A stretch of 64,000 bases of DNA from a virus (lineage: Duplodnaviria; Caudoviricetes). Positions 1-64,000 of the stretch are shown here, piece after piece. Under the pieces are notes generated by a model. The model was not told where the DNA came from. It saw only the letters and a program-made list of their open reading frames with translations, and did no database searches. The position numbers and the translations under genes were made by a program. The stretch lies in the IMG/VR virus record IMGVR_UViG_3300048998_000202, one strand, 5' to 3'. Numbering within the stretch: position 1 is the first letter of the stretch; each line of letters begins with the position of its first letter.

Positions 1-583
1 TGGCGAAGGCGTAGAAGGCGTCGGTCTTGTTGATCCGGTTGGCCCGGGAGGTGTCGCCGTTGAGGAAGAATGACTGCCGCAGAGCCAAGGTGAGTTCGAG
101 CTGTACCCCCATGCTGCGCAGGTTCTTCTGGGTGATGTTGGCCGGGTCGTTGCCGTCCAGCTCGGTGGAGGCAACCGAGGTGGTGAATCCCGCAGCGGTC
201 AGCGCCGTGGCGATCTTGTCCCGCAGGACGGTGTCCGCACCACCCATGAAGACCTGCGGGGTACCCCCGGAGGCCCCGTGCCAGGAGATCGTGTACTGCG
301 ACTCCCCCACGATCCGCAGCGCATTGGGCTCGTCGAAATGGGTGCTGGTCAGGTGCAGGACGGAGTTCCCTGAAGGCTTCTTGCCGTCGAAGGTGTAGTA
401 GTTCACCCCCTGGAGGCCCGCCATGTAGTCGGCGATCTCGGTGGTGCCCGACTCGATACCGCCGCCGTGGATGGCGATGTGGACCAGCGGGTTGTAGATC
501 CCCTCGCGGAAGGTGATCAGGTAGTCCGTGCCCAGGACCTGGTGCGCCGCCAGGTCAGCGTAGTTGGTGTAGGTATCGACCAT
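1..583 (-). CDS. pghP: Poly-gamma-glutamate hydrolase family protein (PghP/DUF867), truncated by window edge
   Basis: Manual translation from ATG at 583: MVDTYTNYADLAAH...HIAIHGGGIESGTTEIA...LHLTSTHFDEP...ISWHG...GVQLEL. HGGGIE, TSTHFDEP and S(W/L)HG are family motifs. Not in the ORF track. Confidence 0.88.
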   Translation of the reverse strand, partial: MVDTYTNYADLAAHQVLGTDYLITFREGIYNPLVHIAIHGGGIESGTTEIADYMAGLQGVNYYTFDGKKPSGNSVLHLTSTHFDEPNALRIVGESQYTISWHGASGGTPQVFMGGADTVLRDKIATALTAAGFTTSVASTELDGNDPANITQKNLRSMGVQLELTLALRQSFFLNGDTSRANRINKTDAFYAFA

Positions 584-598
584 CAGTGGGTTTCCTCG

Positions 599-1945
599 TC
601 ACTCATGGACCGGTACCGCCTTGCGGTCCCCGGTGTAGGGATGGGCAACGAGAGCACCGTCGGACACTGCCTGGGCGGCCAGAGCGTGCTGAGCCCCGAG
701 GATGCCCTTCTTGGCGGTGTAGAAGATCTCCGTGCCGTCCCGATACACCACGAACTGATCATCGGTCAGTGGAGAGGGTGTGCCGTCCTGGGGTGTTGCG
801 AAGTCCAGCGTGTCCGATGCCGGGAAGGTGTACGACGTCACCGCAGAAAACTGGCTGTTATACGTCCAGGAGCTGCCCTGGGATCCTGTGAACGGCGGCC
901 GGGGCAGCACTCGACGTGTCGCCGGGTCCACCCCCTGCATGGCCTGGATGGTCGAGACCGGGTACACCGTCGCGATGCCCCCGGTGATCGTGGCCTTCGG
1001 CTGCACCTTGGGAGTGATCTCCCAGTACTCGCTGTCGGCCTGGAGACCGGAGATTGGTTGAGCGACGTGGGGAGAACCCAGACCCGAGTCCACGGTGATG
1101 ATCGTCCCGGCCGGACGCAGCTTCTGGAGTACCCGCACCAAGGCGTTCTCGTCCCGGGCGTAGTCGCTGGCGTGGTCCGGCGAGCTGGAGTAATCCTTGC
1201 GCGGCCGGACGACGATCTCCGAGCGCGTGAGGGTGTTGGTACGGCCCACCTCGATCGTGCCCTCCACCCGGTTCCAGGTGTCGGACGCCGCGAAGCTCCC
1301 CCACGTCGGAAACAGTGACTCGACGTCACTCCAGGTGTTGGGGTCGGAGAGCACCAAAGACCCGTAAGAGTCCAGGAGCTGCCAGGACTCGTAGATGTCC
1401 ACCGGGGCCTGCACGAGAGCCTCAGCGACCTGCTGGAGCCCCGGGACGGTACCTCCCATGGCGATGGCCTTGGCCAGCTCGGCGATGCGCTCCCGGTAGG
1501 AGGCGTCGGCCGTCAGGATCGTGTCCCACTCGTCCGGAGTGGCCGTGTCGTCCATGGGGTTGATCGGCAACGCCTCCGACGGTTGCCGCAGAGCCCCGAA
1601 GATGGCGCCGTAGAAGCGGTCCAAATCGAAGAAGTTCGCCCCGGACAGGTCGTTTTCCAGGCGGGTGACCAGCGTGCGCTTGCGGAGCTGCCCAGCCCCA
1701 GAGTCGCCCAGAAGGACCTTCATCAGCCGCACCAGATAGCTGGAGTTGCGCAGGTCGTACAGGCTCTCGGGGAAGTTCTGGAGCTGCTGCATCGTCGGAG
1801 CGTCCGGCAGCAGCATGTTGGTGGCGCGCTGGACCCCCGACACCAACGGTCCGGCCGGATCGGACTGGAGGGGTATCAGGCCGGTGTTGGGCGCAGAGGA
1901 GACATCGAAGAACGAGGTGGTCTGGTTGAAAATCGGTGTCGTCAT
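599..1945 (-). CDS. Baseplate wedge protein (downstream of baseplate J)
   Basis: 448-aa ORF overlapping the baseplate J stop; DLDRFYGAIFG and YRERI segments; synteny. Confidence 0.6.
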   Translation of the reverse strand: MTTPIFNQTTSFFDVSSAPNTGLIPLQSDPAGPLVSGVQRATNMLLPDAPTMQQLQNFPESLYDLRNSSYLVRLMKVLLGDSGAGQLRKRTLVTRLENDLSGANFFDLDRFYGAIFGALRQPSEALPINPMDDTATPDEWDTILTADASYRERIAELAKAIAMGGTVPGLQQVAEALVQAPVDIYESWQLLDSYGSLVLSDPNTWSDVESLFPTWGSFAASDTWNRVEGTIEVGRTNTLTRSEIVVRPRKDYSSSPDHASDYARDENALVRVLQKLRPAGTIITVDSGLGSPHVAQPISGLQADSEYWEITPKVQPKATITGGIATVYPVSTIQAMQGVDPATRRVLPRPPFTGSQGSSWTYNSQFSAVTSYTFPASDTLDFATPQDGTPSPLTDDQFVVYRDGTEIFYTAKKGILGAQHALAAQAVSDGALVAHPYTGDRKAVPVHE

Positions 1946-3771
1946 CAGTAGGCCCCCCAGGAATTCTGGGCACGCTGCTGGTACAGCGAAGCACCGAACT
2001 GCGGTATCTGGGAGTCGGTGAAGACCACGTCCTTGGGACGCCCGGTGGTGTCGACGTATGAGGTCAACACCGTGCCGGTGGTGGAGATCTGCTGGATCCC
2101 GACCTGGAAGCTGTTGGCGGCGCCGAAGGTGAATCCAGACCAGTCTGAGCCGTTGAGGAACCGAACGTTGTCCACGCCGGGCACGTTGTGCAGCACCTGA
2201 AGAGCGTCGGAGACCTGAACGATGGCGTTGATGCCCAGAGAGTTCAGCCAGCTCGCCAAGGCCGCATCCAGAGACTGGTTGACCTGGGGCGGATAGGCGA
2301 CCCGGTCATACATCACGGCCAAAGAGAACCTCAGCAGAACGGACTGGGCCTGGTGGGCCTGGGCATCGGTCCCGGCCAACCGCCAGGAGTCGATCTCCTT
2401 CTGAATCGACAGTGGCACCTCGTTGTAGGTGTAGGCACCATCAGATCCCACAGTGAAAACCGCGTTGTTGGCCGGGAGGTTGGCGGCGTTCCATTCCAGG
2501 CCGAAATTGCTCGACGGCGTCCAGCCGCTGGCGGTGTTGTCGTGGACGATCTGATAGGCGTACGTGATGCTGCCGACCACGGTGCCCAGAGGATTGGTCG
2601 GGGTGGCCAGTCCGTACGTGGTAGAGCCCACGACGATCGTCGGGGAGACGGTCAAGATCGGCCCGAAGGCCAGCGGGAGAAAGACGTTGCCGCTGACCGG
2701 ATGGCTGCCGTCCGGGCGCACGTAGTTGGCCAACGGGTAGGCCGAACTGCCGAAGATCTTGGCGTTCTGGAAGATCATCGACTGCTGGGCAGAAACCGCC
2801 CTGGACCCGGCACACCACACGTCGATGCGGTTGATGATGCCGGTGGAAGGATTGGACCGGCTCGCAATCGGCGTGTACTCGTACTCCAGGTCGGCGATGG
2901 TCCCGTTGGGGATAGCCGCGCTGTTGGTGACGGTGACGGTGGGCGGCAGCGTGGGCGTGAAGGTGTAGTCGTGCCCGGCGACGAAGACCACGCCGTTGTC
3001 GATGTCGGTGCCGAACGAGACGGGTGTACCGAACACGTACTTGGCGTCGTTCACCGTGCTGGTCGCCGTGCCGGAGGCCACCTGGATCTGCTCGCGTACG
3101 AGCTTGGTCGCGGTGACGACGTTGGCCGCGAAGCAGTCCGGGTCATTCAGGGCGATGCCCAGGAACATATCCTCGGTCCCCGCCATCGAGCGGAACACGG
3201 TCGCCTTCCAGCGGGCCCGCAGAGCAGAGTCCGTCTCCTGGTCCATGCCGCCCGAAGTGGCCGAGACGTTGATCGCAGCCGCCACCCCCTGGATGGGGGT
3301 GGAGAGGTTGTTGATCAAGTTCGGCCCGAGGTTGCCCGCAGGGCCCGCGTCCACCGCCTGGACGGGAACCGCCACCGACTGGATGCCGACATCCATGATG
3401 GCGCCGGTCACCGTCTGGAAGATCACCGGAGTGTCAGTGGAGGAGGTGATCTGGAAGTTGATGGGGATGAAGACGATCGAGTCGGTGTTGTCGACGCCCC
3501 GACTGAAGGTGACCGTTCCCGAAGCCCGTTTGGCCGGAAGCCGGGCGATACCGAAGAGCTGGCAGAACGAATCCAGGTCCGCATCGGTCTTGGAGTCGAT
3601 GTCGTAGGTGTAGGTCAGGAGCTGGTTGTCCACATAGGCGTCGGCAATGGATGCCGCCAGGGCGTCCATGATTTTGGCCATGGGGGTGCCGACCGAGGTA
3701 TCCAGCTCGGGCATCGAGGCCGCGAGGGCAGCCTTCATCTGAGAGGCGATATCCGCCTGGGTGGTCGCCAC
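1945..3771 (-). CDS. Baseplate J-like protein
   Basis: KRASGTVTFSR, VQAVDAGPAGN and SGGMDQETDSALRAR motifs. Confidence 0.9.
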   Translation of the reverse strand: MATTQADIASQMKAALAASMPELDTSVGTPMAKIMDALAASIADAYVDNQLLTYTYDIDSKTDADLDSFCQLFGIARLPAKRASGTVTFSRGVDNTDSIVFIPINFQITSSTDTPVIFQTVTGAIMDVGIQSVAVPVQAVDAGPAGNLGPNLINNLSTPIQGVAAAINVSATSGGMDQETDSALRARWKATVFRSMAGTEDMFLGIALNDPDCFAANVVTATKLVREQIQVASGTATSTVNDAKYVFGTPVSFGTDIDNGVVFVAGHDYTFTPTLPPTVTVTNSAAIPNGTIADLEYEYTPIASRSNPSTGIINRIDVWCAGSRAVSAQQSMIFQNAKIFGSSAYPLANYVRPDGSHPVSGNVFLPLAFGPILTVSPTIVVGSTTYGLATPTNPLGTVVGSITYAYQIVHDNTASGWTPSSNFGLEWNAANLPANNAVFTVGSDGAYTYNEVPLSIQKEIDSWRLAGTDAQAHQAQSVLLRFSLAVMYDRVAYPPQVNQSLDAALASWLNSLGINAIVQVSDALQVLHNVPGVDNVRFLNGSDWSGFTFGAANSFQVGIQQISTTGTVLTSYVDTTGRPKDVVFTDSQIPQFGASLYQQRAQNSWGAY

Positions 3772-3772
3772 G

Positions 3773-4198
3773 TCAGCTCACCGTCCTGGAGATCTGCAAG
3801 GTCTGTCCGGCCATGGTCGTCAAGCTGATGACGACCACCACAGAGTCGTACAGCACCGAAACGTCAATGGAGTTCACGGTCTGAATGATCTCGGACGTGG
3901 TGATGGTGTGTTGCTGGTTGTTGACTGCGGCCGTGGCGAGCTGCTGCTGCTGGTTGGCCATGTACTGCTGAAGGATCCGGTTGACCTCTGCCTGCACGAG
4001 CATCGGGGTATCGGTGTCGATCGGCTCGCCCAGGTACTGCCCCAGAACGGAGCCCCATCCGGAGTGGTAGGGGTCCGCTCCGTAATCCTCTCCGAGTGCC
4101 AGGGCCAGATCCTGGCGGATCTTCGCCGCTCCGCTCTGCGTCTGCAATCCGCCGGGTCCCACCACCAGGTCGCCGCCGGACAAGGCCAAGGTCTCCAC
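3773..4198 (-). CDS. Baseplate wedge protein, gp25/W-like
   Basis: True start is GTG at 4198 after GAGGAGG; KIRQDLALALGE..G.DPYH..WGS motif; upstream of J. Confidence 0.75.
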   Translation of the reverse strand: METLALSGGDLVVGPGGLQTQSGAAKIRQDLALALGEDYGADPYHSGWGSVLGQYLGEPIDTDTPMLVQAEVNRILQQYMANQQQQLATAAVNNQQHTITTSEIIQTVNSIDVSVLYDSVVVVISLTTMAGQTLQISRTVS

Positions 4199-4242
4199 GG
4201 CCACCTCCTCACTACTTCCTCGGTTAGGAGGTGGAGCCGACA

Positions 4243-4938
4243 TCAGGCCACAGAGAACCGGCAGGAGATCGTGGCCGAAGTGACAGTGGCGTTGGGCATC
4301 GCCGTGAACTGGACCACCCCGGCGCTGGTGATCTCCATCGAATGGGCTGTCGTGCCGGAGATCTGGGAGAAGGGCTGCGTCTTCAGCGGCCGGTAGCCCG
4401 GAGGCAGTGTGAAGACGGGGGAGGTCCCGGCGGCGATGGTCGTGGTGGTCTTGACCGCTCCCTCGATCACGACGAAGCCGCCGTAGTCGAGCAGGTAGCG
4501 GGCGCTCTGGTAGGCGCCGGAGAAGTCGGCCCAAGGGGAGGTGTAGACCGCTGGGGCCCAGACCCCCACAGGGACCGTCTGGGAGGTCGTCTGATCGTCG
4601 ATCAGGCCGAGCCCCTCCAGCACCCCCAGCAAGGTCACGAAGGCCGAGGGAATGGCGTTCCTGGAGCCCGTGAAGACCGGGGCGCTGGTCGCGGTGATCC
4701 GGCATCGCAGTGCCCAGTGACCGAGGGACCGGTCGATGATCCAGCGATCTCCGACCTGCGGCCACGCGACAGAGTCCCGCTTGTCCAGACCGACCTGGAT
4801 GGACTCGGCGGTCTGGACGTCTGCCACCAGGCAGATGTTGGCGTCCGGGTGCAGCTCTTTGATGTCCACGAGCTTGAAGGCGAAGCCGATGCCGGACGAT
4901 CCACTGCCCTGCTGCTTGGCCAGAACGGACTGGTACAT
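4243..4938 (-). CDS. Baseplate spike/puncturing-like virion protein
   Basis: WPQVGDRW (OB-fold-like N-terminus) and C-terminal VFTLPPGYRP fibre-type domain; synteny. Confidence 0.55.
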   Translation of the reverse strand: MYQSVLAKQQGSGSSGIGFAFKLVDIKELHPDANICLVADVQTAESIQVGLDKRDSVAWPQVGDRWIIDRSLGHWALRCRITATSAPVFTGSRNAIPSAFVTLLGVLEGLGLIDDQTTSQTVPVGVWAPAVYTSPWADFSGAYQSARYLLDYGGFVVIEGAVKTTTTIAAGTSPVFTLPPGYRPLKTQPFSQISGTTAHSMEITSAGVVQFTAMPNATVTSATISCRFSVA

Positions 4939-4948
4939 GGTGCTCCGA

Positions 4949-7498
4949 TCAGCCGAGCAGGCCACCCGCGCGGGGCAGCCCGATGAGGACGTTGGCCGAA
5001 CTACCGGTGTCGTTGAGTTTGGCCGGGGCCGAGATGTTGATCGTGGTGGCGAAAGAGCCGCCGTCGCCCATCTGGAAGGTGTGGACGACCTGGTTGACGT
5101 ACGCCTGGAAGGAGAAGGCGGGAATCTGGATCAGCATCCCCGGATACAGCTCCGGCATGAAGGTCAGAGGAATGTCGGCGTCGTACTGGTAGGCCCACTG
5201 CCGCATGAAGAAATAGATGGCGGAGAAGAACTGGGCGCTGGGTCCGACCAGGTTGGGCAGTTGCTGGAAGTCTGGCCGAGCACCGAACCGCTGGTAGATG
5301 AACTTGGTGAAGGCCGACGCCTGGGCCGTGGTCGGCTCGACCTTGAACAGCGCGTACATCAGCGCGGGTATGTCGATCGAGGCGATACCCCGGGTGTAGC
5401 TGAGGCTCTGAGCGACGACCAGGGGATCCAGGGAGGAGCTCACCAGGGAGGAGACCTGACCGGTCGCCAGGTCCAGCGCGTTCTGCCCGGCGCCCCCTTG
5501 CGGGGTGGTGGCGGTGAACTGGTGGGTGACGAAGAAGCTGTCGTCCCAGTCGACGTTGAAGTCCTTGATCTCGATGGGCTCGACGACCATCTTGGCCGCT
5601 GTCCCCCATAGCCCGTAGTAGTCCGGGAACCAGGAGATCAGGTCACCATTGGGGGCCGAACTGAACGACCGCATTCCCGAGGCGAAGAGGTTTTTCAGGT
5701 ACGGCAGCAGGGGCTGGTCGTTCAGCAGACTCTTGATGCCGGTAAGGGACTGACTGAGAATGTAGTTCGGGTCGGACTGCTGGGAGGCCAGGGGCTGCCA
5801 GGCGGTATCTCCGAAAAGCTTATCGAATGGGTCATTCGGGTTATAGCCAGGCGTGTCGCTGTAGTTGTCGGTGTAGATCGAGGAAGTATCGGACGCGCTG
5901 GAGCCAGGGGTATCGGTCGTGAGACCGCCACTGGTTGACCCGTTCCCCTGGCCCAGCTTCCCGTAATTCACCCGTGGGATCAGGCCCCCTGCATCCCAGT
6001 AACTGGCCGAGGTGGGCGTAACCGAGGCGAAGGTCCCGGTGTGATGGGCGCCCACCGAATGGGTGCCGTCCCCGATGCTCATCTCGACGTGATGAGGAGG
6101 AGATCCCTTGAAGAGAAGCGCTCCCGGCGTCTTCAGGGCGGTCGCCACGCTGACCTTCGAGCATGCCGGGAGCTGCTCCTCCGAGGTCCGGGGGAAGTTG
6201 TACAGGCCGCCCAGAGCCCGCAGGATGACTGACTGGACGAAGGAGGAGCAGTCCAGTCCGGGCGGGGGGTTGGCGCCGATGATCGAGACCTGAGTGCCCC
6301 CATACTTCTGGGTATACGGGATGGACGGGTAGGTCGTCACCAGATCCTTAGCCACCTGGATGAGCTGCAAATTCGAGCAGGTTCCCGTGGCGTTGGCCCC
6401 CGAGACCCCGGAGGTGACGATGCTGTTGGTGCCGCCCGCCTTCTTCAGGTCGTTGACCATCTGGGTCGCGTCGTTCTGCCACTTGGCGTACGCCTGCGGA
6501 TAGGCCGATCGCTGCACCGCCTGCGCCGCTTGGGACATCGTCATCTTGTCCCGGCTCTTGACGTTGAACAGTGCGGTGAAGAACCGCTGTGAGGCGTAGA
6601 CGGGATCGAGGATCTGAGACTTGGTGCCCCACCCCTGGGAGGGGCGCTGCTGGAACAGGCCGACCGAGTCCCGGTCTCCATGGTCCAGGTTGTGCAGGGA
6701 CGACTCCTGCATGGCCGTCATCAGGGCGATCGTCTCGTCCCGGTCGGTGGCGCCCATGGTGCGGCCCGTGTTGTAGATCGTGGTTGCGTTCTGCTTCTGA
6801 TCGGTCGCGTTGAAGCCGCCGTAGTCACCGGTCAGTGCCGCCGAAGTGGTCTGTCCCCCGTTGGTCCCGACGGTCCCGGCACCGCCCAGGGACTGGAAGA
6901 ACTGCTGGGCGAGCTGATCGGACTCGGCGGCGCTCTTGTCGACGGACTCGGCGATCTTGTAGGCGATCTTGAACCAGTCATCGGGGATCTTGGCGATGTG
7001 GACCTTGCTCTCCGGCCAGCCCACGACGTTCTTCAAGATCGACAAAACGACATTGGTCATGCCGCCGTCCGAGGTCTGCCCCGTGCCGCTGGCCGCCGAC
7101 AAGGCGTCCATGATCATCTGCTGGGTGAAGGCCGACTCCGGGTCCCAGTACCAGTACTGAAGCCGCTTCAGCGAGCACGATGCCGTGAGTGAGACGTTGC
7201 GCGGCCATGCCGTCAGCAGTGGAACCCGGTTCAGATATCCGGTGAACACCCTGACCCAGGTCACCCGCTTCATCAGCACGGTGATCCGGTCGTTGGGCGT
7301 GAACACCTCGTCGTATTTTCTCCTCGGATTTATCAGAGAAAACTGGAAGTCGCTCACCCCGTCAACACGCCTCGTGAGCTGACCACTTACGAGGTCATCC
7401 GAGACATCGATCACCGTGGTCTTTGTGCTACCCGCGTTAAGATTGCCGCCCGTCTCCACCAGAACTTGCACCTGTGGGGCATATATGAAGCTAGGAAT
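4949..7498 (-). CDS. Baseplate hub / tail-associated lysin (lysozyme-like plus NlpC/P60 domains); probable ATT start
   Basis: TAMQESSL...DSVGLFQQRPSQGWG and GLDCSSFV...HVEM motifs inside hub-like sequence; RBS GAGGGGG precedes an in-frame ATT at 7498. Confidence 0.8.
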   Translation of the reverse strand: MPSFIYAPQVQVLVETGGNLNAGSTKTTVIDVSDDLVSGQLTRRVDGVSDFQFSLINPRRKYDEVFTPNDRITVLMKRVTWVRVFTGYLNRVPLLTAWPRNVSLTASCSLKRLQYWYWDPESAFTQQMIMDALSAASGTGQTSDGGMTNVVLSILKNVVGWPESKVHIAKIPDDWFKIAYKIAESVDKSAAESDQLAQQFFQSLGGAGTVGTNGGQTTSAALTGDYGGFNATDQKQNATTIYNTGRTMGATDRDETIALMTAMQESSLHNLDHGDRDSVGLFQQRPSQGWGTKSQILDPVYASQRFFTALFNVKSRDKMTMSQAAQAVQRSAYPQAYAKWQNDATQMVNDLKKAGGTNSIVTSGVSGANATGTCSNLQLIQVAKDLVTTYPSIPYTQKYGGTQVSIIGANPPPGLDCSSFVQSVILRALGGLYNFPRTSEEQLPACSKVSVATALKTPGALLFKGSPPHHVEMSIGDGTHSVGAHHTGTFASVTPTSASYWDAGGLIPRVNYGKLGQGNGSTSGGLTTDTPGSSASDTSSIYTDNYSDTPGYNPNDPFDKLFGDTAWQPLASQQSDPNYILSQSLTGIKSLLNDQPLLPYLKNLFASGMRSFSSAPNGDLISWFPDYYGLWGTAAKMVVEPIEIKDFNVDWDDSFFVTHQFTATTPQGGAGQNALDLATGQVSSLVSSSLDPLVVAQSLSYTRGIASIDIPALMYALFKVEPTTAQASAFTKFIYQRFGARPDFQQLPNLVGPSAQFFSAIYFFMRQWAYQYDADIPLTFMPELYPGMLIQIPAFSFQAYVNQVVHTFQMGDGGSFATTINISAPAKLNDTGSSANVLIGLPRAGGLLG

Positions 7499-7509
7499 GA
7501 CTGCCCCCT

Positions 7510-8196
7510 CTACTGCTGTGTGCCGTTGTTGATGGGATTGACCCCGGTGACCGGGTCGACGTCTCCGATATCAGAGCCGCCAGCGGTACCGCCGTTGACG
7601 ATGTTCTGGATGTCCTGGATCGAGGTGACCTTATCGAAGGCTCCCACGTCTGGGACCTGACTTCCTGAGAGCTGGATACCGCTGGGGTAGAAGTACTTGA
7701 TCTCCGGAGATGCGCTCACGCTCTGCGCGCTCATGGAGAAGTAGGAGATCCACCGGTAGTCGGTGGTGGACTGCCCCAGGCTCTGATCGACGTGGGTCTC
7801 GAAAGAAACTGTCGGGGTCCAGATCATCGAGCCGACGTGGTTTCCCCATTCGATGCCGTTCAGGGGCACCCCCCACCGGATGAATTTCCGGTTGGGCATC
7901 GTCACCAGCATGGTGGGGAAGTTGCTGACCGACAGCGAGGGGTCCAGGGCCCTGCTGACGTAGTCGCTGAGGAAGTTGCTGAACTGCACGCGCTCCTTGT
8001 AGCCCTTGATGATCACCGTCAGGGCGAACGGGATGGCGGTGACCTGGTGGGGGTAGTACGCCCGGCGTGTACGGGCCTGGGCCTCGTCGGATACGAGCTG
8101 GGAACCGTGGGCGACCTGGGAGGCCCGGACGGAGAACTTGTAGGTCTTCCCGCCGTACTGGTAGCTCAGGCTCGTGTTGAGTCCGCTGCGGGCCAT
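7510..8196 (-). CDS. Putative tail/baseplate protein
   Basis: 228-aa ORF in the tail operon, tightly packed. Confidence 0.6.
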   Translation of the reverse strand: MARSGLNTSLSYQYGGKTYKFSVRASQVAHGSQLVSDEAQARTRRAYYPHQVTAIPFALTVIIKGYKERVQFSNFLSDYVSRALDPSLSVSNFPTMLVTMPNRKFIRWGVPLNGIEWGNHVGSMIWTPTVSFETHVDQSLGQSTTDYRWISYFSMSAQSVSASPEIKYFYPSGIQLSGSQVPDVGAFDKVTSIQDIQNIVNGGTAGGSDIGDVDPVTGVNPINNGTQQ

Positions 8197-8415
8197 CTAC
8201 AGCCCCTCGTCATAGTTGACGACCTGCTGCTTGGCCTGCACGGGGGCGTACGAGGGCGTGGCCATCTGCTGGTAGTCGGCCGTCGAGAGGTCGAAGAACA
8301 GTCCATTGGCGGTGAAGCAGAACCCGTCCATGGGGATCACGCCGGGGTTGTCGTCGCTCAGCGGCTGAGGAAGCGAGACCGGTACGTCGGCTCCCCAGTG
8401 CACAGGATCGGTCAT
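8197..8415 (-). CDS. Small hypothetical protein
   Basis: ATGA overlap with the upstream gene; abuts the downstream gene. Confidence 0.6.
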   Translation of the reverse strand: MTDPVHWGADVPVSLPQPLSDDNPGVIPMDGFCFTANGLFFDLSTADYQQMATPSYAPVQAKQQVVNYDEGL

Positions 8416-9113
8416 GGGCTCCCCAGCGTGGTGTTCGGAGTGGCAGTCGGATTCGACTGCTGGAACTGAGAATTCCAGGATGCACTAGGTGTGGATCCAC
8501 CGTTGTAAGCGGTGAACTTCCACCCGATTCCCTGCGATATACGTCCGATATACGCGTCGATCGCAGCGGCCTTCGCCTTGTCCAGGACGCCGTTGGACGT
8601 CCCGGCCTTCACCAGGCTCGTCGACCCCTCCTGAACGGGGAAGAGCGTCAGCGTGTACCGGTAATTGGCGCGGCCCACCTTGTGGACGACACCGGCCGAC
8701 CCGTCGCCGTCCGAGTCGGTGATCGACTTGATGTAGCACTGGAACCGGATGCTCAGGGGCGAGTAGAGGAAGGTCACCGGCTGGATCGAGGTCGAGCCGA
8801 TGGCGGAACCCGGCGTGGAGGCCCCTTGGGCCGACACCTGCTGGATCTGTTGGATCTTCTGGAAGAACTGCTCCGCCAGCTTCCAGGAGACGCCCTTGTG
8901 GGATCCATCGGTGTCCCGACCCCGGGTGTGGTCTTCTCCGATGGACCCCTGCACGGTGAAATCCGAGATGGAGGTTCCCAGGAGCTGGATGACGGTTCCA
9001 CCGACCGTCTGGGTCACCGATGTGTGAACGGTGATGTTGTAGTCGATGGATTCCGGGTCTATCCGGAAAGTGATGGACGGCCCCTTGGAGAAGCCGAGCG
9101 ATGCCACTCCCAT
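8412..9113 (-). CDS. Putative tail tube initiator/baseplate protein
   Basis: Immediately downstream of the tape measure; ITFRIDPESI motif. Confidence 0.55.
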   Translation of the reverse strand: MGVASLGFSKGPSITFRIDPESIDYNITVHTSVTQTVGGTVIQLLGTSISDFTVQGSIGEDHTRGRDTDGSHKGVSWKLAEQFFQKIQQIQQVSAQGASTPGSAIGSTSIQPVTFLYSPLSIRFQCYIKSITDSDGDGSAGVVHKVGRANYRYTLTLFPVQEGSTSLVKAGTSNGVLDKAKAAAIDAYIGRISQGIGWKFTAYNGGSTPSASWNSQFQQSNPTATPNTTLGSP

Positions 9114-9117
9114 GCCG

Positions 9118-11685
9118 TCACCTACTCGCGTTGTAGTTGTAGGAGTTCAGCGGAGGAGCCGCCTCCCCGTTGGCCCCGGCGATACCGGTGGCCGAGGAGA
9201 TCTTCAGAAGCTGCTTGGCCGCGTCGGTCAAGTCCACGACGACCTGTCCGTTGGATCCGGTGCTCGTACCGGTGCCGAAGGTGGAGGCGTCGTCGGGGTT
9301 CTTCTTCTCCCAGTCGCTGAGGGACTGCCCGGTCTTTCCCGAAGACTTCGATGCCTCGGTGGTCCAGTCGGCCGAGGTGTTCACGCTGCCGGTGCCCAGA
9401 AGATCCTGGACCGTCTTGCCCTTCTCGTCGCCGGACACGAATTCCACCGACCCCGAAGACAGTTCGTTGGGGTGGTTCTTGATCGCGTCCGACAGGCTCA
9501 TGACCCGCTCGCCGGTAGAGGTGTGCACCAAGACCTTGGCCTTGTCCGGGTCGCTGACGCTCTGAAGCAGGTTTTCGAGCACCGGGTTGCGCTGACCGGA
9601 CTTCTGGTCGACGGACTTCTTGTACGCCTGGAGGGCCTTGCTGTCGCCCTTGTCTGTGCCGACGTCGCCGACAAGACCGGCGGTAGCGGCCTCCAGGAGA
9701 CTGCCGCCGATCTTCGCGGCGGTACTGGAGCCGGTGTCGACCTTTGTGCTGAAGTTCTGGTAGAGGCCGCTGCTGGAGTCCTTCGATGCCGTCTTGGCTG
9801 CCGACGACGACATCGGTGAGGTGCTGGAGGAGTTCTTCTGGGCGTTGGCCAGGTCCCCGTTGTTGCCCGCGATGAGGTTGAAGGCGTATCCCAGCGCCTC
9901 GGTGGGGTCGGAGGAGGTGACGATGCCGAAGGCCGAGAGCTGCTGCTGGATGACCGAGAGATTGTGATTGGGGAACGCCTGAAGGAAGGCGGGCACGATG
10001 CTCAGCGCCGAGTTCGGATCCAGCTTGCCACCGAGGCTTTTCGCCTTCGCGTTGACCCAGTCGATCTCGTCCTGGGTGAAGATCTGGCTCAGCAGGGCCA
10101 GGTTCTCCCCCGCGCGGGCCTGGGAGGCCGCCAGCGGGTTGGTGGTCTGCATGGCCGTGTACTGGTTGTAGGTCATCCCCGCGTTGGAGGAGGCCATGTA
10201 GGTGTACTGCTGAGACATCTGGCCGCTGAGGTCGATGCTCTCGTAACTGCGGCCCAGAGAAGTCTTGCCCATCTGGAGGTTCGCAGCAGTGGGGACGGAC
10301 CCGGCGCCGTAACCGGCCTGCAAGCCGGTCTGCATCAAACTCATGAGTTGGGAGCGGGCCATCTGGGCGTTGACGCCCGCGCTACCAGCCGTATCGGAGA
10401 TATCCTTGAGGGCCTTGTTCAGTTCGTTGAGGTTGACGGTGGAGTTCTTGGACGCCTTCTCCAAGGTGCTGAGCGATTCGTTGACCGAAGCGCCGTAGCT
10501 GGATTTGGCATGGTAGGCGAAGTCCAAAGCGTCCTGCCGACCACCCTGGGAGGAAAAGGCGTCGTCCACCCGGTTGTTGTATCCCAGCCGGGTGACGCCC
10601 TTGAATGCCGTACGCGCCTCGTCACCGCTGAAGATGGACTGCGCGCTGAGTGCGTACGCCTCCTCGTGGCCCCGCTCGGCGAATCCGCTGAAGTTCGAAC
10701 CGCCTTCGACGTTCTGGTAATAGGCGTTCTTGTCCCGCTGGTTCCGCATTTCCCCGATGCCACCAGTGACCAGGGAGGCCCCGGGAATGTTGCGGCCGAG
10801 CCACCCCATGACTCCGCCACCCCCGCCGCCACTGTGGCTTCCTCCACCGCCAGCGCCATAGCCGCCGACTCCCCCGCCGCCACCTCCGCCATGACCTCCT
10901 CCGCCACCCGGGCCAGCTCCCGCTGCACCGTAGGGCCCGTACGGGCCGTACGGGCCGAGGGGGGATCCGTTGCCGCCGAAATAGATGGGGTTGGGGGGCA
11001 TACCCGCCGGTCCCATGCCGTACGGGCCGGAGCCCAACTGGCCTCCGTTGCCGTTGCCCCCTCCGTTGCCTCCTCCACCGCCCTGGTTGCCACCGCCCTG
11101 CCCGGCCCTCCAGAACGGGGACCAGACCCCCAGGGCCGCCCTGCTGAGGGACTGGTGGACCTGCTGAGTGGTCTGGTTGCCCAGCGTGGAGAAGGTGGTG
11201 CCCCATCCGGCTGCCGTCATCGGGAAACGGGTGTGGGTCTGGATCAGGTTCTGAATCGTGGTCATGCCCGGAGTCGGGCCGCTGGGAGGAGCCGTGGAAG
11301 GCCCTCTGCCGGTCGTGGAGCCCGCCGGAGGCCCGGGAGGCAGCACGACGCCGGAGATGACGTTCTGGCCCCCCACGGGGGGCGTGACGATGCCCTGACC
11401 GGAGACGCTCCATGCGCCTGCGCCGCCCATGCTCTGGTTGGTGGTCTGCCCGGCCTGGAAGCCGCCTCCGAGGTTCTGCCGGGCCTGGGCCGCCTGGGCC
11501 GCCACCCCGGGACCGGTGGCGAAGGTCTGCGCCATGTGCAGGGACTGCTGGGCGGAACTGCGCAGGTCGTTGAGTACCCGCTGTTGGGCGGCCTGTCCCC
11601 GGATGAACAGTTCGAAGAAGCGCCCCAGGTCCAGGTTGTCCCCGCTGACGCCGGAATCCGGCTCTCCGTTGGCCATTACAGCCAC
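9118..11685 (-). CDS. Tape measure protein (Gly-rich N-terminus)
   Basis: 855 aa, Ala/Gly/Ser/Gln-rich, directly follows the frameshifted chaperone. Confidence 0.7.
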   Translation of the reverse strand: MAVMANGEPDSGVSGDNLDLGRFFELFIRGQAAQQRVLNDLRSSAQQSLHMAQTFATGPGVAAQAAQARQNLGGGFQAGQTTNQSMGGAGAWSVSGQGIVTPPVGGQNVISGVVLPPGPPAGSTTGRGPSTAPPSGPTPGMTTIQNLIQTHTRFPMTAAGWGTTFSTLGNQTTQQVHQSLSRAALGVWSPFWRAGQGGGNQGGGGGNGGGNGNGGQLGSGPYGMGPAGMPPNPIYFGGNGSPLGPYGPYGPYGAAGAGPGGGGGHGGGGGGGVGGYGAGGGGSHSGGGGGGVMGWLGRNIPGASLVTGGIGEMRNQRDKNAYYQNVEGGSNFSGFAERGHEEAYALSAQSIFSGDEARTAFKGVTRLGYNNRVDDAFSSQGGRQDALDFAYHAKSSYGASVNESLSTLEKASKNSTVNLNELNKALKDISDTAGSAGVNAQMARSQLMSLMQTGLQAGYGAGSVPTAANLQMGKTSLGRSYESIDLSGQMSQQYTYMASSNAGMTYNQYTAMQTTNPLAASQARAGENLALLSQIFTQDEIDWVNAKAKSLGGKLDPNSALSIVPAFLQAFPNHNLSVIQQQLSAFGIVTSSDPTEALGYAFNLIAGNNGDLANAQKNSSSTSPMSSSAAKTASKDSSSGLYQNFSTKVDTGSSTAAKIGGSLLEAATAGLVGDVGTDKGDSKALQAYKKSVDQKSGQRNPVLENLLQSVSDPDKAKVLVHTSTGERVMSLSDAIKNHPNELSSGSVEFVSGDEKGKTVQDLLGTGSVNTSADWTTEASKSSGKTGQSLSDWEKKNPDDASTFGTGTSTGSNGQVVVDLTDAAKQLLKISSATGIAGANGEAAPPLNSYNYNASR

Positions 11686-12670
11686 TCCCTGTCCTGCTCG
11701 ATGTCGGCACGGGCGATCTCACGCGGGGCGGAGAGCATGGTCGACGTCTCCGGAGGATCGGGAGGACCCGTCAGGCCAGAGACCGTCACCGTGTTGTCGG
11801 CCAGCATCCGCTGGAGGATCTCCAGCTCGTCTTCGGCCGGAACTCCGAACTGCACGTCGCTGTAGTCCAGGTCGGTGTCTGCGTCATTGACGGCGGTCCC
11901 CTCAGGCACCTCTGAGGACGAGAAGTAGTCCCGGAAGACGATCTTCTCTTCGTACCCACCACTGGCGACGAGAGACCCTCGCACCACCGCGTCCAACAGC
12001 GCCGTATGCCGGGCTTCCCGCTGGCCCTGGCGCTGCATGGCGGCCAAACCGTCGGCGTAGGTGAGATAGGACAGCCCGAGTACGGCGACCTCCGAGAGGT
12101 TGTCGCCGGTCAGTAGCCCCCGGGCCTGAGCCAGTCTCAGATGTCGCTCGACGAAAGGTTCGAGTCCTCGGGGGCCGATGCTTTTCCCATGGCGTCAAGC
12201 ACCCTCATCGCCAGGTCCTCAAGGATCAGGTAGCGGTTGAAGACCACGTCGATGGTGGACGAGTACCAGTTGTCCTTGACGTAATCGAAGCGCTGGCGCC
12301 CCCATTCGTGGGCACGCTTGGTTTCGCCGATGGGTATCGGGAGATCGTCCCCGTCCACTCCCGTGATGCACATGCCGACCATGGCGTTGGCGTAGGCGCG
12401 GTCCGCACCCATCGTCTCGATGTAGGGCTTGATGATCGTGGCGACAGCCAGCTTCTCACCATCCCGCAGGGTCCGGATGTCGAAGGAGTGCCCGAGCCAG
12501 TCGAAGTTGTCCGCGAGCGCGCCCAGGTACAGCAGTCCCTTGAAGGGCTCCGCGTGCTTGGCGTCGAACGTCGGCAGAACGTTGCCCTCCGCATCACGGA
12601 GGGTGTCCGGTTCATCCTCCGAAGGGACCCCGAGTGTCGTCGGATCGTAGGACTTTGGTCCCGAATTCAT
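11676..12670 (-). CDS. Tail assembly chaperone, long form (G-T) made by -1 frameshift
   Basis: G-GGA-AAA at 12182-12188; the -1 frame reads KSIGPRGLEPFVERHLRLAQARG... continuously into the 11676..12047 ORF. Confidence 0.85.
12137..12670 (-). CDS. Tail assembly chaperone, short form (G)
   Basis: 177 aa, between tube and tape measure, slippery site near the 3' end. Confidence 0.85.
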   Translation of the reverse strand: MNSGPKSYDPTTLGVPSEDEPDTLRDAEGNVLPTFDAKHAEPFKGLLYLGALADNFDWLGHSFDIRTLRDGEKLAVATIIKPYIETMGADRAYANAMVGMCITGVDGDDLPIPIGETKRAHEWGRQRFDYVKDNWYSSTIDVVFNRYLILEDLAMRVLDAMGKASAPEDSNLSSSDI

Positions 12671-12705
12671 TTCACTCCCCGCATTTCCATGGTAACCATC
12701 CGCTT

Positions 12706-13179
12706 ATGACCAAGACTGCGAGCTCCTTCATCCGGGGGGACGACGAGGCCCGCTTCTGGTCCCACGTGGACCGGCGCGGCCCTGAGGAGTGCTGGCCCTG
12801 GACGGCGGGCACCGATCGGTGGGGATACGGCCAGTTCCGCGTGGAGGGACGTATCTGGCCCGCCCACCGCTGGGGCTACCACCACTTCGTCAAGCCCGTC
12901 CCGGACCATCTGACCATCGACCATGTAAAGGCATGGGGCTGCACCATAAGGCACTGCACCAACTTCCTGGCCCATATGGAAGTCGTCCCCGGCGACGTGA
13001 ATGTCATAAGGGGAAACGGCGTGTGCGCGATCAACGCGCGGAAGACGCACTGCAAACGCGGTCATCCGTTTTCCCCTTCCAACACCTTGATCCGCACCGA
13101 TGGGAGCCGGTACTGCCGTACCTGCAAATCCTTGCGTGAGCAGGGGCGCCTGGATCCCCTGCGCTTCGCCTCCTGCTGA
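12706..13179 (+). mobile_element. Free-standing HNH homing endonuclease
   Basis: RFWSHVD..ECWPW..GYGQF..AHRWGY..IDH..C.N..H plus KTHCKRGH and CRTC; opposite strand to its operon. Confidence 0.9.
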
Positions 13180-13183
13180 AGGG

Positions 13184-13690
13184 CTACTGGTTGAGGGCGC
13201 TCGTGTGGGTGTAGGCCACAGTGATGCCCTTGGTGACCGCCAGGCTGCCCACCGTGATGGTGTCGCCGTCGTTGATGTCCACGACGGTGCAGTTGTGGTA
13301 GTTCTTGCCGCGCCACGCCCCGGGGTTGTTCGTGGTTCCCGGAGGCTTGATCACCGTCTGGCAGGTGACGTAGTTCGGGTCGTTGGCCAGAGCAGCGAAG
13401 ATATCCACGATGTTCTTGGATCCGGCCAGACCCGAGAGCTGCTCCCACACGAAGGCGTTCCACAGTTCACGGATGGTCAGCATCAGGGTGCCGCCCTGGA
13501 GGACGCGGGAGGTCGCGATCTCCACGGGATGGGTGGCACCCAGGGGGTGGATGAACTGATAGGGCTGGCCGAGGTCGCTGAAGGCGCGTTGGCCGGAGTC
13601 CTCGACCCCCTCGCAGAAGGCGATGGCCTTCCCCTTGTAGAAGAACGTCGTGTAGCCACTTCCGACTACACGCACCTTCGTCTGAGGCAT
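13184..13690 (-). CDS. Tail tube protein
   Basis: 168 aa directly after the sheath gene. Confidence 0.8.
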   Translation of the reverse strand: MPQTKVRVVGSGYTTFFYKGKAIAFCEGVEDSGQRAFSDLGQPYQFIHPLGATHPVEIATSRVLQGGTLMLTIRELWNAFVWEQLSGLAGSKNIVDIFAALANDPNYVTCQTVIKPPGTTNNPGAWRGKNYHNCTVVDINDGDTITVGSLAVTKGITVAYTHTSALNQ

Positions 13691-13716
13691 TTTAAAATCT
13701 CCTAGTCAGCCGGAGG

Positions 13717-15276
13717 TCACGGAGTAGTCGTCGTGTCACTGGTGTCGGTGAGCGTCCCCGACGTCAGATCGATGGCGAACGTGACGGTGATGTAGTTCGC
13801 CGGGATCGCGGGCTCGTAGGAGAACTGGGCCTCGATGATCGAGGGATCCCCCTGCGGAGTGGCCTGCTGGCGAACCGCGACGTTGCCGTAACTGAGGATC
13901 ACGTTGTTGCTGATGGCGGTCTCCAGGATCCCCGTGAGGGCCCCCTTGACCTTGGTCGTCATGTCGGCGTCGATCGGCTGGCCGATGAGCCCGGCCGACT
14001 CCATGCCGGTCTGCACCAACTGGAAAAGGACGTCACCGATCCGGACCAGCGAGATCTCCCGGCTGGTCAGATCCGACATGTCCGTGGTGACCCCGTGCCG
14101 GATCTGGAGGACACCGCTCTGGGTCTGCTCCAGGACGGCCACACCAGCACTGGACAGCGAGTCCTTGAACACCCGAGTCTGCTGCTGGGCCAGGACGGCG
14201 GGCAGGCCGTTGAATCCGGTGACCGAGACGTGGGTCAGCCCGCGTTCGACATCTCCTCCGGCCAGGCGCCCGGCCATGGCCGCAGCCAGGTAGTAGCCGG
14301 AGACCGTGGTGGTCTGGGCCAGCAAGGAGTTGTAGAAGGAAAGCTGGTTGGGGTAGGCCAGCACGGTGCGCTTGGAGTGGATCGTGGTGGCCAGGACATC
14401 GAACCCCCGGGTGACCACGTCGTAGTTCGTCTCCACACCGACGAAGGCCATCCGGCCGAAGCCGTCGGCCGAAGCGTTCACACAGTGCGTGTTGACGTCC
14501 TGGACCAGAGCCAGGACGGCGTCTGCGCTGTGCGCGTTGGCCGCATCCCCTCCGTCCTCCGGAGACCCGTCCACGAACAGGGGGACGATCAGCGACGCCT
14601 CGTACCTCGCCTGAAGCTTGGCGTACGCCGCGAGGAACTGGTCCTTGATCGTGCCATCGGCCGGATTGGTGGCCAGCGCGAGCACCGTGGAGGCGCCATT
14701 GGCCATGGCCATCTGGGCGGCCAGGGTCAGCGCACAGATCACCTGGGAGGTGTTCGGGTTGGTTGGGGCCGAGGCCGTCAGGGCCGAGCCGTACGTCGCC
14801 GAGATCTGGCTGGGGTCGGTGAACTTCTGCGGGCTGTAGTAGTTCGTGTCGGCATAGCTGTAGGTCACGTAGACCACGGCGCCGTCGGTCAGGCCGTTCG
14901 GGGAGGGCCCTGACGGGGTTCCTGTGGTGCCCAGGCGGTGGATGTAGGTCACGGCGTTGGCCGCTCCCCCACCGCCGGAGGTGTCGACCACGAAGGTGTA
15001 GTCGGTGCCGTAGACCATGGTCGCCCCGGCGACGTTCTTCACCACGGGGGCGCCGATGGCCGGGGGGCCGGTGACTGCGGTGACGAAGATGCCCCGCTTG
15101 GACAGTGCCGTGTTCGAGTTCCAGTAGACCTGGACCACATCGGTGCTGGTTTGGTAACCCTGTGCCGGACCGACCACCGTCACGATGCCCGTGGGGACGG
15201 TGGTCGGTGTCACCACCGGTAGGGACGTGTCCTGCACGTACACGCCAGGCGGTACGTACGAAGTGAAGTCCGGCAT
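13717..15276 (-). CDS. Tail sheath protein
   Basis: YVPPGVYVQD N-terminus; IRHGVTT..REISLVR and PANYITVTF C-terminal sheath motifs. Confidence 0.92.
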   Translation of the reverse strand: MPDFTSYVPPGVYVQDTSLPVVTPTTVPTGIVTVVGPAQGYQTSTDVVQVYWNSNTALSKRGIFVTAVTGPPAIGAPVVKNVAGATMVYGTDYTFVVDTSGGGGAANAVTYIHRLGTTGTPSGPSPNGLTDGAVVYVTYSYADTNYYSPQKFTDPSQISATYGSALTASAPTNPNTSQVICALTLAAQMAMANGASTVLALATNPADGTIKDQFLAAYAKLQARYEASLIVPLFVDGSPEDGGDAANAHSADAVLALVQDVNTHCVNASADGFGRMAFVGVETNYDVVTRGFDVLATTIHSKRTVLAYPNQLSFYNSLLAQTTTVSGYYLAAAMAGRLAGGDVERGLTHVSVTGFNGLPAVLAQQQTRVFKDSLSSAGVAVLEQTQSGVLQIRHGVTTDMSDLTSREISLVRIGDVLFQLVQTGMESAGLIGQPIDADMTTKVKGALTGILETAISNNVILSYGNVAVRQQATPQGDPSIIEAQFSYEPAIPANYITVTFAIDLTSGTLTDTSDTTTTP

Positions 15277-15349
15277 TACATACCCTCCGGGACCGGTTAG
15301 ATCGCGCTTCCACCCCTTCCGAGGAGCGGGGTCCGAGAGGACAGGAGGG

Positions 15350-16012
15350 TCAGTGCCACTCGGAGAACTGGCCTCCGGTGAGGTCCACTCCGTCTACCGG
15401 GGTGTACGTGAGCTCTCCCGGCAGCTCTTCTACGGGGATCATCACGATCTTGGAGAGGTTGATCAAAGTGCCTGCCGCCGGATCCGGGACGAACTCTCCG
15501 ATGATCTCCAGATTCAGGGACTTCTCGTACATGATCTCGTCGGTGCCCCAGGGGGTACCGGGAGCGGCCCCGTTGCCGCGCCCTTCGATCTTGTCCGTGT
15601 TGAGGGTCGCGGCGATCAGATCGTTGGAGGCGATGGTGTTCTTGAAGCGGCCGACGATGCCGTCTTCATTGCTGAAGGCCACCACTCGCACCAGCTCGTC
15701 ATAGAGCCGGTCTCGCTCCAGTGACGTCATGGCCACCGCCGTGAGGGAGACGTAGCCCTGAAACCGCCAGCGGGTGAAGGGGGCGACCGGAGTGGTGTCG
15801 TCGTTGGGATTGACGTACTCCAGGTGCCCGATGCCCGCACGCAGCAGTGGTTGGGTGTCCTCGAAGTCGATCCAGACCGAGGGGTAGTCCTGCTCGGCGA
15901 CCGGGTATTCCAGACCGATACGGATCCCCCGGAACTCCGGTACCGGATAGGACTCGTCGAAGGTCAGCGTGAGGGCCTCGTCCAAGAGGGTTTTCAGCGG
16001 GGCGACGTACAT
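15350..16012 (-). CDS. Tail terminator/completion protein
   Basis: Position upstream of the sheath; ERDRLYD motif. Confidence 0.6.
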   Translation of the reverse strand: MYVAPLKTLLDEALTLTFDESYPVPEFRGIRIGLEYPVAEQDYPSVWIDFEDTQPLLRAGIGHLEYVNPNDDTTPVAPFTRWRFQGYVSLTAVAMTSLERDRLYDELVRVVAFSNEDGIVGRFKNTIASNDLIAATLNTDKIEGRGNGAAPGTPWGTDEIMYEKSLNLEIIGEFVPDPAAGTLINLSKIVMIPVEELPGELTYTPVDGVDLTGGQFSEWH

Positions 16013-16016
16013 GGGA

Positions 16017-16724
16017 TCAGCTCACCTTCAGCCGGGACCGCCAGGTGCCGTCGGCCAGATAGACACGGGTGGGGAGAATGCCGTTCCACTGTGCGGCCAA
16101 AGTGACCGCATTATTCAAGAACAGCCGGGGTTCGATACCCGGGTGCCGCCAGCGCACGCCGACGTTCCCCCGGGAGATCTGGCCGCCCTGTTTCCCGTTC
16201 CTGGTCCAGGGGGCTGATGCTTCCCGGTTGGCGATCCGGCCCGGGGCACCGGGGTAGGACGCGGGCTTGTCGGAGATGACGACGCGGTTGCCCTGCCGGT
16301 CCTTGCCGTACTTGGTGATCCGCTGGCCGATGTTGGCCACCTTGCGGAAGATCAGCACCTGCGTCTTGCCGGACATGGTGACCCGGACCTTGGCCTTGGG
16401 GTTCTTCGCCCGCTCCTGGCCAGTGGGGTCGTTGATCCACATGGGAATGGTCTTACCGGCGAGATTCCTCATGGTGAAGGGACGAATTCCGTGGTCCTGA
16501 AAGAACACATAGGAGTCGGCCCACCAAATTCCGAAATACCCTTTTCCGTAGATCGGCTGGAGCCGGGCTGCGCTGGAACCGGACATCTTCGGCATTTTTC
16601 TACGGCATTCCCGTACGGCTGCAAGCGCGCACGATCGGGCCCGGCCCGGCGTCATCTTGGGGACGACCATGATGATTCGGTCCGGATTTTCCGCGATTCT
16701 CAGTTCGGCCGTTTCCAAAAGCAA
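16017..16724 (-). CDS. Basic neck/virion morphogenesis protein
   Basis: YVFFQDHGIRPF and WRHPGIEPRLFL resemble HK97 gp10-like proteins. Confidence 0.55.
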   Translation of the reverse strand: MLLETAELRIAENPDRIIMVVPKMTPGRARSCALAAVRECRRKMPKMSGSSAARLQPIYGKGYFGIWWADSYVFFQDHGIRPFTMRNLAGKTIPMWINDPTGQERAKNPKAKVRVTMSGKTQVLIFRKVANIGQRITKYGKDRQGNRVVISDKPASYPGAPGRIANREASAPWTRNGKQGGQISRGNVGVRWRHPGIEPRLFLNNAVTLAAQWNGILPTRVYLADGTWRSRLKVS

Positions 16725-16753
16725 TATTATCGCCCACCCAAGTAGGTCAGTCC

Positions 16754-17509
16754 TCAGTCCAGGCCCGAGTCGTGATGCTCGTTCCAGTCGTCCTCGTCCT
16801 CGTAGTTGTCCGAGTCGTCGTGTCCGAGGTCCTCTTCGCCCACCACGGAGAAGCCGTGCTTGGACCGCATGTCATCGTCGAAATTGCCCCGCAGATTGCC
16901 GTGCTCGTCGCGAGCGGGGTCCTTCTCTACTGGTCCCCTGGGCTCAACCTGATAGACGTGGGGACGCACGCCATCATGCATTTCGGCTGCACGATCGGCG
17001 TAGTGCTCAGCCCACTTCCGGCTGGTGGCGTAGGCATAGCCGGGCTCATGGATACCGCCGTTGTTGCCGAAGGTCCCCCTGGTCCCGTGGTTGGGGTGGA
17101 TGTGCTCCAGGTCTGCTTCGGTGCTGCCGTGGTAGTACATCGGGGCGGTGCCGGACTCGTTCGAGGACTGGTCGTGGATGTGCACCGGCACCTCGCCGTG
17201 CCCGGCGTCGCGCAGGGCGTGCAGCAGGTGCTCGTGGTGGTCGTTCGGGTGGTCCGGGTGGGCCTCGGTCCCGCGCGAGTGCGTGTAGAGGTTCTCTCCG
17301 TTGTCGGTGACGTTGATCCCGAGCTGGCCGTGTCGTTTCGGGTTGTAGCCGTGCTGCTTGATCGAGCTGGCCAGCTCGTCGATGTGCTTGCCGTTCAGCT
17401 CGTACCGGCTCTTGTCCCCCTCCATGTCCCCGGGGTGGATGTGCTCCTCGGAGTCCTGGGGAGCCCAGGAGGCCGTACGGACCATGGCAGTACGCCAGAG
17501 AAGGCTCAT
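16754..17509 (-). CDS. His/Asp-rich protein with an Arr-like ADP-ribosyltransferase domain and a degenerate ParB-like N-terminus
   Basis: YYHGS...YAYAT...A..YA...VYQVEPRGPVEKDP resembles Arr (HGT...Y.T...VEP.G.IEDDP). Confidence 0.65.
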   Translation of the reverse strand: MSLLWRTAMVRTASWAPQDSEEHIHPGDMEGDKSRYELNGKHIDELASSIKQHGYNPKRHGQLGINVTDNGENLYTHSRGTEAHPDHPNDHHEHLLHALRDAGHGEVPVHIHDQSSNESGTAPMYYHGSTEADLEHIHPNHGTRGTFGNNGGIHEPGYAYATSRKWAEHYADRAAEMHDGVRPHVYQVEPRGPVEKDPARDEHGNLRGNFDDDMRSKHGFSVVGEEDLGHDDSDNYEDEDDWNEHHDSGLD

Positions 17510-18270
17510 CAGTGGTAGTCCCCGTAGTGCTCGTAGTCCTCGTGGTCGGGCATGAGACCCTCGGAGTCGGGCAGGCCGCCGTGCTTGTCGGCGTTGAAGT
17601 GCCAGGCGTCGATGTGGTGGTCACCGCGCTGGAGGGCGGCTCCGACCCGGTGGTGGCCTTCGATGGTGTGCAGGCGTCCCCCGTGGGTGACCATCAGAGG
17701 CGCCTCGTCCCCCAGGTACCGGCCGCTGCCGTTGTCGTTGTGGGTGGGGGCGCTGGGATGAAACTTGTACTTGTCCAGGTGGTTCTGGGAGACGTGGCTC
17801 TGGGTGGCGTAGACCGGCTGGCTCTTGATGTCCACCGGCTCATGGGTGGCGTGCTGGTGCCAGAAGGACTTGTTGGTGCCGTGGTTGCCCACGAAGTCCA
17901 TCAACTCGTCATCCTCGTGGTCCGGAGTGCTCTCCTGCCGGGACTTGCGCTTCTTCTCGTCGATGGCGTTGTCGTACGCCTCGTTGTGCCGGTCCTGGTA
18001 CTCCTCCGGGTACTCCCCGTGTTCCTCGTTGTGGGCCTCCTCCTCCGGCGTGGGCTCTGGCCGGGTGCTGTCGTGGAGGTCCTCGTCGAAGCCGTCATTC
18101 TCCTCGTCATCGTCCTCGTCGTGTCCATAGTCCTCGGCTCGCTCCGGAGACATGTCCACGTATCCGGCGAACCCGGCGTTACGAACGGAGTGCACGACGG
18201 GATGGTGCTCACCGTTCTCGGTGTGCCACGCCATGGCCTCCCGTTGAACCCGAGCAAAGAGCAAGCTCAT
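17509..18270 (-). CDS. His/acidic protein with a ParB/Srx-like domain
   Basis: PLMVTHGGRLHTIEGHHRVGAA motif. Confidence 0.65.
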   Translation of the reverse strand: MSLLFARVQREAMAWHTENGEHHPVVHSVRNAGFAGYVDMSPERAEDYGHDEDDDEENDGFDEDLHDSTRPEPTPEEEAHNEEHGEYPEEYQDRHNEAYDNAIDEKKRKSRQESTPDHEDDELMDFVGNHGTNKSFWHQHATHEPVDIKSQPVYATQSHVSQNHLDKYKFHPSAPTHNDNGSGRYLGDEAPLMVTHGGRLHTIEGHHRVGAALQRGDHHIDAWHFNADKHGGLPDSEGLMPDHEDYEHYGDYH

Positions 18271-18282
18271 TTTAAAATCTTT

Positions 18283-18990
18283 CTAAGCGAGGTCGTCAAC
18301 GGGGATGAGTGGAGAGCGGATGATTTCGTAGGCGGAGAATGACACCGGCTCGGTCACGGAGACGCTGAGGATCTGGACAAGATCATCGGCGTTCGGGGGG
18401 ATCAGGTACGCCACGGTGCTGTAGTCCTCCAGCGACGCCCTGGCGTGGTTGTATCCCACGGCCATGGAGCGCTGGTAGGGGGTGGCGAAGCCGGTGCGGA
18501 GGGTGATGCGCTCGGGCACCCGCAGGAAGAACCGGTGTCCGGTGGAGCGGAAGCAGTAGTCCCCCGTACGGACGCGGAAGTCGGGCGTGGATTCCATGTC
18601 CAGGTCGTCACTGGAGACCACACCACGCGCCTGGTACTTCATGTCCTCGTCGGTGTCGCCGAAGATCGCCGGGCGCACGATGATCGCCTTGAATCCGCCC
18701 TCGAAGGTCGTCCCGAAGCAGTCGGGGCATTTGTTGCGTTCGCCCTGCTGGTACGCCTGCGAGAAGCGGTTGTAGCAGACCGAGCAGCGCGCCACGAGGC
18801 CGTTCTGGAAGTCCTCCAGGTGCCACATGAGCGTGAACATCGTCCACTCACCCACCGTGTACAGGGCCTGGAGGTGCCGCTGGCGCTCCTGGTCCACCGC
18901 CCAGCGCTGCGGCTGGCGGATGTAGTAGGGCTGGAGGGTTGCGCGACTGTGCGGCACCATCCCGTTCGGCTGAGGGATCCCCAGGGGCAT
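18283..18990 (-). CDS. Head closure/head-tail joining protein with Zn finger
   Basis: CSVC and CPDCFGT motifs; synteny. Confidence 0.55.
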   Translation of the reverse strand: MPLGIPQPNGMVPHSRATLQPYYIRQPQRWAVDQERQRHLQALYTVGEWTMFTLMWHLEDFQNGLVARCSVCYNRFSQAYQQGERNKCPDCFGTTFEGGFKAIIVRPAIFGDTDEDMKYQARGVVSSDDLDMESTPDFRVRTGDYCFRSTGHRFFLRVPERITLRTGFATPYQRSMAVGYNHARASLEDYSTVAYLIPPNADDLVQILSVSVTEPVSFSAYEIIRSPLIPVDDLA

Positions 18991-18998
18991 GGTGTCTC

Positions 18999-19244
18999 CT
19001 ACTCGACCGGACGCAAGGTGACCTGGGACGGAGTCACTTCGAGCTGCATTCCGTATCGGGCGAGCACCTCGGAGATCTCCTGAGAACAGGCGACCATGCG
19101 CTGCTGCTGCTCTTCGGCGAGGAGCTGGCGAGCCGCCGTCAGTGCGTCGCCTTCGACGGCGGATGCCGAAGGCGACCCTTCCTCCAGGTGGTTGCTGTGC
19201 ATTCCGTCCTCCGGGGTCATGCGATCTTCGTGACGCGCAGCCAC
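18999..19244 (-). CDS. Small hypothetical protein (fibre chaperone-like)
   Basis: Coiled-coil ORF overlapping the end of the fibre gene. Confidence 0.5.
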   Translation of the reverse strand: MAARHEDRMTPEDGMHSNHLEEGSPSASAVEGDALTAARQLLAEEQQQRMVACSQEISEVLARYGMQLEVTPSQVTLRPVE

Positions 19245-21970
19245 GAGTTGGCGAACAAGGTGGTGGCTGTGGCGCTGGACGTGGCCTGGGCCCAGCGCAG
19301 GGTCAGACTCCCGGCGGTGCTCCCGACCGTCAGCAGCCCTCGGGGAAGGGCGACGGCCTTGACTCCGGCTCCGGAGGCTCCCACTGTGTCCTCGACCCCG
19401 AGAGGCTGCCGGGCGAGTTTGATGCTGCCGGTGCCGCCGGTCTGACTGGCCGAGGCCCCGTTGACGGTCCAGTCCATGAGGGCGCCGGTCGGACCGGTGA
19501 AGGTGACGCGCAGGTCTCCTGCGGTGTCGCCGTCGTAGAGCAGGAAGGCGTCCATGAGGTAGATGCCGTTGGCGGCGACTGATACGACAAGTTGGTCATC
19601 GTCCTGGACGGTGATGCTGCTCGTCACCGTCTCGTCTGCGGTCTTGCGGACGACTGTGATTGGCTGCTGTCCGTGGGCAAGGTCGTAGTCCGTGCCGTCG
19701 GAGCCCTTCCAGCGGGGCAGGCCGGACGAGGAGTACATGACGCCGCCGCCGGTAGGGGTTCCTGCCGGAGGGGTCGTGGCGTCGGCCATGCCCAGGACCC
19801 CGATGCCGCCGCCCAGTGAGGTGGTGTTCAGGCGCAGTGCGGTGGTGGCCTGGAGGGCCCCGTCGGTCTTGAGGACAGCGACGTTGGAGCGGTAGAGGTT
19901 GGTGTCCCGGGTGGCCGCCCCGGTGCCCCACTCCTGCTTGCCGTCCACGTACGTGACGTGCCGGGTGGTGGTGTCCCCCGACACCTGGCCCTGCCAGGAG
20001 CGGGCCGTGGTGTCCGTACCCGTCACCATGGCCCCCTGGCCGCCGGTAGCGGTCGGCAGGATCGTCAGGGCTATACCGCTGGCGCGGGTGAGGGACAGGC
20101 CGCCAGCGGTGCCTGAGGAGCCTCCGATGGACACCAGGCCCGTGGAGCGGGTCACGGCGATCGGGGCGTCCAGGAGGGTGCCTGCATCGTCGTAGCGCAG
20201 GATCTGGAGGTCGGTGCCGGTGTCACCGCCAGCTTCGGTGGTGTTGTTGGCCCGCAGGATCCAGCGGCGGCCCGTGGTGCCCATGTCGCTAGAGATCGAC
20301 AACTGGAGGTCCTTGTGGACCGTGTTGTTGCCGCCGACACGCAGGGCGGTGTTCTGGCCCGCGTAGGTCCCGGTGGCCATGTTCTGGGCCCGGACCGAGA
20401 AGTCCGCCAAGTTGGTGCGGATGTTGGTGTAGTCGATACCGATCGCCACGTTGTCGATCGCGTGGGCGCCGTCCACGGCCTGATTGATGAACGGCACCTC
20501 CAAGCGGCCCTGGAGGGCGCCTGTGGAGTCCGCGATCTCCAGTTCCCAGTGCCCGTGTACCGAACCGTGGTCGTTCGCCTCGTAGTGCGCGCCCGTCCAC
20601 ACCACGGGCTTCCAGCCGATGCCGCTCGACATCGGATTCCGGGTGGCCGGGTCGTAGCCGCCCTTCTTCGTGGAGGTCTGGACGGGAAGGTAGAACGCCA
20701 GCATGGTCTTGGCGTCGCTGCGCATGGCGAAGTTGCGAATGGTCTCGCCGAAGGAGCTGAAGTTGGCCCGCTGATACGAGTACAGATTCAGGCGGCCCGT
20801 GGTGTCGGTGCCGGTGCCGTCGTCGTCGCCTCCGGTGTAGGTGGAGGGGATGCTGACGGAGTCCACGGCCCCGGTGCTGCCGATGGGGTATCCCGACACG
20901 GCTCCGAAGCGGTTGAGGACGAGCTGTCCTGCAACCGTGCCACCGGCAAGCGGCAAGTAGGTGCTGGCGGCATTCGCCCGATCCCCATGAGGATCACTGG
21001 CGGCCACATGCGAGGCCACCACGGCCGCCGGGGCGTCTCCGGCAGCCACGGTGGTGGAGGACGTCCCCACATTCTTGGTGGCAGCGCCCCCCAGACCCAG
21101 GCTGGTACGCGCTGTCGCGGCATCATCGAGGTCGGAGAGGTTCGAGTCGGCCTGGAGAGCGCCCGTGATGCGGGAGTCGTCTCCGGCCGCGATCTGGTTG
21201 GTGGAGGTACCGACGTTGCGGGTGGAGGAGTTACCGAGGCCGAGGTTGGTGCGTGCGGTAGGGGCGTCGAGGTCAGAGAGGTTCGCGGACTTCTGAGCGG
21301 CTCCGGTGATGCGGGCGTCCCCGCCGTCGGCCACGGTGCCGCTCGTGGTGCCCACGTTGCGCAGGGCTGCCGCGCCCAGCCCGAGGTTGATGCGGGAGGC
21401 GCCCGCGTCGTCGAGGTCGGAGAGGTTGTTCTCGACCAGCAGGCGACCGGATTCGACATCCGTGACCCGACTGGCCAGCGTGGCTCCGGAAGAGGCCGAA
21501 TAGGCACCTACGTCGCTTGAGGTCAGCGTCACCGGACCGGTCTTGGTGTTGACCGATGTCACTGCGGAGGAGGGCGCCGGAGGGAGTTGGCCCGAGGGCA
21601 CCTTGCCGTCACTCCCGAGCGAGGCCACGCCGTTGGCTGCGCCCTTCGCGCTGACCGGAACGTAGGAGCCGCTCAGCGACTGCACGATCTGGCCGGTCTG
21701 GGCGTACAGGGTGGTGAGGGCCCCGGCGCTGTTCCTGGCGTAGACCTGGGTGAGGCCGTCAGGGCCGAGGAACTGCGGGATCAGGCAGTCCGAACCGATG
21801 TCCAGAGTGGAGCCGATGGGAGTGCCGTTGGGCGCCTGGATGCTGGCGAGGGTAGTCCCGGCCGAGTCGGTGTAGATGGTGACCGTGTCGCCCTGGGGGC
21901 TGTACAGGGGTGTTCCGGGCGTACCGTACCGAAAGACCAGGCGGTCCTGGGGGAACAGCCAGCGCGTCAA
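19217..21970 (-). CDS. Fibre-like virion protein with internal repeats
   Basis: 917 aa; three NLSDL..A.AR..LGLG..A.RNVGT repeats; GVASLGSDGK repeat. Confidence 0.7.
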   Translation of the reverse strand: MTRWLFPQDRLVFRYGTPGTPLYSPQGDTVTIYTDSAGTTLASIQAPNGTPIGSTLDIGSDCLIPQFLGPDGLTQVYARNSAGALTTLYAQTGQIVQSLSGSYVPVSAKGAANGVASLGSDGKVPSGQLPPAPSSAVTSVNTKTGPVTLTSSDVGAYSASSGATLASRVTDVESGRLLVENNLSDLDDAGASRINLGLGAAALRNVGTTSGTVADGGDARITGAAQKSANLSDLDAPTARTNLGLGNSSTRNVGTSTNQIAAGDDSRITGALQADSNLSDLDDAATARTSLGLGGAATKNVGTSSTTVAAGDAPAAVVASHVAASDPHGDRANAASTYLPLAGGTVAGQLVLNRFGAVSGYPIGSTGAVDSVSIPSTYTGGDDDGTGTDTTGRLNLYSYQRANFSSFGETIRNFAMRSDAKTMLAFYLPVQTSTKKGGYDPATRNPMSSGIGWKPVVWTGAHYEANDHGSVHGHWELEIADSTGALQGRLEVPFINQAVDGAHAIDNVAIGIDYTNIRTNLADFSVRAQNMATGTYAGQNTALRVGGNNTVHKDLQLSISSDMGTTGRRWILRANNTTEAGGDTGTDLQILRYDDAGTLLDAPIAVTRSTGLVSIGGSSGTAGGLSLTRASGIALTILPTATGGQGAMVTGTDTTARSWQGQVSGDTTTRHVTYVDGKQEWGTGAATRDTNLYRSNVAVLKTDGALQATTALRLNTTSLGGGIGVLGMADATTPPAGTPTGGGVMYSSSGLPRWKGSDGTDYDLAHGQQPITVVRKTADETVTSSITVQDDDQLVVSVAANGIYLMDAFLLYDGDTAGDLRVTFTGPTGALMDWTVNGASASQTGGTGSIKLARQPLGVEDTVGASGAGVKAVALPRGLLTVGSTAGSLTLRWAQATSSATATTLFANSWLRVTKIA

Positions 21971-22040
21971 CTCTGCCTCCAGCAGTCGGCCCGGGAAGGG
22001 GTTCTCACCCCTTCTTCGGACTCAGGAGATCCAGGACATG

Positions 22041-22151
22041 GCTGAGGGCGCCACCCCGAAGGATGACGCCCTCCCCTGCCGCGCCGCGCCTCGCCCTGCC
22101 ATGCCGAGCCTAGCCGTGCCGTGCCGCGCCGTGCAAAACCTGACTCTATCA
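22041..22151 (-). ncRNA. Solo GGY-NN pentamer small-RNA cassette (11 units, 22076-22130)
   Basis: TGATAGAGTCA leader, then GGCGC GGCAC GGCAC GGCTA GGCTC GGCAT GGCAG GGCGA GGCGC GGCGC GGCAG, then a GAGGGCG/CGCCCTC hairpin. Confidence 0.8.
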
Positions 22152-22159
22152 GGTCCTGG

Positions 22160-23923
22160 TCAGCGGACGACCCAGTTGCCCGCAGGGGTCGGTAGGTACT
22201 CCTTGGCGCTCCACTGGGTGCTGATGGCGACCGGGGTGGTGCCGTTGATGGTCTGGCTGGAAGTGGTGGCGATGTTGACCGCGTTGGCGGAGGCGTCGGT
22301 CTTGACCACCACGATGTTCTTGTTGCGTCCGACGGCTGTCGGCAACGTGACGGTGTGAGCGGCGGCCGTGCAGTTGACGAGAATCATCTCGTCGAACGAA
22401 CTCACCGCGTAGTCGGCCGCGACCGAGATCGCCGGGTAGGACCGCTGGCCGTCGATGATGTCGAATCCGACGGGGTTGTCCAGGGCCAGGTTGGCCGAGG
22501 TGTACAGCCCCATGATCGCCACCTCGCCCCGGGTGGCGATCAGACCCTGACCGGAATTGTTGTCGCCGAACTTGGGCGTGCCCTCGGTGTCGATCTTCAG
22601 GTAAATGAAGGGGCCGATCCCTCCGGCGCCCTGGCCGAGGATGTAGACCAGGTAGCTACAGCTCTCGATCGACAGCATCGTGGCCACGATGGCGTGGGAG
22701 GACCCCGCCGACCCGTAGTAGCCGCCGACCGGGCAGAAGGCTGCCCAGCAGTACAGGATCCGCATGGCATAGATGTCGGAGTGCTCGGTCACGAAAAATC
22801 CGTAGGTGTATCCCCCGTGACAGGTCACGTTGCGGATCAGGCAACTGTCGTTGTTGCCCGAGGAGGGGAAGAGCACGCCGATCGACAGGCCCGAGGAGAA
22901 AGAGCCGAAGGCCGTGTAGTCGCCGCCCGTGACCGATCCGGCGGTGCCGTAGGCGAAGTCGCTCAAGGTGGCGTTGGCGACGCCGGACAGGTCCAAGGCC
23001 GACATGGTCAGGCCGCTGGCACTGTGAGCGGTCAGGATGGACATGTTGCGGAAGTTCACGGCGAGGTTGGTGTAAAGCAGGGCGGAGGTGCCGTAACCAC
23101 TGGGCTGGGACGGGCCGCCGATGACCGCCGAGTTGCCGTTGTCGTTGATGCTGTTGATCTGTGCAGCGGGCGAAGCATGCACCAGGAACGACACCAGGGT
23201 GGCGCCGCCGGTCTGCGGGACGAGTTGGAGCCAGTGCTGGACGGAGGAGCCGTCGACCGGGCCCTCGAAGGTGAGGGTCAGCTTGTTCCCGGCGACCGGC
23301 AGTACCGGCAACGTGAGCTGACTATTGCCCTTACTGGAGCCTCCGGTGCGCAGGGCACCACCGATGCCGTAGAACCGCCCCTGAGCCGCCGGTATCTGGA
23401 CGATGGCGTTATAGCTGTGCGCCAGACCGTAGGCCACCGCCGCGTCGATGGCGGCCTGGAACGCCACGGTGTCGTCGGTTGCCCACAAGACCATCGCACC
23501 CGAGATCGAGGTGGAGGCGTTGGCGCTGAGGACCGCGTGTCCGGAGTTGGTGACGCTCTGGATGAGGGCGATATGACAGGTGGCGGCAGCAGTCCCCGCG
23601 CCCTTGACCATGACGAGCTTGCCCGCGTCCCCGGGGACGAACTTCAAGCTAGTGGCGCAGGCCAGGATGGGTGAGCCCGACGTCATGGCGCCGTCGGTGA
23701 CGATCTGCCCGTCTCCTTTGGCGCCGTAGGCCGTGGGGTCGAACACCCCTGGCGCGGCTCCTCCGATCTGGGAGAACGAGGAGAACAGCGCCGCTGCGGC
23801 CGTGGGACTCAGGGCCAGGTACTGATCATCGGTAAGGGTGTAGGGCAAGCCACCCTGGGCAACGATGCCGCCGGGCAGCATGACATCGACCAGACCGGGC
23901 TTGAGCGTGACGCTGTACGGCAC
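22160..23923 (-). CDS. Tailspike/depolymerase-like beta-helix virion protein
   Basis: FDPTAYGAKGDG...TDDTVAFQAAIDAA pectate-lyase-3-like start. Confidence 0.7.
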   Translation of the reverse strand: MPYSVTLKPGLVDVMLPGGIVAQGGLPYTLTDDQYLALSPTAAAALFSSFSQIGGAAPGVFDPTAYGAKGDGQIVTDGAMTSGSPILACATSLKFVPGDAGKLVMVKGAGTAAATCHIALIQSVTNSGHAVLSANASTSISGAMVLWATDDTVAFQAAIDAAVAYGLAHSYNAIVQIPAAQGRFYGIGGALRTGGSSKGNSQLTLPVLPVAGNKLTLTFEGPVDGSSVQHWLQLVPQTGGATLVSFLVHASPAAQINSINDNGNSAVIGGPSQPSGYGTSALLYTNLAVNFRNMSILTAHSASGLTMSALDLSGVANATLSDFAYGTAGSVTGGDYTAFGSFSSGLSIGVLFPSSGNNDSCLIRNVTCHGGYTYGFFVTEHSDIYAMRILYCWAAFCPVGGYYGSAGSSHAIVATMLSIESCSYLVYILGQGAGGIGPFIYLKIDTEGTPKFGDNNSGQGLIATRGEVAIMGLYTSANLALDNPVGFDIIDGQRSYPAISVAADYAVSSFDEMILVNCTAAAHTVTLPTAVGRNKNIVVVKTDASANAVNIATTSSQTINGTTPVAISTQWSAKEYLPTPAGNWVVR

Positions 23924-23980
23924 AGGTCCTCCAGGGGTGCGTCTTCACCCCTTCCCGGGCCTGAACCGGGTCTGGACATG

Positions 23981-24013
23981 ACGAAGGCCCGCTCCCCACG
24001 GGCGGGCCTTCGT
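23981..24013. terminator. Intrinsic terminator hairpin
   Basis: ACGAAGGCCCGC...GCGGGCCTTCGT inverted repeat. Confidence 0.7.
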
Positions 24014-24083
24014 GCACACTCATCAGGATTTTAAAATCCTGTCTCCTGCTGCTGCGCTGCTCCACGCTGCGGAGCGGACTCTA

Positions 24084-24674
24084 TCAGGACGTGGGGGTCT
24101 GCGACCGCTCGGTCAGCATCTGCTGGAGACGGTTCAGGGCCTGCTCCTGCTTCTCGACCTTGTCCGCCAGTTCGGCAGTGGTCTCCTTGGTCTCCCGGCG
24201 GACGGCCTGGGTCTCCTTGCGGGCGGCCTTCAGCCCCTCCTCCAGCCGATCCTGCCGCCGCGACAGACGCCGGGTGATGTCCGAGACGGCCTGGAGAGCC
24301 CCGGCCTGAGCGTCGTACACCTGCCCCTGCTGCGGAGTCAGCTCGTTGCGGTCGGCCTTGGTCAGAAGATCTATGGCCGTACGGATCCGGCGGTTGGCCT
24401 TCTTGGTCTGGTACCGGGCCGCGCCCCCGTGCTCGGAGGCGTGCATGACGCGGTAGCCCACTTCCCGCTCGTTGGTCAGAGCCCGCTGGTGCTTGTCCAG
24501 CAGCTCCTTCTCCGCACGTCTCACCGGGCTGCGGTCGAGCCGGATGTTGATTCCGGCCCACTCCGAGAGCTCCTCGTACGTGACGACGGTGTCCGGATCG
24601 AGGTCGCGCAGACCCTCATAGATCAGGACCCAACGGGCGACGTCGCCCTTGGGCTCGAACGGCTTGGTGCCCAT
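24084..24674 (-). CDS. Accessory protein co-transcribed with the RAMP gene (possible winged-HTH plus coiled coil)
   Basis: 196 aa; VVTYEELSEWAG and REVGYRV segments; long charged coiled-coil C-terminus. Confidence 0.7.
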   Translation of the reverse strand: MGTKPFEPKGDVARWVLIYEGLRDLDPDTVVTYEELSEWAGINIRLDRSPVRRAEKELLDKHQRALTNEREVGYRVMHASEHGGAARYQTKKANRRIRTAIDLLTKADRNELTPQQGQVYDAQAGALQAVSDITRRLSRRQDRLEEGLKAARKETQAVRRETKETTAELADKVEKQEQALNRLQQMLTERSQTPTS

Positions 24675-24718
24675 TCGTTCGTTCTCCTTGTTGTCGGTGC
24701 TGCTGATACTGGCGGAAA

Positions 24719-25297
24719 TCAGCCCTGGATCTGGGTGACCTCGACGTCGAACCGCCCGAACCGGGGACGGTAGTCACCCAGTCCGATCATCTGGCCCGCC
24801 TTCTCGGCGATGCTGGTGATCTGGTCCAGGTCGAGCTGGCCGTCGTCCACGATCAGGTCGGCCTCCAGCGCCCACTGCGGGAACTTGGGCCGGGTGCGCA
24901 TGACGCGCGAGGTGGTGACCCCCACGGAGAGCCGGGAGACGAAGTTCTTGTCCTTCCACAGTCCCTCGACCGTACGGGATCCGCTGTAGCCCAGGGGGTG
25001 GATCTCGTTGACGACGACGACACCTCGCTCGACGGCCGGGCCCTGCCGGGTCATCTTGGCCGCCTTGATCAGGCAGGCGTGGATGTTGGCGCCGGGGATG
25101 TACGGACCGGTCTCCTCGTCGAAGTACAGGCCGCCCTCGAACTCGATGCGGGCCATCTCCTCGTGGTCGGACTCGGTCTTGATGCGCTTGCCGGAGACCT
25201 TTTTGAGCTGCTTGGTGATGGTCGCCAGCGGGTCGGACAGTTGCGCGTTGTGCATCAGCAGCGACGTGGTTCCGATGATGGTCAGGCGGACCTGCAT
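24719..25297 (-). CDS. Stand-alone Cas7/Csm3-like RAMP protein (Vipr-like RNA-binding effector)
   Basis: beta1 VRLTIIGTTSLLMH; GPYIPGANIHACL (cf. Csm3 PYIPGSSLKG); C-terminal G-loop IGLGDYRPRFGRF; ATG at 25297 after GGGAGA; adjacent to the pentamer array. Confidence 0.75.
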   Translation of the reverse strand: MQVRLTIIGTTSLLMHNAQLSDPLATITKQLKKVSGKRIKTESDHEEMARIEFEGGLYFDEETGPYIPGANIHACLIKAAKMTRQGPAVERGVVVVNEIHPLGYSGSRTVEGLWKDKNFVSRLSVGVTTSRVMRTRPKFPQWALEADLIVDDGQLDLDQITSIAEKAGQMIGLGDYRPRFGRFDVEVTQIQG

Positions 25298-25334
25298 GAG
25301 TTCTCCCTGGTGTCGGTACTCTCTGGCGCCACCG

Positions 25335-25364
25335 AACATACTCCAAGGATTGTTGGAGTGTCAA
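25335..25364 (-). promoter_or_regulatory. Sigma70/HrdB-type promoter with a palindromic operator in the spacer
   Basis: TTGACA-CTCCAACAATCCTTGGAG-TATGTT. Confidence 0.75.
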
Positions 25365-25374
25365 CGGGGCAAAA

Positions 25375-25874
25375 CGAAGGGCCCGGGATCCGAAGATCCC
25401 GGGCCCTTCTCCATGCCTCGCCGTGTCGAGCCTTGCCATGCCGGGCCATGCCCGACCAAGCCGTGCCACGCAAGACTTGACTCTGTCAGTTCCACCACGA
25501 TCTGTCAAACGACGAAGGGGACCACCCGGAGGTGATCCCCTTCTCCCTGCCGTGCCTTACCCGGCCCTGCCTAGCCATGCCACACCGCACCACGCCCCGC
25601 AGGTCTTGACGTTATCAAGACCCTTCGGAGCCGTCAATGACGAAGGGGCCCTCCGTAGAGGACCCCTTCTCCTATGCCAAACCTAGCCATACCCTACCCT
25701 GCCACGCCAAACCTAGCCAAGCCATGCCCTGCAAGACTTGACTCTGTCAGCTCCTACGGCATCTGTCAACGACGGAGGGGCCCCACCGTAGTGGAGCCCC
25801 TCTCCCATGCCCGGCCTTACCCAGCCCTGCCTTGCCTCACCTCGGCCAGCCGTACCGAGACCTTGACTGTATCA
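25375..25874 (-). ncRNA. Array A: four GGY-NN pentamer small-RNA cassettes (10, 11, 10, 11 units)
   Basis: Pentamer tracts at 25807-25856, 25674-25728, 25547-25596 and 25413-25467, each with a TGAYAnnGTCAAG leader, TTGAC -35 (three of four) and a GC-rich terminator hairpin. Confidence 0.85.
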
Positions 25875-25877
25875 GGA

Positions 25878-26747
25878 TCAGTAGAACCGGGACCAGTACC
25901 GGGGCCGCGCCGCCACCGAGCCCGCCATGCGGGTAGGCCCGTACCTGCCGTAGACGCCGCCCGAGATCAGGACGGCCGGGCGTCCGAGACCCATCTGGCT
26001 GATCTTGAAGACATCGAGCTGGGACTTGGCGGCCTGCTCCTCCTCCATGAGGACGTCCCGCCAGCGCTGGACGTAGTCCCGGCGGTCCAGTCGGGAGACG
26101 TTGCCGGAGCCCTGGAACATGGGCTGCTCGGTGTAGGAGCGGATCAGGTGCTTGAGGGTCTCGATCCAGGTCATGGCCTCCAGCAGCGGGCCCCACTGGG
26201 GATAGGGGAACTGCGCTCCCCCGTCGCCGTCCACGGTGAAGGTCTGGAAGGGCTGCGCGATGGTGTTCATGCGCCCGAGCGCGATGCGCATCAGTTCGGC
26301 GATCCGGCCCCGGCCGAACTTCGACTGGACGTAGGTCGTCAGGTTGGGGCCGCCACCTGGGGAGTCGATGGTGTCGGCGATGCGGACCATGACGCGCTCG
26401 ATGATGTCTTTCATCGGGACCACCAGGCCGTCGTACGACGGGGCGGCCGGGCCGATCTCGATGCCGGACTCGTAGTACTCCTGCTGACCGGTCAGCAGGT
26501 ATGTCCAGGCCAGGGTGTAGGAGCCCGGGACGGAGGTCTCCACGCTGTTGAAGGTCGCCGAGTAGTCGCCGGTCGCGTTGTGGGTGGCCAGCCGGGAGAA
26601 GATCTCGTTGCCGGTGTTCTCGGAGACCATGGTGAGGGTGACCCCGGCGTCGGCATCTATCGGGACCTGGTTCTGGAGGATCTTCAGTCCCACCACGTCC
26701 ACGGCGTACTGCGATACGTACTGCCGATCGTTCCAGTACAAGGCCAT
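25878..26747 (-). CDS. Head-tail adaptor/neck protein
   Basis: 289-aa ORF in the head-completion region. Confidence 0.55.
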   Translation of the reverse strand: MALYWNDRQYVSQYAVDVVGLKILQNQVPIDADAGVTLTMVSENTGNEIFSRLATHNATGDYSATFNSVETSVPGSYTLAWTYLLTGQQEYYESGIEIGPAAPSYDGLVVPMKDIIERVMVRIADTIDSPGGGPNLTTYVQSKFGRGRIAELMRIALGRMNTIAQPFQTFTVDGDGGAQFPYPQWGPLLEAMTWIETLKHLIRSYTEQPMFQGSGNVSRLDRRDYVQRWRDVLMEEEQAAKSQLDVFKISQMGLGRPAVLISGGVYGRYGPTRMAGSVAARPRYWSRFY

Positions 26748-26756
26748 GGTCGAGTC

Positions 26757-27410
26757 CTAGCGGTCGGTCGCGTTGACGAACATGGCCAGGATGCGGCTGG
26801 TGCTCAGCGTCATGGAAGAGCCGGTGGGCGAAGCGGTGATCTGGATGCCGACCGAGTGGGAGCCCGCGCTGATGTTGCGTACGCCCAGGACCGGGATGGT
26901 CGTGGACCAGTGACCGGTGCCGAAGGTGGAGTTGTCGGGCCAGTTGGTCAGGACGTACTCCGCCATGGTGGCGTCGAAGGCCGACACCGCGCCGTCGATC
27001 AGGATGCGGTTGGTACCGCCGATGAAGCCCCGGGTGGGCAGGCTGAACTCGTTGGTACCGATGCACAGCAGGCTACCGGGCCGGTTCACGGTGAAAGTAC
27101 CGATGGTGTAGCTGACGACGGTGTTGTGGTTGATGGTGGCGTTGGGCCGCAGAGCGCCCCACCACACGGCCGGGCCGTAGAGCATCTCGCGCCAGGTGGT
27201 GCCGTTCCACATCAGGGTACGGCGGGTGTCCGTCTCGATGATCTGCATGCCCGTCTGGCCCGCACCCCAGGACGGCCGGGTGGTGGACGTGCATATCCAG
27301 TCGCCCGTGTGCTGGTCCAGGATGTTGAAGTTCTGGACGAAGTCGGTCCGCAGGAACGGGTCCGACCCGTCGGGGATCTTGATCCCCATGTGCTGGCTGG
27401 TGGTGGACAT
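26757..27410 (-). CDS. Virion protein
   Basis: 217 aa, beta-rich, preceded by the late-promoter-like motif. Confidence 0.55.
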   Translation of the reverse strand: MSTTSQHMGIKIPDGSDPFLRTDFVQNFNILDQHTGDWICTSTTRPSWGAGQTGMQIIETDTRRTLMWNGTTWREMLYGPAVWWGALRPNATINHNTVVSYTIGTFTVNRPGSLLCIGTNEFSLPTRGFIGGTNRILIDGAVSAFDATMAEYVLTNWPDNSTFGTGHWSTTIPVLGVRNISAGSHSVGIQITASPTGSSMTLSTSRILAMFVNATDR

Positions 27411-27502
27411 CCGCTCCCGATCCTCTCGTGGTGACCTTCACCCCTTCCGGGGCGACCTGCGGTAGCCGACAGGACCGGTCGGGGCGACTACCAATAGATG
27501 TG

Positions 27503-27541
27503 CGAGGAGCCCCGTACGTCAGGTTCGTACGGGGCTCCTCA
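27503..27541. terminator. Intrinsic terminator hairpin
   Basis: GAGGAGCCCCGTACG...CGTACGGGGCTCCTC. Confidence 0.7.
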
Positions 27542-27550
27542 CGTCCGACA

Positions 27551-28936
27551 TCAGGAAACGGTGACGTTGCCCGACGCGGCGGAGGTGGTCGTGGAGACCG
27601 ATCCCTGGGCCCCCACGGTGGCGGTGTCCACATGGCCGGTGGTCAGCGCGGTGAAGTCGTTGCTCAAGACGTTGCCCGCCACGGTGTGGACGGTGGTGTC
27701 CTGGCCTCCCAGGGTGACGATGTAGTTGATCGGGGCGCCCGAGGACGGTGCGGACCACACGACGTGGATGGTGCCCGCCGACGGGCTGGTGACCGTCGGG
27801 GCCGCCGGGGCGGTGGGCTTGCCGAAGGCCGCCGAGGCACTGGAGGTGGCGTTGGCGACCGCGCCGTTGGAAGTGACCGTGGCCGTGATGGCGGTGGCGC
27901 TGGCGACTCCGGTGAAGGTGGTCGTCAGAGTCCCGGCGGCCACGGTCTTGGTCTGGCCGGACGACAGGGTCACCGTGTAGCTGAGCACGGTGCCGCCGGA
28001 CGTCGGGGCGACCCAGGTGGCCACCACGCCGCCCACGGTGGCGTTGCCGGACAGGACGACGCTCGTGGGGGCGCCGGGGCGACCCTGGAGGCCGGAGCCC
28101 GACTTGATGGTGCCGTCGGCGCCGTAGATGGGGTTCTGGGCCCAGTAGGGGTCCAGGCCGCCGGGCTTGCCGACGTCCGGCTCATCCGGGTTGTACGGCG
28201 TCACGGAGGCCGAGGCGGTGCCCAGCGGGCCGTTGCCGTTGCGGTTCCGGGCCAGCACCTGGAAGGTGTACGCCTGGTCGGGGACCAGGTTCTGGACGGT
28301 GACGGTGGTGACGCCCCGGCCGGTGTAGGTGGTGCCGCCGGTCGAGCCGACCACCACGTATCCCAGGACGGGCGCGGTGGCATGCGGGTCGGCCACGGTG
28401 GCCCACGTGACGCTCGCCGTACGGGCTCCGGCGGCCACGGTGGGGGTACCGGCGGGGGCGACCGGTACGAGGGCGCTGACGGGCCCGATGGCACCGATGT
28501 TGCCCGACTCCAGGGTGCCGCTGAGGTTCTGGGCGTAGTCGGTGCGCACCGATCCGTCGGAGATCGGGGTGTCGGTCCGAGTGGTGTCGGCGCCTCCTGC
28601 GGCGCCCACGAGGCCGACGGTGAGGGTCGGGGCCCGGTACGCCTGGGTGACTCCGGAGGTCTGGGGCCAGCCGATCATGCCGGTCTCGACGGTGCCCGCC
28701 AGCAGAGGCGGAGGGGTCGGGGTGTACGGGCCGTTGGTGGCGTTGGTCGCTGAGGTGTCCGGAGTGCCGGTCAGCGTGCCACCGGTCTGGACGTTGCTGC
28801 CGCCGCCGCCAGCGCCGGAGTTGGCGGTGTCGGTGTTGGACGCGCGGTCTTGGGTTCCACGGGGGGCAGCACCGGCATTTCCGGTCACACCCTCGGTGTC
28901 GATCTCCTGACCCGAGTATCCGGGCGGTGTGGTCAT
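27551..28936 (-). CDS. Fibronectin type III repeat virion (decoration) protein
   Basis: VTW...GYVV...VQNLVPDQAYTFQVLARN and two further FN3-like units. Confidence 0.8.
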   Translation of the reverse strand: MTTPPGYSGQEIDTEGVTGNAGAAPRGTQDRASNTDTANSGAGGGGSNVQTGGTLTGTPDTSATNATNGPYTPTPPPLLAGTVETGMIGWPQTSGVTQAYRAPTLTVGLVGAAGGADTTRTDTPISDGSVRTDYAQNLSGTLESGNIGAIGPVSALVPVAPAGTPTVAAGARTASVTWATVADPHATAPVLGYVVVGSTGGTTYTGRGVTTVTVQNLVPDQAYTFQVLARNRNGNGPLGTASASVTPYNPDEPDVGKPGGLDPYWAQNPIYGADGTIKSGSGLQGRPGAPTSVVLSGNATVGGVVATWVAPTSGGTVLSYTVTLSSGQTKTVAAGTLTTTFTGVASATAITATVTSNGAVANATSSASAAFGKPTAPAAPTVTSPSAGTIHVVWSAPSSGAPINYIVTLGGQDTTVHTVAGNVLSNDFTALTTGHVDTATVGAQGSVSTTTSAASGNVTVS

Positions 28937-28964
28937 GGTGCTGCTCCCTCGGGGACTCGGTGTA

Positions 28965-29585
28965 CTACTGCTTTGCGGCGGTGGAGGACGAGGTGGTCTT
29001 CTTCGCTGCGGTCTTCTTGGCGGGAGTCGCTTCGCGGCGCTCCTGGCCCTTCTGGGCGGCTACGGCCTCGTCCTGCGGGTTGGAGGCCCCGGCGATGACC
29101 TGCTGCCCGTAGGACTCGCTCTGGCCGCTGTCAGGGACCTGGGTGATTCCGGCGTCCACTCCGCTGGCGTCCCCCGCCACGTTGGGACTGCGGGGAGCGT
29201 CCGGGGCCGCCCCGGTGTCGTTCCCCGGCGCGATGATGTTCCCGCCGTGCTCGGGGACGCCGCCGTTTTCGACGGTCTGCTGCGGGAGGTTCTGGGCGAC
29301 GGCGGTGGCCTCCTCGTGCTTGAGCAGGCCGCGCACCTCCTCCACGATGTCGGCGGTGCGCTCGCGCACGACGGCCTCCACCTTGGCCACGACCCGTTCC
29401 ACATCACCGAAGATGCGAGTGGTGCCGGACACGCGCTCGTTGTGGCCGCCGCCGGTACCGGAGGTCTCCAGGGTGCCGGTCATGGCCGTAGGGTCCGGGA
29501 TGTGATCGACGGATTCCTGGTAGCCAGTGGCCGCCGGGGAGTCCTCCGGGATCTCGGAGTTCTGGTTCTCAGGCTGTTCTGTCAT
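28965..29585 (-). CDS. Hypothetical protein
   Basis: 206 aa, with RBS; AKKTAAKK tail. Confidence 0.6.
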   Translation of the reverse strand: MTEQPENQNSEIPEDSPAATGYQESVDHIPDPTAMTGTLETSGTGGGHNERVSGTTRIFGDVERVVAKVEAVVRERTADIVEEVRGLLKHEEATAVAQNLPQQTVENGGVPEHGGNIIAPGNDTGAAPDAPRSPNVAGDASGVDAGITQVPDSGQSESYGQQVIAGASNPQDEAVAAQKGQERREATPAKKTAAKKTTSSSTAAKQ

Positions 29586-29598
29586 GTGTCGCCCCTTC

Positions 29599-30135
29599 TC
29601 AGTCGCGCTCGCGGTTGCCGATGTTCACTCGGACCCACTTGGTCTTGGCCTGCTCGCCCGTGGTGTCCACCTCCGGCACGTACTGAAGCGCGAGCCCCTT
29701 GTGGCGGGGGCACAGCGGGGGGATGTCCTTCAGCAGCTTCTCGGAGATGGCCACGGCTTCTTCACAGGTACCGATGCCCCGCGAATCCGGGCCGACGCAG
29801 AACGCGCTGACGGTGTCCCGGCTGGTCGGCTTCTCGATCGTTGCCTGGATGTTCTCCTTGGCCCCGTCCTGACGCCGACGGAAGGCGTCCACCTGACGGC
29901 TCAGAGCCTCGACCACCTCGGGGTCGGACTCCTCGTCCATCAGCTCCACGACGCCACGGGCCAGGGCGCGCTTGAACGCGACCGACTCCAGGACGGCTTC
30001 GGGGATGTACTGGATGTCGTCTCCGGAGGGGTCGCCGCTGGCGGCCCACTCCACGGAGTGGGTCCCCTTGACGTCCGAGGCGAGGACGGTGACGCCGTCC
30101 ATCAGGTTGCGGGCAACGATCGAGCCGACAGGCAT
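29599..30135 (-). CDS. Hypothetical protein
   Basis: 178 aa, preceded by the late-promoter-like motif. Confidence 0.65.
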   Translation of the reverse strand: MPVGSIVARNLMDGVTVLASDVKGTHSVEWAASGDPSGDDIQYIPEAVLESVAFKRALARGVVELMDEESDPEVVEALSRQVDAFRRRQDGAKENIQATIEKPTSRDTVSAFCVGPDSRGIGTCEEAVAISEKLLKDIPPLCPRHKGLALQYVPEVDTTGEQAKTKWVRVNIGNRERD

Positions 30136-30358
30136 GAGGGTCTCCGTTCGTGAAGGTCTTCTCGTCCTTTACGCGGAGTCGTCACGGGTCCAACAGGAAA
30201 GGCCCCGGCCCGGGGGTACCGGGGCCAGGGCCTTTCGTGGACGATCGGCGCCACGACTCAGGTCCGTGGGGGACGGAAGGAATCGGCGCCGCCTCGTGCA
30301 CGGGGAGCGTGGCACGGTGGGGTAGACGCTGTCAAGGCGAATGTGTTCCACTGGAGAG

Positions 30359-30598
30359 ATGGAAGATCAGCACACGATGCAGACAGACACCCCCACCGAC
30401 GACCTGAAGCTGTACGGGATCTCCGAGCTGGCGGATCGCTGGAAGGTCTCTAAGCAGCGGGCTGACGAGATCGCCTCCAAGCGCCTCCCACAGCCCCTCA
30501 CGCTCAAGATGGGCCGCATCTGGACAGAACTCCAGGTGGAGAACTTCGAGAGAGGGTGGGTCCGTAAGACGGGGCGTCACATCGTCCCCAGGACTTGA
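30359..30598 (+). CDS. Small HTH DNA-binding protein (AlpA/excisionase-like)
   Basis: LYGISELADRWKVSKQRA..LPQP..GRIW..QVE; start may be 30377; its stop codon overlaps the first cassette leader of array B. Confidence 0.75.
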   Translation: MEDQHTMQTDTPTDDLKLYGISELADRWKVSKQRADEIASKRLPQPLTLKMGRIWTELQVENFERGWVRKTGRHIVPRT

Positions 30599-31362
30599 TA
30601 TCGTCAGGGGTTACTGGGCTCGGCAGGGCTAGGTAGGGCAGGACTGGGCACGGCATGGGAGGGGCTTCCTACGGGGAGCCCCTCAGCCGTTGACAGGCGC
30701 TCTTGGGAGTGACAGAGTCAGGTCTTGCAGGACCACACGTGGGCGTGTGGAGAAGGGGCGCTTCTTCCAGGAGGCGCCCCTTCGTCGTTTGACAGACCGG
30801 CACGGGGGTGACAAAGTCAGGTCTTGCATGATGGGAAGGACACACGGTTGGTTTCTGAGGCCGGAACCGTGTGGATGCGATCGGCCCTCAAGGCCGTGGA
30901 CGCGTCCGAAGGCCCCCTCTGAAGATTCCTGGAGGGGGCCTTCGTTCGTTTGACCGGACGACATTAGGGCTGACAGGGTCAGTTCTTACAGGGCACCGTC
31001 TGGTTGGGCACGGTAAGGCATGGTGGGGTAAGGCACGGCTGGGCAGGGGAGGGCGACCATCTTCGGATGGTCGCCCTCAGCCGTTTGACAGGTGCGGGTG
31101 GAGCTGACAGAGTCAAGTCTTGCAGGGCCGGGCCCGGTAGGGCGTGGTTTGGCGTGGTGTGGTTGGGCAACGCATGGCATGGCATGGCAGGGGAAAGGCC
31201 CCAGGATTTTAAAATCCTGGGGCCTTTCGTTACGCCCTGAAGGAACTGATAGAGTCATGGTCTCGGCAGGCCGAGGCTAGGTAAGGCACGGCGGGGCAAG
31301 GCACCGCCCGGTAGGGCAAGGCATGGGGAAGGCCCCCTCGGATTCTCCCGAGGGGGCCTTCC
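30596..31362 (+). ncRNA. Array B: six promoter-terminator cassettes, four with GGY-NN tracts (8, 11, 13, 12 units) and two with non-pentamer hairpin cargo
   Basis: TTGAC...TGACAGAGTCAAGTCTTGC leaders; e.g. GGCCG GGCCC GGTAG GGCGT GGTTT GGCGT GGTGT GGTTG GGCAA; a hairpin follows each unit. Confidence 0.85.
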
Positions 31363-31387
31363 GTTGTCCTGAAGCGACTACTCTCCG

Positions 31388-32377
31388 TCACGCCTTGGTG
31401 ATCGTCGCGATGCCCCTGGGGTTCAAAATGGACATATTGACCATTTCGTCAAATACCCATCCCTTCCAGAAGGCTTCGACCATGTGGTTCTCTTCCACGT
31501 CCAAACTGTACAGAACGGGGAAAACGCCCAAGAAGTTGGGCTCCGGGGTGAGGAAGACCTTGCCCTGCGGGACGATGATCGACCGCTGGATCTGGAACTC
31601 GCCGAACGAGGTGATGGTCTCGCCCGCGACGACCCGGTCCTTGAAGGCCCAGCCCGTCTGGTTGATGTCCCACCGGTACAGGTCCCGGAAGTCGAACGGG
31701 TTGATCAGGATCCGCGCCGACTGGAGCTCGTGCATGTCCGTCATGGCGACGGCCGAGTACAGCGAGCCCGGCGTCAGGTAGCCCGACGCCTCGGTGATGT
31801 TGTGGTTCGGGGTGACCGTGTGGTCCGGGCGGGTGGCGTAGTCCGTCAGCGCCGCCTGGAGCAGTACGAGCAGCCGGGTGTCCTCCTGCTTGAGGATCGC
31901 CTGCTTGGTCTCGTCCTGGGCCTGCTCGACTGCGTTGATACGCAGGTAGAACAGGTCCTCCTTGCGGATCGCGGGGCGCGAGGCGATACGGAAGAACCGC
32001 ACCGGAACGCGCTTGCCCTCGAACGGAGTCACACGGACTTCGCCCTCGGTGCCGGACATGATGTACGCCTGGCCCAGGTCGTCCCACACGTCGTACTCGA
32101 CGGGGGTACCCGGGGTGACCGGGTCCTCCACGAGCACGTTGCGGGTGATGCCCTGGTAGCGGAGCTTGAGCTGGATGGGACCGACCATCCCGACGCCCAG
32201 ACGGCGGATGCCGCCGGTCTCGTCGGAGAGGATCAGCGCCATCTTCTTGACCTTCGCCTCATGCGTGAGAGGCGCGGCCTTCTCCCGGCGGGCGAGGATC
32301 GCGGAGGCGTAGTCGTCGGACTTCTTGGCCACACGGCCACGGAGCGACGAGGTTGCGGCGAGAGTCTGAGTCGGCAT
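31388..32377 (-). CDS. Major capsid protein
   Basis: 329 aa after the scaffold and decoration genes; PIQLKLRYQGITRNVL and FDEMVNMSILNPRGIA resemble actinobacterial myophage capsid proteins. Confidence 0.88.
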   Translation of the reverse strand: MPTQTLAATSSLRGRVAKKSDDYASAILARREKAAPLTHEAKVKKMALILSDETGGIRRLGVGMVGPIQLKLRYQGITRNVLVEDPVTPGTPVEYDVWDDLGQAYIMSGTEGEVRVTPFEGKRVPVRFFRIASRPAIRKEDLFYLRINAVEQAQDETKQAILKQEDTRLLVLLQAALTDYATRPDHTVTPNHNITEASGYLTPGSLYSAVAMTDMHELQSARILINPFDFRDLYRWDINQTGWAFKDRVVAGETITSFGEFQIQRSIIVPQGKVFLTPEPNFLGVFPVLYSLDVEENHMVEAFWKGWVFDEMVNMSILNPRGIATITKA

Positions 32378-32387
32378 CAGTCAGCTC

Positions 32388-32912
32388 CTAGTACTTCTGA
32401 CGAAGGCCACCGATGGTGATCTTCGTGGCGGAGTTGACCTTGAGGAGCCGGGCGACCGGCTGCACCGTCAGAGCGGTGACGACGCTGCCGTTGGTGGCCA
32501 GCGCGAGCTTCCCGCGACCGGTGCCGGTGGCGGCGCCGTAGATGAGCGTCTCGGTACCGTCACCCGGCTCGGTCCAGCTCTGGGTGGATTCGAAGGCCGG
32601 GGCGAGGATCTCGAACTCGGCGTCCGGGGCGAGCTTCCACACCGCGAAGGTGTTGATGCCCGACTCCAGTGGTTCGTCGATGCCGTCGCCACCCACGTAC
32701 AGGGCGCCCAGGCCGTAGGGGATGCTGCTGGTCGCGCCCACGAGAGACACGTTCTCCCCGGCGGTCTTCATGAAGACCATTCCCGGCCAGATCGGGACAC
32801 TGCGGTCCCAAGCGGCGTCCAGGAAGCAGCTCGCGGGCGTGGATTGGGTCCAGCCGTAGAGCGGTCGGATCGTGCGCTTGATGTACGACGTTGCCATCTT
32901 CGTACGAAGCAC
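32388..32912 (-). CDS. Capsid decoration/stabilising protein
   Basis: Between scaffold and capsid genes; GTG start after GGAGGGG. Confidence 0.6.
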   Translation of the reverse strand: MLRTKMATSYIKRTIRPLYGWTQSTPASCFLDAAWDRSVPIWPGMVFMKTAGENVSLVGATSSIPYGLGALYVGGDGIDEPLESGINTFAVWKLAPDAEFEILAPAFESTQSWTEPGDGTETLIYGAATGTGRGKLALATNGSVVTALTVQPVARLLKVNSATKITIGGLRQKY

Positions 32913-33105
32913 TACAACCCCTCCCATCTCATCTATTCGGACATATGGGCCGTCTGCTCGATGTCCGATACGAGACGGGCCCTTCTCACCCCTTTCGGGG
33001 GCTCAGACCGGGGAAGACAGGATCAAGGGGGACGGAAACATGCCGCAGCCCCCTCCCGGGATGACGGGAGGGGGCTGACGGGAGCTAGTTGAAGAAGTCG
33101 GGGTC

Positions 33106-34014
33106 CTAGTCGAAGAGGGACTCGGCGTCTTCGTCGGTCAGGCCCACCGCTCCGGCGACGGAGGTGATGGGCGCGGGCTGGGTCACCAGGGAGGGCATGG
33201 TGCGCTGGACACCCGGGGCGTTGGACGCGGCCCGGGGCACCAGGCCCTGCGGACGGGCCTGGCGTGCGGCGGCCTTGGTCACCTGCGACAGGGTGGCGAT
33301 CTCGTGGCGGATCATCGCCTCGCTCATGTTCCGGTCGGACTCGATCGAGGCGGCCACCGCGAACTCGTCGCCTCGGGCCAGTCCGGCGGTGATGCGGTGG
33401 CGGGCCAGCCGCATGGAGGCCAGGGTCCGGTTGCGGGAGCCGGTCTGGCTCATCTCGCCCGAACGCGGCGGGGTGGTGCCCTGCTGCGCGGACGGTCCGA
33501 AAGCCGGGTTCAGCGGGTAGGCGGTCTCGGGGTTCATCGGGTCGCCCACGCGCACGTCGGTCTCGATGCGGGTGGTGTCCGGCGGGGTGTGGGTCTCGGT
33601 CCCGGCGACCGGCGCACTCACGTTGAGGAGCTGATTGAACGGCGCGGTCGGCAGCGTGACGCCCGGGTCCATGGGGGTGGCGGTCGTCTCGGCCGCGACG
33701 CCCTGGTTGGCACCGGGGGTCTGCCCGATCTGGTTCGGGTTGTCGTACGCCTCCGGGGTGGCGGCCTGCTCGGTGGTCTCCACCGGGGCCTCGGAGGGCG
33801 GGTTGGGCACCGGCTGGGCAGGGTTGTCGATGTCGGCCTGACGCTTGATCGCGTCGACCTCCTTCGTGACACCGGCCAGCCGGGCGACGTAGGCGAGCTG
33901 GAGGCCCTGGATGGTGAGCTGGCGCTCCAGTTCGGTGTTGCGGGCCTCCACGGTGCGGAGGTTCTTCTGCTGGCTCGCCATGGCCTGCATGAGCGGGCGG
34001 TTGCCACTTGCCAT
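33106..34014 (-). CDS. Scaffolding protein
   Basis: Coiled-coil and Pro-rich; between protease and capsid genes. Confidence 0.6.
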   Translation of the reverse strand: MASGNRPLMQAMASQQKNLRTVEARNTELERQLTIQGLQLAYVARLAGVTKEVDAIKRQADIDNPAQPVPNPPSEAPVETTEQAATPEAYDNPNQIGQTPGANQGVAAETTATPMDPGVTLPTAPFNQLLNVSAPVAGTETHTPPDTTRIETDVRVGDPMNPETAYPLNPAFGPSAQQGTTPPRSGEMSQTGSRNRTLASMRLARHRITAGLARGDEFAVAASIESDRNMSEAMIRHEIATLSQVTKAAARQARPQGLVPRAASNAPGVQRTMPSLVTQPAPITSVAGAVGLTDEDAESLFD

Positions 34015-34092
34015 GAGATGTACTTCCTCTGGTCGGGCTCGCGGCAAGCCGAGAGCTTTACGTCTTCACCCCTTACGGGGACTACTGGCAGA

Positions 34093-37000
34093 TCAGACAG
34101 GCATCGGCAGCGGCGTTTCGCCCTGCTCTTCGGCGGGGCTCATGAGCTGCCCCTGACCACAGTTGGGGCAGACGTCGCCCGCCTGGACTCCGTCGGGGGT
34201 GGCCTCTCCCGTCGGCGGCAGGATCGAGGTGTCCATGTCGACGCTCACCGGGTTGGTGGCGTCGGCCTGGAATCCGCACGCCGGACATTCGAGGTCCGGT
34301 ACGCCATCGCCGGGGGTACCGGGGACTCCCTGGCCCGCGTCCGGGTTGGGGATCTGTCCGTCGGTGTCCAGGTCCTGAGGTCCGGCCGGGCCCTCGGGAC
34401 CTGTCGGCTGGCCGGGTCCCTGGGGCGTGTCGGGCCCTGGGGTGAACGGCTGGCCGTCACTGCTGACCGCGTCGGCCGGGAGGGCCTGCGGTCCGATCGG
34501 CATTCCGTCGGGTCCGACCATCATCTGCTGGCCGGGCTGCTGGAGCGGCTGTCCGTCGGGTCCGAGCATGGCCGGGTCGACTGGTGCCCCCAGCTCGTTC
34601 GGATCCTGCGGCTGGCCGTCCGGGCCGAGCGCGTTGGGATCCTGGGGCGAGTCTCCGCCCATCGGGTCGCCGCCCGGCTGTACCTCGGCCTGTACTTCAC
34701 CGGGGAGTGTGCCGGGCTGCTGACCCTGGTCCGCAGCGTCGGGGTTGACGGGGTTGCCGTTCTCGTCCAGGGCCGCCGGGTCGGCCGGGTTTTCGACCGG
34801 CTGTCCGTCAGGTCCGATCTGATTGGGGTTGGCCGGATCCTGGAACTCTGCGACGTCCTTCCGCAGGTCCATCTGTCGGGCCTTCTCCAGGTCGGGGTCC
34901 TGGAACATCTTGGGGGGTGCGACGTAGCTGCACACCTGGCAGGTGGCGCCGTCGAAGGTGTCGCGGTCACCGCACACCGGGCAGGCGTCCTCGCGCAGGG
35001 TGTCCACGTCCTCGGGGGCCTTCGTCTCGCCGTAGGCCAGTTTGCGGCCCAGCAGGCGACGAGAATCCTCGGGGGGAGTAGCCCCCCGGCCCGTCTGGAG
35101 ACCCTTGCCGTTCTCGGTGGCGAACGGGGAGTGCACCGGGGCTGGGTCGTAATGGGCCGCAGCGTGATCCAGCATGGCGGAGGCCACTCCTCGTCGCTTG
35201 AGGTTGTCGTCCACACCGATCCAGTTGATATGGCCAGCGGGCTTGACGTGCCAGGAGTCCGCGTGGCCATTCATGCCGCAGTGGTCGCAGTGCTGATCGG
35301 GCCGGAAGTCGTCAGGTCCCTTCTCGTCCCAGTACTCCTCGCGCTTCTTGGTCCACTCCAGCTTCCCGACCTGCTGCCTGTCGGGAGTGTGGGCGCGCAG
35401 CACGTGGTACTTGTAGTCCGGTCCACCGTGGTACGTGAAGTGCAGGCCCTCCGGCAGATCACCACTGGCCCCGGCCACATGGGAGTTCGCCGGGGGCTGG
35501 TGCAGGTCCGGATTGTGCTCGCGGCTGAGGTCCTGCCAGGTCTTGCGCTGGTTGCGCTGCACGGTGTTGCGGCCCTTCTGACCGCCTGAGGTGTCACCCT
35601 CGGCGTTCAGGCGCTGCCGGGCGAGCCAGGTGACGGCCTGCACCTCGTGCGGGGGCACTTCGCGGCCCTCACGGTCGGAGATGACCGCTGCGGCCTTGCG
35701 GTAGTGGTTGGCCACGACCTCGTAGTGCTTGCGGTTCTGCGAAGGGAAGCCCTTGACGTCGTCGGCGTTCAGACGGCGCCCGGCGGCGACGGACAGGGCA
35801 TGACGATCCACGACGACCTTGTCCGAAGGCTCCTTGGGCTTTCCTGCCGCCGCGTCCTCAGGGCTCTGGGGCTTGTTACCGCCGTGCTCGATCAGGGAGG
35901 CGAAGTCCTGCGTCTTGGGCCCCTTGAGGGCTTCCTGGTGGTTCATGCCGTCCATGACCTTCTGGGCGGCGTTGGCGTGACTGCCCATCACCATGATGCC
36001 CTCGCCCTTGCCGACGGCCCGCTGCTCGTGGAAGGCCCGCGCGGCGTTGTGCTGGTTGGCCCACCAGCCCTGCTGCGGGGAGTAGGCGGAGAGGACGCCT
36101 GCGCCCTTGTGGGCGGCTTCGGCGTCGCTCTTGATGCGGGGATCCAGTTTGGCGATGGACTTGGCCACCAGGTGGGCGTCGGGGTACCAGCGTTTGCCCT
36201 GCGCCTTCTCCTCGCTGGTGGCCTGGTCCCAGTGGTCCACGACGTGGTGGTGGGACAGGCCCATCTCCTTGAACCACGGATGGTCCTCGGGTGGCGTGGC
36301 CGCCGCACCCTCGGCCATCAGATCGGCCAGGGTGACGCGGGAGCCGGTGGCGGCAATCTGCCTCACCACGGAGTCCGGGATCTCCTCCGGAGTGGGGTAC
36401 GACTTCGAACGCGCCCTGTGGGTGGTGACGAAGTGGCCGTCACCGTCCTGCTTGAGACCGACCTCGGCGAAACGCGGGTCCTTCTTGGCGGCCTCGAACA
36501 TCCGGTCCTGGGCGTACCCGGAGCCCTCGGGAGTCTTCCCGGGGTCTTTGGCCTTGGGCGGCCAGTTGGTGGCGCGTGCCCCGTGATAGGGAGCCTTCTC
36601 GCCGTATTCATCCGGGGTGTCGGAGAGGGGGGACTTCGCCACGTAGGCGTGGATCTTCTTGATCCCTGCGGCCTTGGCCGCCTCGGTCCGGTGGTGGCCG
36701 TCGGCGACCTGGAAGACGCCGTGCCGGTGTACGAGGACGACCGGTGGCATCTGCTCGGGGTTGTCCCGGTACCCCTCGGCAGCGTGCTGGACGCGGTAGT
36801 CACCGGCCTCGTGGCGCTTGTGGTCGATGGCGCTCGGGCTGACCATCGCGTGATGGAAGGTCAGGTCATCGATCGAACGCTCGTTGGCGTCAGGGTCGTC
36901 GGGGGTGGAGTGGGCCAAGTTGCTGGCTGCCCATCCGATCATCTCCCCGTCGGCGTGCTCGGCCCGATCGCCGTGGATCTCGGGGTCCCCGTAGATCTCC

Positions 37001-37848
37001 GGGTGCCGCTCGCCTACCTCGTCCCAGGACAGGCCCCGCCCGGCAGTGGTGTTGATGGAGTCAAGACTTGCGGTACTCTGGATCTCGCTCGGCTCGGCTC
37101 GGATTGGCTTGGTTGGGCTTGGCACGGCAAGGTACGGCATGGCATGGGTGGCGGTCTCTCCGGAGGCCGCCACAGCCATTTTCATACCCCGGTCATCGAT
37201 CCCGGTGAAAAACGCCGTCGGATCCGCCGGGGGCTCCACCAGCAGCGAGTTCTCGAAAAACCGCAATCCGTAGCAGGTCTCACGGATGATCTCGCCGATC
37301 TTCTGCCCGGAAGCCGTCGTCCGGTAAAGCGTCATTCCCTTTGATCCAGGGATGTGGGCGCAGTATTCGGCAGGGGTAGTGGCCTTGTTGCCACAGGCGG
37401 AGCAGACGGAGAAGGCGACGTCGGTGCCCATGCTGGTTCTGGCGATGTTGCCGTTCATGATCTCGGCGGCCAGCTTGGGAAAGCGCAGCGCATCGACCTC
37501 TTGGAGGACCTCGACCCACCAGTCCCGGCTGCCGTCGCGGTTGCTGTCCTTGTGCAAAACCGCGTCGATGATCACACCACGGGCGCGCTTGTGATCTTCG
37601 TTCGCGTGATTGACGAAGACGGGCTTACCGATAAACGTCCGGTATCCCTTCTCCAGTTCCTCAGCGGGGAACTCGTCGAAGTTGTCGTTGCACCGGCTGG
37701 AGATGGCGCGGGAGCGCACGTACAGGTAGCCGGGGCGCACCTCATACGAAAAGTGGTGCCGGTGGGCGAAGCGGCGCAGCTCACGGGCACCCGCGTCCGT
37801 GGGGACGAGGGCCTTGGTCATGATCTGGGCGCTCGCGTACTTGAGCAT
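34093..37848 (-). CDS. Capsid maturation protease polyprotein (protease, ParB/Srx-like, glycosylase-like, GNAT-like and Zn-ribbon segments)
   Basis: NDNFDEFP..TFIGKPVFVNH..TSMG..FFENSLLVEPPADPTA; VADGHHR; WYPDAH..SAYSPQ..VVVDRHA..EVQAVTW; INWIGVD..KRRGVASAML; CPVC/CPAC. Confidence 0.8.
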   Translation of the reverse strand: MLKYASAQIMTKALVPTDAGARELRRFAHRHHFSYEVRPGYLYVRSRAISSRCNDNFDEFPAEELEKGYRTFIGKPVFVNHANEDHKRARGVIIDAVLHKDSNRDGSRDWWVEVLQEVDALRFPKLAAEIMNGNIARTSMGTDVAFSVCSACGNKATTPAEYCAHIPGSKGMTLYRTTASGQKIGEIIRETCYGLRFFENSLLVEPPADPTAFFTGIDDRGMKMAVAASGETATHAMPYLAVPSPTKPIRAEPSEIQSTASLDSINTTAGRGLSWDEVGERHPEIYGDPEIHGDRAEHADGEMIGWAASNLAHSTPDDPDANERSIDDLTFHHAMVSPSAIDHKRHEAGDYRVQHAAEGYRDNPEQMPPVVLVHRHGVFQVADGHHRTEAAKAAGIKKIHAYVAKSPLSDTPDEYGEKAPYHGARATNWPPKAKDPGKTPEGSGYAQDRMFEAAKKDPRFAEVGLKQDGDGHFVTTHRARSKSYPTPEEIPDSVVRQIAATGSRVTLADLMAEGAAATPPEDHPWFKEMGLSHHHVVDHWDQATSEEKAQGKRWYPDAHLVAKSIAKLDPRIKSDAEAAHKGAGVLSAYSPQQGWWANQHNAARAFHEQRAVGKGEGIMVMGSHANAAQKVMDGMNHQEALKGPKTQDFASLIEHGGNKPQSPEDAAAGKPKEPSDKVVVDRHALSVAAGRRLNADDVKGFPSQNRKHYEVVANHYRKAAAVISDREGREVPPHEVQAVTWLARQRLNAEGDTSGGQKGRNTVQRNQRKTWQDLSREHNPDLHQPPANSHVAGASGDLPEGLHFTYHGGPDYKYHVLRAHTPDRQQVGKLEWTKKREEYWDEKGPDDFRPDQHCDHCGMNGHADSWHVKPAGHINWIGVDDNLKRRGVASAMLDHAAAHYDPAPVHSPFATENGKGLQTGRGATPPEDSRRLLGRKLAYGETKAPEDVDTLREDACPVCGDRDTFDGATCQVCSYVAPPKMFQDPDLEKARQMDLRKDVAEFQDPANPNQIGPDGQPVENPADPAALDENGNPVNPDAADQGQQPGTLPGEVQAEVQPGGDPMGGDSPQDPNALGPDGQPQDPNELGAPVDPAMLGPDGQPLQQPGQQMMVGPDGMPIGPQALPADAVSSDGQPFTPGPDTPQGPGQPTGPEGPAGPQDLDTDGQIPNPDAGQGVPGTPGDGVPDLECPACGFQADATNPVSVDMDTSILPPTGEATPDGVQAGDVCPNCGQGQLMSPAEEQGETPLPMPV
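37053..37173 (+). ncRNA. GGY-NN pentamer cassette nested antisense in the protease gene
   Basis: TGATGGAGTCAAGACTTGC leader, 11 pentamers at 37091-37145, GTGGCGG/CCGCCAC hairpin. Confidence 0.75.
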
Positions 37849-37894
37849 GTGCCACCTCCACCCCTTCGCGGCACTGGGCCGGAGCAGGACAGCA

Positions 37895-37938
37895 GAAGGC
37901 CCCAGGGATCGGGGGTGACGAGGGTCCCTGGGGCCTTC
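37895..37938. terminator. Intrinsic terminator hairpin
   Basis: GAAGGCCCCAGGGA...TCCCTGGGGCCTTC. Confidence 0.7.
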
Positions 37939-37947
37939 AGGACGACG

Positions 37948-38190
37948 CTAGCTGTCGGTGGATGCTCGCGGCGTGTGCTTGGCGAGATAGCCACCCAGGA
38001 AGGTGACGACCGTCGGGGCGATGATGAGGATCAGCGTCTGGTCCGTGGCGGGTACCGGGCCGAGCAGATCGTGGTCGGCCTGCACGGCGTTGAGGACGGA
38101 GATCAGGATCGAGACGCCGAAGGTGGCGGCCGTAGCGGCCCAGACCTTCGCCTCGACCTTGAGCTTGGAGATCATCGAGAGCACGGCCAT
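37948..38190 (-). CDS. Holin
   Basis: 80 aa with two TM segments (VEAKVWAAT...FLGGYLAKHT); TGATG overlap with the endolysin. Confidence 0.75.
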   Translation of the reverse strand: MAVLSMISKLKVEAKVWAATAATFGVSILISVLNAVQADHDLLGPVPATDQTLILIIAPTVVTFLGGYLAKHTPRASTDS

Positions 38191-39149
38191 CACGCCACCA
38201 CCGTGAACTTGCCGGACTCCGAGGCCAGGCCCTTCAGGCTGGTCTGGCCCGGGATGCCGTTCACGTCGGTGCCGGTCCAGCCCAGCTTGTGCTTCTTGCT
38301 GTACGCCTTCTGGTACGCGCTGTAGGCCGCGATCGTGGTCGTGCCGTAGGCCCCGTCGGCGGCGTACTTGCTGGAGAGGTAGCCGAGTTTGAGCAGAGCG
38401 GCCTCCACCGGCTTCACATCGGCCGGGTGGGAGGCGTGACCCTGGGACGCCTTGGGGTCGGCCTTCGCCGCCGTGATCAGGTTCTTCAAGGACACCGTGG
38501 GCTTGACCGCGCCCGTGACCGGGGTGGTGACGGTGTTGGGTCCGGCCTTGAGCAGGATCGAGGCGATCGGGAAGGCGCCGGGGTCGCCGTGCAGGTTCTC
38601 CGGGACGTGCTGGTGGCCGCAGTGGCCGGAGAAGGACTGCCACTTGGAGCCGGACATCCGGACGCCGTTGCCGGTGCCGTAGGCGGCCGGGTACGCCTTG
38701 AACGTCACGACCGACGTCAGGGGGACGCCGTTGGCGTCGTGCGCCCACTTGGCGAAGACGGCCAGGTCCCGGACCGCCCAGTCGGGCAGTTCCGCCATGT
38801 ACAGGTGGGGGGTGGTGCCCCACTTGGTGTGGGTGGCGGGGTCGCAGGTGCCGACGATCTCCACCTGGACGACGTTGAGGGTGTTGGTCTCCACGCCGCC
38901 GGTCAGGTTGACCAGGGCCCGGCTGGAGCGGTCGAAGTCGAAGTGCTGGTACCAGACCAACTTCTTGTTGGTGAAGTCCGGTACGGCGGTGAGGTTGGGG
39001 GCTACGGCACCGCTGGAGTAGTCGGGCAGCGAGGTGCCCTCGGTGGAGTGCCAGACGACGACCCTGGTCTCCATGACGCTGCTGGAGTACTTGTCCTGAT
39101 ACCAGTGGGCGGTGCTCGCGCCCGGGTACTTCTGAGGCCCTGTGGACAT
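38190..39149 (-). CDS. Endolysin (N-acetylmuramoyl-L-alanine amidase with peptidoglycan-binding domain)
   Basis: VVWHSTEG, VEIVG and GHQHVPENLHGDPG motifs; DGAYGTTT and NGIPGQTS binding motifs. Confidence 0.9.
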   Translation of the reverse strand: MSTGPQKYPGASTAHWYQDKYSSSVMETRVVVWHSTEGTSLPDYSSGAVAPNLTAVPDFTNKKLVWYQHFDFDRSSRALVNLTGGVETNTLNVVQVEIVGTCDPATHTKWGTTPHLYMAELPDWAVRDLAVFAKWAHDANGVPLTSVVTFKAYPAAYGTGNGVRMSGSKWQSFSGHCGHQHVPENLHGDPGAFPIASILLKAGPNTVTTPVTGAVKPTVSLKNLITAAKADPKASQGHASHPADVKPVEAALLKLGYLSSKYAADGAYGTTTIAAYSAYQKAYSKKHKLGWTGTDVNGIPGQTSLKGLASESGKFTVVA

Positions 39150-39221
39150 GGGCGCTCCTCTCCTCACCCTTTCAAAGGGGTTGAGGGGGTTCGAACAGGA
39201 TTCCGGCGTGGGGATCTGGTC

Positions 39222-40046
39222 CTACAGGCGTCGTCTTTCGAAGACTGTCGCGTAGAGCGCGGATGCCATGAACGGCAAGTCCTGGGGCCGGGTGGGGGTG
39301 CCCGAGGCGAGGAACCCGGCTCCGGTGGCCGTAGCGGGCGGACTGACGGAGTCGGTGGGTGTCGGTTCGGGGGGCGAAGAGGTGCAGGTGTAGGACGCTG
39401 ACGAGGTGTCGGAACCGTCGTCGGTGGTGCAGGTCTCCGTGGTTCCGTCACTGTGGTGGTAGGTGACGGTGCTGGGCATCGTTCCGGCTGGTCCGGGATC
39501 CCCTTGGGGTCCTGCCGGGCCCGGGTCGCCTTGCGGTCCTGCGGGCCCGGCCGCTCCGGTGGGTCCTGCCGGGCCCTGGGATCCGGGGTCTCCGGCGGTG
39601 CCGTCGGCTCCGCTGTTGCCATTCGCCCCGGGTGCGCCGGTAGGGCCAGCTTGACCGGCGGCACCCAGGGACCCCTCCGGGCCCGGATTACCGGCCGGAC
39701 CCGTGGGACCGGGAGGGCCGGTAGGGCCTGGAGGACCTGTTGGGCCCGGGATTCCCTGGGCTCCGTTTTGACCAGCAATACCGGCCGCGCCCGGTATTCC
39801 CTCGATGATCTTCTCCGCTGGTGGAGCGGAGGGGGTGATGCCGTTATCGGTGAGCTGCTTGCGGGATGAATCCAGGCTCTGGGACAGCTTCGTCACAGCC
39901 GTGGCGTTGTCGTTGGCTCGTTGGGTGGCGACCCGGATCTCGTGGGAGATGTAGATCCCACCCAGCACCATCATGAGGAAGACCGAGATGATGCTGATCT
40001 TGAGGATCCGCATCTGATGCCGGTCGAACCAGGTCGCCTTGTGCAT
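39222..40046 (-). CDS. Membrane-anchored collagen-like protein
   Basis: N-terminal TM segment, coiled coil, long Gly-X-Y tract. Confidence 0.75.
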
Positions 40047-40047
40047 C

Positions 40048-40386
40048 TCATGTACCGCCCTTGGAGGAGAAGTAGGCGCTCACGACGATGCCCAATAGCG
40101 TCAGCCCAAGTCCAGCCACCGCGAGGAGATAGTTCCGCACACTGGTCGGGCGACCCTCAAGGACCCCAACGCGGACCTTGAGGGCATTGTGCTCGCTCTG
40201 GTTCGCCTTGTCGTTGGTGTCCCGCTCCAGCTCGGTGAGGCGTCTCTCGTTGGCCCGCTGGTCAGCCATGTAGAGGGCCATCGGCACCATGTCCCGGGCG
40301 AGGCGTCCGTCCAGGGCGGCGTGCTGGTTGTCGTGACGGTCGACGTACCGGTTGAAGTCGTCCTTGCTCAGTGGATCAGTCGGCAC
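40048..40386 (-). CDS. Coiled-coil membrane protein (lysis-associated)
   Basis: C-terminal TM segment; in the lysis cassette. Confidence 0.65.
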
Positions 40387-40768
40387 GATGACCTCCGCTG
40401 GCGAACCGGCGGGACAGGGCGTAACGGAAGCAAGTCATGGCCCTCCCCCATCGGTCTAAACGGCTGGCCCTTCAATCTTTCAAGGCGCTGGATCGGTTGC
40501 TGACAGTACGACGAAGCCCCCGCACCAGAGGGTACGGGGGCTTCGTCTGTGGTGTCCTGCCAGAGATCACCAGGTCCTCCACCACTGTAGACCCGGTACC
40601 AGAGAAGAGAGCAAGGCAATCGGTACGGACGTGGTCAAGGACACCCACGTACCTATCGGAAATAGGTGCCGTTAATGTGACGCGTCGTGAGTCATCGTTT
40701 CCGACGGTGGCGGTCGGGGATTTAAAAATCTCTTGTAGGAGATGCTCCGGTAATCGTTGGTTTTTAGT

Positions 40769-40963
40769 TCAACCTCTCCAGTGCCGACGCGGGTTGATGG
40801 GGATCCGATAACCGTCGGCCTCCTCCTGGAGGATCTTGTCCCCACGCCTGCATCTGTCCCGCACGTAGCGCAGGGCCGCATCCTGGGTGGGAAACTCCTC
40901 CCGGATGCGGCCCTGCGTCACCGACCACTGGCCGCCGTCCTCTTTGATCACCCAGGCGGCCAT
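40769..40963 (-). CDS. Small hypothetical protein
   Basis: RBS GGAAGGA; 64 aa. Confidence 0.6.
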   Translation of the reverse strand: MAAWVIKEDGGQWSVTQGRIREEFPTQDAALRYVRDRCRRGDKILQEEADGYRIPINPRRHWRG

Positions 40964-40976
40964 GGCGTCCTTCCGT

Positions 40977-41168
40977 TCAACAGGCGAGGTGGTAGACCCT
41001 CCAGGCCCCGGCGGCCTTCTCCAGGCGCCCCGTCCCGGCGTCCACGCGGTGGCCGCAGCCCTTGTCGCAAAGCTTGGCGAACTTGTTCGGCACGATCTTG
41101 GCCGTCACCGTACGCGGTGCATTGCCCTCGGCGAGAGCGGCCAGTTCGGGATCGAGAAAGAACGCCAT
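40977..41168 (-). CDS. Small Zn-binding hypothetical protein
   Basis: RBS GGAGG; own promoter at 41201-41230; CDKGC and HLAC. Confidence 0.6.
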   Translation of the reverse strand: MAFFLDPELAALAEGNAPRTVTAKIVPNKFAKLCDKGCGHRVDAGTGRLEKAAGAWRVYHLAC

Positions 41169-41234
41169 GATGGCCTCCAGTGGAGTCGGGTACTGCTCCC
41201 AGCGTACTCCAAGGATTCTTGGAGTGACAAGGGG

Positions 41235-41633
41235 TTAGAGCATGGCGCGCAGGAGGGTGTTGAGGTCGGCCGGGGACAGGTCCTCCCCGTTGCCCAGGCG
41301 CTCGCGCAGCTCACTGACCTTGCGGTCGGTGTCGCTCATCCCGTAGTAGGGGTCGGGGGTGTGAGCAGTCACGACATCCTGTACGGCGTCCATGTCGGTG
41401 TCGCCGAGAATGTACAAGGCCCGGCCGCTGTCGTCACCGGTCAGTACGACCTGGTAGGCGTTGCGATCGCCGAGGTGGGCGTAGACCTCTTCGATGAGCT
41501 GGCGCTGGTGGACGTCTCCGGTGACCTCCAGGACCTGGGCGTGGCCGTCGAAGGGGATGTGGCCGTCCTGTGGCGGGACGAGCATGCCCTCGACGTCCTC
41601 TTCGACGGCGTCTTTGTCGATGTTCACGGCCAT
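41235..41633 (-). CDS. Hypothetical protein
   Basis: 132 aa, overlaps the polyprotein stop. Confidence 0.65.
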
Positions 41634-44600
41634 GTCGGGTCCTCGTCTTCGTCAAGGGCGGCGTAATGGGTGTCGGCGATGTCGAGCCGGTCCAGGTTGG
41701 CGGCCTGCACGCTCGCGCCCTCGTTGATGATCGCAGCCTGCTCGTGGGGGCTGTAGTTCTTCAGCGCCAGCTTGGAGAGCATCGCACGGGCCTGGAGTGC
41801 GATCTCGGCCCCGTCTCCGGTGCCCCGTACGGGGCTTGAGGAGCCGTCAGAGGACAGGTAGGAGGCGTGGCTCTGGAACTGGGCGATGAGGTCCTCCAGG
41901 GACCCCACAGCGGCCGTACGGGGCGGGGTGAGGGATTCGTCGTCGGTCAGGTCCAGGCCGTCGCCGTCGGTGAAGGGCAGGGCGCCTTCGGGTTCCATGT
42001 GAAGGGTGGCCTCGGCGCCAGGGGTGAGCTCCTGGTGCTCGGGCATACCGGGGTGTCCCGGGGGCATGGCGCCGCCCTCCCCTCCCTTGGGGCCGGAGGG
42101 GCGGGGCGGTCCGAATCCCTCCCCGAGCATGGAGATCGCCTCCGAGGTCATCGGGACGTCCCTCAGGGCCCGCCAGTACGCCGTCACGCCGTTCTCCAGG
42201 GGGGTGTCCTCGGTGCCGGGGCTGGAGGCCAGGGGGTCGTCGGACTGGGCGATCTGCTGGGGGATGGACGCGATCCGGTCGCCCAGTTCGTTGGGGGTGA
42301 TGGATCCCCAGTTGTCGGGGTCGGACTGGGAGGCCCAGCCGGTGGAGCCGGGGTTCTCGGCGAGGTTGCGGGGCTTGGTGGGACCCGGGGTGTAGTTCGG
42401 TGCGGCCGGAGTGGGCTCTCCCCAGGGGGAGTTGATCGCGGCCTCGTGGTGGGCGCCGTCAGGGAAGTCGTGCCGCACCCAGTCCCCGTTGCCGCGAGGG
42501 CGCCAGGAAACGCCCTTGAGGTGGACGGGAGCACCGGCTTTCAGAGGGACCTCGGCGTCGTCGTGGTCACCCATGGAGATGACGTCTTGTGCGACCAGTT
42601 CTTCGGGGTCGGTCTCGATGTGCTTCTTGGCCGGGGTGTGGGCGTGCAGCACCACATGGGTGTTGTTGTCACGACTGTCGCTGACGCCTGAGTAGTGGGC
42701 GGCCTGGTCCTTGTCCGGCGTCCAGTGCGTCCCGAGTCCCTGGTCCGAGAGATGCGTCGAGAGGGCCTGGGCTCGCTCCGCGACCGGCCGGGAATCGTCG
42801 TGCACCACGCTGTGCACGTCCGACGGCAAGTGGACCGCCATGCCCCGGTGCAGGGTGTCCCCCAGGCGTGGGTGGATGGAGTCCCAGTCGGTGTAGACGG
42901 ACTCGTGGGCCCGCTTGGTCTCGCCGTCGGAGTGCTCACCGTCGTAGCAGTGCTTGTTGTGGCACTGGTAGACGGGATCGCCCCATTCGTCACGGTGGAA
43001 GCGAGACCCCTCCTCGTCCTCCTCATACTCCGGTTCGTGGTGGTCGGGTTCGTCTTGCTCTTGGGCTGCCGTCAGGCCGTGCATGCCCAGCAGGAACGCG
43101 AACTCCTCGGGGTCGTGACCCTGGGCGCGGGACCACTGGGCGAGCGCCACCAGCGGAGTGACCTCGATCTCCCGGGCAGAAGACCGCACCAGCTTGTTGT
43201 CGCCGGAATCGATGTCGTAGCGAAGGACGACCTTCTTCGGCACCCACTCCGGCTTGGCCGAGTCCTCGGTGACGTCCCTGCCGAACATCCCCCGGGACTG
43301 GGCCTCGTACTGGAGGGCCAGAGCGTGGGAGCACATGCGCCCGGCGAACCGCGAGAAGTCGTCGTTGGCGCCCCAGTGGTAAGCGCCCCACTTGCAGCCG
43401 CAGGTGTACGTGGCCACCGAGTGCCGGGAGCCGGGGAAGCGCTGTACCCCGGTCTCGTAGACATGGTGGTCCCCCTGGACCTCGCCGAAGACCACGCCGT
43501 CCGAGGCGAGGGTGATGCGGACCTTGCCCTCGGAGCGGATGCGCTTGGCCTTGCGCTGGACATCGGCCCACGCCGAGGTGAAGTGGAACCGGAACTCGGG
43601 GTCGATTCCGGCTTCGGCGATCAGCGCGTACGGATTGAACGCGGCCTTCTTGCGGCCGTTAGTCGGGCGCCCGTCCTCGTCCCACTCGGTGCCGTCGTCA
43701 TAGGTACCGCCGGAGCCCGTCATGGCGTCGGCGTCAGTAGACCCCTGAGAGATGATCTCCTCCTCCGGGGCCTCGTCGGCTATGTCGGCGAACGAGCCGT
43801 CCTGCTGGTTGGCCTGCTTACGCTGCACCTTCGGGGGCTCGTAGTCCTCGTCCCCCGGGTCCCGGGCCAGGCGGTGCGGTTTGGCCCCGGGGAAGAACAG
43901 GTGCTTGTGGTCGATCCAGTCCCCGACGCGCTTGACGTTGTTCAACAGCGGCTCGCCATCGTGGCCCACCCCCACCATGTGACCCTGGACGAGGTGGCCC
44001 GTCTCCGAGGGCCGGTCATTGCCGTTGAACCTGTTTCTCTCGGCACGAGCAGCCCGACCCTGCATCTCCTCGTGGGTGTCATTGCCGTACTCGTCGTTGA
44101 AGGCGTCCATATTGCAGTTGTCGTCGCAGTACTCGTCGTGCTCGTGCCCACGGGAGTAGTTCGAATCCGGGTCCACGGGGTGTCCATGGTGGTCCAGGTC
44201 GTAGACGCTGACGCCGTCTTCCTTGGCCCCGGTGACATTGTTGGTGGACCGCTCGTCCGCGCGCCAGTCCCCGAAGCGAAGGTAGGTCGGCGAGGGTTCC
44301 GCCGCTCCCAGACGACGCTCGGCGGTGCCGTAGTCGTGCAGGTTCACCGCCCCGATGTGCAGAGCACCGTCGTCGGTGACCTTGTGCACGATGCGGTGAC
44401 CCCGGGACGCCTTGGTGGCGTACCAGCCCTTCAGCGGATGCCGCAGATCATGCGTCTGAAGGTTCGGGGCCCCAGCGGCCAGGGCGTCGATGGTGGCGCC
44501 GATCTGCTTCTGGGAGGGCTTGTCGAGCTTGCCCAGCTCCTTGGCGGCAGCCGGGTGGAAGGTTACAGGCCGAGATTCAGCCGGAGCTGCTCCCACTTCA

Positions 44601-47251
44601 CCGGGGGCTCCTGGCTGTTCTCCCGCTCCTGCATCGTCTTGACCAGATCCGGGTCGGGTTCGAGGCTTCCCACGACCCGCAGTCCGTCCTCCGTCATGTA
44701 CGCCATGGGGCTCGCCTCCGCTCTGCTCATCAAGTCCACCCTCCAGGGTACTCCAGGAATTGTTGGGGTGCAACGTCTCCACGAAGGCACCCTCGGCCGA
44801 CATCTGCCCGTAGTGCGACCCGTCCACCAGGTGGTGGTGGGTGTACTGGCTCGGGTACGACGGCGGGTACTGGGTGTCCGGGTCGGCCGCGCCCTCGGCC
44901 CACGAGATGCCGTGGTGCAGGCCGCCGTTGCCCTCGTGGCCGTGCAGGATCACGTGCGTGGGCGGGTGCGGGTGCGCCCCCTGCTCGTGCAGGGCGTCCG
45001 CATCCACGTCCGCGTCGATCTCCGCGTCGGAGGGGTCCTCGTGGTCGTCGTTGAACAGGTGCGCGTTGCCGACCTTGGAGTACAGGTGCCGCGCCCGATC
45101 CACCATCGGCTTGGACTTGTCGTGGACGAAGGCGTGGTCCTCGGGGCTCAGGTGCACCGCCGCGCCCGTGTGGGTCTCCGGGGCGGGCTTGGGCTCCAGC
45201 AGGTGCACGCCCTGCGCCTGGTGCTCCTCCTGGAGGGCCTGGGCGTCGGAGTGCGAGACGTGCTCGCCCGAGGGCAGGTGGAAGTCCGCCTTCTTGATCG
45301 GCGGCCCGTGGTAGCCCTGCTCGTTCGGGTCGTTGTGGTCGGTCCACACGTGCTCGCCCGGCACGTGTGCGGTCAGCACCGGCCAGTCGTTCTCCGGGTC
45401 GTTGTCGTTCGCGGCGTGCTCGTGGGCGTAGTCGGGGCTGGTGGAGACCCAGTCGCCCTTGTTGATGTCGTGTATCCCGTGCGGGACGGCCCGGTAGATC
45501 TGGATGTGCCCGTGGTCCCCGAAGTGGCTGTGGCCCTCGTCCGGACCGGGCGCCTGGTGCATCATCGAGTACTCACCGGCCGTGACGTGGTGCGCCCAGG
45601 GGGCATCCGTCTCCCGGCCCTCGTGTCCCCACACCGGCTTGGACACCGCCGTCACCCCTGTGATGTGCACCGGAGCGCCCGTACGGACCGTGCGCTCCTG
45701 CTCGTGGCCACCGTCGAAGATCTCGTGCTGATCAGCGTAGTCCTGCCACTCCGGAGTGCCGTGCTGCACGACGTGCTCGGGATCCACCCGGCCGTGCAGG
45801 ATCACCCCGTGGGTGTGCGGGGTGGCGTCGTCCTCGTCCTCCTCGTGGGCCAGGGCGAAGTTGTGCGAGGTGTACGGGTCGGTGGACCAGTGGATGCCCG
45901 CCTCGTGCCCCCGGAAGCCCTTCTGGTTCAGGTAGCCGACCGGATCGGCGTGCAGGCGCTCCACGTCCTCGTCGCTGGCCAGCCCCAGGTTCAGCCCCCG
46001 GTGGACCTCCTCGCCGCCGACGGAGCCGTGGACCGTACGTCCCTTCTGCACAGTCTTGCCCCGGGTGTAGCTGTCCCACCACGCCTTGCCGTCGTTCGTA
46101 CGCTCGCCGTGGTCGATCGCGTGGGGGTGACGACGCTGCATCTCATCCATGAGTGCGGACGCGACCCCCTTGCCCCGGTGCGCCTCGGCAGTGTCGAGAC
46201 CCTCCACCCGGACCTTCTGGTTCTTCTTGAACGGCACCAGGTAGGTCAGCGTGCCCATGTGCTCGCCGGTCTCCGGGTGCAGCGCGTGGAGCTTGACCCT
46301 GTCGTCGAAGGTGCTGCCGCCATAGTCGGCGGTATCGGCAGTGAAGGTCGGCTGCACCTTCTCGGCCGCCGCGTATTTGGCTACACTCGCAGTACCCCGA
46401 AGAAAGGCGCTGTCGTGGCCCGCTCCCCCATGCCCATCCTCGAACGCTTCCTGAGCCACGTCGATGCGTCGCCTGATCCCGAAACCTGCGACATGTGGAA
46501 CGCCCGGACGAACCGCCTCGGGTACGGCCAGTTCTGGGACGGCACCTACACCGCCTCCGAACGCCCCCGGATGGTCGATGCCCACCGATGGATCTACCTC
46601 CACACCCATGGACCCACGCGCCTGCATGTACGCCACACGTGCGACATACGCGCCTGCGTCAAGCTCGGGCATCTCATATCCGGCACCCAAGCCGACAACA
46701 TGCGAGACCGCGACTCCCGAGGCCGGGGCGTCGTACCCGACATGCGGGGTTTCGCCCGAGGCCACGGCACCAAACTCACCGCTGAGCAGGTGCTGGAGAT
46801 TCGCACTCGCGCCACCGGCCAGTGGGGAGAACAGCGCCGCCTCGCCCGGGAGTTCGGAGTGGGTCATCAGACCATCAGCGCGATCCTCTCCGGAAGGCGC
46901 TGGGCGGAGTGATCCCATGTGGACGGGCAGCGCGATGTCGGGCCTGTCGCGCAGTACGTCCGTGAGTTCTTCGTAGTCCTCAGAGGCCAGATGCCCCCCT
47001 GCCGCCTGCCGGGTGCCAGTGGAGTACGGAGAGAGCTGTGAAGGCCCGTACAGGCCCCGTCCAGCCCCACCGTCCAGGATGACGTCATACTCCTCCCCCA
47101 AGGCCGGGGAGTAAGTGACCTCCTCCACCCGCCCGGGGATCCCGTCAACCGTCATCACCCGCTGACCTTGGGAGTACTCGGTGGGGTAGTCCCCCGCCGC
47201 CATGCGCGACAGCGCGGTGTCGTGTGCGCTTTCGCGGCGTCCCAGCCCCAT
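41624..47251 (-). CDS. Polyvalent head-associated polyprotein (GNAT, 3-4 ART-like, RelE-like, SWIM domains)
   Basis: [11 protein letters not shown]; VHRG..HWST..EQE; IYRA..WVSTS..NEQ; LHRG..HWT..DAEV; RelE-like segment; YTCGC..MCSH. Confidence 0.75.
44563..44730 (-). CDS. Overprinted antitoxin-like small protein (alternate frame inside the polyprotein)
   Basis: [12 protein letters not shown]...[14 protein letters not shown]; alternative start 44706 with GGAGG; promoter motif at 44745-44774; ends at the start of the RelE-like domain. Confidence 0.55.
46415..46912 (+). mobile_element. HNH homing endonuclease nested antisense in the polyprotein gene
   Basis: [33 protein letters not shown] plus C-terminal HTH; GTG start after AGAAAGG. 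Confidence 0.85.
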
Positions 47252-47312
47252 GCGTCCTCCTACCGATCCTCACACCTTCCCGGCACTGGACGTGACTAGG
47301 ACAGCAGCGCCC

Positions 47313-48707
47313 TCAACCCACACGACCGCCGACGTTGGCGTGACGGACCACGGTATTACTGGCGCTGGCCGCGCTCCACTGCCACGTGATCACCAGATCG
47401 TTCGAAATCGTGGTGTTGAACGTTGACGTCGCCGTGGGAAAGATGATCTGGTTCGCCCCGATCGAGCCGACAACGGTCAGCGTCTGGTTCTGCCAGAAGG
47501 CATTCGTGCACGTGCCCGATCCCCCGGTCGTCAAGCATACGAAATCGGCCTCCGCGATCACGCCCTTGTTCGCCACGTTGGACGAAGTGACGGTCGGGCC
47601 CATCGTCGACAGAAGTGTCCCGGCGATTCCCCCCAGATACAGCCGCAGCGTGTAGGAGGGAGTACCCGTGACAGAACCCCGCAGCAACGTCCTCATGTGG
47701 TAGACGGCGCCTGCCGTCGCGTCGTTCGCAGGAATCGTCAACGTGGCCACCACCGTCTCCGTGATGGAGTTGCTGATGGTCTGCATCGACGCAGGAGACG
47801 GCACAGTGAACTGCCGGATCTGAGTGGCGAGGACCTTACTGTCCGTATCCAACGTGGCCACCCCGGAAGCGACCGCGAGCTGACTGGTGGGGACGGCATT
47901 GATATTCGCAGGAGTGACCGAAACAACGCCCTGCGACCCGTTGACCGACGTGACCCCAGCATGAACGTGATCACCCCGCGCCGCGCTGTTCGTCGCACCG
48001 GCCGCATTGGCCGACCCGATGGCCACGATGGTGCCGGTAGAGCTGTAGAGCTGCTGGGCGCCGTTGAGCTTGCTGGCGCCGTCCAGCCCCGGCACACCAC
48101 CCGAAGCGTTCTTCGAGGCGCTCGCAATATACAGAGTGGTCAGATCCGGAATCTGCGACAGAGGGATCTTGGTACTGCCGTCCAGAGAGGCGACGCCACT
48201 GGCCGCCGCCTTCTGGGTCACCGCCACGTACATACTGCTCAGGTCCGGAATCTGGGCAGTAGGCACCTTCGTGGAACCGTCCAGAGAGGCGACGCCGCTC
48301 GCTGCCGCCTTCTGGGTCGTCGCGATGTACGTCGCCGATAGATCCGGGATGCGGGCCGTGCCGAAGGTCCCCGAGGAGACCTGGGACGCCGGGAGGGGCG
48401 GCACCTGGGCCACGGGGACCAGCGTGCCGGAGTCCAGGGATGCCACCCCATTGGCCGCCGCCCGGGACGTCTTGGCGACATAAGTGGCATCGGTGAAGAT
48501 CTGGTCCACCGCGCCGACGGTGCTCGCGTCCAGTTCGACGTTCCCGATCAGTCCGTTGACGGAGGTGACGCCCTCTACGATCGTCGAAGGCAGCTCCGAG
48601 GACGGGATCTTCCCGTCCGATCCGAGACTGGCCACACCGCTCGCCGCACCGATCTGGGCGGAAGTAACGAAATCCGATGTGTCGTCCACCGTCAGGTGCT
48701 TAGGCAT
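47313..48707 (-). CDS. Fibre-like virion protein with GVASLD repeats
   Basis: About six AASGVASLDGSTK(V/I)P..QIPDL repeats. Confidence 0.7.
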   Translation of the reverse strand: MPKHLTVDDTSDFVTSAQIGAASGVASLGSDGKIPSSELPSTIVEGVTSVNGLIGNVELDASTVGAVDQIFTDATYVAKTSRAAANGVASLDSGTLVPVAQVPPLPASQVSSGTFGTARIPDLSATYIATTQKAAASGVASLDGSTKVPTAQIPDLSSMYVAVTQKAAASGVASLDGSTKIPLSQIPDLTTLYIASASKNASGGVPGLDGASKLNGAQQLYSSTGTIVAIGSANAAGATNSAARGDHVHAGVTSVNGSQGVVSVTPANINAVPTSQLAVASGVATLDTDSKVLATQIRQFTVPSPASMQTISNSITETVVATLTIPANDATAGAVYHMRTLLRGSVTGTPSYTLRLYLGGIAGTLLSTMGPTVTSSNVANKGVIAEADFVCLTTGGSGTCTNAFWQNQTLTVVGSIGANQIIFPTATSTFNTTISNDLVITWQWSAASASNTVVRHANVGGRVG

Positions 48708-48767
48708 GAGCTGCCACCTCCGGGCAGGTGTGCTGGTCGCGGGGTTGGTCGGGAGTGCGGGAGTGCA

Positions 48768-50882
48768 TCAGACCTCCTGAAGTCCGGAGGCGTAGAACGT
48801 CTCGGGGTCGACCTCGATGTGGCGGCGTACGCCGACCACCTTGGGGTCGGCGAACTTGCCGATGGGGTCCCACTCGCTCAGCGGCACGTCCTCGGGACGC
48901 TCGCGCGGCTGGTGATGCTGGCGGGCGGCCGTACGGGTGCGTTCGGACTGCCGGAAGAGTGCGGCGGGCTTGGGCATCCCCGCGCGCATCTCGTCGGACT
49001 CGGGCGGGCGCTGGCTGCCCTCTGCGGGGGCCTCACCGCCGGTCTCGGTGCCGTCCACGGGGGTGGCGGGCATGCCGGGCATGGGGACGCCTCCGGCGGG
49101 CTGGTCGCCCATGAGGTCCATCTGGGTGGGGGCGAGGTTGGGGGTGGGGACGACGTCATCGGTGCCGAGCATGGGGGCGCGCATGCCCTCCATGGCGGGG
49201 TTGGCGGGAGCCATGGCCTGCTGGGCTTGGGGCTGGAAGTCCGTCTTGAGGTCGAGGGGGATGGGCAGGCCCTTGTCCTTGAGGCCCTGGTAGATCTTTT
49301 TGCGGGTCTCCTGCTCGGCGATGGCGAGCTGGACCTGTTCGTCCTGGGTGCGTTCCACCTCGTCGTCGAAGTCGATGCCGGAGGCGGTGAGGCGGGTCTT
49401 CATCGAGACGGGGACGCCTGCGGCACGCAGGGCCTCGAAGAACTCGCGTTCGGCGGACTCGTCGGTGAGGGACATGGTCTGCATGACCAGCTCGGGGACG
49501 AGGAGCTTGGGCTGCTCTACGATGCGCTCGTTGCCGGTCTCCTCGTCGATTTCGAGGATCTCTTCCATCTTGACGTAGCGCTTGCCGTTGCGTTCGTCGT
49601 AGTCGTAGTGCTCCTGGGCTTCGGCGACGACCAGGGCGCGCTGGTGGAAGTGGCGCTTGATCATGTCCTGGTAGGTGGTGAGGAGCTGGGAGACCAGGTC
49701 GCGGTTGAGGGCGTCGGCGGCGTAGGTCTCGCCGGAGGAGGCGCCGTTGAGCATGGTCTGGGACAGGCCGAAGGACTGGAGTATGCGATCTTCCAGGCGT
49801 TCGAAGTCGGCCGTCATGTCGGGCATGTTCTCCCGGCCGAAGACGGGTTCCATGGTGACGGCGAAGTTGTGGACGAGGGCGCGGAAGTCGGCGGCGAGGG
49901 CGGCGTCCAGGGACTCCATGAACTCTTCGAGGTCGTCCGGGGTGGGGATCCAGGGGACCTGGGTGCCGAGGTCGGTGGCGGAGGCGCCGAGTTTGACCAG
50001 GACCAGAGGGGTGTAGAGGCGGTCGGCGATGGCGTCCTGGGCGGCGTTGAGCATCTCTTCCTGCATGACGGCTCGCATGGCGCGCATGAGGATGGGGATG
50101 CCGCGTTTGGAGAAGGTGTCGGCCTTGAACTTCATCTGGCGGAGCAGGATGTTGCTGACGGGCATCATGTCGTCGGCCCCGGCGTAGCGGCTGAGCTCGG
50201 GGTAGACCTGCATGAGCTTCTCGTACTCCCAGGCGGGGGAGCGCTTTTGCATGACCTCGCGGATCGTCTCCGGGAGGCGTATGAGGAAGCGGGGGTCCTT
50301 GAGGAAGGCGCTGCGCTGGACCATGACGTCGTCGGGGTTGAGGAGTTCTTCGTCGTCCCAGATGCCCAGGGACTCGTTGAAGGTGGCGAAGGGCCATGCT
50401 TCGCCGACGGTCCAGTATTCGCGGCCGACGTCGAGGAGGAATTCGTCGTAGTTGAGGCCGTCTTCGGTGAAGAAGAGGTCTTCGTAGAACTGGGTGACCT
50501 GTTCGTCCTTGCAGCGCAGTTCCATGCCGAGCAGGGGGTACTTGGTGTAGATGTCGATGCATGAGGCGATGACGGGGTGGGTCTGGTAGAGCAGGCGGCA
50601 GTAGGTGCGGAGTTGCCGGAGCTGGGATTCGTCGTCGACCTCGTAGGGGAGGTTGTTCTGCTTCCAGTAGAACAGCGGGTCGCGGGGGCGGCCGGTGGCG
50701 AAGGCGGTGCTGGGGGTGGCTGCGGATCCTTGCTTGCGCATGGAGACGCGGCGGTTGGCCTTCATCTGCTGGGCTTCTGGGGTGCCGTCGGTTTGTGCTG
50801 TTGCCCCTCGGGTCATGGCCTTGCCGAGGCGCGCGAAGGCGGCCTGCTGGTAGGCGTCGGGCTCGGAGGGGGTGTCAGGCAC
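48768..50882 (-). CDS. Portal protein
   Basis: 704 aa; HPVIASCIDIY, REYWTVGEA, RGIPILMRA; upstream of head genes. Confidence 0.85.
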   Translation of the reverse strand: MPDTPSEPDAYQQAAFARLGKAMTRGATAQTDGTPEAQQMKANRRVSMRKQGSAATPSTAFATGRPRDPLFYWKQNNLPYEVDDESQLRQLRTYCRLLYQTHPVIASCIDIYTKYPLLGMELRCKDEQVTQFYEDLFFTEDGLNYDEFLLDVGREYWTVGEAWPFATFNESLGIWDDEELLNPDDVMVQRSAFLKDPRFLIRLPETIREVMQKRSPAWEYEKLMQVYPELSRYAGADDMMPVSNILLRQMKFKADTFSKRGIPILMRAMRAVMQEEMLNAAQDAIADRLYTPLVLVKLGASATDLGTQVPWIPTPDDLEEFMESLDAALAADFRALVHNFAVTMEPVFGRENMPDMTADFERLEDRILQSFGLSQTMLNGASSGETYAADALNRDLVSQLLTTYQDMIKRHFHQRALVVAEAQEHYDYDERNGKRYVKMEEILEIDEETGNERIVEQPKLLVPELVMQTMSLTDESAEREFFEALRAAGVPVSMKTRLTASGIDFDDEVERTQDEQVQLAIAEQETRKKIYQGLKDKGLPIPLDLKTDFQPQAQQAMAPANPAMEGMRAPMLGTDDVVPTPNLAPTQMDLMGDQPAGGVPMPGMPATPVDGTETGGEAPAEGSQRPPESDEMRAGMPKPAALFRQSERTRTAARQHHQPRERPEDVPLSEWDPIGKFADPKVVGVRRHIEVDPETFYASGLQEV

Positions 50883-51177
50883 GGTTGGGCTCCTGGGGGA
50901 CGATGGCTCGGATGGTGTTGCCGAAGCAGCGGCGGGCGGGCCAGGGGACGCTGGTGGTGTGTTCCAGGGCGGTGAGCAGGCGGTAGTTGTCTGCGCAGGT
51001 GCCGCAGAGGTAGATGTGCTCCCCCGGCTGCTGGGGCACTTCCACGCGATGGACGATCATGGGCCGGGGGCTGTGGAACTTGCTTCCCTGGCAGTCGTGG
51101 TCGTGGGTGGCGGGGGTGCCGGGCAGGATGGCCGTGGGAGTGTCCTGGATGAGCTGGAGGACCTCCCGGGTGATCAC
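50875..51177 (-). CDS. Hypothetical protein (Cys/His)
   Basis: Overlapping operon packing. Confidence 0.55.
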   Translation of the reverse strand: MITREVLQLIQDTPTAILPGTPATHDHDCQGSKFHSPRPMIVHRVEVPQQPGEHIYLCGTCADNYRLLTALEHTTSVPWPARRCFGNTIRAIVPQEPNRA

Positions 51178-51353
51178 TGCGGGGTTTCTCCTGCCTGGCG
51201 CCGGATGGGCTTGGGGCTGAGTACTCCTCTGCGGAGGAGTTCGTTGGCCTCGGGGTCGTCGGGGGTGAATTGGACGGCTTCACCTCGGGTGTGGGTGGCG
51301 GTGGCGTCGGTGTAGTCCACGAGGACGTAGAGGGTGCGGGGGGTGTCGGTCAT
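51174..51353 (-). CDS. Small hypothetical protein
   Basis: MTDTPRTLYVLV...; ATGA overlap with the upstream gene. Confidence 0.55.
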   Translation of the reverse strand: MTDTPRTLYVLVDYTDATATHTRGEAVQFTPDDPEANELLRRGVLSPKPIRRQAGETPQ

Positions 51354-52006
51354 CGTCGGCCTTCCCGGATGCGGTCGAGCACGGTGTCCCGCTGGGCTGG
51401 GGTGGCGTGCTTGATGGCGAGGTGGCGGAGGTAGTTGTCCCAGTTCATGGGGGTTCCGCTGGCGGTGTGGAGGGTGGAGCCCTTGGCGAAGGGGGGTGCG
51501 TTGCCGCCGGAGTCGTCGGGGTCTTCTTCGGGGTCGTCGGGGTCTTGGTCGTCGCCGAAGGGGTTGGCGTCGTCTTGCTGGTCGTCGCCGGGGGGTATGC
51601 CGCCTGCCATGGGGTCGGCCATGGGGTCTTGGCCGGGGGCGGCTGGGGGGCCGCCGATCTGGCCGGGCATGCCGGGGACCTGCATGGGCATGCCGTCGAT
51701 GGTCTGGGGGAAGGCCGGGAACTGCGGCTGGACCTGGACGGTGAAGGTGGTGTGGCAGTACTCGCATTCGGTGGTGCGGTCGCTGCGGGCGATGACCTGT
51801 CCGGAGCCGCAGAAGGGGCAGTGGAAGATCGTGGCGCCGTCGCCGGAGTCGTGGGCGGTCTTCTGGTGGGCCACGTGGGGTTCCTTCCGCTCCCGGGCTA
51901 CTGCTTGGTTGCAGCCCTGGCAGACCATGCGGCCGTCGTCCAGGCGGGTGCGGGGGATGTGGGGGGATGCTTTGCCCCCGCATCGGTCGCAGAATCTGTC
52001 GGCCAC
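51350..52006 (-). CDS. Zn-ribbon protein
   Basis: CDRC, CQGC, CPFC and CEYC motifs. Confidence 0.7.
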   Translation of the reverse strand: MADRFCDRCGGKASPHIPRTRLDDGRMVCQGCNQAVARERKEPHVAHQKTAHDSGDGATIFHCPFCGSGQVIARSDRTTECEYCHTTFTVQVQPQFPAFPQTIDGMPMQVPGMPGQIGGPPAAPGQDPMADPMAGGIPPGDDQQDDANPFGDDQDPDDPEEDPDDSGGNAPPFAKGSTLHTASGTPMNWDNYLRHLAIKHATPAQRDTVLDRIREGRR

Positions 52007-52049
52007 GGTCCACCTCCACTCTTTCGGCGGAGAGGGGGCGGGGTGGACA

Positions 52050-52532
52050 TCAGGAGCTGGTGAAGGCGTCTCGGATGAGGGCGGCTGAGGCGAGGCGGAT
52101 CATCTCGTCGGCTTCGTCTTCGTCGAGGTGGCTGGCGAGGGAGGTGAAGGAGGTGCTGGTGCGGATGCGTTCGGCGACGAGGGCGAGGGCGTCTTCGGCG
52201 ATTTCCTGGAAGGAGGCGAGGCGGCCGGAGTCGGCCATGGCGTTGAGGAGGGCTTCTGAGCCGCCTTCGTCGTATATCTGGCGGGCGGTGAAGGTGCCGA
52301 GTCCGGAGACTTCCAGGGAGTCGTCCAGGGCGTCTTCTACGGCTCCTTGGCGGGGGGTGAGGGGTTCGAGGTCGGTGGTGTCGTGGGGGTGGACTTGGCC
52401 TGTGAGGTTGCCGGTTTTCCATTGGACGTGGGCGCAGTGGCCGGAGACGGCCAGGACGGACCCCTGGTCGCCGGGGGTCAGGGGTCCGTCGGGTGGGCCG
52501 GTGTAGCGGATGCGGGAGCCGTCGTGGATCAC
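52050..52532 (-). CDS. Hypothetical protein (SH3-like N-terminus)
   Basis: 160-aa ORF in the operon. Confidence 0.6.
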   Translation of the reverse strand: MIHDGSRIRYTGPPDGPLTPGDQGSVLAVSGHCAHVQWKTGNLTGQVHPHDTTDLEPLTPRQGAVEDALDDSLEVSGLGTFTARQIYDEGGSEALLNAMADSGRLASFQEIAEDALALVAERIRTSTSFTSLASHLDEDEADEMIRLASAALIRDAFTSS

Positions 52533-52538
52533 AGGCGG

Positions 52539-53942
52539 TTACAGGGCGAGGAGGGGAAGGAGTTCTGCGGCGGCTTCTCCTCCGGCGGCGAGTTCACCTG
52601 CTGCGCCTGCTTCTCCGGCGCCGATGCCCTTGGCGGCTCCCCCGGCTCCGCCTGTTCCGCCTGTTCCGCCTCCGGGGAGTTTGGGCGTGCCGCCGCTGCC
52701 GGGGGGCTTCATGTCGGGCGGGGTCCAGTTTTTGATGGGGCCGGAGATGGGGCCGTCGCCGACGGGTGGGCGGTCACCGTACAGGAGGGGGTTGACGTCC
52801 TCGGCGTGTTTGCTGAGGTAGGTGTCGTAGACCTGTTGGGCGACCTTGCGGCACTGGTGGGCGGAGAGGGTGGGGTTGTACTGGCGGACTTCGGCGGCGA
52901 TGGCGTCGATCTTGCCGGTGTCGTCGTCGGGGGGCTGGGCTCCGGTGGGGGTGGAGTTGGCGCCCTGTTGGATGTCGCCACCGTTCATGGCGGGGTCGAA
53001 CTGGTTGGTGATGCCGTCCATGGCCATGCCGGGGCTGCCGATGCCGCCGTCTTCGGGGAATTGGCGGGGTTTGGTGGTTTCGGCGATGCCGCCCTCCATG
53101 CCGGGGACGGTGGTGGGGCCTTGGGGTCCTGCGGGGCCTTGGGGGGTGTCGTCGGGCTGGCCGGTTTGTCCGGGCGGTCCGTCGGGTCCCTGGGGGCCGT
53201 CGGGGCCTTGGGGTCCTGGGGGTTGCTGGCCGGTCGGGTCGGTGGTGGTGTCGTCCTGGATGTCCTCGCCGGGCGTGCCCGGGGCCCCGTCCGCTGCGTG
53301 CTTGCGGGCAGGGCTAGGGGCGAAAGGGGTGGCACCACCCCACGTGAGGGGGTTTTCTCCTGCGGCGATCTTGGCGGCGAGGGTGGAGAACTTTCCGGCC
53401 CAGGACAGATGGCTGTCTCCGGTGTCGTCCTTGTTCCCGTTGTCGTCGGAATCGGAGTCGTCGGAGTCGCTACTGCTGTCTTCGTCGTCACCGTCTCCGG
53501 TGTCGTCGCTGTCCTCGTCGGCGTCGGAGTCGTCGTTGTTGCCGTCTCCGTTGTTGTCGTCGGAGTCGTCATCAGAGGAGTCGTCATCGTCATGGGACTC
53601 GTCATGCGAGTCGTCATGGGAGTCGTCGTCCTTGGATTCCTTGGAATCGTCCCCGGAGTCGTCCTGAGAATCGTCGGCGAAGGGGTTGTCCTTGGCCTCC
53701 ATCAGCAGGGCGAAGCGCTGATCGAAGACGGCGAGGAGGTCTTCGACGGGGACGTTCGCGGCGGTGGCGTGAAGGGTGATGGGTTCGACGGCCAGCGCGA
53801 CGCGGTCGGTGTATTCCTCGGGGGATTGGGCCTGGGCGAGGAAGGTCCACAGGCCGGAGCTGGCGTGCTTGGCCATTTCCAGGTTGCGGGCCTTGGTCTC
53901 GGCCTCGGCGTCGTAGGACGCTTCGGTCCAGAGGTCGCTCAT
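52539..53942 (-). CDS. Acidic low-complexity putative internal virion protein
   Basis: Long D/S tract; GAGGATTTTAAAATG start context. Confidence 0.65.
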   Translation of the reverse strand: MSDLWTEASYDAEAETKARNLEMAKHASSGLWTFLAQAQSPEEYTDRVALAVEPITLHATAANVPVEDLLAVFDQRFALLMEAKDNPFADDSQDDSGDDSKESKDDDSHDDSHDESHDDDDSSDDDSDDNNGDGNNDDSDADEDSDDTGDGDDEDSSSDSDDSDSDDNGNKDDTGDSHLSWAGKFSTLAAKIAAGENPLTWGGATPFAPSPARKHAADGAPGTPGEDIQDDTTTDPTGQQPPGPQGPDGPQGPDGPPGQTGQPDDTPQGPAGPQGPTTVPGMEGGIAETTKPRQFPEDGGIGSPGMAMDGITNQFDPAMNGGDIQQGANSTPTGAQPPDDDTGKIDAIAAEVRQYNPTLSAHQCRKVAQQVYDTYLSKHAEDVNPLLYGDRPPVGDGPISGPIKNWTPPDMKPPGSGGTPKLPGGGTGGTGGAGGAAKGIGAGEAGAAGELAAGGEAAAELLPLLAL

Positions 53943-53952
53943 TTTAAAATCC

Positions 53953-56217
53953 TCACTTCCCCTGGCGGTCGGCCAGGAGACCGGCCTGGACGCGCTGCCG
54001 AAAGGCCAGAGTCTGGGCCGCCATCACTTGATTGTTGGTGGACATGCCGCCGCCCCCGGTGAGGGCGTCGGCGGGGTTGGGCTGTTCGACGGCCTGTCCG
54101 GCGCCGGGGACGACGGGGGTGCCGAAAGGCTCAGCGCCGTTGTAGGGGGACGGGCCGCCGGGGGCGGCTGCGTTCTGTTCTCCGGCGAGGGGGCCGGGGT
54201 GGCCGGGGCCGTTGATGGGGGTGGAGCCGTCGGCGGCCGGAGAGGTGTTCGGGGCCATGGTGGCGAGGTCCATGGAGGTGGAGGCCGTCAGGTACAGGCC
54301 GGTGCTGGGGACCTCGTTCTTGGCCACTACGCGGGCGGTGACGCGCTTGTGGGCGACGATGCGCTCCCCCAGGGCCGGGAACGCCTGTGCGGCGGTCCTG
54401 TGGGCTTCTACGAACGCGCCCTGGTGGTCGGAGTTGTCGGAGATGCCCGCGTACAGGCCCGCCTCGAACTCCTTGGTGCCGGTGGTGACCAGGCGGGTGC
54501 CGGGAGTCCAGCGAGAGGCGTAGCCGTAGCCCTTGCGGAAGTCGGCGTGCTCGCGCTCGGTGGCGGTGGTGATCAGGGAGCTGATCTTGGTTCCGGCGTG
54601 GGTGACGCCGTTGCCGGGTCCGGCCAGGGAGGCGGGGACGTCGGCGGCCGGGGCCTGGGTGGTCTGGTCCACGCCGGAGTAGCCCTGGGCGTACTGCTGG
54701 GCCGGGGCGGGGATGGCGCTGGAGTTGTCGGCGAAGGTGGGGGCCTGCTGGCCGTTGGCGTCAGCGGTCCCGGCTGCTGCTCCCCCGGCGTTGTCCGCTG
54801 TGGGCGGGGTGGTGGTGGGGGTGTTGGCGACGTTCGGCTGCACCACGGCGTGCGGGGTGTCGGAGTTGCCGAACATGTCGGCCTGCTTGCGGCTGGCGGC
54901 CTTGGGCTGCTGGGGGGTGCCGGGGGCGGCGTTGCCGGTGCCGTTGGTGGTCCACTCGTCCTGCATTTCGCCGTCCAAGGGGAAGGCGACGTCGGGCGGG
55001 ATCGGGGAGGGGGTGTGCGGCTGGTTGTTGGCGTCCACCGTCTCCTGGATCATCGGCAGGCCGGAGGCTGCCGTCTTGCCCTTGGCGCATCCCTTGCAGA
55101 CCATGCCCTCGCGGTCGGCCGCGTTTCCGACGCTGAGGTCAGTCCCGCAGCCGACGCATTTTCCCAGGGAGGCGGCCTTGCTCGCAGTGCGGGCGGCCTG
55201 GGCCTGGGTGGCGAGGTACTGGTCCATGGTCATGGTGTGGCTGATGGCCATGCCGGGTCGGAAGTCCAGGGACGCGGCCTTGGTGTAGTCGGGGCGGTTG
55301 CCGCCCTGTTCGGGGGTGCCGGGGTCGCCGTCGGCCCAGCCGGGGGCGGTGTCGGCCTGCATGCCCTGCGGGGGTGCCCAGGACAGGTCGTTGGTCTCGG
55401 AGTGGCCGCCGGGCTTTTCGGGGGCGCCGCCGTCCGTGCCGGAGCCGCCGCCGACGATCTCCTGGATGAGGGGGGCGCGGTTGGAGTCCTCGGTGCCGGA
55501 GACGCCCTGGTTGATGGGGTCGATCTCGGGGGCGAAGTTGTCGAAGACCTCGGGGTTGAGGGGGGTGGTCTTGGGCTGGTTGTTGCCGTCGATGGTCTGC
55601 TGGATCTGGTCCAGGCCGGAGGCGGCGCTCTTGTGGAGGAACTGGGCGTAGTCCAGGAAGGCGTTCTGGGCGGCTTCGGCCTGGAGGCCGTAGGGTCCGG
55701 CGACGCGGCGGGCCATGCCCTGGGCCTGGATGCCGAATTCCTGGGGGTCGGCCTTGACCATCTGCGGGACGCGGTTGAACCACATGGCGGCTTCGGCGAC
55801 GACCTTGTTCTGCCACTGGTGGTCGGGGGCCTCTTCGGTGCCCAGCCAGTCGGTGGCGGCCGTGTGGTGTTCGTGGACCCGTACGGGGGTGAGGGTGTGG
55901 GAGACCACGGTGTCGGCGAGGTCCAGTTCCCGGTCCTGGGCGGCTTGGGCCCGGATCCCGGTGTCGATCTTGGCGATTTCGTCCAGAAGGCGCTCCTGCT
56001 CCGAGAAGCTCGAAGCCTTCGTGAGCGCCCGGACGAGTTCAGCGCGCTTCTGCACAGCTCCTCCAGCAGTAGTCCGGCGGTTGCGGTGCCGGACCTTTCG
56101 GTCTTCGGGTGACGGATTGGTCCGCACCTTGTGACGGCTGCCCATGGGTTCTTGGGCGCGAAGGTCTTGGGCTCCTGTGGGGAGCAGCCAGTACTCGTCG
56201 TCGTCCAGGTCGTCCAT
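53953..56217 (-). CDS. Putative internal head/structural polyprotein
   Basis: Start MDDLDDDEY after GGAGGAGG and a late-promoter-like motif; repeated AASGL..IQ.T.D.NNQP. Confidence 0.65.
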   Translation of the reverse strand: MDDLDDDEYWLLPTGAQDLRAQEPMGSRHKVRTNPSPEDRKVRHRNRRTTAGGAVQKRAELVRALTKASSFSEQERLLDEIAKIDTGIRAQAAQDRELDLADTVVSHTLTPVRVHEHHTAATDWLGTEEAPDHQWQNKVVAEAAMWFNRVPQMVKADPQEFGIQAQGMARRVAGPYGLQAEAAQNAFLDYAQFLHKSAASGLDQIQQTIDGNNQPKTTPLNPEVFDNFAPEIDPINQGVSGTEDSNRAPLIQEIVGGGSGTDGGAPEKPGGHSETNDLSWAPPQGMQADTAPGWADGDPGTPEQGGNRPDYTKAASLDFRPGMAISHTMTMDQYLATQAQAARTASKAASLGKCVGCGTDLSVGNAADREGMVCKGCAKGKTAASGLPMIQETVDANNQPHTPSPIPPDVAFPLDGEMQDEWTTNGTGNAAPGTPQQPKAASRKQADMFGNSDTPHAVVQPNVANTPTTTPPTADNAGGAAAGTADANGQQAPTFADNSSAIPAPAQQYAQGYSGVDQTTQAPAADVPASLAGPGNGVTHAGTKISSLITTATEREHADFRKGYGYASRWTPGTRLVTTGTKEFEAGLYAGISDNSDHQGAFVEAHRTAAQAFPALGERIVAHKRVTARVVAKNEVPSTGLYLTASTSMDLATMAPNTSPAADGSTPINGPGHPGPLAGEQNAAAPGGPSPYNGAEPFGTPVVPGAGQAVEQPNPADALTGGGGMSTNNQVMAAQTLAFRQRVQAGLLADRQGK

Positions 56218-56372
56218 GTGCCTCCTCCACCCCTTCCCGGCCGGTGGGGGATGTGGGACAGCAAGGAGGGGCTGGAAACGCACTGCGGCCCCCTCCCAGG
56301 GGGTGGGAGGGGGCCTGTGTTAGCAGCGCATCTACGGCGCGTCCCCAGGATCGGGGGTGGGCTGATGGTCTG

Positions 56373-56954
56373 TCAACGGGTGAAGCGGTAGCGGGATTCG
56401 GTGGGTCCGGTCTGGCCCTGGTAGTGGCCGGTCTTGGAGTAGTCGTACATGGGCGGGGTGATGGGTTCGAAGACGATCTGGGCGATGGGCATGCCGGGGT
56501 AGAGCAGGACGGAGACCGGGGCGAGGTTGGCGATCTCCAGGGTGATCTGGCCTTCGAAGCCGGGGTCGATGAATCCGGCGGTGATGTGGACGGCGATGCC
56601 CAGGCGGCCGAGGGAGGACTTGCCTTCCACGCGGGCGGCCATGGCCGGGGACAGGGTGATGGTCTCGGCGGTGGAGGCCAGGATGAACTCGCCGGGGCGC
56701 AGGGTGTGGCCGGTGTGCGGCAGGGTGTGGCCGGTGGTGTGGGTCTGCCAGGAGGGCACCCGGCCGTAGTGGGTGGCGTCGTCGTAGGAGCCGTCGTCGC
56801 GGGTGTCGATGGTGTGGACGTCGGAGCGGAAGATGCGGTAGCCGTCTCCCAGGGTGAGGTCGTAGGAGACGGGTTGGAGGCGGTGGGGGTCGTAGGGGCG
56901 GATGCCTATCCAGTCGTCCTGGACGGCCTTGGCGATCTCGAAGTCATTCAGCAT
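56373..56954 (-). CDS. dcd: dCTP deaminase
   Basis: LQPVSYDLTL, EGKSSLGRLG, AGFIDPGFEGQITLEI and YQGQ motifs. Confidence 0.95.
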   Translation of the reverse strand: MLNDFEIAKAVQDDWIGIRPYDPHRLQPVSYDLTLGDGYRIFRSDVHTIDTRDDGSYDDATHYGRVPSWQTHTTGHTLPHTGHTLRPGEFILASTAETITLSPAMAARVEGKSSLGRLGIAVHITAGFIDPGFEGQITLEIANLAPVSVLLYPGMPIAQIVFEPITPPMYDYSKTGHYQGQTGPTESRYRFTR

Positions 56955-56961
56955 GTGCTTT

Positions 56962-57177
56962 TTAAATTCCTCTTCTGGCGGGATCGGTGATGCGGGCGGC
57001 TTTCTCGGCGAGCTGCCCCTTGCGGGTGCGGGCCTTTTCGGGCAGGGGCTCCGGTTCCGGGAAGGGTTCGCCGGGCCACACAAGATGGAGGGGGGCGTTG
57101 GCGTGGTAGCCGTAGCAGGGGGCGGTCTTGTCGCACCGTACGTAATGGTGGTGGGGGTGCGGTTCGCAGCAGTTCAC
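56962..57177 (-). CDS. Small Cys/His-rich protein
   Basis: GTGA overlap with the upstream ORF. Confidence 0.5.
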   Translation of the reverse strand: MNCCEPHPHHHYVRCDKTAPCYGYHANAPLHLVWPGEPFPEPEPLPEKARTRKGQLAEKAARITDPARRGI

Positions 57178-57383
57178 AGTCGGTAGAGCCCCTCGGTGAC
57201 CTGGTCCAGGACGCCCTGCATGTTGGCGACCTCCAGGTACTGGACGGCGAGCATGATCTTGTCGGCCGGGGTGATGGTGGCGGGGTCGTTGCCGTGGAGC
57301 GTCAAGATGGCGTCCATCCGGGCCAACAGGGCGAGCAGGGGGATGGAGAGCGAGGCGGGAGGGGTCGGAGCGGCGGTGTCCAT
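57174..57383 (-). CDS. Small hypothetical protein
   Basis: RBS GAGGAGG; promoter at 57412-57441. Confidence 0.6.
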   Translation of the reverse strand: MDTAAPTPPASLSIPLLALLARMDAILTLHGNDPATITPADKIMLAVQYLEVANMQGVLDQVTEGLYRL

Positions 57384-57539
57384 GGGGACCTCCTCGTGGC
57401 GAGATCCCTTCACCGTACTCCAAGGTTTCTTGGTAGGGCAAGACTTAGCGGGCATCCCAGACACCCTGGGGTGGCGCTGTACGACTCACCCTCGAAATCG
57501 GGTTGCTCCAACCTTGCTTGGTAGTGCATAGTGAGGCCC

Positions 57540-57611
57540 GGAGCCGGTGCCCAGGCTGGGGTTACTTCACTCTGGTTGGATCGTTCCTCAGCCGCCCGAG
57601 AACTCGGCTTC
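57540..57611 (+). ncRNA. Y RNA-like unit 1 (short)
   Basis: CGGTGCCCAGGC...TACTTC...GAACTCG conserved blocks; closing stem GGAGCCG/CGGCTTC; upstream of Ro60. Confidence 0.65.
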
Positions 57612-57646
57612 ACCCTTGACAACTCCATACGCTCCACAGCGGTGAT

Positions 57647-57786
57647 GGACATCCGGTGCCCAGGCGCGGGTTACTTCACCTGTTAAGTGAGAGGTCGCCG
57701 GTTCGAATCCGGCCCCCGGCTTCGGCCGGGGTAGCTCAGTGGCTAGAGCGCTAACGTCTCCTGCACCGACTCGAACTCGGATGTCC
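57647..57786 (+). ncRNA. yrlA: YrlA-like Y RNA with a circularly permuted tRNA module
   Basis: T arm GGTTCGAATCC precedes a loop-closed acceptor stem and D arm TAGCTCAGTGGCTAGAGC; closing stem GGACATCCG/CGGATGTCC. Confidence 0.8.
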
Positions 57787-57810
57787 TTCTCCGCTGTGGA
57801 TCACGCACCG

Positions 57811-57890
57811 CCTTCCCGGTGCCCAGGCCAGGGCTACTTCCACACGAATCACTCCGTGTTCACGCCTCCGCCGAACTCGAACTCGGGAGG
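57811..57890 (+). ncRNA. Y RNA-like unit 3 (short)
   Basis: Same conserved blocks; closing stem CCTTCCCG/CGGGAGG. Confidence 0.65.
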
Positions 57891-57899
57891 GACCAGCTT

Positions 57900-58044
57900 T
57901 CACGGTCGGTGCCCAGGCAGTGGTTACTTCAATGGGACCGTCGGTCGCAGGTTCGAATCCTGTCCTCCCGGCTCTTCGGGAGGTAGCTCAGTTTGGTTGG
58001 AGCAGCGGTAGTAAGCCCCATCGCCGATTCGAACTCGACCGTGA
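57900..58044 (+). ncRNA. yrlA: YrlA-like Y RNA with a permuted tRNA module
   Basis: GGTTCGAATCC then CCTCCCG..CGGGAGG then TAGCTCAGTTTGGTTGGAGC; closing stem TCACGGTCG/CGACCGTGA. Confidence 0.8.
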
Positions 58045-58047
58045 CTC

Positions 58048-58084
58048 AAGGCCCCTCCTCACCTTTACCGAGGAGGGGCCTTTT
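58048..58084 (+). terminator. Intrinsic terminator
   Basis: AAGGCCCCTCCTC...GAGGAGGGGCCTTTT. Confidence 0.8.
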
Positions 58085-58120
58085 GCATGCCCTCCTCCAT
58101 CCCGCCAGAGAGGATCCACC

Positions 58121-59791
58121 ATGTCCAAGTTCAACGACGGCAAGGCCAAGGCGGCCGGGCCCAAGTCCCCGATGACCACGACCGGCACCGTCACCAATCA
58201 CGCGGGCGGTGACGCCCTCACCCGCGACGTGCGCTCGGAGCTGTTCCTGACGGCCGTGACCAACATGGTCGGTGAGGACACCTTCTACGAGTCCGCCAAG
58301 GACCGCGACGACCGCTTCAGCGCCCTGGTGCGCCAGGTGGCCGTCACCGACCCCGGGTGGCTGTACCTGTTCCTGGGCTGGCTGCGCAACAGCGCCAACA
58401 TGCGGTCGGCGTCGGTGGTCGTGGCGGCCGAGGCGATCAAGGCCCGTCTGGACGCGGGGATCACCTCCACCTTCCAGGTCCTGGACGTTGACCAGATGCA
58501 CACGATCGGCTCCAAGGACTTCATCGCGCAGGCCATGGCCCGTGCGGACGAGCCCGGCGAGTTCCTCGCGTACTGGACGTCCAAGTACGGCAGCGGCGGC
58601 CCCACCATGGGGCTGCCCAAGCCGGTCAAGCGCGGTCTGGCGCTGGCGGTGCAGAAGCTGTTCAACGAGTACACCTACGCCAAGTACGGGCAGGCCGACG
58701 GCGGTTTCGGGCTGGGCCGGATCGTGGATCTCGTCCACCCGGCTCCGAAGGCCCCGTGGCAGGGGGAGTTGTTCGAGCACGCCCTGGACGAGCTGCACAA
58801 GCGGGACAAGCCGATCCCGGAGCACCTGTACATGCTCCAGGAGCGGGCGAAGTTCCTGGCCATGCCGCAGGCGGAGCGCAAGGCGTTCCTGGAGCGTCCC
58901 GGGGCGAGTGAGGTGCTCTCCAAGGCGGGCATCACCTGGGAGGCGCTGTCGGGCTGGCTGGGCGGTGAGCTGGGTGCGAAGTTCTGGGAGAGCCTGATCC
59001 CGACCATGGGGTACATGGCACTGCTGCGGAACCTGCGCAACTTCGAGAAGGCCGGGATCTCCAGGAGCGCCCGCAAGGCGGTCCAGGAGCGGCTGAGCGA
59101 CCCGGCGCAGGTGGCCAGGTCCCGGCAGTTCCCCTTCCGGTTCCTGAGCGCGTACCGGGCCGTACAGAGCGACTGGTGGAGTGAGGCGCTGTCCGAGGCG
59201 CTGGACGCCTCCGTGGGCAACCTGCCGGAGTTCCGGGGCCGGACGCTGATCCTGGTGGACACCTCCGCTTCGATGCGGAACAAGATCAGCGAGAAGTCCT
59301 CGGTGTCGCACGCGGATATCGGTGCGCTGTTCGGTGTGGCACTGGCCAAGGCCGGGGCCGAGGTGGATCTGTACGGGTTCGCCGACGGCGTCTTCGGGCA
59401 CAACCTGGCGCAGGGCGGCTCGGTGCTACGGGGTATCGAGGCGTTCACCGACCGGATCGGCATCGTCGGCCACGGCACCGAGACCGTCAAGTCCCTCAAG
59501 CAGACCTACGACGGCCACGACCGGGTCGTCCTGGTCACCGACATGCAGGCGTTCGCGGACTACGGCCGCACCTCCTGGGGTGGCTATGCCATGGGCAACC
59601 GAGGGTCCAGCCCCACCGTCACCACCGCCGTTCCGGCCGGGATCCCGATGTACGGGATCAACCCGAGCGGGTACGCCTCCACGGCGCTGGACCTGTCCAT
59701 GCCCAACCGGTACGAGATCGGCGGGTTCTCCGACCAGGTATTCCGGATGATCTCTCTGATCGAGGCCGGGAACGCGGGCTGGCCCTTCTGA
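58121..59791 (+). CDS. rsr: Ro60/TROVE-domain RNA-binding protein (with vWA domain)
   Basis: EDTFYES, LR..ANMRS, MGYMALLRNLRNF, SRQFPFRFLSAY, LVDTSASM and VTDMQ motifs. Confidence 0.93.
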   Translation: MSKFNDGKAKAAGPKSPMTTTGTVTNHAGGDALTRDVRSELFLTAVTNMVGEDTFYESAKDRDDRFSALVRQVAVTDPGWLYLFLGWLRNSANMRSASVVVAAEAIKARLDAGITSTFQVLDVDQMHTIGSKDFIAQAMARADEPGEFLAYWTSKYGSGGPTMGLPKPVKRGLALAVQKLFNEYTYAKYGQADGGFGLGRIVDLVHPAPKAPWQGELFEHALDELHKRDKPIPEHLYMLQERAKFLAMPQAERKAFLERPGASEVLSKAGITWEALSGWLGGELGAKFWESLIPTMGYMALLRNLRNFEKAGISRSARKAVQERLSDPAQVARSRQFPFRFLSAYRAVQSDWWSEALSEALDASVGNLPEFRGRTLILVDTSASMRNKISEKSSVSHADIGALFGVALAKAGAEVDLYGFADGVFGHNLAQGGSVLRGIEAFTDRIGIVGHGTETVKSLKQTYDGHDRVVLVTDMQAFADYGRTSWGGYAMGNRGSSPTVTTAVPAGIPMYGINPSGYASTALDLSMPNRYEIGGFSDQVFRMISLIEAGNAGWPF

Positions 59792-59816
59792 TCGCACGGT
59801 CCGCCACCGCATGACC

Positions 59817-59852
59817 AAGGCCCCCTCTCCACCGCCGTGGAGAGGGGGCCTT
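59817..59852. terminator. Bidirectional terminator between convergent genes
   Basis: AAGGCCCCCTCTCCAC...GTGGAGAGGGGGCCTT. Confidence 0.75.
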
Positions 59853-59861
59853 GACGGTGTC

Positions 59862-60107
59862 TCAGGTGTCGCTGCGCGGTACCTGGGTGGGGTGCTCGTC
59901 CTGCCACGCGCGAACGGTCTGGATCGTGGTCGAGATCGGGTCCAGGTGCTTTTCCGGAGAACCGTGTTCGCGGCACAGTTCCTGGTAGTGCTCCAGAACC
60001 TGCGGCAGCAGGAGGTCCTGCGACCGGAAGACCACAACGGGCTCGTCCTCCCCGATGGTGCCCTTCTCCAGGGTGACGCGTCCGTACTTCCCGTCGATCG
60101 CCATCAA
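59862..60107 (-). CDS. Hypothetical protein
   Basis: EDEPVVVFRSQD motif of small phage proteins. Confidence 0.65.
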   Translation of the reverse strand: MMAIDGKYGRVTLEKGTIGEDEPVVVFRSQDLLLPQVLEHYQELCREHGSPEKHLDPISTTIQTVRAWQDEHPTQVPRSDT

Positions 60108-60709
60108 GCGGTCGGCGGCTGGTCGCCCGGGGCCGGGGCGGCCGGAGCCTGCGGGGTGACGGCACCCTCGGTGAGGGTGATGGTGGCGACGCCGCCCGGG
60201 ACGACGTCCACGGCCTCGGTCACGGTGATCTGGTTGCCCTGGTCGTCCTGACCGGCGTCGAAGGTGATGACGGCCGAGCCGGGGACGCCCGCCTTGACCA
60301 CGTAGGTGACACCGGGGGTGGTGGCCGAGGCGGGGTCGAGCTCGACGGTCGCCACGGTCTCGTCGTCCACGGTCACGGTGATCTGGTCGTCGTTGACCGG
60401 GTAGCCCTTGGCGTCGTCGGCCTCGACGGTCACGCTGAACTGCTCGTTGTCGTGGATCTGCATCGGTGCATCCTCCTGCGGCTGCTGCGTGGTGACGTCA
60501 CCGATGGTGACGATCCTGATGGTGGCGGGAGTCCGCTTGGTGACCCACGCGTAGATCTCCTCGGCGATGTCGTATACCGACTCGCTGCCGAAGGTCTGCG
60601 GGTTGTGGTTCTTGCGGGCCATGTCCAGGCAGGCCAGCCGGAGCTGATTCTCGTGCAGGTTGTCGTCCCACGCGGAGACGAGTTCCGCCTCCATGCCGTC
60701 CACGTCCAC
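60104..60709 (-). CDS. Hypothetical protein with Ig-like C-terminal half
   Basis: 201 aa; internal GGAGGA-ATG (MQIHDNE) may be a second start. Confidence 0.6.
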   Translation of the reverse strand: MDVDGMEAELVSAWDDNLHENQLRLACLDMARKNHNPQTFGSESVYDIAEEIYAWVTKRTPATIRIVTIGDVTTQQPQEDAPMQIHDNEQFSVTVEADDAKGYPVNDDQITVTVDDETVATVELDPASATTPGVTYVVKAGVPGSAVITFDAGQDDQGNQITVTEAVDVVPGGVATITLTEGAVTPQAPAAPAPGDQPPTA

Positions 60710-60808
60710 GGATCTCCCTTGTTCGGCCAGAGTGCAGGGTAAAACACCGCACCCCCTCTAGGCGAGGCCGGGAGGGGGTGCGGTGGGAAACAACAGGTGG
60801 CGCACCCG

Positions 60809-61225
60809 TTACAGACGGCGCGGTCCGCGCCAGTCGAGGTCCTTATCCGGACAAGATTGGCGTACACCGTTGTCGTCGCGTTCGGCGTAATGCTGGCCGC
60901 ACGTGCACTCGACGCGGATATTGCCCAGCATCATCTCGTTGCGGTGCAGGGGCTTGTGTTCCAGCGGCCCCACGTACTTGGGGCATCCCATCTGGTGCAG
61001 GAGCAGCTTGCGGGGTTGGGAGGGCCGTAAGGCCAACGGGTGGACGGCCCGACAGGAGAAGCACTGTCCGCGCGGCCACTGCTGAGTGACCCTCAGGCGG
61101 TCGTACATGGGCGCCAGCAGCTCTTTCCAGACCGGCTCGACCAGTTCTCCGGGTATGAGCTCCTGGAGACGCTCCAGGGCCTCCAGGCGCTTGCGGACCG
61201 TGGGCCAGTTCCGGTCGATGTTCAT
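60809..61225 (-). CDS. Cys-rich hypothetical protein
   Basis: MNIDRNW start; CFSC and CTC motifs. Confidence 0.55.
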   Translation of the reverse strand: MNIDRNWPTVRKRLEALERLQELIPGELVEPVWKELLAPMYDRLRVTQQWPRGQCFSCRAVHPLALRPSQPRKLLLHQMGCPKYVGPLEHKPLHRNEMMLGNIRVECTCGQHYAERDDNGVRQSCPDKDLDWRGPRRL

Positions 61226-61236
61226 CGGCTCGTCGA

Positions 61237-61941
61237 TCACCCGACCAGCACCCCCGCCTTGGCGGTGTCCACCGAGACCCCGGGGCGGCCGAACTTCTTG
61301 TCGAACTGGTGGATGCCCCAGCAGATGCCGTGCAGCGCCCACAGGTACCACCAGTCGTACTCGGTGCACGTGGTGATCCACTCGTAGCACTCGTCGAACT
61401 CGAAGTCCGGCGTCTTCGTGGAGTCGTAGCGGTCGGGCTCGTTGAAGTAGAAGTCGAATTCCAGCAGGGTCCTGATGGCCAGGTCGGCCGCGTGCAGATC
61501 CTCGTACATCAGGTGGTTCTCGACCTCCTGCCGCAGGCGCTCCTCGTGCTCCTTGGGCACGACGTCCTGCTCCACCATGTCGGTGATGTACTGCGCGAGG
61601 TCCTCCTGGAAGGTGTCGGTGTCCCACTTCTCGGCCTGCTCGGAGGAGGACAGCTTCTGCGTCCAGTAGCCGGGGTCGGGGTGCAGCGAGCCGTTCTTTC
61701 CGATGCTGTTGCGGAAAGACCGGAACATGTCCTGGTCTCCGTTGGAGAAGACGTAGGAGTCGCCGTCGCCCCGGAACAGCAGGAAGTTCGGGCCGGTGTG
61801 GATCTCGAACCAGTAGGCGCTGTTCTTGGGGTCCATGAAGCGCAGGTGCCGGTACACCTTGTCGTTGCGCAGCACCTTCATCTTGTGGTCGCGGACCTCA
61901 GAGGTGAACCGCTTGCGACTCTTGGTGAGCTGATCTTTCAT
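61237..61941 (-). CDS. Conserved phage hypothetical protein
   Basis: HKMKVLR..VYRHLRF..YWFEI..GD..YVF..YW.QKL. Confidence 0.7.
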   Translation of the reverse strand: MKDQLTKSRKRFTSEVRDHKMKVLRNDKVYRHLRFMDPKNSAYWFEIHTGPNFLLFRGDGDSYVFSNGDQDMFRSFRNSIGKNGSLHPDPGYWTQKLSSSEQAEKWDTDTFQEDLAQYITDMVEQDVVPKEHEERLRQEVENHLMYEDLHAADLAIRTLLEFDFYFNEPDRYDSTKTPDFEFDECYEWITTCTEYDWWYLWALHGICWGIHQFDKKFGRPGVSVDTAKAGVLVG

Positions 61942-61946
61942 GCTGG

Positions 61947-63152
61947 TCACGAGGTCGCCGATCCGTTCTGGAAGATGCGGGCAGCGGCCAAGACATCCTC
62001 GAAAAAGCCGCCACCGATACGGGTCGCCGGGGCGAGGTCGTCCAGGAACGGATTCATCCCGATGATCCAAGCGCGGGCCAGATCGTCGTTCCCGATGATC
62101 TCGAAGACCTGTCGGACGCACTCCTCCTTCTCGGGGGTGTCCATCAGGCCGACAAGGCCGGGCCACATCGGGGAGTCGCCTACCGCCAGCTCCTTCTCGC
62201 GCTCCACGACCTCGTCCAGCCGGAAGAAGTGGCCGCAGTCCAGGCACGAGCGCGGCGTACGGCCACGGATGGAGATCCACTTCTCGTGCGGGCAGTCGGC
62301 CATCGGGATCATGTCCGGCTGGAGGGCGTCAGTGGGCTCCTGCGGGATCTGGAGGGCCAGGAAGCCCCCGTTGTCCAGGGAGAAGTCCGGGGCCGCCTGG
62401 AAGGCCCACGAGGAGCGCTCCACGGTCGTGTAGTCGTCCGGGCCCGGCCTGGCATCGAAGGCGGCGATGTGGGTCTTCTGCCACTCCCAGGAGACCCGCT
62501 GTTCAGAAGAGGTCTCACGGACCACCACTCCCCCACGCCGCGCCCGGTCGCTGTACGTGGTCTTGAAGTTGATGTTCTTCTTGTCCCAGAGCAGCTCCTG
62601 CATCTCGGAACTGCTCACGCCCTGGAGGGTGTGGTGGGAGAAGTGCGCCTGAGCGGCCATGCTGACCGCGTTGCGAATCGCGTCCTTCTGCCGCCACAGG
62701 AAGTAGTTGGCCACCTCGATCCGGGAGGGGATCGTGTAGACCCGACCGTCGAAGACGGCGGGCTTGTTGCCCCGGGGAAGACTCTCGACGTTCTGGCAGG
62801 AGCGGTACATGTCGGTGAATTCACCGGAGGCGATGCTCGCGGCCACCGAGGCCATCTTCTGCACCGAACCACCGAACCAGGGCTCGCTCTGCGGCTCCAG
62901 GTCGGCGAGCAGAATCGAGATCTCGTCAGACTGGGTGTAGGCGAAGCAGACACCGGACAGCTCCCGACACAGCGCAACGGCGGCCGTGTCCATGGCAGCG
63001 ATCACGTTGGCGTCGAAGGGCTTCCCGGCGTTGCGCAGGTGGGTGTGGAAGGCCCGACCATCCACGCGGATGATCGTGTACGTACGGGGCGGCAGGGCCT
63101 GTCGGCTCGCCTGCTCGTACCGCTTCATTCTGTCCCCGAACTCATCGGGCAT
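61947..63152 (-). CDS. thg1: Thg1-like tRNA(His) guanylyltransferase with C-terminal extension
   Basis: RMKRYE, RVDGRAFH, YTQSDEIS, FDGRV and WRQKDAIRNAVS motifs. Confidence 0.92.
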   Translation of the reverse strand: MPDEFGDRMKRYEQASRQALPPRTYTIIRVDGRAFHTHLRNAGKPFDANVIAAMDTAAVALCRELSGVCFAYTQSDEISILLADLEPQSEPWFGGSVQKMASVAASIASGEFTDMYRSCQNVESLPRGNKPAVFDGRVYTIPSRIEVANYFLWRQKDAIRNAVSMAAQAHFSHHTLQGVSSSEMQELLWDKKNINFKTTYSDRARRGGVVVRETSSEQRVSWEWQKTHIAAFDARPGPDDYTTVERSSWAFQAAPDFSLDNGGFLALQIPQEPTDALQPDMIPMADCPHEKWISIRGRTPRSCLDCGHFFRLDEVVEREKELAVGDSPMWPGLVGLMDTPEKEECVRQVFEIIGNDDLARAWIIGMNPFLDDLAPATRIGGGFFEDVLAAARIFQNGSATS

Positions 63153-63210
63153 GAGGGCTCCTCATCTCTGGCGGGATGTCAAGACTGTACTACACATGGG
63201 ATTGACGATG

Positions 63211-63411
63211 TCAGGGCATCAGGGGCATCATGCGGCGGATGGCCATCCGCCGCAAGGTCTCGCGGGCCTCCTGCTCCCGCAGAGCCTTCTCGAAGACCGC
63301 GTCCAGTTCAGCGCGGCTCAGACCCTCCATGAGCGTGTAGGCCCGACCACCGTCGTGCTCCAGCAGCGCCTCCAGCAGCGAGGCGTAGATGTTCTCCAGT
63401 TCCTCGGTCAC
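63211..63411 (-). CDS. Small hypothetical protein
   Basis: GTGA overlap; RBS GGAGGGGG. Confidence 0.55.
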   Translation of the reverse strand: MTEELENIYASLLEALLEHDGGRAYTLMEGLSRAELDAVFEKALREQEARETLRRMAIRRMMPLMP

Positions 63412-63668
63412 GTCTCCCCCTCCATCGCTTCCAGGATCACAGCCGTGGTGACGCTCTTGCCGGGCGCGATGGCGTTGACGCGGCGCTGCATCGTCTCCAG
63501 CATCCCGTCGTCCGTTCCGGCCAGAACCAGGCCCACGATGATCAGGCAGGCGTCCCGGTCTTCCAGGATGACCGGCAGCCACACCTGGTCGTACGACATC
63601 GCCCAGCCGCCCATGCGGGTGTCCAGCGGGCGCAACGCGAACGCCCCTATCTGCTCGTCCTCACCCAT
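63408..63668 (-). CDS. Small hypothetical protein
   Basis: Operon packing. Confidence 0.5.
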   Translation of the reverse strand: MGEDEQIGAFALRPLDTRMGGWAMSYDQVWLPVILEDRDACLIIVGLVLAGTDDGMLETMQRRVNAIAPGKSVTTAVILEAMEGET

Positions 63669-63984
63669 GCTGGGACCTCCATACGCATTCCCGGCTGTGC
63701 CAGGTGACGCCCATGCCCTCGTGGCCGCAGTCGCAGTCCACGGTCTTCACTCCGTTCTGATCCAGACCGTGACCGCTCATGCCCTGCCCGCAGGCGCATG
63801 TGCAGCTCTCATCGGCCCCCAGCGGCTCGCACTCGGCATGGCGGCCCGCCCAGCACCTCCAGCCCGGCGCAGGCCCCCACAGCCCCAGGGGATCGTTCAG
63901 CTCCCGGTCGGTCCTTATCGTGTCCGGCTCCCAGGGCATCCTCAGCATCACCACCAGCCGGTCGTGGGCGGCCTTGGAGGACAC
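63661..63984 (-). CDS. Small Cys-rich hypothetical protein
   Basis: RBS GGAGGG; CTCAC and CDC motifs. Confidence 0.55.
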   Translation of the reverse strand: MSSKAAHDRLVVMLRMPWEPDTIRTDRELNDPLGLWGPAPGWRCWAGRHAECEPLGADESCTCACGQGMSGHGLDQNGVKTVDCDCGHEGMGVTWHSRECVWRSQHG

Positions 63985-64000
63985 ATTGCGCGGTCCCTCC

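Follow-up and report, generated by a model that had tools for sequence, protein, structure and literature searches.

A probable type II-like VIPR locus with many predicted guide RNAs in an uncultured actinophage

What is encoded where a phage genome carries a stand-alone RAMP gene beside tracts of tandem GGY-NN pentamers? We analyzed a 64-kb stretch of phage DNA (the window) in which an initial annotation had read positions 24084-25874 as a Cas7-like RAMP gene with a GGY-NN guide array, and had likened it to VIPR. The comparison is correct: VIPR is a CRISPR-related, RNA-guided DNA-silencing system of phages first described in 2026 in two preprints (bioRxiv 10.64898/2026.04.26.720920, also PMC13142463; bioRxiv 10.64898/2026.04.26.720927). 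The kind of system is already known, and what is new here is another member, in an actinophage. Taken together with the mechanism and the target class for the third guide discussed below, the best explanation, which we hold with high confidence, is that the region holds the core of a type II-like VIPR system and that its carrier is a myovirus-type, Streptomyces-type uncultured actinophage of roughly 150-153 kb.

On the minus strand, four guide cassettes are followed by a 192-aa gene (vipr) and then a 196-aa gene (vap). The locus is surrounded by a phage structural module comprising major head, portal, sheath, tail fibre and endolysin genes, and ten window proteins that we scanned were phage structural or lysis genes or had no PHROG match. 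Positions 24084-25874 hold the core locus but not the whole system: the window has at least six more guide cassettes outside them.

Three other identities were considered and rejected. The tracts are not a CRISPR array: as the initial annotation had claimed, we found no CRISPR-like interspaced repeat array in the 64-kb window, the only repeats of the region being tracts of 5-nt period and the cassette scaffolds. A CRISPR-Cas type III or Cas7 effector does not fit either, as the RAMP gene is flanked by vap and phage structural genes, without a repeat-spacer array. The tracts are also not coding: a 5-nt period is incompatible with this, and GC3 screening yielded no gene in them. No known RNA family was matched in Rfam at E≤0.1 across positions 21900-37400.

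The Vipr homolog and its accessory gene

The vipr gene (24719-25297, minus strand) lies downstream of a promoter-like site (25335-25364, minus strand; TTGACA, 18-nt spacer, TATGTT). Its 192-aa product contains the PYIPG motif and the G-loop noted earlier, the latter as IGLGDYRPRFGRF. A phmmer search of the PDB matched the protein to chain 36pp_D, "SUSP1 Vipr protein" (E 3.7e-35), with residues 4-188 aligned to 5-190 of 202, and the protein also matches PHROG 4652 (E 1e-58). With tblastn, Vipr found 131 phage records, Felixounavirus among them. An AlphaFold 2 model (pLDDT 94.6, pTM 0.87) gave 73 Foldseek matches in the PDB at E≤1e-3; every match listed is a Csm3, Cmr4 or Cas7 chain from a type III or type VII complex. 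The RAMP fold proposed from sequence motifs is thereby found by the very fold search suggested for it, and together with the homology to SUSP1 Vipr it supports the reading as a stand-alone Cas7-like gene with GGY-NN guides.

In SUSP1 Vipr, residues H17, R138, D177, W178 and R179 bind G1, G2 and Y3 of the guide repeat, and K33 serves the skip base (bioRxiv 10.64898/2026.04.26.720927; bioRxiv 10.64898/2026.04.26.720920). In our alignment these correspond to H16, R136, D175, Y176, R177 and K32 of the window protein. Across 33 Vipr homologs, H16, R136, G172, G174 and R177 are invariant and D175 is nearly so. Replacement of W178 by Y176 keeps an aromatic residue, and the part of the Y3 pocket formed by E71 and M72 in SUSP1 is not conserved, being A/N here. 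By alignment, then, most residues predicted to hold G1, G2 and Y3 are kept, either conserved or conservatively replaced.

The accessory gene placed downstream of vipr in the initial annotation is present (24084-24674, minus strand), and we can now describe its product more sharply as a vap1-like protein with a predicted winged helix. In an AlphaFold 2 model, an N-terminal winged helix (residues 11-76) is followed by long coiled-coil helices; Foldseek with this model gave weak matches to wHTH regulators and no match at E≤1e-3. BLASTP matched Vap to gp77 of Gordonia phage MakoManhole, annotated "DNA binding protein" (E 1e-6). Vap, its sibling-phage counterparts, MakoManhole gp77 and wV8 gp94 all match PHROG 5926 (E 9e-6, 2e-6, 3e-12 and 7e-76, respectively). 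In the SUSP1-type phage wV8, gp94 occupies the vap1 position, adjoining a Vipr whose match to SUSP1 Vipr spans residues 1-195 (E 6e-128). Pairwise BLASTP of Vap against wV8 gp94 gave no significant match, and at a PHROG E-value of 9e-6 the apparent tie to vap1 is remote and weak. After vap, a palindrome, CAGGATTTTAAAATCCTG (24040-24023), precedes a GC-rich hairpin (23980-24011, minus strand) that is probably the operon terminator.

Type II VIPR, known from Escherichia phage SUSP1 and a Pseudomonas fulva prophage, consists of Vipr, vap1 and guide RNAs termed vrRNAs (bioRxiv 10.64898/2026.04.26.720920; bioRxiv 10.64898/2026.04.26.720927; PDB 36pp). We assign the locus as type II-like from three observations: the Vipr match to SUSP1, the PHROG 5926 match shared with the vap1-position gene, and the winged-helix model of Vap.

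Guide cassettes in the core locus and across the window

We confirmed the four annotated cassettes on the minus strand, each with a leader, 10-11 pentamers and a hairpin, and the four NN strings read from them earlier are all correct. The leader boxes (TGAYAnnGTCAAG) start at 25874, 25749, 25617 and 25488. The first predicted cassette, vr1 (25768-25874, minus strand), has its leader box at 25874-25862, ten pentamers at 25856-25807 (NN = AC TG GA GA AA AG TG AA CG AT) and a tail of GGGAGAGGGG plus a hairpin, ending near 25768. Predicted cassette vr2 (25635-25769, minus strand) has a TTGACA -35 box at 25769-25764, eleven perfect pentamers at 25728-25674 (NN = AT TT TA TT GT AG AG AT TA TT AT) and a hairpin tail. 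As aligned through ...TTCGTCATTGAC, this tail is identical to that of sibling guide s1 (L012), and the two NN strings differ. Predicted cassette vr3 (25506-25637, minus strand) has a TTGACG -35 box at 25637-25632, a degenerate leader unit TGC-GG at 25601-25597, ten pentamers at 25596-25547 (NN = GT GC GT AT TA AG CG AA AC AG) and a hairpin tail. In predicted cassette vr4 (25369-25508, minus strand), a TTGACA -35 box at 25508-25503 is followed by eleven pentamers at 25467-25413 (NN = AC TT CG AT CC AT AA TC AC GA AT) and a 15-bp hairpin tail that probably acts as a terminator, just before the vipr promoter.

The GGY triplet holds in most units, but unit 3 of vr1 (GCC-GA) and unit 9 of vr4 (GAC-AC) are imperfect; the -35 box described as usual is found in cassettes 2-4, but cassette 1 has none. 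The cassettes end in a GGAGAAGGGG-type sequence followed by a 12-15 bp hairpin, whose stem sequence varies between cassettes with pairing always kept. These hairpins, at the end of each predicted RNA, fold with z-scores of -2.4 to -6.7. RNAalifold analysis of tail covariation was uninformative, because MAFFT misaligned the variable stems. All transcription signals of the cassettes, both promoter-like boxes and terminator hairpins, are read from sequence. The repeat tracts themselves stand far above chance: the window contains 10 runs of at least seven GGY-NN units, against 0.02 per window in 100 Markov shuffles. Published vrRNAs carry 9-16 tandem YNNGG units with a conserved GGY and hypervariable NN (bioRxiv 10.64898/2026.04.26.720920), and the core-locus counts (10, 11, 10 and 11 for vr1 to vr4) fall within this range.

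Including the further cassettes, the window encodes at least ten guides, in four places and on both strands. One additional cassette lies at 22036-22150 (minus strand; 13 of 15 units GGY). On the opposite, plus strand, a second array (30590-31368) holds four pentamer cassettes, with tracts at 30617-30656, 30992-31056, 31126-31190 and 31265-31324; two other cassettes in it, at about 30711-30790 and 30808-30950, have the same promoter and terminator frame without pentamers. A solitary cassette at 37050-37182 (plus strand; 10 of 11 units GGY) lies antisense inside a head-protease fusion gene (34096-37848, minus strand).

In sibling phages whose Vipr is 70-96% identical, the promoter box, the GG columns and the tail are kept while the NN dinucleotides change; vipr and vap of the window are intact, and synteny is kept across these lineages. 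A seven-cassette alignment with siblings shows invariant GG positions in most units and variable NN positions, and even between siblings of 96% identity the NN strings are almost wholly different. One element recurs: the six-unit core of vr3, (GG) GT GC GT AT TA AG, is shared with sibling-phage guides and found in 5 of 6 sibling lineages.

We propose that four vrRNAs of ~100 nt would each be made from their own sigma-70-type promoter, and that Vipr protomers would polymerize along each RNA, one per pentamer, sequestering G1, G2 and Y3 and presenting the NN dinucleotides. The resulting filament would read double-stranded DNA as NN-x-NN-x (a 1-nt-skip rule) and repress transcription at the bound site, with assistance from the winged-helix Vap. 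For this phage, the mechanism is inferred by transfer from SUSP1, whose Vipr is ~36% identical. There, experiments show one subunit per GGY, displayed NN and a gapped target in which the wobble base is often passed over (bioRxiv 10.64898/2026.04.26.720920; bioRxiv 10.64898/2026.04.26.720927). The initial annotation had arrived at the same model, which gains support from this homology.

Candidate targets of the guides

Searching the window with the guides of the core locus gave no self-target: the best 1-skip scores were 13-15 of 20-22, equal to those with skips of 0 and 2, and self-targeting in the 64-kb window was rejected. The guides would therefore be aimed at DNA other than the carrier's own. 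In IMG/VR, the full-length exact 1-skip patterns of vr1 to vr4 gave 0 matches each. We also scanned Streptomyces genomes, in sets of 121 or 401, with vr1, vr3 and vr4. At ≤2 mismatches, vr1 had 3 matches in 401 genomes, which is chance level; two of the three lie in frame within a single ORF that has a weak sacsin-like match. For vr4, 1 match in 121 genomes is again chance level, and a 9-unit pattern gave 2 random-looking matches in IMG/VR, one next to a tRNA and the other within AT-rich DNA. The gapped-target search proposed in the initial annotation thus returned nothing clearly above chance or background for vr1, vr2 and vr4, but a suggestive 19/22 match for vr3.

Read as its reverse complement, the vr3 core spells L-Y-M/I-T-A-T-P, which is SF2 helicase motif III (LYMTATP) as found in Type ISP restriction enzymes and HA-domain helicases. 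A coding pattern from this core found 18 loci in IMG/VR, against roughly 0.4 estimated by chance, and one of the genes encodes a 1722-aa Type ISP enzyme. Sibling guide t2 matches the 18 loci at 19-20 of 22, an agreement that is partly circular because the loci were retrieved by a pattern from the guide core. In 4 of 121 Streptomyces genomes, a ResIII+HA helicase has an in-frame, wobble-skipping site that vr3 itself matches at 19/22 (86%), nine units in a row being perfect; a reversed-pattern control also gave 2 matches at ≤3 mismatches. The ortholog of vr3 in L062 has AG where vr3 has AT, mirroring the Leu and Met variants of motif III. The vr3 guide had 0 matches at ≤2 mismatches in 401 Streptomyces genomes, and its 9-unit pattern had 0 in IMG/VR. 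A 9-unit metagenome scan gave 14 random-looking matches, of which three of the four inspected are clearly not helicase sites. For the nine metagenome matches with ≤3 mismatches over the full vr3 pattern, only 1 of the 4 free bases agrees.

The best natural match of vr3 and its assignment to motif III are suggestive but unproven, and motif III of ResIII-family SF2 helicases is the best-supported candidate for its target class. Candidate targets are Type ISP restriction-modification enzymes in proviruses and phages that lack VIPR, as well as the HA-domain (TtrA-like) helicases found on Streptomyces replicons. A bolder idea, against which we put the chances at present, is that the vr3 family, kept while other guides turn over, is aimed at ResIII helicase motif III (Type ISP enzymes or TtrA-like telomere-associated helicases of Streptomyces replicons, linear plasmids and proviruses), rather than at structural genes of rival phages. 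If so, VIPR would be an RNA-guided anti-defence or anti-plasmid weapon, silencing a restriction or transfer gene on the host side or on mobile genetic elements. We found no anti-defence or anti-plasmid use of VIPR in the parts of the VIPR preprints that were searched for it (bioRxiv 10.64898/2026.04.26.720920; bioRxiv 10.64898/2026.04.26.720927).

A competing view, to which we give a little under an even chance, is that the guides serve mainly in warfare against closely related phages, with vr1 to vr4 targets in sibling genomes and the vr3 match in a helicase or Type ISP gene of rivals. In published systems, VIPR is directed at rival phages, satellites and prophages (bioRxiv 10.64898/2026.04.26.720920), and the records with our Type ISP matches, IMG/VR proviruses plus a single 135-kb phage that has terminal repeats, all lack Vipr. 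However, it is in Streptomyces genome contigs rather than viral records that vr3 has its best matches. In addition, no vr1, vr2 or vr4 site turned up at ≤3 mismatches in the five Type ISP-bearing viral records, which also lack Vipr, and none for vr1 to vr4 in the sibling loci, where the DNA covered extends up to about ±10 kb around vipr.

The imperfect units in vr1 and vr4, one each, the three guides for which no target was found (in IMG/VR, and for vr1 and vr4 in Streptomyces genomes), and the two neighboring cassettes at 30711-30950 that lost or never had pentamers could instead mark a decaying or orphaned relic, with cassettes still transcribed and some guides non-functional. We consider this improbable, given intact vipr and vap genes, synteny kept across the sibling lineages and invariant key Vipr residues. 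The preprints moreover report that internal degeneracy is frequent in working vrRNAs, and that even against the E. coli pangenome targets could be identified for only about half of the SUSP1-clade guides (bioRxiv 10.64898/2026.04.26.720920; bioRxiv 10.64898/2026.04.26.720927). Regulation of the phage's own genes, such as temporal repression of early or late operons, would suit a locus within the structural module whose guides each have a promoter, and the self-match check covered 64 kb of a roughly 153-kb genome, but we consider this reading similarly improbable, given the absence of self-matches above background in the window, the lack of self-targeting at ≥80% NN match in published systems (bioRxiv 10.64898/2026.04.26.720920; bioRxiv 10.64898/2026.04.26.720927), and an NN turnover between 96%-identical siblings that is not expected of guides tied to conserved own genes.

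Comparison with known systems

We compared the probable VIPR locus with type II VIPR, with actinophage homologs and with CRISPR class 1 systems. Like type II VIPR, it shows full-length Vipr homology with a conserved G-loop and conserved residues contacting G1, G2 and Y3; predicted vrRNAs of ~100 nt that would be transcribed independently, each carrying 10-11 GGY-NN units ahead of a 3' tail with a putative fold; a small gene of DNA-binding type directly downstream, sharing a PHROG with the vap1-position gene; and a phage-borne setting without a self-target (here, in the 64-kb window). It differs in its host lineage, high-GC Actinobacteria, in a Vap with 50 additional aa and a long coiled coil, and in the number of guides, at least ten in four places on both strands of a structural module. 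Compared with SUSP1, Vipr identity is only about 36%, with the substitutions at W178 (to Y) and E71/M72 (to A/N); the tail, pseudoknotted in the SUSP1 clade, appears here as a plain 12-15 bp hairpin that would double as a terminator.

Closer Vipr homologs occur in actinophages, at 47-54% identity over the full length: Gordonia phages MakoManhole (gp78) and Trine (gp41), Mycobacterium phage LittleE (gp34) and prophiBWHA-1 (gp43). In MakoManhole, the neighboring gene is the "DNA binding protein" that matches PHROG 5926 like the window's Vap. These homologs are annotated only as hypothetical, and their genomes (44-109 kb) are smaller or unrelated.

With Csm3, Cmr4 and Cas7 of CRISPR class 1 systems (types III and VII), Vipr shares the RAMP fold, with an RRM core, thumb and glycine-rich loop (Foldseek probability 1.00, TM about 0.5), and, under the proposed mechanism, polymerization on a guide RNA at a fixed period. 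Unlike those proteins, which have no significant sequence similarity to Vipr, the RAMP gene here has no cas10, cas6, cas1/2 or other cas gene beside it, and no repeat-spacer array in 64 kb. The class 1 period is 6 nt with 5 read, whereas VIPR reads just 2 nt of each 5-nt unit, and the published VIPR target is double-stranded DNA recognized through a gapped code.

VIPR has so far been characterized in enterobacterial and Pseudomonas phages (2026). Against that background, this locus offers a clean, guide-rich actinophage example, with at least ten predicted guides, own promoter-like sites and hairpin-terminator tails. Together with its siblings, with their conserved scaffold and NN turnover, it should be useful for studying guide evolution and for adapting VIPR tools to Streptomyces and other high-GC hosts. 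Should restriction or telomere-helicase genes truly be what the vr3 family targets, VIPR biology would extend from phage-versus-phage conflict to RNA-guided silencing of host or plasmid genes.

A Vipr homolog and at least ten guide cassettes

The 192-aa protein encoded at 25297-24719 (minus strand) has no match in Pfam or NCBIfam, and matches PHROG 4652 at 1e-58. Decisive for its identity is a match to PDB 36pp_D, the "SUSP1 Vipr protein" (E 3.7e-35, residues 4-188); with the repeat architecture, this bears out the initial annotation's suggestion of VIPR, a phage RNA-guided DNA-silencing system. The SUSP1 structure paper assigns roles to the residues that read each repeat (VIPR preprints, bioRxiv 10.64898/2026.04.26.720920 /.720927). 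In an alignment to 36pp_D, SUSP1 H17 and D177 (both G1) correspond to H16 and D175 here, R138 and W178 (G2) to R136 and Y176, R179 (Y3) to R177, and K33 (skip-base backbone) to K32; E71/M72 of the Y3 pocket are A/N and not conserved. H16, R136 and R177 do not vary across 33 homologs, and D175 hardly does. We built an AlphaFold2 model on the 33-homolog alignment (pLDDT 94.6, pTM 0.87) and searched it against the PDB with Foldseek, the check suggested for the proposed Cas7-like RAMP fold. The search returned 73 matches at E<=1e-3; every listed match is a type III or VII effector subunit (Csm3, Cmr4 or Cas7), confirming a RAMP fold in the predicted model.

Four tandem cassettes (vr1-vr4) are present on the minus strand of 23400-26400, as initially annotated. 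Each opens with the leader box TGAYAnnGTCAAG (starts 25874, 25749, 25617 and 25488), continues with 10-11 pentamers, each a GGY followed by two variable bases (NN), and closes with a GGAGAAGGGG-type sequence and a 12-15 bp hairpin (folding z -2.4 to -6.7). The -35 element described as usual is TTGACA or TTGACG in cassettes 2-4, 17-18 nt 5' of the -10-like part. All four NN strings had been read correctly; vr1 and vr4 each contain one imperfect pentamer, with GCC and GAC, respectively, in place of GGY. Scanning the whole window, we found ten GGY-NN tracts with at least seven good units, against a mean of 0.02 in 100 first-order Markov shuffles, so the tracts are not due to chance. Rfam gave no match in the guide-cassette regions. 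At 25601-25597, 25733-25729 and 25472-25468 (minus strand), the leader ends in the pentamer TGC-NN, with NN being GG, AG and GT, respectively. Because TGC-GG in the vr3 leader lines up with a complete GGC-GG unit in guides of sibling phages, the leader seems, from sequence, to contain a degenerate extra 5' repeat unit.

The scan revealed cassettes of the same layout in three other places: one at 22150-22036 (minus strand), four at 30590-31368 (plus strand), and one at 37050-37182 (plus strand), antisense within the head-protease fusion gene. These six share the promoter box and hairpin tail and occupy both strands of the structural module, bringing the phage's guides to at least ten with vr1-vr4; the initially annotated locus therefore spans only part of the system. 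PHROG searches placed the tail sheath at 13720-15276, tail fibre at 19220-21685, major head protein at 31391-32377, head-protease fusion at 34096-37848, endolysin at 38193-39167 and portal at 48771-50882.

Two further cassettes (~30711-30790 and 30808-30950, plus strand) lack a pentamer tract and share the TGACAnAGTCAGG promoter box and GGAGAAGGGG/CCCCTTCGTC-type hairpin terminator with the guide cassettes. The second carries an internally complementary payload of ~100 nt. Guide decay may account for them, or they may represent another kind of small RNA using the vrRNA (guide RNA) expression frame. The palindrome CAGGATTTTAAAATCCTG, conspicuously AT-rich against the 66% GC of the phage, lies just 3' of the downstream gene vap (24023-24040, minus strand) and again at 31203-31220 (plus strand), where it caps the hairpin terminator of cassette 31126-31232; it may be a protein-binding site. 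Elsewhere, a 27-nt motif (CCGGTGCCCAGGC...GGTTACTTCAC) occurs in four copies within 57544-57932 (plus strand), 81-100% identical and 90-163 nt apart, mostly 5' of a 623-aa gene starting at 57920; the last copy overlaps the gene start.

Vap and the sibling phages

The accessory gene reported after the Cas7-like gene is a 196-aa ORF at 24674-24084 (minus strand) that matches PHROG 5926 at 9e-6. Genes in the vap position of sibling phages match the same family (2e-6), as does Gordonia phage MakoManhole gp77, a "DNA binding protein" (3e-12) that also matches the window protein by BLASTP (E 1e-6). Felixounavirus wV8 gp94 matches PHROG 5926 at 7e-76 and lies directly 3' of a Vipr gene whose product matches SUSP1 Vipr at E 6e-128 (residues 1-195). 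Residues 11-76 of the Vap model (pLDDT 83) form a helix-strand-helix-helix-strand-strand winged helix, and long helices come after it; the model's fold search is weak (best E 0.015), with nearly all matches to winged-helix regulators. Published type II vap products are described as predicted DNA-binding and winged-helix-like (VIPR preprints, bioRxiv 10.64898/2026.04.26.720920 /.720927). We accordingly assign the system to type II VIPR or its close neighbourhood, on homology to type II exemplars rather than the authors' tree.

The window's vap is encoded on a 153,521-nt contig, and the endolysin DNA resembles endolysins of Streptomyces phages. We identified 212 Vipr relatives (E<=1e-10) in a large protein collection; several with 66-96% Vipr identity are on contigs of 105-160 kb, and unannotated homologs with 47-54% identity occur in cultured Gordonia and Mycobacterium phages. 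All six sibling lineages read have vipr with a vap-sized gene downstream, and five of the six have a 289-aa gene upstream; one more relative contig, known from gene order alone, has the same arrangement. Sibling arrays keep the promoter box, GG columns and tails, while their NN dinucleotides have changed: the vr2 tail is identical as aligned to that of guide s1 in sibling L012 (through ...TTCGTCATTGAC), with almost all NN different. Hypervariable NN with conserved GGY is the signature of 137 vrRNAs in the discovery paper (VIPR preprints, bioRxiv 10.64898/2026.04.26.720920 /.720927), and the sibling NN turnover on a kept scaffold is this signature.

Cargo around the conserved vipr-vap pair varies among siblings (L010 7219-9559; L012 8040-8234; L060 3834-3863). 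In L010, three additional genes separate the 289-aa gene from the array, one of them encoding an HTH protein, and in L060 the conserved-core guide is downstream rather than upstream of vipr. A small DUF397 gene is near vipr in four of six siblings, 3' of vap in L012, L061 and L062 and 5' of vipr in L059.

Target searches and a helicase motif

We searched for targets on both strands with a single wildcard in place of each GGY, as the published 1-nt-skip rule prescribes. Within the window, the best matches were 13-15 of 20-22 bases, the same as under skips of 0 and 2, so the window holds no self-target; a skip of 3 returned only the guide genes themselves. Published VIPR systems likewise lack self-targets (VIPR preprints, bioRxiv 10.64898/2026.04.26.720920 /.720927). 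Exact full-length patterns of vr1-vr4 had zero matches in IMG/VR for every guide. The gapped search proposed in the initial annotation thus yielded nothing in the window and chance-level matches to Streptomyces genomes for vr1 and vr4, and suggestive helicase-motif matches for vr3. A 9-unit vr4 scan gave two random-looking matches. For vr1, 18 of 20 bases match in two Streptomyces genomes (L008 and L009, 1501-1529), with the overall count at chance level. The L008 site, a lead only, encodes IGFQLFSPHV in frame, each skip falling on a wobble base; the surrounding ORF exceeds 730 aa and weakly matches a sacsin-like ATPase.

Including its degenerate leader unit TGC-GG, vr3 reads GG GT GC GT AT TA AG CG AA AC AG. 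Five siblings, with Vipr identities of 96, 89, 81, 71 and 70%, have the core GT GC GT AT TA AG in their guides; it was not found in the 4.6 kb covered around the sixth. Reverse-complemented with the preceding GG, and with the skip as wobble position, the core reads L-Y-M/I-T-A-T-P, SF2 helicase motif III. A coding-pattern scan of IMG/VR (G/C wobble, Arg next) found 18 loci against ~0.4 estimated by chance. At one of them (L021 112-5277, minus strand), which has an LYMTATPR coding site, the gene product is a complete Type ISP restriction-modification enzyme of 1722 aa, comprising Mrr nuclease, ResIII ATPase, coupler, N6-methylase and Type_ISP_C domains. Among the viral records with the LYMTATPR site are five of 98-135 kb (G402-G406), two of them proviruses and one having direct terminal repeats; we found Vipr in none of the five. 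Sibling guide t2 matches 19-20 of 22 bases at 16 LYMTATP-pattern loci, but only ~6 of the matching bases are independent because the loci were fetched by a core-derived pattern; vr3 itself matches ~16 of 22 at Type ISP sites (counted on L021).

In 121 Streptomyces genomes, vr3 had five matches with at most three mismatches, against two for a reversed control. Four of the five are one in-frame site, A-A-F-R-L-Y-M-T-A-T-P or F-R-L-Y-L-T-A-T-P, which in the genome examined (G118) falls within the gene of a ResIII/DEAD helicase of 923 aa that has four HA domains and is possibly TtrA. Two of the four match perfectly over nine consecutive units, with the three mismatches in the last two units, and the L062 ortholog of vr3 differs at the Met-versus-Leu unit, paralleling both natural site variants. 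One gene family at three mismatches is not significant by count alone; at two or fewer, vr3 had no match in 401 Streptomyces genomes, and a metagenome scan gave random-looking matches only. The helicase-motif reading is suggestive. We consider the chances evenly balanced that the vr3 family targets ResIII-type helicase genes, and an anti-defence or anti-plasmid use of such targeting rather doubtful.

Proposed mechanism and relation to known systems

From sequence and model, the present analysis establishes homology, fold and conserved contact residues, the architecture of the repeats, promoter and terminator elements, sibling NN turnover and the lack of self-targets in the window. By analogy with SUSP1, one Vipr would bind each pentamer, sequestering GGY among the thumb, G-loop and helix 1 and presenting NN. 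Reading of double-stranded DNA would follow an NN-x pattern in which each skipped base flips into a pocket of the thumb bundle, giving an R-loop triplex. Transcription would be repressed on either strand with no need for a PAM, and Vap would boost the effect.

A CRISPR-Cas reading fails: we found no CRISPR-like interspaced array in the 64-kb window, in line with the absence of CRISPR repeats initially claimed, and there are no cas neighbours. By term search, the main text of the discovery preprint names no Streptomyces, actinobacterial or mycobacterial hosts, and a third VIPR preprint names none that are Streptomyces or actinobacterial. The testable defining features of VIPR, the tail pseudoknot and natural targets apart, are all present: the window and SUSP1 have in common full-length Vipr homology and most GGY-contact residues, and the window guides share the conserved GGY and hypervariable NN of the published vrRNAs.

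Follow-up and report, generated by a model that had tools for sequence, protein, structure and literature searches.

The window, the whole 64,000-nucleotide stretch analyzed here (IMG/VR record IMGVR_UViG_3300048998_000202), carries six small cassettes at positions 30596–31367 on the plus strand, flanked on one side by a small HTH gene and on the other by the major capsid gene, which is convergent to them. Pentamer tracts of 8–13 GGY/NN units each are found in four of the six. The earlier note had described a second array, about 5 kb from the first, on the opposite strand and convergent with the major capsid gene, all of which holds at these coordinates; the four NN strings it had read exactly match tracts 30617–30656, 30992–31046, 31126–31190 and 31265–31324. 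The array and its neighbors are listed below, with promoter elements and tails as predicted.

30341–30598 (+): HTH-like gene, 85 aa; array boundary, given for context
30596–30689 (+): putative vrRNA cassette 1; extended −10 at 30596–30604, tract 30617–30656 of 8 units, GGGAG and hairpin tail
30690–30788 (+): cassette 2; −35 TTGACA at 30690–30695, extended −10 at 30710–30718, leader, GGAGAAGGGG hairpin tail
30789–30949 (+): cassette 3; promoter, leader and terminator as in the other cassettes, around a putative structured RNA body of ~120 nt
30950–31084 (+): putative vrRNA cassette 4; −35-like TTGACC, extended −10 at 30971–30979, tract 30992–31046, hairpin tail
31085–31240 (+): putative vrRNA cassette 5; −35 TTGACA, extended −10 at 31105–31113, tract 31126–31190 of 13 units, hairpin tail
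31241–31367 (+): putative vrRNA cassette 6; extended −10 at 31247–31255, tract 31265–31324 of 12 units, hairpin tail
31388–32377 (−): major capsid gene, convergent with the array; given for context

VIPR, in which phages use a CRISPR-like protein and short guide RNAs to silence rival phages, is described in three bioRxiv preprints from April to October 2026. A vrRNA is defined there as 9–16 YNNGG repeats with a 3′ tail (10.64898/2026.04.26.720920); the tracts here hold 8, 11, 13 and 12 units, so that the first misses the published minimum by one unit. One of the 11 units of cassette 4 is degenerate, and a GGGAG tail follows. Since vipr-less relatives have it too, the HTH-like gene is not a component of VIPR; its stop codon is overlapped by the extended −10 box of cassette 1.

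An extended −10/leader motif, TGAYAGAGTCA.GTYTTGCA, occurs eight times at up to three mismatches, against 0.03 expected, and every occurrence lies at a cassette. Four of the eight are in the array, whose outermost cassettes, 1 and 6, carry variants of the −10 box. A generic E. coli-type scan returned no promoters and one terminator between 30300 and 31500. The actinobacterial −10 consensus is TAnnnT, and the cassette promoters are predictions drawn from this consensus and the recurring motif. At the other end, each of the six array cassettes closes with a predicted GC-rich hairpin of 11–16 pairs, and 3′ of each of the ten tracts in the window stands a junction of the GG(G)AG(A) type. Together with the recurring leader motif, these hairpins bear out the shared leader, pentamer and terminator grammar that the earlier note had proposed. 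The tail hairpins differ in sequence among cassettes and no pseudoknot was found in them; when the ten tails were passed through MAFFT and RNAalifold, the stems did not align and no covariation was called.

Cassettes 2 and 3 (30690–30949), which the first reading had missed, possess a promoter and a terminator and contain no pentamer tract. In place of a tract, cassette 2 has just a 20-nt hairpin; as an intact vrRNA of 8 units occupies the same position in a relative (L048), cassette 2 probably represents a decayed one. The pentamer-free body of cassette 3 is kept in one relative, again L048, and its start was found in a single IMG/VR contig, the one behind L048. A 1-nt indel and an 18-nt deletion shift the reading frame of the L048 orthologue, and a stem pairing is kept by a two-sided change. 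The frame-shifting indel and this one compensatory base-pair change argue for an RNA rather than a peptide product. Compared with G001, a complete relative, cassettes 2 and 3 match in their promoter and terminator parts alone.

Pentamer tracts and the vipr operon

A six-unit GGYNN pattern with up to one mismatch matches the window 71 times, whereas dinucleotide-preserving shuffles average 0.07 matches and never exceed 2. The 71 matches constitute ten tracts, five on the minus strand (22.1 kb and 25.4–25.9 kb) and five on the plus strand (30.6–31.3 kb and 37.1 kb). An eleventh match of the tract finder, at 59387, had 6 of 10 units and was dropped as chance. The features outside the capsid-side array are as follows.

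22028–22151 (−): solitary putative vrRNA cassette behind a 587-aa gene; tract within 22066–22140
24084–24674 (−): 196-aa gene immediately downstream of vipr; candidate vap accessory gene
24719–25297 (−): vipr, RAMP protein, 192 aa; match to SUSP1 Vipr; PHROG 4652; presumed guide loader
25335–25364 (−): predicted sigma-70-type promoter, TTGACA-18-TATGTT, in front of vipr
25365–25875 (−): first array, four putative vrRNA cassettes upstream of vipr; tracts 25807–25856, 25674–25728, 25547–25596 and 25413–25467
37053–37170 (+): solitary putative vrRNA cassette; tract 37091–37145, antisense inside an open 1251-aa frame at 34093–37848 (−)

The sequence logo that the earlier note had proposed, built from the 114 units of the ten tracts, gives G at 0.96, G at 0.96 and Y at 0.98, positions at which it is partly circular because the tract finder selects for GGY; the fourth position is A-rich (0.53) and the fifth is flat. 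Because the NN is close to random at position 5, the units do not duplicate each other. In pairwise comparison of the ten tracts, no more than 5 of 12 NN units coincide in register, in keeping with the earlier observation that none is identical to another. Tandem Repeats Finder detects the period-5 G-rich repeats and finds no 55–80-nt period of a CRISPR-type repeat-spacer array, with its direct repeats of ~25–40 nt, in the window, the period here being 5 nt. Rfam returned no match at gathering score anywhere in the window, with sub-threshold noise alone for the array at E ≤ 1, and ARAGORN no tRNA in the window. When the array DNA was compared with a phage collection by blastn, the match was confined to the capsid-gene part.

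The single vipr gene of the window lies 5.3 kb from the array. Its 192-aa product matches the "SUSP1 Vipr protein" of PDB 36pp over its full length (residues 4–188, E 3.7e-35, phmmer) at 34.9% identity (tblastn). SUSP1 VIPR is "type II" of seven types (10.64898/2026.04.26.720920). In its structure (10.64898/2026.04.26.720927), residues H17, K33, R138, D177, W178 and R179 of Vipr hold G1, G2, Y3 or the target backbone. In a hand-counted alignment these correspond to H16, K32, R136, D175, Y176 and R177 here, five of six being identical and the tryptophan replaced by tyrosine; E71 and M72 of the SUSP1 pyrimidine pocket are not kept (A70 and N71). Vipr proteins are minimal RAMPs that combine an RRM core, a glycine-rich loop and a thumb; a glycine-rich GLGD(Y/W)RPRFG segment is invariant in all seven aligned Vipr homologues. 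The AlphaFold2 model (pLDDT 84.1) finds Csm3/Cas7 chains as its top Foldseek hits (E 1.5e-5, probability 1.0, TM ~0.45).

In mycobacteriophage LittleE (E 3e-13) and Gordonia phage MakoManhole (E 1e-6) the gene after vipr is a homologue of the candidate vap gene; the MakoManhole homologue is annotated "DNA binding protein". BLASTP detected no resemblance to the gene in this place in SUSP1, and Pfam no match.

Guide turnover and guide targets

Among six complete relatives, vipr and tracts occur together in two and both are lacking in four. The six-unit pattern matches 120 times at up to one mismatch in G001 and 30 times without mismatch in G008, the two with vipr, and not at all in G007, G009, G010 and G011, which have none; control patterns read backwards gave 0–3 matches. 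G001 has one vipr and at least 17 tracts spread over 56–149 kb. With one vipr each in the window and in G001, and tracts dispersed in both, the guides must act in trans. The earlier note had foreseen such action with the single RAMP gene, and the one vipr homologue in the window and the co-occurrence of vipr and tracts both support it.

Guide content turns over between relatives. IMG/VR holds 271 related capsid loci. In the slot between the capsid and HTH genes, twelve relatives with both flanking genes carry no tract (eight), one tract (two), three tracts (one) or five tracts (one). Near the capsid gene, all 56 tracts of 21 relatives lie on one strand. One of the ten window guides has an orthologue in G001, with 7 of 9 NN units shared; the other nine share 3–4 units, which is the shuffle level. 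One family of guides belongs to the vipr-side array in both the window and G001, and to the capsid-side array in L048. The comparison of array content across relatives, suggested in the earlier note, yields 0–5 tracts per capsid-side slot with nearly all NN content different; GGY does not vary as freely as NN, being retained at 96–98% against an almost wholly different NN.

We searched for targets with the published 1-nt-skip rule, in which NN dinucleotides are joined by one free base; VIPR targets are typically wobble-aligned within coding genes, self-targets being absent, and the published pipeline accepts agreement at 80% or more of the NN positions. Exact-match scans of viral contigs covered three guides of the array, and a natural target was found for one of the three. 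The first 11 NN of guide 31265–31324 match exactly in 16 viral contigs, and the twelfth NN matches as well in 10 of them. All 16 matches are in frame within an ORF of 116–280 codons and spell the peptide SDYKTGKTPR; the three targeted ORFs that were run against Pfam all gave PDDEXK_1 (E ~1e-32). Against contig G002 the guide scores 24 of 24 bases at a skip of 1 and 16 at a skip of 0, 2 or 3, compared with a maximum of 19 for shuffled guides. The guide thus appears to read, by its NN at codon positions 1 and 2, the conserved active-site motif of a PD-(D/E)xK/Cas4-like exonuclease of other phages. In the orthologous guide of relative L050, 3 of 12 units differ, each an exchange of AA and AG that corresponds to a Lys–Arg codon change. 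The earlier note had argued that the NN carry selected information rather than the products of slippage; with GGY kept, NN different and one guide spelling a conserved nuclease motif at codon positions 1 and 2, we concur.

Several searches delimit this result. The pattern of guide 31265–31324 has no match in 596 Gb of prokaryote genomes, and none in metagenome contigs when G or C is forced at four wobble positions; the Cas4 exonucleases of cultured actinophages reach 17–18 of 24 bases at best. Guides 31126–31190 and 30992–31046 have no exact 1-nt-skip match in the viral contigs. When all ten window guides were compared with 875 kb that included the vipr loci of relatives, the exonuclease guide alone rose above shuffles. 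No self-target exceeded shuffles within the window, the 17 guides of G001 match neither of the target contigs G002 and G003, and G001 encodes no homologue of the targeted nuclease at E ≤ 0.01. The target contigs have 40–44% GC compared with 66% for the phage, and no protein of the 64-kb window matches contigs G002 or G003; contigs of the target family may come from phages with another host than that of the 66% GC phage.

Interpretation and relation to known systems

Array 30596–31367 very probably consists of vrRNA guide genes of a VIPR system in a ~155-kb Bxz1/Myrna-like actinophage; beyond this identity, we infer transcription, loading of Vipr, DNA binding, silencing and the standing of the matched phages as real rivals. 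Each cassette would be a self-contained minigene: an extended −10 box, in most cases combined with a TTGACA −35, then a short leader, 8–13 pentamers and a GC-rich hairpin that would both terminate the RNA and form its 3′ tail. If Vipr works as it does in the solved SUSP1 complex, its protomers would polymerize on the RNA, one per repeat, and the resulting filament would bury each GGY and expose each NN. Double-stranded DNA would be paired by the NN with every third base left unread, and the gene so bound would be silenced at the level of transcription. As the skipped base is the codon wobble position, a guide would effectively read a conserved peptide.

A bolder extension, which we put forward tentatively and consider rather unlikely, holds that the vrRNA genes of this lineage are autonomous mobile minigenes that come and go, decay and shift from one hot spot to another, also antisense into an open reading frame; one Vipr would then serve 10–20 rapidly changing guides in each genome, and cassette 3 would be a new VIPR-associated RNA, perhaps a regulator or an anti-decoy. 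It is suggested by the 0–5 tracts in the capsid-side slot, the guide family present in two arrays, the cassette inside an open frame and the conservation of cassette 3 with a compensatory pair.

Other readings of the RNAs fit the data less well. Some or all of them could be decoy or "solo" vrRNAs that capture or redirect the Vipr of a competing phage. Solo vrRNAs that redirect the Vipr of another element are reported for E. coli satellites and vipr-less phages (10.64898/2026.10.15.759431), and the cassettes here do lie far from vipr, with no target identified for most guides. Yet the phage carries an intact operon of vipr and the candidate vap with a predicted promoter, none of the four vipr-less genomes of the lineage has tracts, and one guide has an ordinary coding-gene target, which makes decoys improbable. 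A sponge that binds a ring- or filament-forming host protein, much as in the TRAP or CsrA/CsrB systems of RNA binding, was our initial reading, abandoned after the VIPR literature and the Vipr match came to light. TRAP recognizes triplets with two-base spacing, which the GGY spacing resembles, and no Rfam family claims the RNAs; however, a sponge has no need of variable NN information, and it leaves the association of tracts with vipr in all six genomes and the 24-of-24-base match to a foreign gene to coincidence. We give this explanation very little credence.

The same is true of the view that the tracts are untranscribed and free of information, as slippage-prone microsatellites or (G2N3)n quadruplex DNA. 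The period-5 G-rich repeats that Tandem Repeats Finder reports are what such DNA would show, but each tract is preceded by a recurring promoter-like motif and followed by a hairpin, the capsid-side tracts of the 21 relatives keep to one strand without exception, and one guide matches a target. It is barely conceivable, finally, that the cassettes encode small leaderless peptides: short open frames do run through some tracts and cassette 3 starts with ATG ATG, but a 5-nt period is incompatible with a kept reading frame, and in cassette 3 of L048 it is the stem pairing, not the frame, that survives the indel and the deletion.

Set against SUSP1, the proposed vrRNA locus shares a full-length Vipr homologue with the GG-contact residues, GGY/NN pentamer RNAs, an operon of vipr and a second gene flanked by vrRNA genes, and a wobble-aligned 1-nt-skip coding target in an enzyme active site. 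An active-site target of the same kind, a satellite recombinase, is reported in 10.64898/2026.10.15.759431. SUSP1 has four vrRNA genes at one locus, one upstream and three downstream of vipr (10.64898/2026.04.26.720920), where our tract finder recovers three, one upstream and two downstream; here, ten putative vrRNA genes are spread over 15 kb in four places, on both strands and with apparent promoters of their own. The tail of SUSP1 vrRNAs is a conserved pseudoknot; here a plain GC-rich hairpin is predicted, and its sequence varies. The second gene lacks detectable similarity to its SUSP1 counterpart, and the phage itself, an actinophage, has 66% GC.

Within the phage collection, the Vipr proteins nearest to this one belong to Gordonia phages MakoManhole (54% identity) and Trine (49.5%) and Mycobacterium phage LittleE (47.9%), in all three of which the gene is annotated "hypothetical protein". 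LittleE and MakoManhole resemble the present phage in having a homologous second gene and GGC-rich pentamer tracts on both sides of vipr; unlike here, their tracts are concentrated around vipr, and the tails are different, with a GGTTCGA T-loop-like hairpin in some. ARAGORN, run on six other vipr loci, reported one doubtful tRNA-like tail.

The RAMP fold, the reported filament on guide RNA and the periodic base flipping recall the Class 1 CRISPR backbone (Cas7/Csm3 on crRNA). The differences are that Tandem Repeats Finder detects no repeat-spacer array in the window and that 2 bases are read in a 5-nt period. The reported outcome of VIPR is silencing of double-stranded DNA, not cleavage (10.64898/2026.04.26.720920). 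In having vrRNA genes away from vipr, at 22.1, 30.6–31.4 and 37.1 kb, the window resembles the solo or orphan vrRNAs described in 10.64898/2026.10.15.759431, from which it differs in that vipr is kept and vipr-less relatives are free of tracts. On sequence grounds, the locus appears to be a further example of the known VIPR system, distinguished by its plain hairpin tail and its dispersed, individually promoted guide genes.

As of 2026, VIPR is known mainly from E. coli and Pseudomonas phages, and we found no mention of actinobacterial phages in the available text of the three VIPR preprints, tables aside. The present findings would make VIPR an accessory module of ~155-kb actinophages, an abundant lineage. 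The locus displays dispersed guide genes with predicted promoters of their own, a very simple tail and one guide apparently aimed at a nuclease active-site motif, and guide gain, loss and decay are visible between close relatives. Because LittleE, Trine and MakoManhole are cultured and tractable, this biology could be tested in Mycobacterium smegmatis or Gordonia.

Architecture of the capsid-side array

The region is a VIPR vrRNA array, a new example of a system described only recently, and its architecture departs in some respects from that known. In VIPR systems, a minimal RAMP protein (Vipr) works with vrRNAs, in most cases alongside a single accessory gene (vap). A vrRNA has 9–16 YNNGG repeats and then a 3′ tail; its NN dinucleotides pair with double-stranded DNA in a register that skips each third base of the target, and binding silences transcription, with competing phages and satellites as natural targets and seven types distinguished (bioRxiv 10.64898/2026.04.26.720920). 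Of three further preprints, one describes a helical Vipr filament with one protomer per repeat and names the GGY-holding residues (bioRxiv 10.64898/2026.04.26.720927), one assigns the skipped bases to wobble positions of active-site codons and describes solo vrRNAs (bioRxiv 10.64898/2026.10.15.759431), and one finds VIPR arrays through 5-nt entropy periodicity. A term search of the main text and supplement PDF of bioRxiv 10.64898/2026.04.26.720920 found no mention of actinobacterial hosts.

The window belongs to a phage genome of 63–71% GC, and its major capsid protein is ~60% identical to that of Mycobacterium phage Myrna and Bxz1-like cluster C phages. The earlier note had placed a pentamer array here, and the array is borne out: the 789 bp between the stops of an HTH-like gene and the convergent capsid gene are filled by six plus-strand cassettes, four of which contain tracts.

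Features of the capsid-side array and the nested cassette
30341-30598, +, HTH-like gene (85 aa), bounding the array
30690-30788, +, cassette 2: promoter and leader of the usual type and a GGAGAAGGGG-hairpin tail, with only a 20-nt hairpin in place of the tract
30789-30949, +, cassette 3: structured RNA of ~120 nt without pentamers, with vrRNA promoter, leader, and terminator
31388-32377, −, major capsid gene, convergent with the array
37053-37170, +, vrRNA cassette: promoter-like box, 11-unit tract, and hairpin, antisense inside ORF 34093-37848 (−)

Each cassette of the array carries an extended −10-like box (TGAYA..GT) followed by a short leader; TTGACA or TTGACC lies ~17 nt upstream of the box in 4/6, directly after the preceding hairpin. 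The 3′ part is a GC-rich hairpin of 11–16 predicted pairs, behind which comes a short stretch rich in pyrimidines. A generic E. coli-type scan of the array returned no promoters and a single terminator bearing a U-run. Unlike described systems, the window's guide genes, which we treat as putative transcription units, appear to be individually promoted and are scattered over both strands across at least 15 kb. Their tails are simple hairpins that vary in sequence, where the SUSP1 clade has a conserved pseudoknot. The TGA stop of the HTH-like gene doubles as the TG(A) of the first cassette's extended −10 box, both in the window (30596-30604) and in a complete relative, G001 (locus L001, ~1625-1640, −).

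The four tracts of the array comprise 8, 11, 13, and 12 units, and their NN strings match the earlier note exactly; as it also held, no two of the ten tracts in the window are alike. The six-unit pattern matched 71 times versus a shuffle mean of 0.07. Base frequencies across 114 units are G 0.96, G 0.96, and Y 0.98, followed by an A-rich and then a flat position, the first three values being partly circular because the tract finder selects on GGY.

In L048, the nearest relative in which this region is present, an intact 8-unit vrRNA of the same guide family as the window tract at 25547-25596 takes the position of cassette 2, and cassette 2 is probably a decayed guide gene. Within IMG/VR, a single contig, the source of L048, contains the first 26 bases of cassette 3. 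The L048 copy differs by frame-breaking indels, one of 1 nt and one a deletion of 18 nt, which speak against a conserved peptide; in one stem, both partners of a base pair are changed and still pair.

The cassette at 37053-37170 is likewise unlike described systems in lying antisense within a 1251-aa frame that remains open across it. It falls between a protease-like N-terminal part and the remainder of the protein, with PHROG hits on both sides. A G001 tract at ~90.3 kb, checked as its counterpart, is intergenic. Elsewhere, a tandem repeat (48140-48347; 99-bp unit, 2.1 copies, 77% matches) lies within the coding region of ORF 47313-48707 (−).

The vipr gene and its neighbor

24719-25297, −, vipr, directly downstream of the first array; whole-length match to PDB 36pp 'SUSP1 Vipr protein' (E 3.7e-35)

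This gene is present in a single copy in the window, behind a predicted sigma-70-type promoter. Its product belongs to PHROG 4652 and had no hit in a Pfam search. By our own count on the alignment, SUSP1 residues H17, K33, R138, D177, W178, and R179 correspond to H16, K32, R136, D175, Y176, and R177. Modeled with AF2 from seven homologues (pLDDT 84.1), the protein had its best structural matches in Csm3/Cas7 chains (E 1.5e-5, TM ~0.45). Homologues occur in 131 records of the phage collection, the closest being from Gordonia and Mycobacterium phages (48–54% identity; SUSP1, 35%). Downstream of vipr lies a 196-aa gene that has homologues directly after vipr in mycobacteriophage LittleE and Gordonia phage MakoManhole but no detectable homology to the SUSP1 gene neighboring vipr.

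In four loci of cultured actinophages (LittleE, MakoManhole, L006, and L007), vipr is accompanied by a conserved second gene and flanked by pentamer tracts, with the genes annotated as hypothetical. A GGTTCGA T-loop-like hairpin lies downstream of tracts in LittleE, L006, and L007; among six loci tested, the sole ARAGORN call was a doubtful 'tRNA-Ser' in L007 that overlaps a tract.

Turnover and co-occurrence among relatives

G001 (IMGVR_UViG_3300044691_000566; 159.7 kb, terminal repeats) encodes one vipr, 71% identical to that of the window, and at least 17 tracts over 56–149 kb, and five vrRNA cassettes make up a syntenic array in its HTH–capsid interval. Of the ten window guides, one alone has a G001 orthologue (7/9 units); the others share 3–4 units, the level of shuffled guides. 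The G001 tracts occupy at least eight places on both strands, some >50 kb from vipr, and an HNH-like ORF that the window lacks lies between its array and capsid gene (L001 ~500-1040, minus-strand reading).

A capsid-based search yielded 271 related viral contigs. Among the best 80 of these 271 loci, 21 held 56 tracts, all opposite in strand to the capsid gene. Slot content, counted on the 12 loci having both flanking genes (capsid and HTH), varied even where the capsid protein is 97–99% identical to the window's.

Tracts in the HTH–capsid slot (12 loci)
0 tracts: 8/12 loci; gap 94–143 bp (seven loci) or 1164 bp (one locus)
1 tract: 2/12 loci; gap 170 and 1465 bp
3 tracts: 1/12 loci; gap 502 bp
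5 tracts: 1/12 loci (G001); gap 1192 bp

Of five further complete genomes, G008 alone has vipr and alone has tracts, so that among six complete relatives including G001, vipr and tracts are both present in two and both absent from four. This co-occurrence is the strongest non-experimental support for guides that would act with Vipr. The reading in the earlier note, selected information in the NN positions and putative guides acting in trans with a single RAMP gene, is supported. Because the vipr-less G007 carries the HTH gene, that gene lies outside the VIPR system.

Candidate target of guide 31265-31324

Scans of public collections covered 3/10 window guides. The first eleven dinucleotides of guide 31265-31324, spaced by one free base per the published rule, matched 16 viral contigs exactly. 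All 16 matches are in frame within an ORF at the peptide SDYKTGKTPR, and the twelfth dinucleotide also fits in 10/16. The three target ORFs tested are all PD-(D/E)xK nucleases that match Cas4 less strongly; the matched codons therefore presumably include the (D/E)xK motif. In one matched contig (G002), the guide fits 24/24 read bases at skip 1 but only 16 at skip 0, 2, or 3, and shuffled guides reach ≤19. Two other 22-base guide patterns of the array had no match in viral contigs, so chance matches are rare at this length. A search of 596 Gb of prokaryote genomes with the pattern of guide 31265-31324 found nothing.

The matched contigs are myovirus fragments of 40–44% GC, and no proteins common to the window and G002 or a second such contig, G003, were detected; the matched phages may have a different host from the window phage. 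A G/C-wobble pattern found no high-GC copy of the target in metagenome contigs, and Cas4 exonucleases of cultured actinophages fit only 17–18/24 bases. In G002, the targeted exonuclease gene (12271-13071; L032) follows the large terminase gene of this low-GC myovirus contig at a distance of ~1.2 kb and is near RuvC-like, ParB-like, and PAPS-reductase-like genes.

By homology to SUSP1, we infer that vrRNAs of the window system would load Vipr, bind DNA, and silence transcription. In a relative's locus (L050), the orthologue of guide 31265-31324 differs in three units, each an AA↔AG exchange equivalent to a Lys↔Arg codon change, which is what would be expected if the guide tracks a protein-coding target.

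Follow-up and report, generated by a model that had tools for sequence, protein, structure and literature searches.

The locus analysed here belongs to a 64-kb stretch of DNA (the window) from an uncultured phage of 66% GC, in which nearly all genes lie on the minus strand. Among GenBank phages no close relative was found; weak DNA matches came from Mycobacterium and Rhodococcus phages (proteases). The window encodes a head maturation protease fused to further domains and a small RAMP protein, Vipr, and the plus strand of the protease gene carries a complete pentamer-repeat cassette. The coordinates of these features are given in Table 1.

Table 1. Features of the in-gene cassette and of the genes around it (window positions).
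Feature	Position	Strand	Remarks
Head maturation protease fusion gene	34093..37848	-	1251 aa; protease residues 26-213; DUF7178 534-743; GC3 0.855
vipr gene	24719..25339	-	206 aa; RAMP effector that would load the guide
In-gene cassette	37052-37178	+	Promoter box, 12 in-register GG pentamers, GC hairpin; nine further copies in the window
Promoter box and leader	37053..37071	+	TGATGGAGT then CAAGACTTGC; -10 hexamer TGGAGT
Alternative promoter candidate	37052..37079	+	TTGATG, 16 nt, TACTCT; putative, read from the consensus
vrRNA repeat tract	37089..37148	+	12 NN-GGY units; the last is the conserved handle AT-GGG
3' tail	37140..37178	+	11-bp GC hairpin 37148-37173, enclosed by GGC/GCC pairing, then CAGCC
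Window-specific segment, codons 224-268	37045..37179	-	Protein sequence encoded across the cassette
Own allele of the predicted target site	37592..37626	-	Codons for KPVFVNHANEDH; 18/24, or 17/22 without the handle

The host gene and the Vipr homolog

The protease domain matches the profiles phrog_18299 (E=9e-23, residues 57-206) and phrog_2774 (E=3e-69). Residues H81 and S139, which are probably catalytic, are invariant across 19 orthologs. By profile match and conserved His/Ser motifs, the host gene is an HK97-type prohead protease. The head module also includes a 1875-aa protein (41624-47251, minus strand) with GNAT, ParB C-terminal and RelE-like segments. The Vipr protein of the window aligns with the solved 'SUSP1 Vipr protein' (PDB 36pp_D) over residues 18-202, nearly its full length, with E=3.3e-35. 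Directly downstream of vipr lies a gene for a 196-aa protein (24084-24674, minus strand) without Pfam or PDB sequence match, which by its position is a candidate accessory (vap) gene.

VIPR systems of phages combine the minimal RAMP protein Vipr with vrRNAs that consist of 9-16 GGY/NN pentamers and a structured tail; the GGY triplets serve as contacts for the Vipr protomers, and it is the NN pairs that read double-stranded DNA, skipping one base from each pair to the next (10.64898/2026.04.26.720920). The skipped base usually falls on a codon wobble position, binding silences transcription, and the natural targets are mostly competing phages and satellites (VIPR 2026 bioRxiv preprints). Since the window holds a Vipr homolog together with GGY/NN cassettes, we take the cassette family to be vrRNA genes. 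Readings of the repeats as a sponge for a TRAP-like ring protein, as two-tier G-quadruplexes or as DNA iterons were dropped, given the VIPR papers and the Vipr homolog.

Anatomy of the in-gene cassette

When the whole window was scanned for GG at 5-nt spacing, at least 8 of 11 positions were found in ten arrays only, including the in-gene one. Five of these are on the plus strand (30607, 31002, 31126, 31275 and 37091) and five on the minus strand, and each has a conserved box on its 5' side and a GC hairpin on its 3' side. In the in-gene copy, GG recurs in perfect register 12 times between 37091 and 37147 (GGC eight times, GGT twice, GGA once and a final GGG), that is 10/12 Y and 12/12 GG, and with its intact GG this array is cleaner than five of the nine canonical ones. 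Its NN letters, unlike those of all other cassettes, are TC TC TC TT TT TG TT AC AA AC AT, followed by AT in the handle unit; this unit is A(T/G) in all cassettes. The leader GAGTCAAGACTTGC at 37058-37071 has no mismatch to the family box, for which the window contains 8 matches against 1.6 expected. The hairpin is closed by a second helix (37140-43 with 37175-78; -27.6 kcal/mol, z=-3.95), and the tail, including the CAGCC 3' of the stem, is of the type found in cassettes 22130(-), 30617(+) and 31002(+).

An nhmmer profile built from the 20 cassettes of the sibling phage G002 alone recovered all ten window arrays. It matched the in-gene copy from promoter box to tail (37037-37182, plus strand; E=1.8e-15, 52 bits), with a score level with those of two canonical copies. 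Leader box, GG register, hairpin and profile match thus confirm the observation, made in an initial annotation of this DNA, of a full cassette on the plus strand within the 1251-aa ORF. The tract is present as described there; its count of 11 pentamers is to be replaced by 12 GG units, of which the last is the conserved handle. We have hardly any doubt that the cassette is real and belongs to the vrRNA family. Pro/Ala linkers do yield CC/GG-rich DNA, from which a resemblance to a cassette might arise by chance, but the match to an independent profile over leader, tract and tail and the perfect leader box already refute this explanation, to which we attach practically no weight; moreover, no other place in the 64 kb or in the roughly 80 orthologous linkers exceeds 7/11.

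No Rfam family was matched at its gathering score, and ARAGORN predicted no tRNA. In two further plus-strand units, 30689-30791 (nhmmer E=4e-6) and 30804-30900 (E=0.026), the family promoter box and a terminator hairpin are present and the pentamer tract is absent; these units may be cassettes that lack a guide or have suffered a deletion, or they may specify short RNAs with another function. The plus-strand vrRNA cluster, on an otherwise empty strand, is headed by a gene for an 85-aa protein (30341-30598, plus strand) without Pfam match, which may be a regulator of the cluster.

The linker encoded on the opposite strand

On the minus strand the cassette corresponds to residues 224-268 and thus lies right after the protease domain, as the initial annotation had stated. 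The frame is also open as claimed there: residues 223-270 of the ORF run through the cassette without a stop, and the peptide quoted is exact. A real structural ORF on one strand therefore faces a complete cassette on the other, in agreement with the proposed dual coding. On these sequence grounds we are inclined to believe that the same ~125 bp specify a Pro/Ala/Thr-rich linker on the minus strand and a predicted guide RNA on the plus strand.

The segment was expected to be an indel among protease orthologs, and this is what was found. The closest ortholog, L001 (77% identity), has 6 codons against the window's 45, a net difference of +39 codons that spans hairpin, tract and leader. In an alignment of 35 ortholog sequences, conservation extends through PPADPTA..G.D..G and resumes from SWDE.GERHP; the region between is hypervariable in both length and sequence. 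The right-hand border of the insertion is not clean, because the leader-encoded peptide Q-S-T-A-S-L-D resembles Q-T-T-A-S-L-E of cassette-free orthologs (in different codons), which points to an older motif Q-x-T-A-S-L-D/E. The suggestion that the cassettes are mobile was not borne out: target-site duplications are lacking, and both in-gene copies known so far (see below) look like orthologs and not like fresh insertions.

The cassette has left a mark on codon usage. GC3 of the segment is 0.71 as compared to 0.855 for the whole gene, within the lowest 1% of same-size windows of the gene, and GCA, AGT and CTT occur as consecutive codons beneath the leader box. Most GG lie in codons for Pro, Ala, Thr and Ser, whose first and second bases cannot vary. 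With a repeat of period 5, the protein is held to a five-residue pattern, X-P-X-X-(A/T), so that every change of guide rewrites the linker. In an AlphaFold model of residues 1-420, which is poor overall (mean pLDDT 56), residues 229-274 have pLDDT ~30 and no secondary structure; the cassette-bearing linker is probably disordered.

Candidate promoters of the in-gene copy

Canonical cassettes of the window and of G002 carry, in 29/29 cases, an extended -10 of the form TG-N-(T/C)A..GT, with A at hexamer position 2. In the in-gene box TGATGGAGT, G replaces this invariant A, and reversion to A would be synonymous; no -35 was found at the canonical spacing. A consensus promoter scanner made no call at the in-gene copy and none at the canonical cassette promoters either, which makes it uninformative here. 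The alternative candidate TTGATG-16-TACTCT would put the RNA start ~3-4 nt 5' of the first unit, and a TAC(T/G)CT element is common to this copy and to the second in-gene copy, that of locus L010.

The altered box bears on the main rival explanation, in which a cassette recombined in frame into a tolerant linker, was silenced, and survives as a fossil by virtue of that tolerance. The invariant A has been lost even though its reversion would leave the protein unchanged, a -35 is missing, and the L010 copy has lost the TG of the extended -10. The repeat pattern itself suggests that insertions of this kind are easily tolerated, the antisense of GGYNN repeats being intrinsically almost stop-free, and the feature is rare (2 of ~80 loci). 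What these arguments have to be weighed against is the state of the second copy.

A second in-gene copy and its distribution

We scanned about 80 loci homologous to the protease, 45 from IMG/VR and 36 from metagenomes. An array was found in only one other locus, L010, which belongs to the 154-kb phage G001 and whose protease is 73% identical; it occupies the same site, antisense and in frame. The L010 array retains 11/11 GG and shares its last units, its handle, a hairpin (10 bp in L010) and CAGCC with the copy in the window. At the base of the stem, the pair is A-T in canonical copies, T-A in the window in-gene copy and T-G in L010. The guide letters of the two in-gene copies are identical at 7/18 NN positions, the linker around the cassettes is unalignable across orthologs, and downstream of the linker the domains of the window phage differ from those of G001. 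No decayed cassette was found in the linkers of the 45 IMG/VR orthologs, the best score being 7/11 in L028, where there is no leader. The 36 metagenome loci contained no further in-gene cassette, and a scan of IMG/VR for the handle common to both in-gene copies returned, as a cassette, only L010's own contig.

The two in-gene copies resemble each other and not the other guides of their own genomes, which argues for common descent followed by guide turnover. Because the surrounding linker diverges fast, an unselected cassette should have lost its register. Here, two protease genes whose products are 73% identical have retained every GG, a stable hairpin and the handle; their NN letters, in contrast, are no more alike than expected at random. 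Such a pattern argues for a cassette that is maintained rather than decaying. Together with the cleanness of the array noted above and the significant match of the guide to a conserved motif (see below), it leads us to regard the fossil explanation as unlikely, although no other rival comes as close.

Vipr is present in G001 and G002 and absent from six complete siblings (G003, G004, G005, G007, G008 and G009). The in-gene cassette occurs in Vipr-positive phages only (the window phage and G001) and in 0/6 of the complete Vipr-negative siblings. The initial annotation had named conservation of the segment as protein in phages lacking the RAMP gene, together with a lack of plus-strand RNA, as evidence that would speak against it; no phage without Vipr has the segment, so that this test does not refute the proposal. 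Of 43 cassettes in the window, G001 and G002, 2 lie inside real coding sequence and the other 41 are intergenic or touch genes with their run-in only. One candidate of G002 (72638), intragenic by its stop-to-stop span, was rejected since it lies between two genes.

The arrangement of the canonical copies varies among these phages. G001 (L061-L062, L066) has vrRNAs at 56.8-58.1 kb (plus strand) and 151.1-151.4 kb (minus strand), in head-to-tail arrays without individual promoters. Its canonical vrRNA tail is GGGTTCCCC, hairpin, GGGGGCGTTCA, and its in-gene copy has the window-type tail. G002 (L067-L074; 160 kb) has at least 20 promoter-bearing cassettes over ~93 kb (56-149 kb), far from its vipr gene at 108 kb. 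Dispersed guides seem to be normal in this phage group.

The distribution also bears on a possible action in cis, in which an antisense RNA, or a hairpin in the sense mRNA, would tune translation or pausing between protease and cargo domains, the likeness to VIPR being a by-product. The hairpin is indeed stable and stands exactly at the domain boundary, and any plus-strand RNA would be perfectly complementary to the protease mRNA. However, some 78 orthologs do without the feature, and neither the GG periodicity with free NN, nor the co-occurrence with vipr, nor the code match to rival alleles is explained in this way; we consider cis action improbable.

Decoding of the guide

The guide was decoded with the published one-base-skip code, and the 80% match line of the VIPR papers was applied. 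Over all DNA compared, the best matches fall on one site, antisense of the protease codons K-P-V-F-V-N-H-x-N-(D/E)-(D/N)-H. Against the motif VFVNH(N/K)N(D/E)(D/E), the guide matches at 20/24 (83%), or at 19/22 (86%) without the handle unit. The alleles reaching 20/24 are those of L036/G005, L050 and L111, which have Asn at x and two acidic residues; at these sites nine consecutive units are perfect and each skipped base is on a wobble position. With scrambled guides on the same DNA, 20 was reached in 1/500 trials (unit-permuted) and 0/500 trials (letter-shuffled). In a 530-kb set made up of three complete sibling genomes and the window, the guide reached 19/22 and scrambled guides at most 17. 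When 41 real guides of three phages were compared against 81 protease loci, the in-gene guide ranked first.

IMG/VR contained no perfect target; the best matches are 83-86%. Of the 11 exact 9-unit matches in that database, 3 fall in protease homologs and the others are chance matches in AT-rich phages. At the 3'-most unit, guide and target do not match; with SUSP1, it is at the 3' end of the vrRNA that the DNA begins to unwind (10.64898/2026.04.26.720927). For the guide of the L010 copy, no site in four genomes exceeded the null, and IMG/VR contained no exact match of 9 units. G005, a predicted target phage, has neither vipr nor arrays. Its GC content is 59% as compared to 66% for the window phage, and it may infect another host; L050, with the same 20/24 site, has 69%.

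The phage's own allele has Ala (GCG) at x, where the central codon breaks the match, so that identity drops to 75-77%, under the 80% line and at the level of scrambled guides. It is nevertheless the best site within the 64-kb window, which contains no self-target of 80% or more. Self and rival alleles differ by 2/24 letters, in a single codon. Across the window and 77 homologous loci, the motif G-(K/R)-P-V-F-V-N-H-x-N is invariant except for x and the two following positions, and residue x takes seven values (H, V, N, K, A, S and E) across 49 distinct alleles. This variation could reflect escape from guides of the in-gene kind, or x could simply be a tolerant position.

That the best window site is the phage's own protease allele might suggest weak auto-targeting, delaying late genes; alternatively, the RNA might be a decoy or competitor that loads Vipr without a real target. 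There is precedent for the latter in solo vrRNAs of F5 satellites and of vipr-less SUSP1-family phages, which redirect or dilute Vipr complexes (10.64898/2026.10.15.759431). Both ideas seem very unlikely to us. Since the window phage itself encodes vipr, a decoy would weaken the phage's own silencing, and the match to its own site (17/22) is no better than that of scrambled guides and falls short of the 80% line.

Discussion

VIPR itself is already known (2026 bioRxiv preprints). New here are the antisense, in-frame site within a structural gene, the presence of a copy with an altered guide in a second phage, and the predicted aim at rival alleles of the host gene. At the sequence level, the in-gene copy is a vrRNA gene: its 12 GGY/NN units are within the 9-16 range, a cognate Vipr is encoded in the same element, its 3' tail is conserved and structured, and its predicted natural target exceeds 80% with the skipped bases at wobble positions. 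It departs from the usual published arrangement, which is no formal criterion, in that it is not intergenic next to vipr.

The closest known systems are the type II vrRNAs of SUSP1 and of a Pseudomonas fulva prophage (10.64898/2026.04.26.720920, 10.64898/2026.04.26.720927). Tandem GGY/NN pentamers with a structured tail, a cognate Vipr with clear sequence similarity to that of SUSP1, skipped bases on wobble positions, targets in competing phages (predicted in the present case) and the lack of any self-hit of 80% or more (here within the 64-kb window) are all common to them and to the window phage. In contrast, their vrRNA genes are intergenic and flank vipr, whereas the one described here is 12 kb away, antisense in a structural gene, and also read as protein. 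The SUSP1 tail is a pseudoknot, and the in-gene tail is a simple hairpin with a closing helix. The window phage also differs in being an uncultured, GC-rich phage with weak DNA matches to actinobacteriophages, and in that its in-gene vrRNA is predicted. The solo vrRNAs mentioned above are similar in lying away from a vipr operon and acting in trans with a Vipr encoded elsewhere; however, they are in noncoding DNA of elements without vipr, whereas the window phage has a vipr gene in addition to the vrRNA gene, and the latter overlaps a coding sequence.

Antisense genes embedded in bacterial or phage coding sequences offer another parallel, in that both strands are informative and the host gene departs from its usual choice of codons. 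In the present case, the embedded gene is a predicted programmable guide RNA that imposes a period-5 constraint on the protein. Virus-borne mini-CRISPR arrays target genes of relatives in inter-viral conflict. As here, the guide is directed against a conserved gene of close relatives and the own allele is mismatched, but these arrays are intergenic, use contiguous spacers and depend on host Cas proteins.

The best-supported reading, towards which we lean on the sequence evidence given above, is that the vrRNA gene antisense in the post-protease linker is a working guide against rival protease alleles. The RNA would be transcribed early, and its internal promoter is probably weak or has been re-made. 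Vipr protomers would bind the GGY triplets of the RNA and leave the NN pairs exposed, and the complex would then bind double-stranded DNA through the one-base-skip code at the VFVNH(N/K)N(D/E)(D/E) site, which lies towards the 5' end of the protease gene in related phages infecting the same cell. Binding would keep the rivals' head-assembly operon from being transcribed. At a distance of 500 bp from the guide, the allele of the phage itself would escape because it has Ala where the targets have Asn or Lys. A guide inside the gene would keep weapon and immune allele together through recombination.

If this is true, programmable RNA and protein can share the same bases, the pentamer code dictating the linker pattern described above, and phages may keep a guide within a gene of which it attacks the foreign alleles, an arrangement that would link weapon and immunity in mosaic genomes. 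The single codon, and the two letters, that separate self from target would provide a natural test of mismatch discrimination. Guide repertoires would also be under-counted. The three VIPR preprints (10.64898/2026.04.26.720920, 10.64898/2026.04.26.720927 and 10.64898/2026.10.15.759431) make no mention of intragenic or antisense-embedded vrRNA genes. The discovery paper examines the intergenic flanks of vipr (10.64898/2026.04.26.720920), and the database of a language-model survey of noncoding RNA is intergenic-only; as published surveys cover intergenic DNA only, intragenic guides would be systematically missed.

More tentatively, intragenic vrRNAs may form a hidden class of guides, in which guide and immune allele make up one recombination-proof unit comparable to a killer allele or greenbeard; we think this possible rather than probable. 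It fits with the location of the guides for which a sibling target is predicted, which would be kept next to, or inside, the immune allele of the gene that they target. Only one other window guide, 31275+ (31275-31329), has a significant target in siblings. Its score is 19/20 on the capsid genes of G001, G002 and G005, and 16/20 on the site at 31506-31535 in the capsid gene of the phage itself. For both guides, the best site in the phage's own sequence is its own allele of the target gene, at a distance of 231 bp for 31275+ and of 501 bp for the in-gene guide. The remaining 39 guides have their best own-genome sites at scattered places and at noise level.
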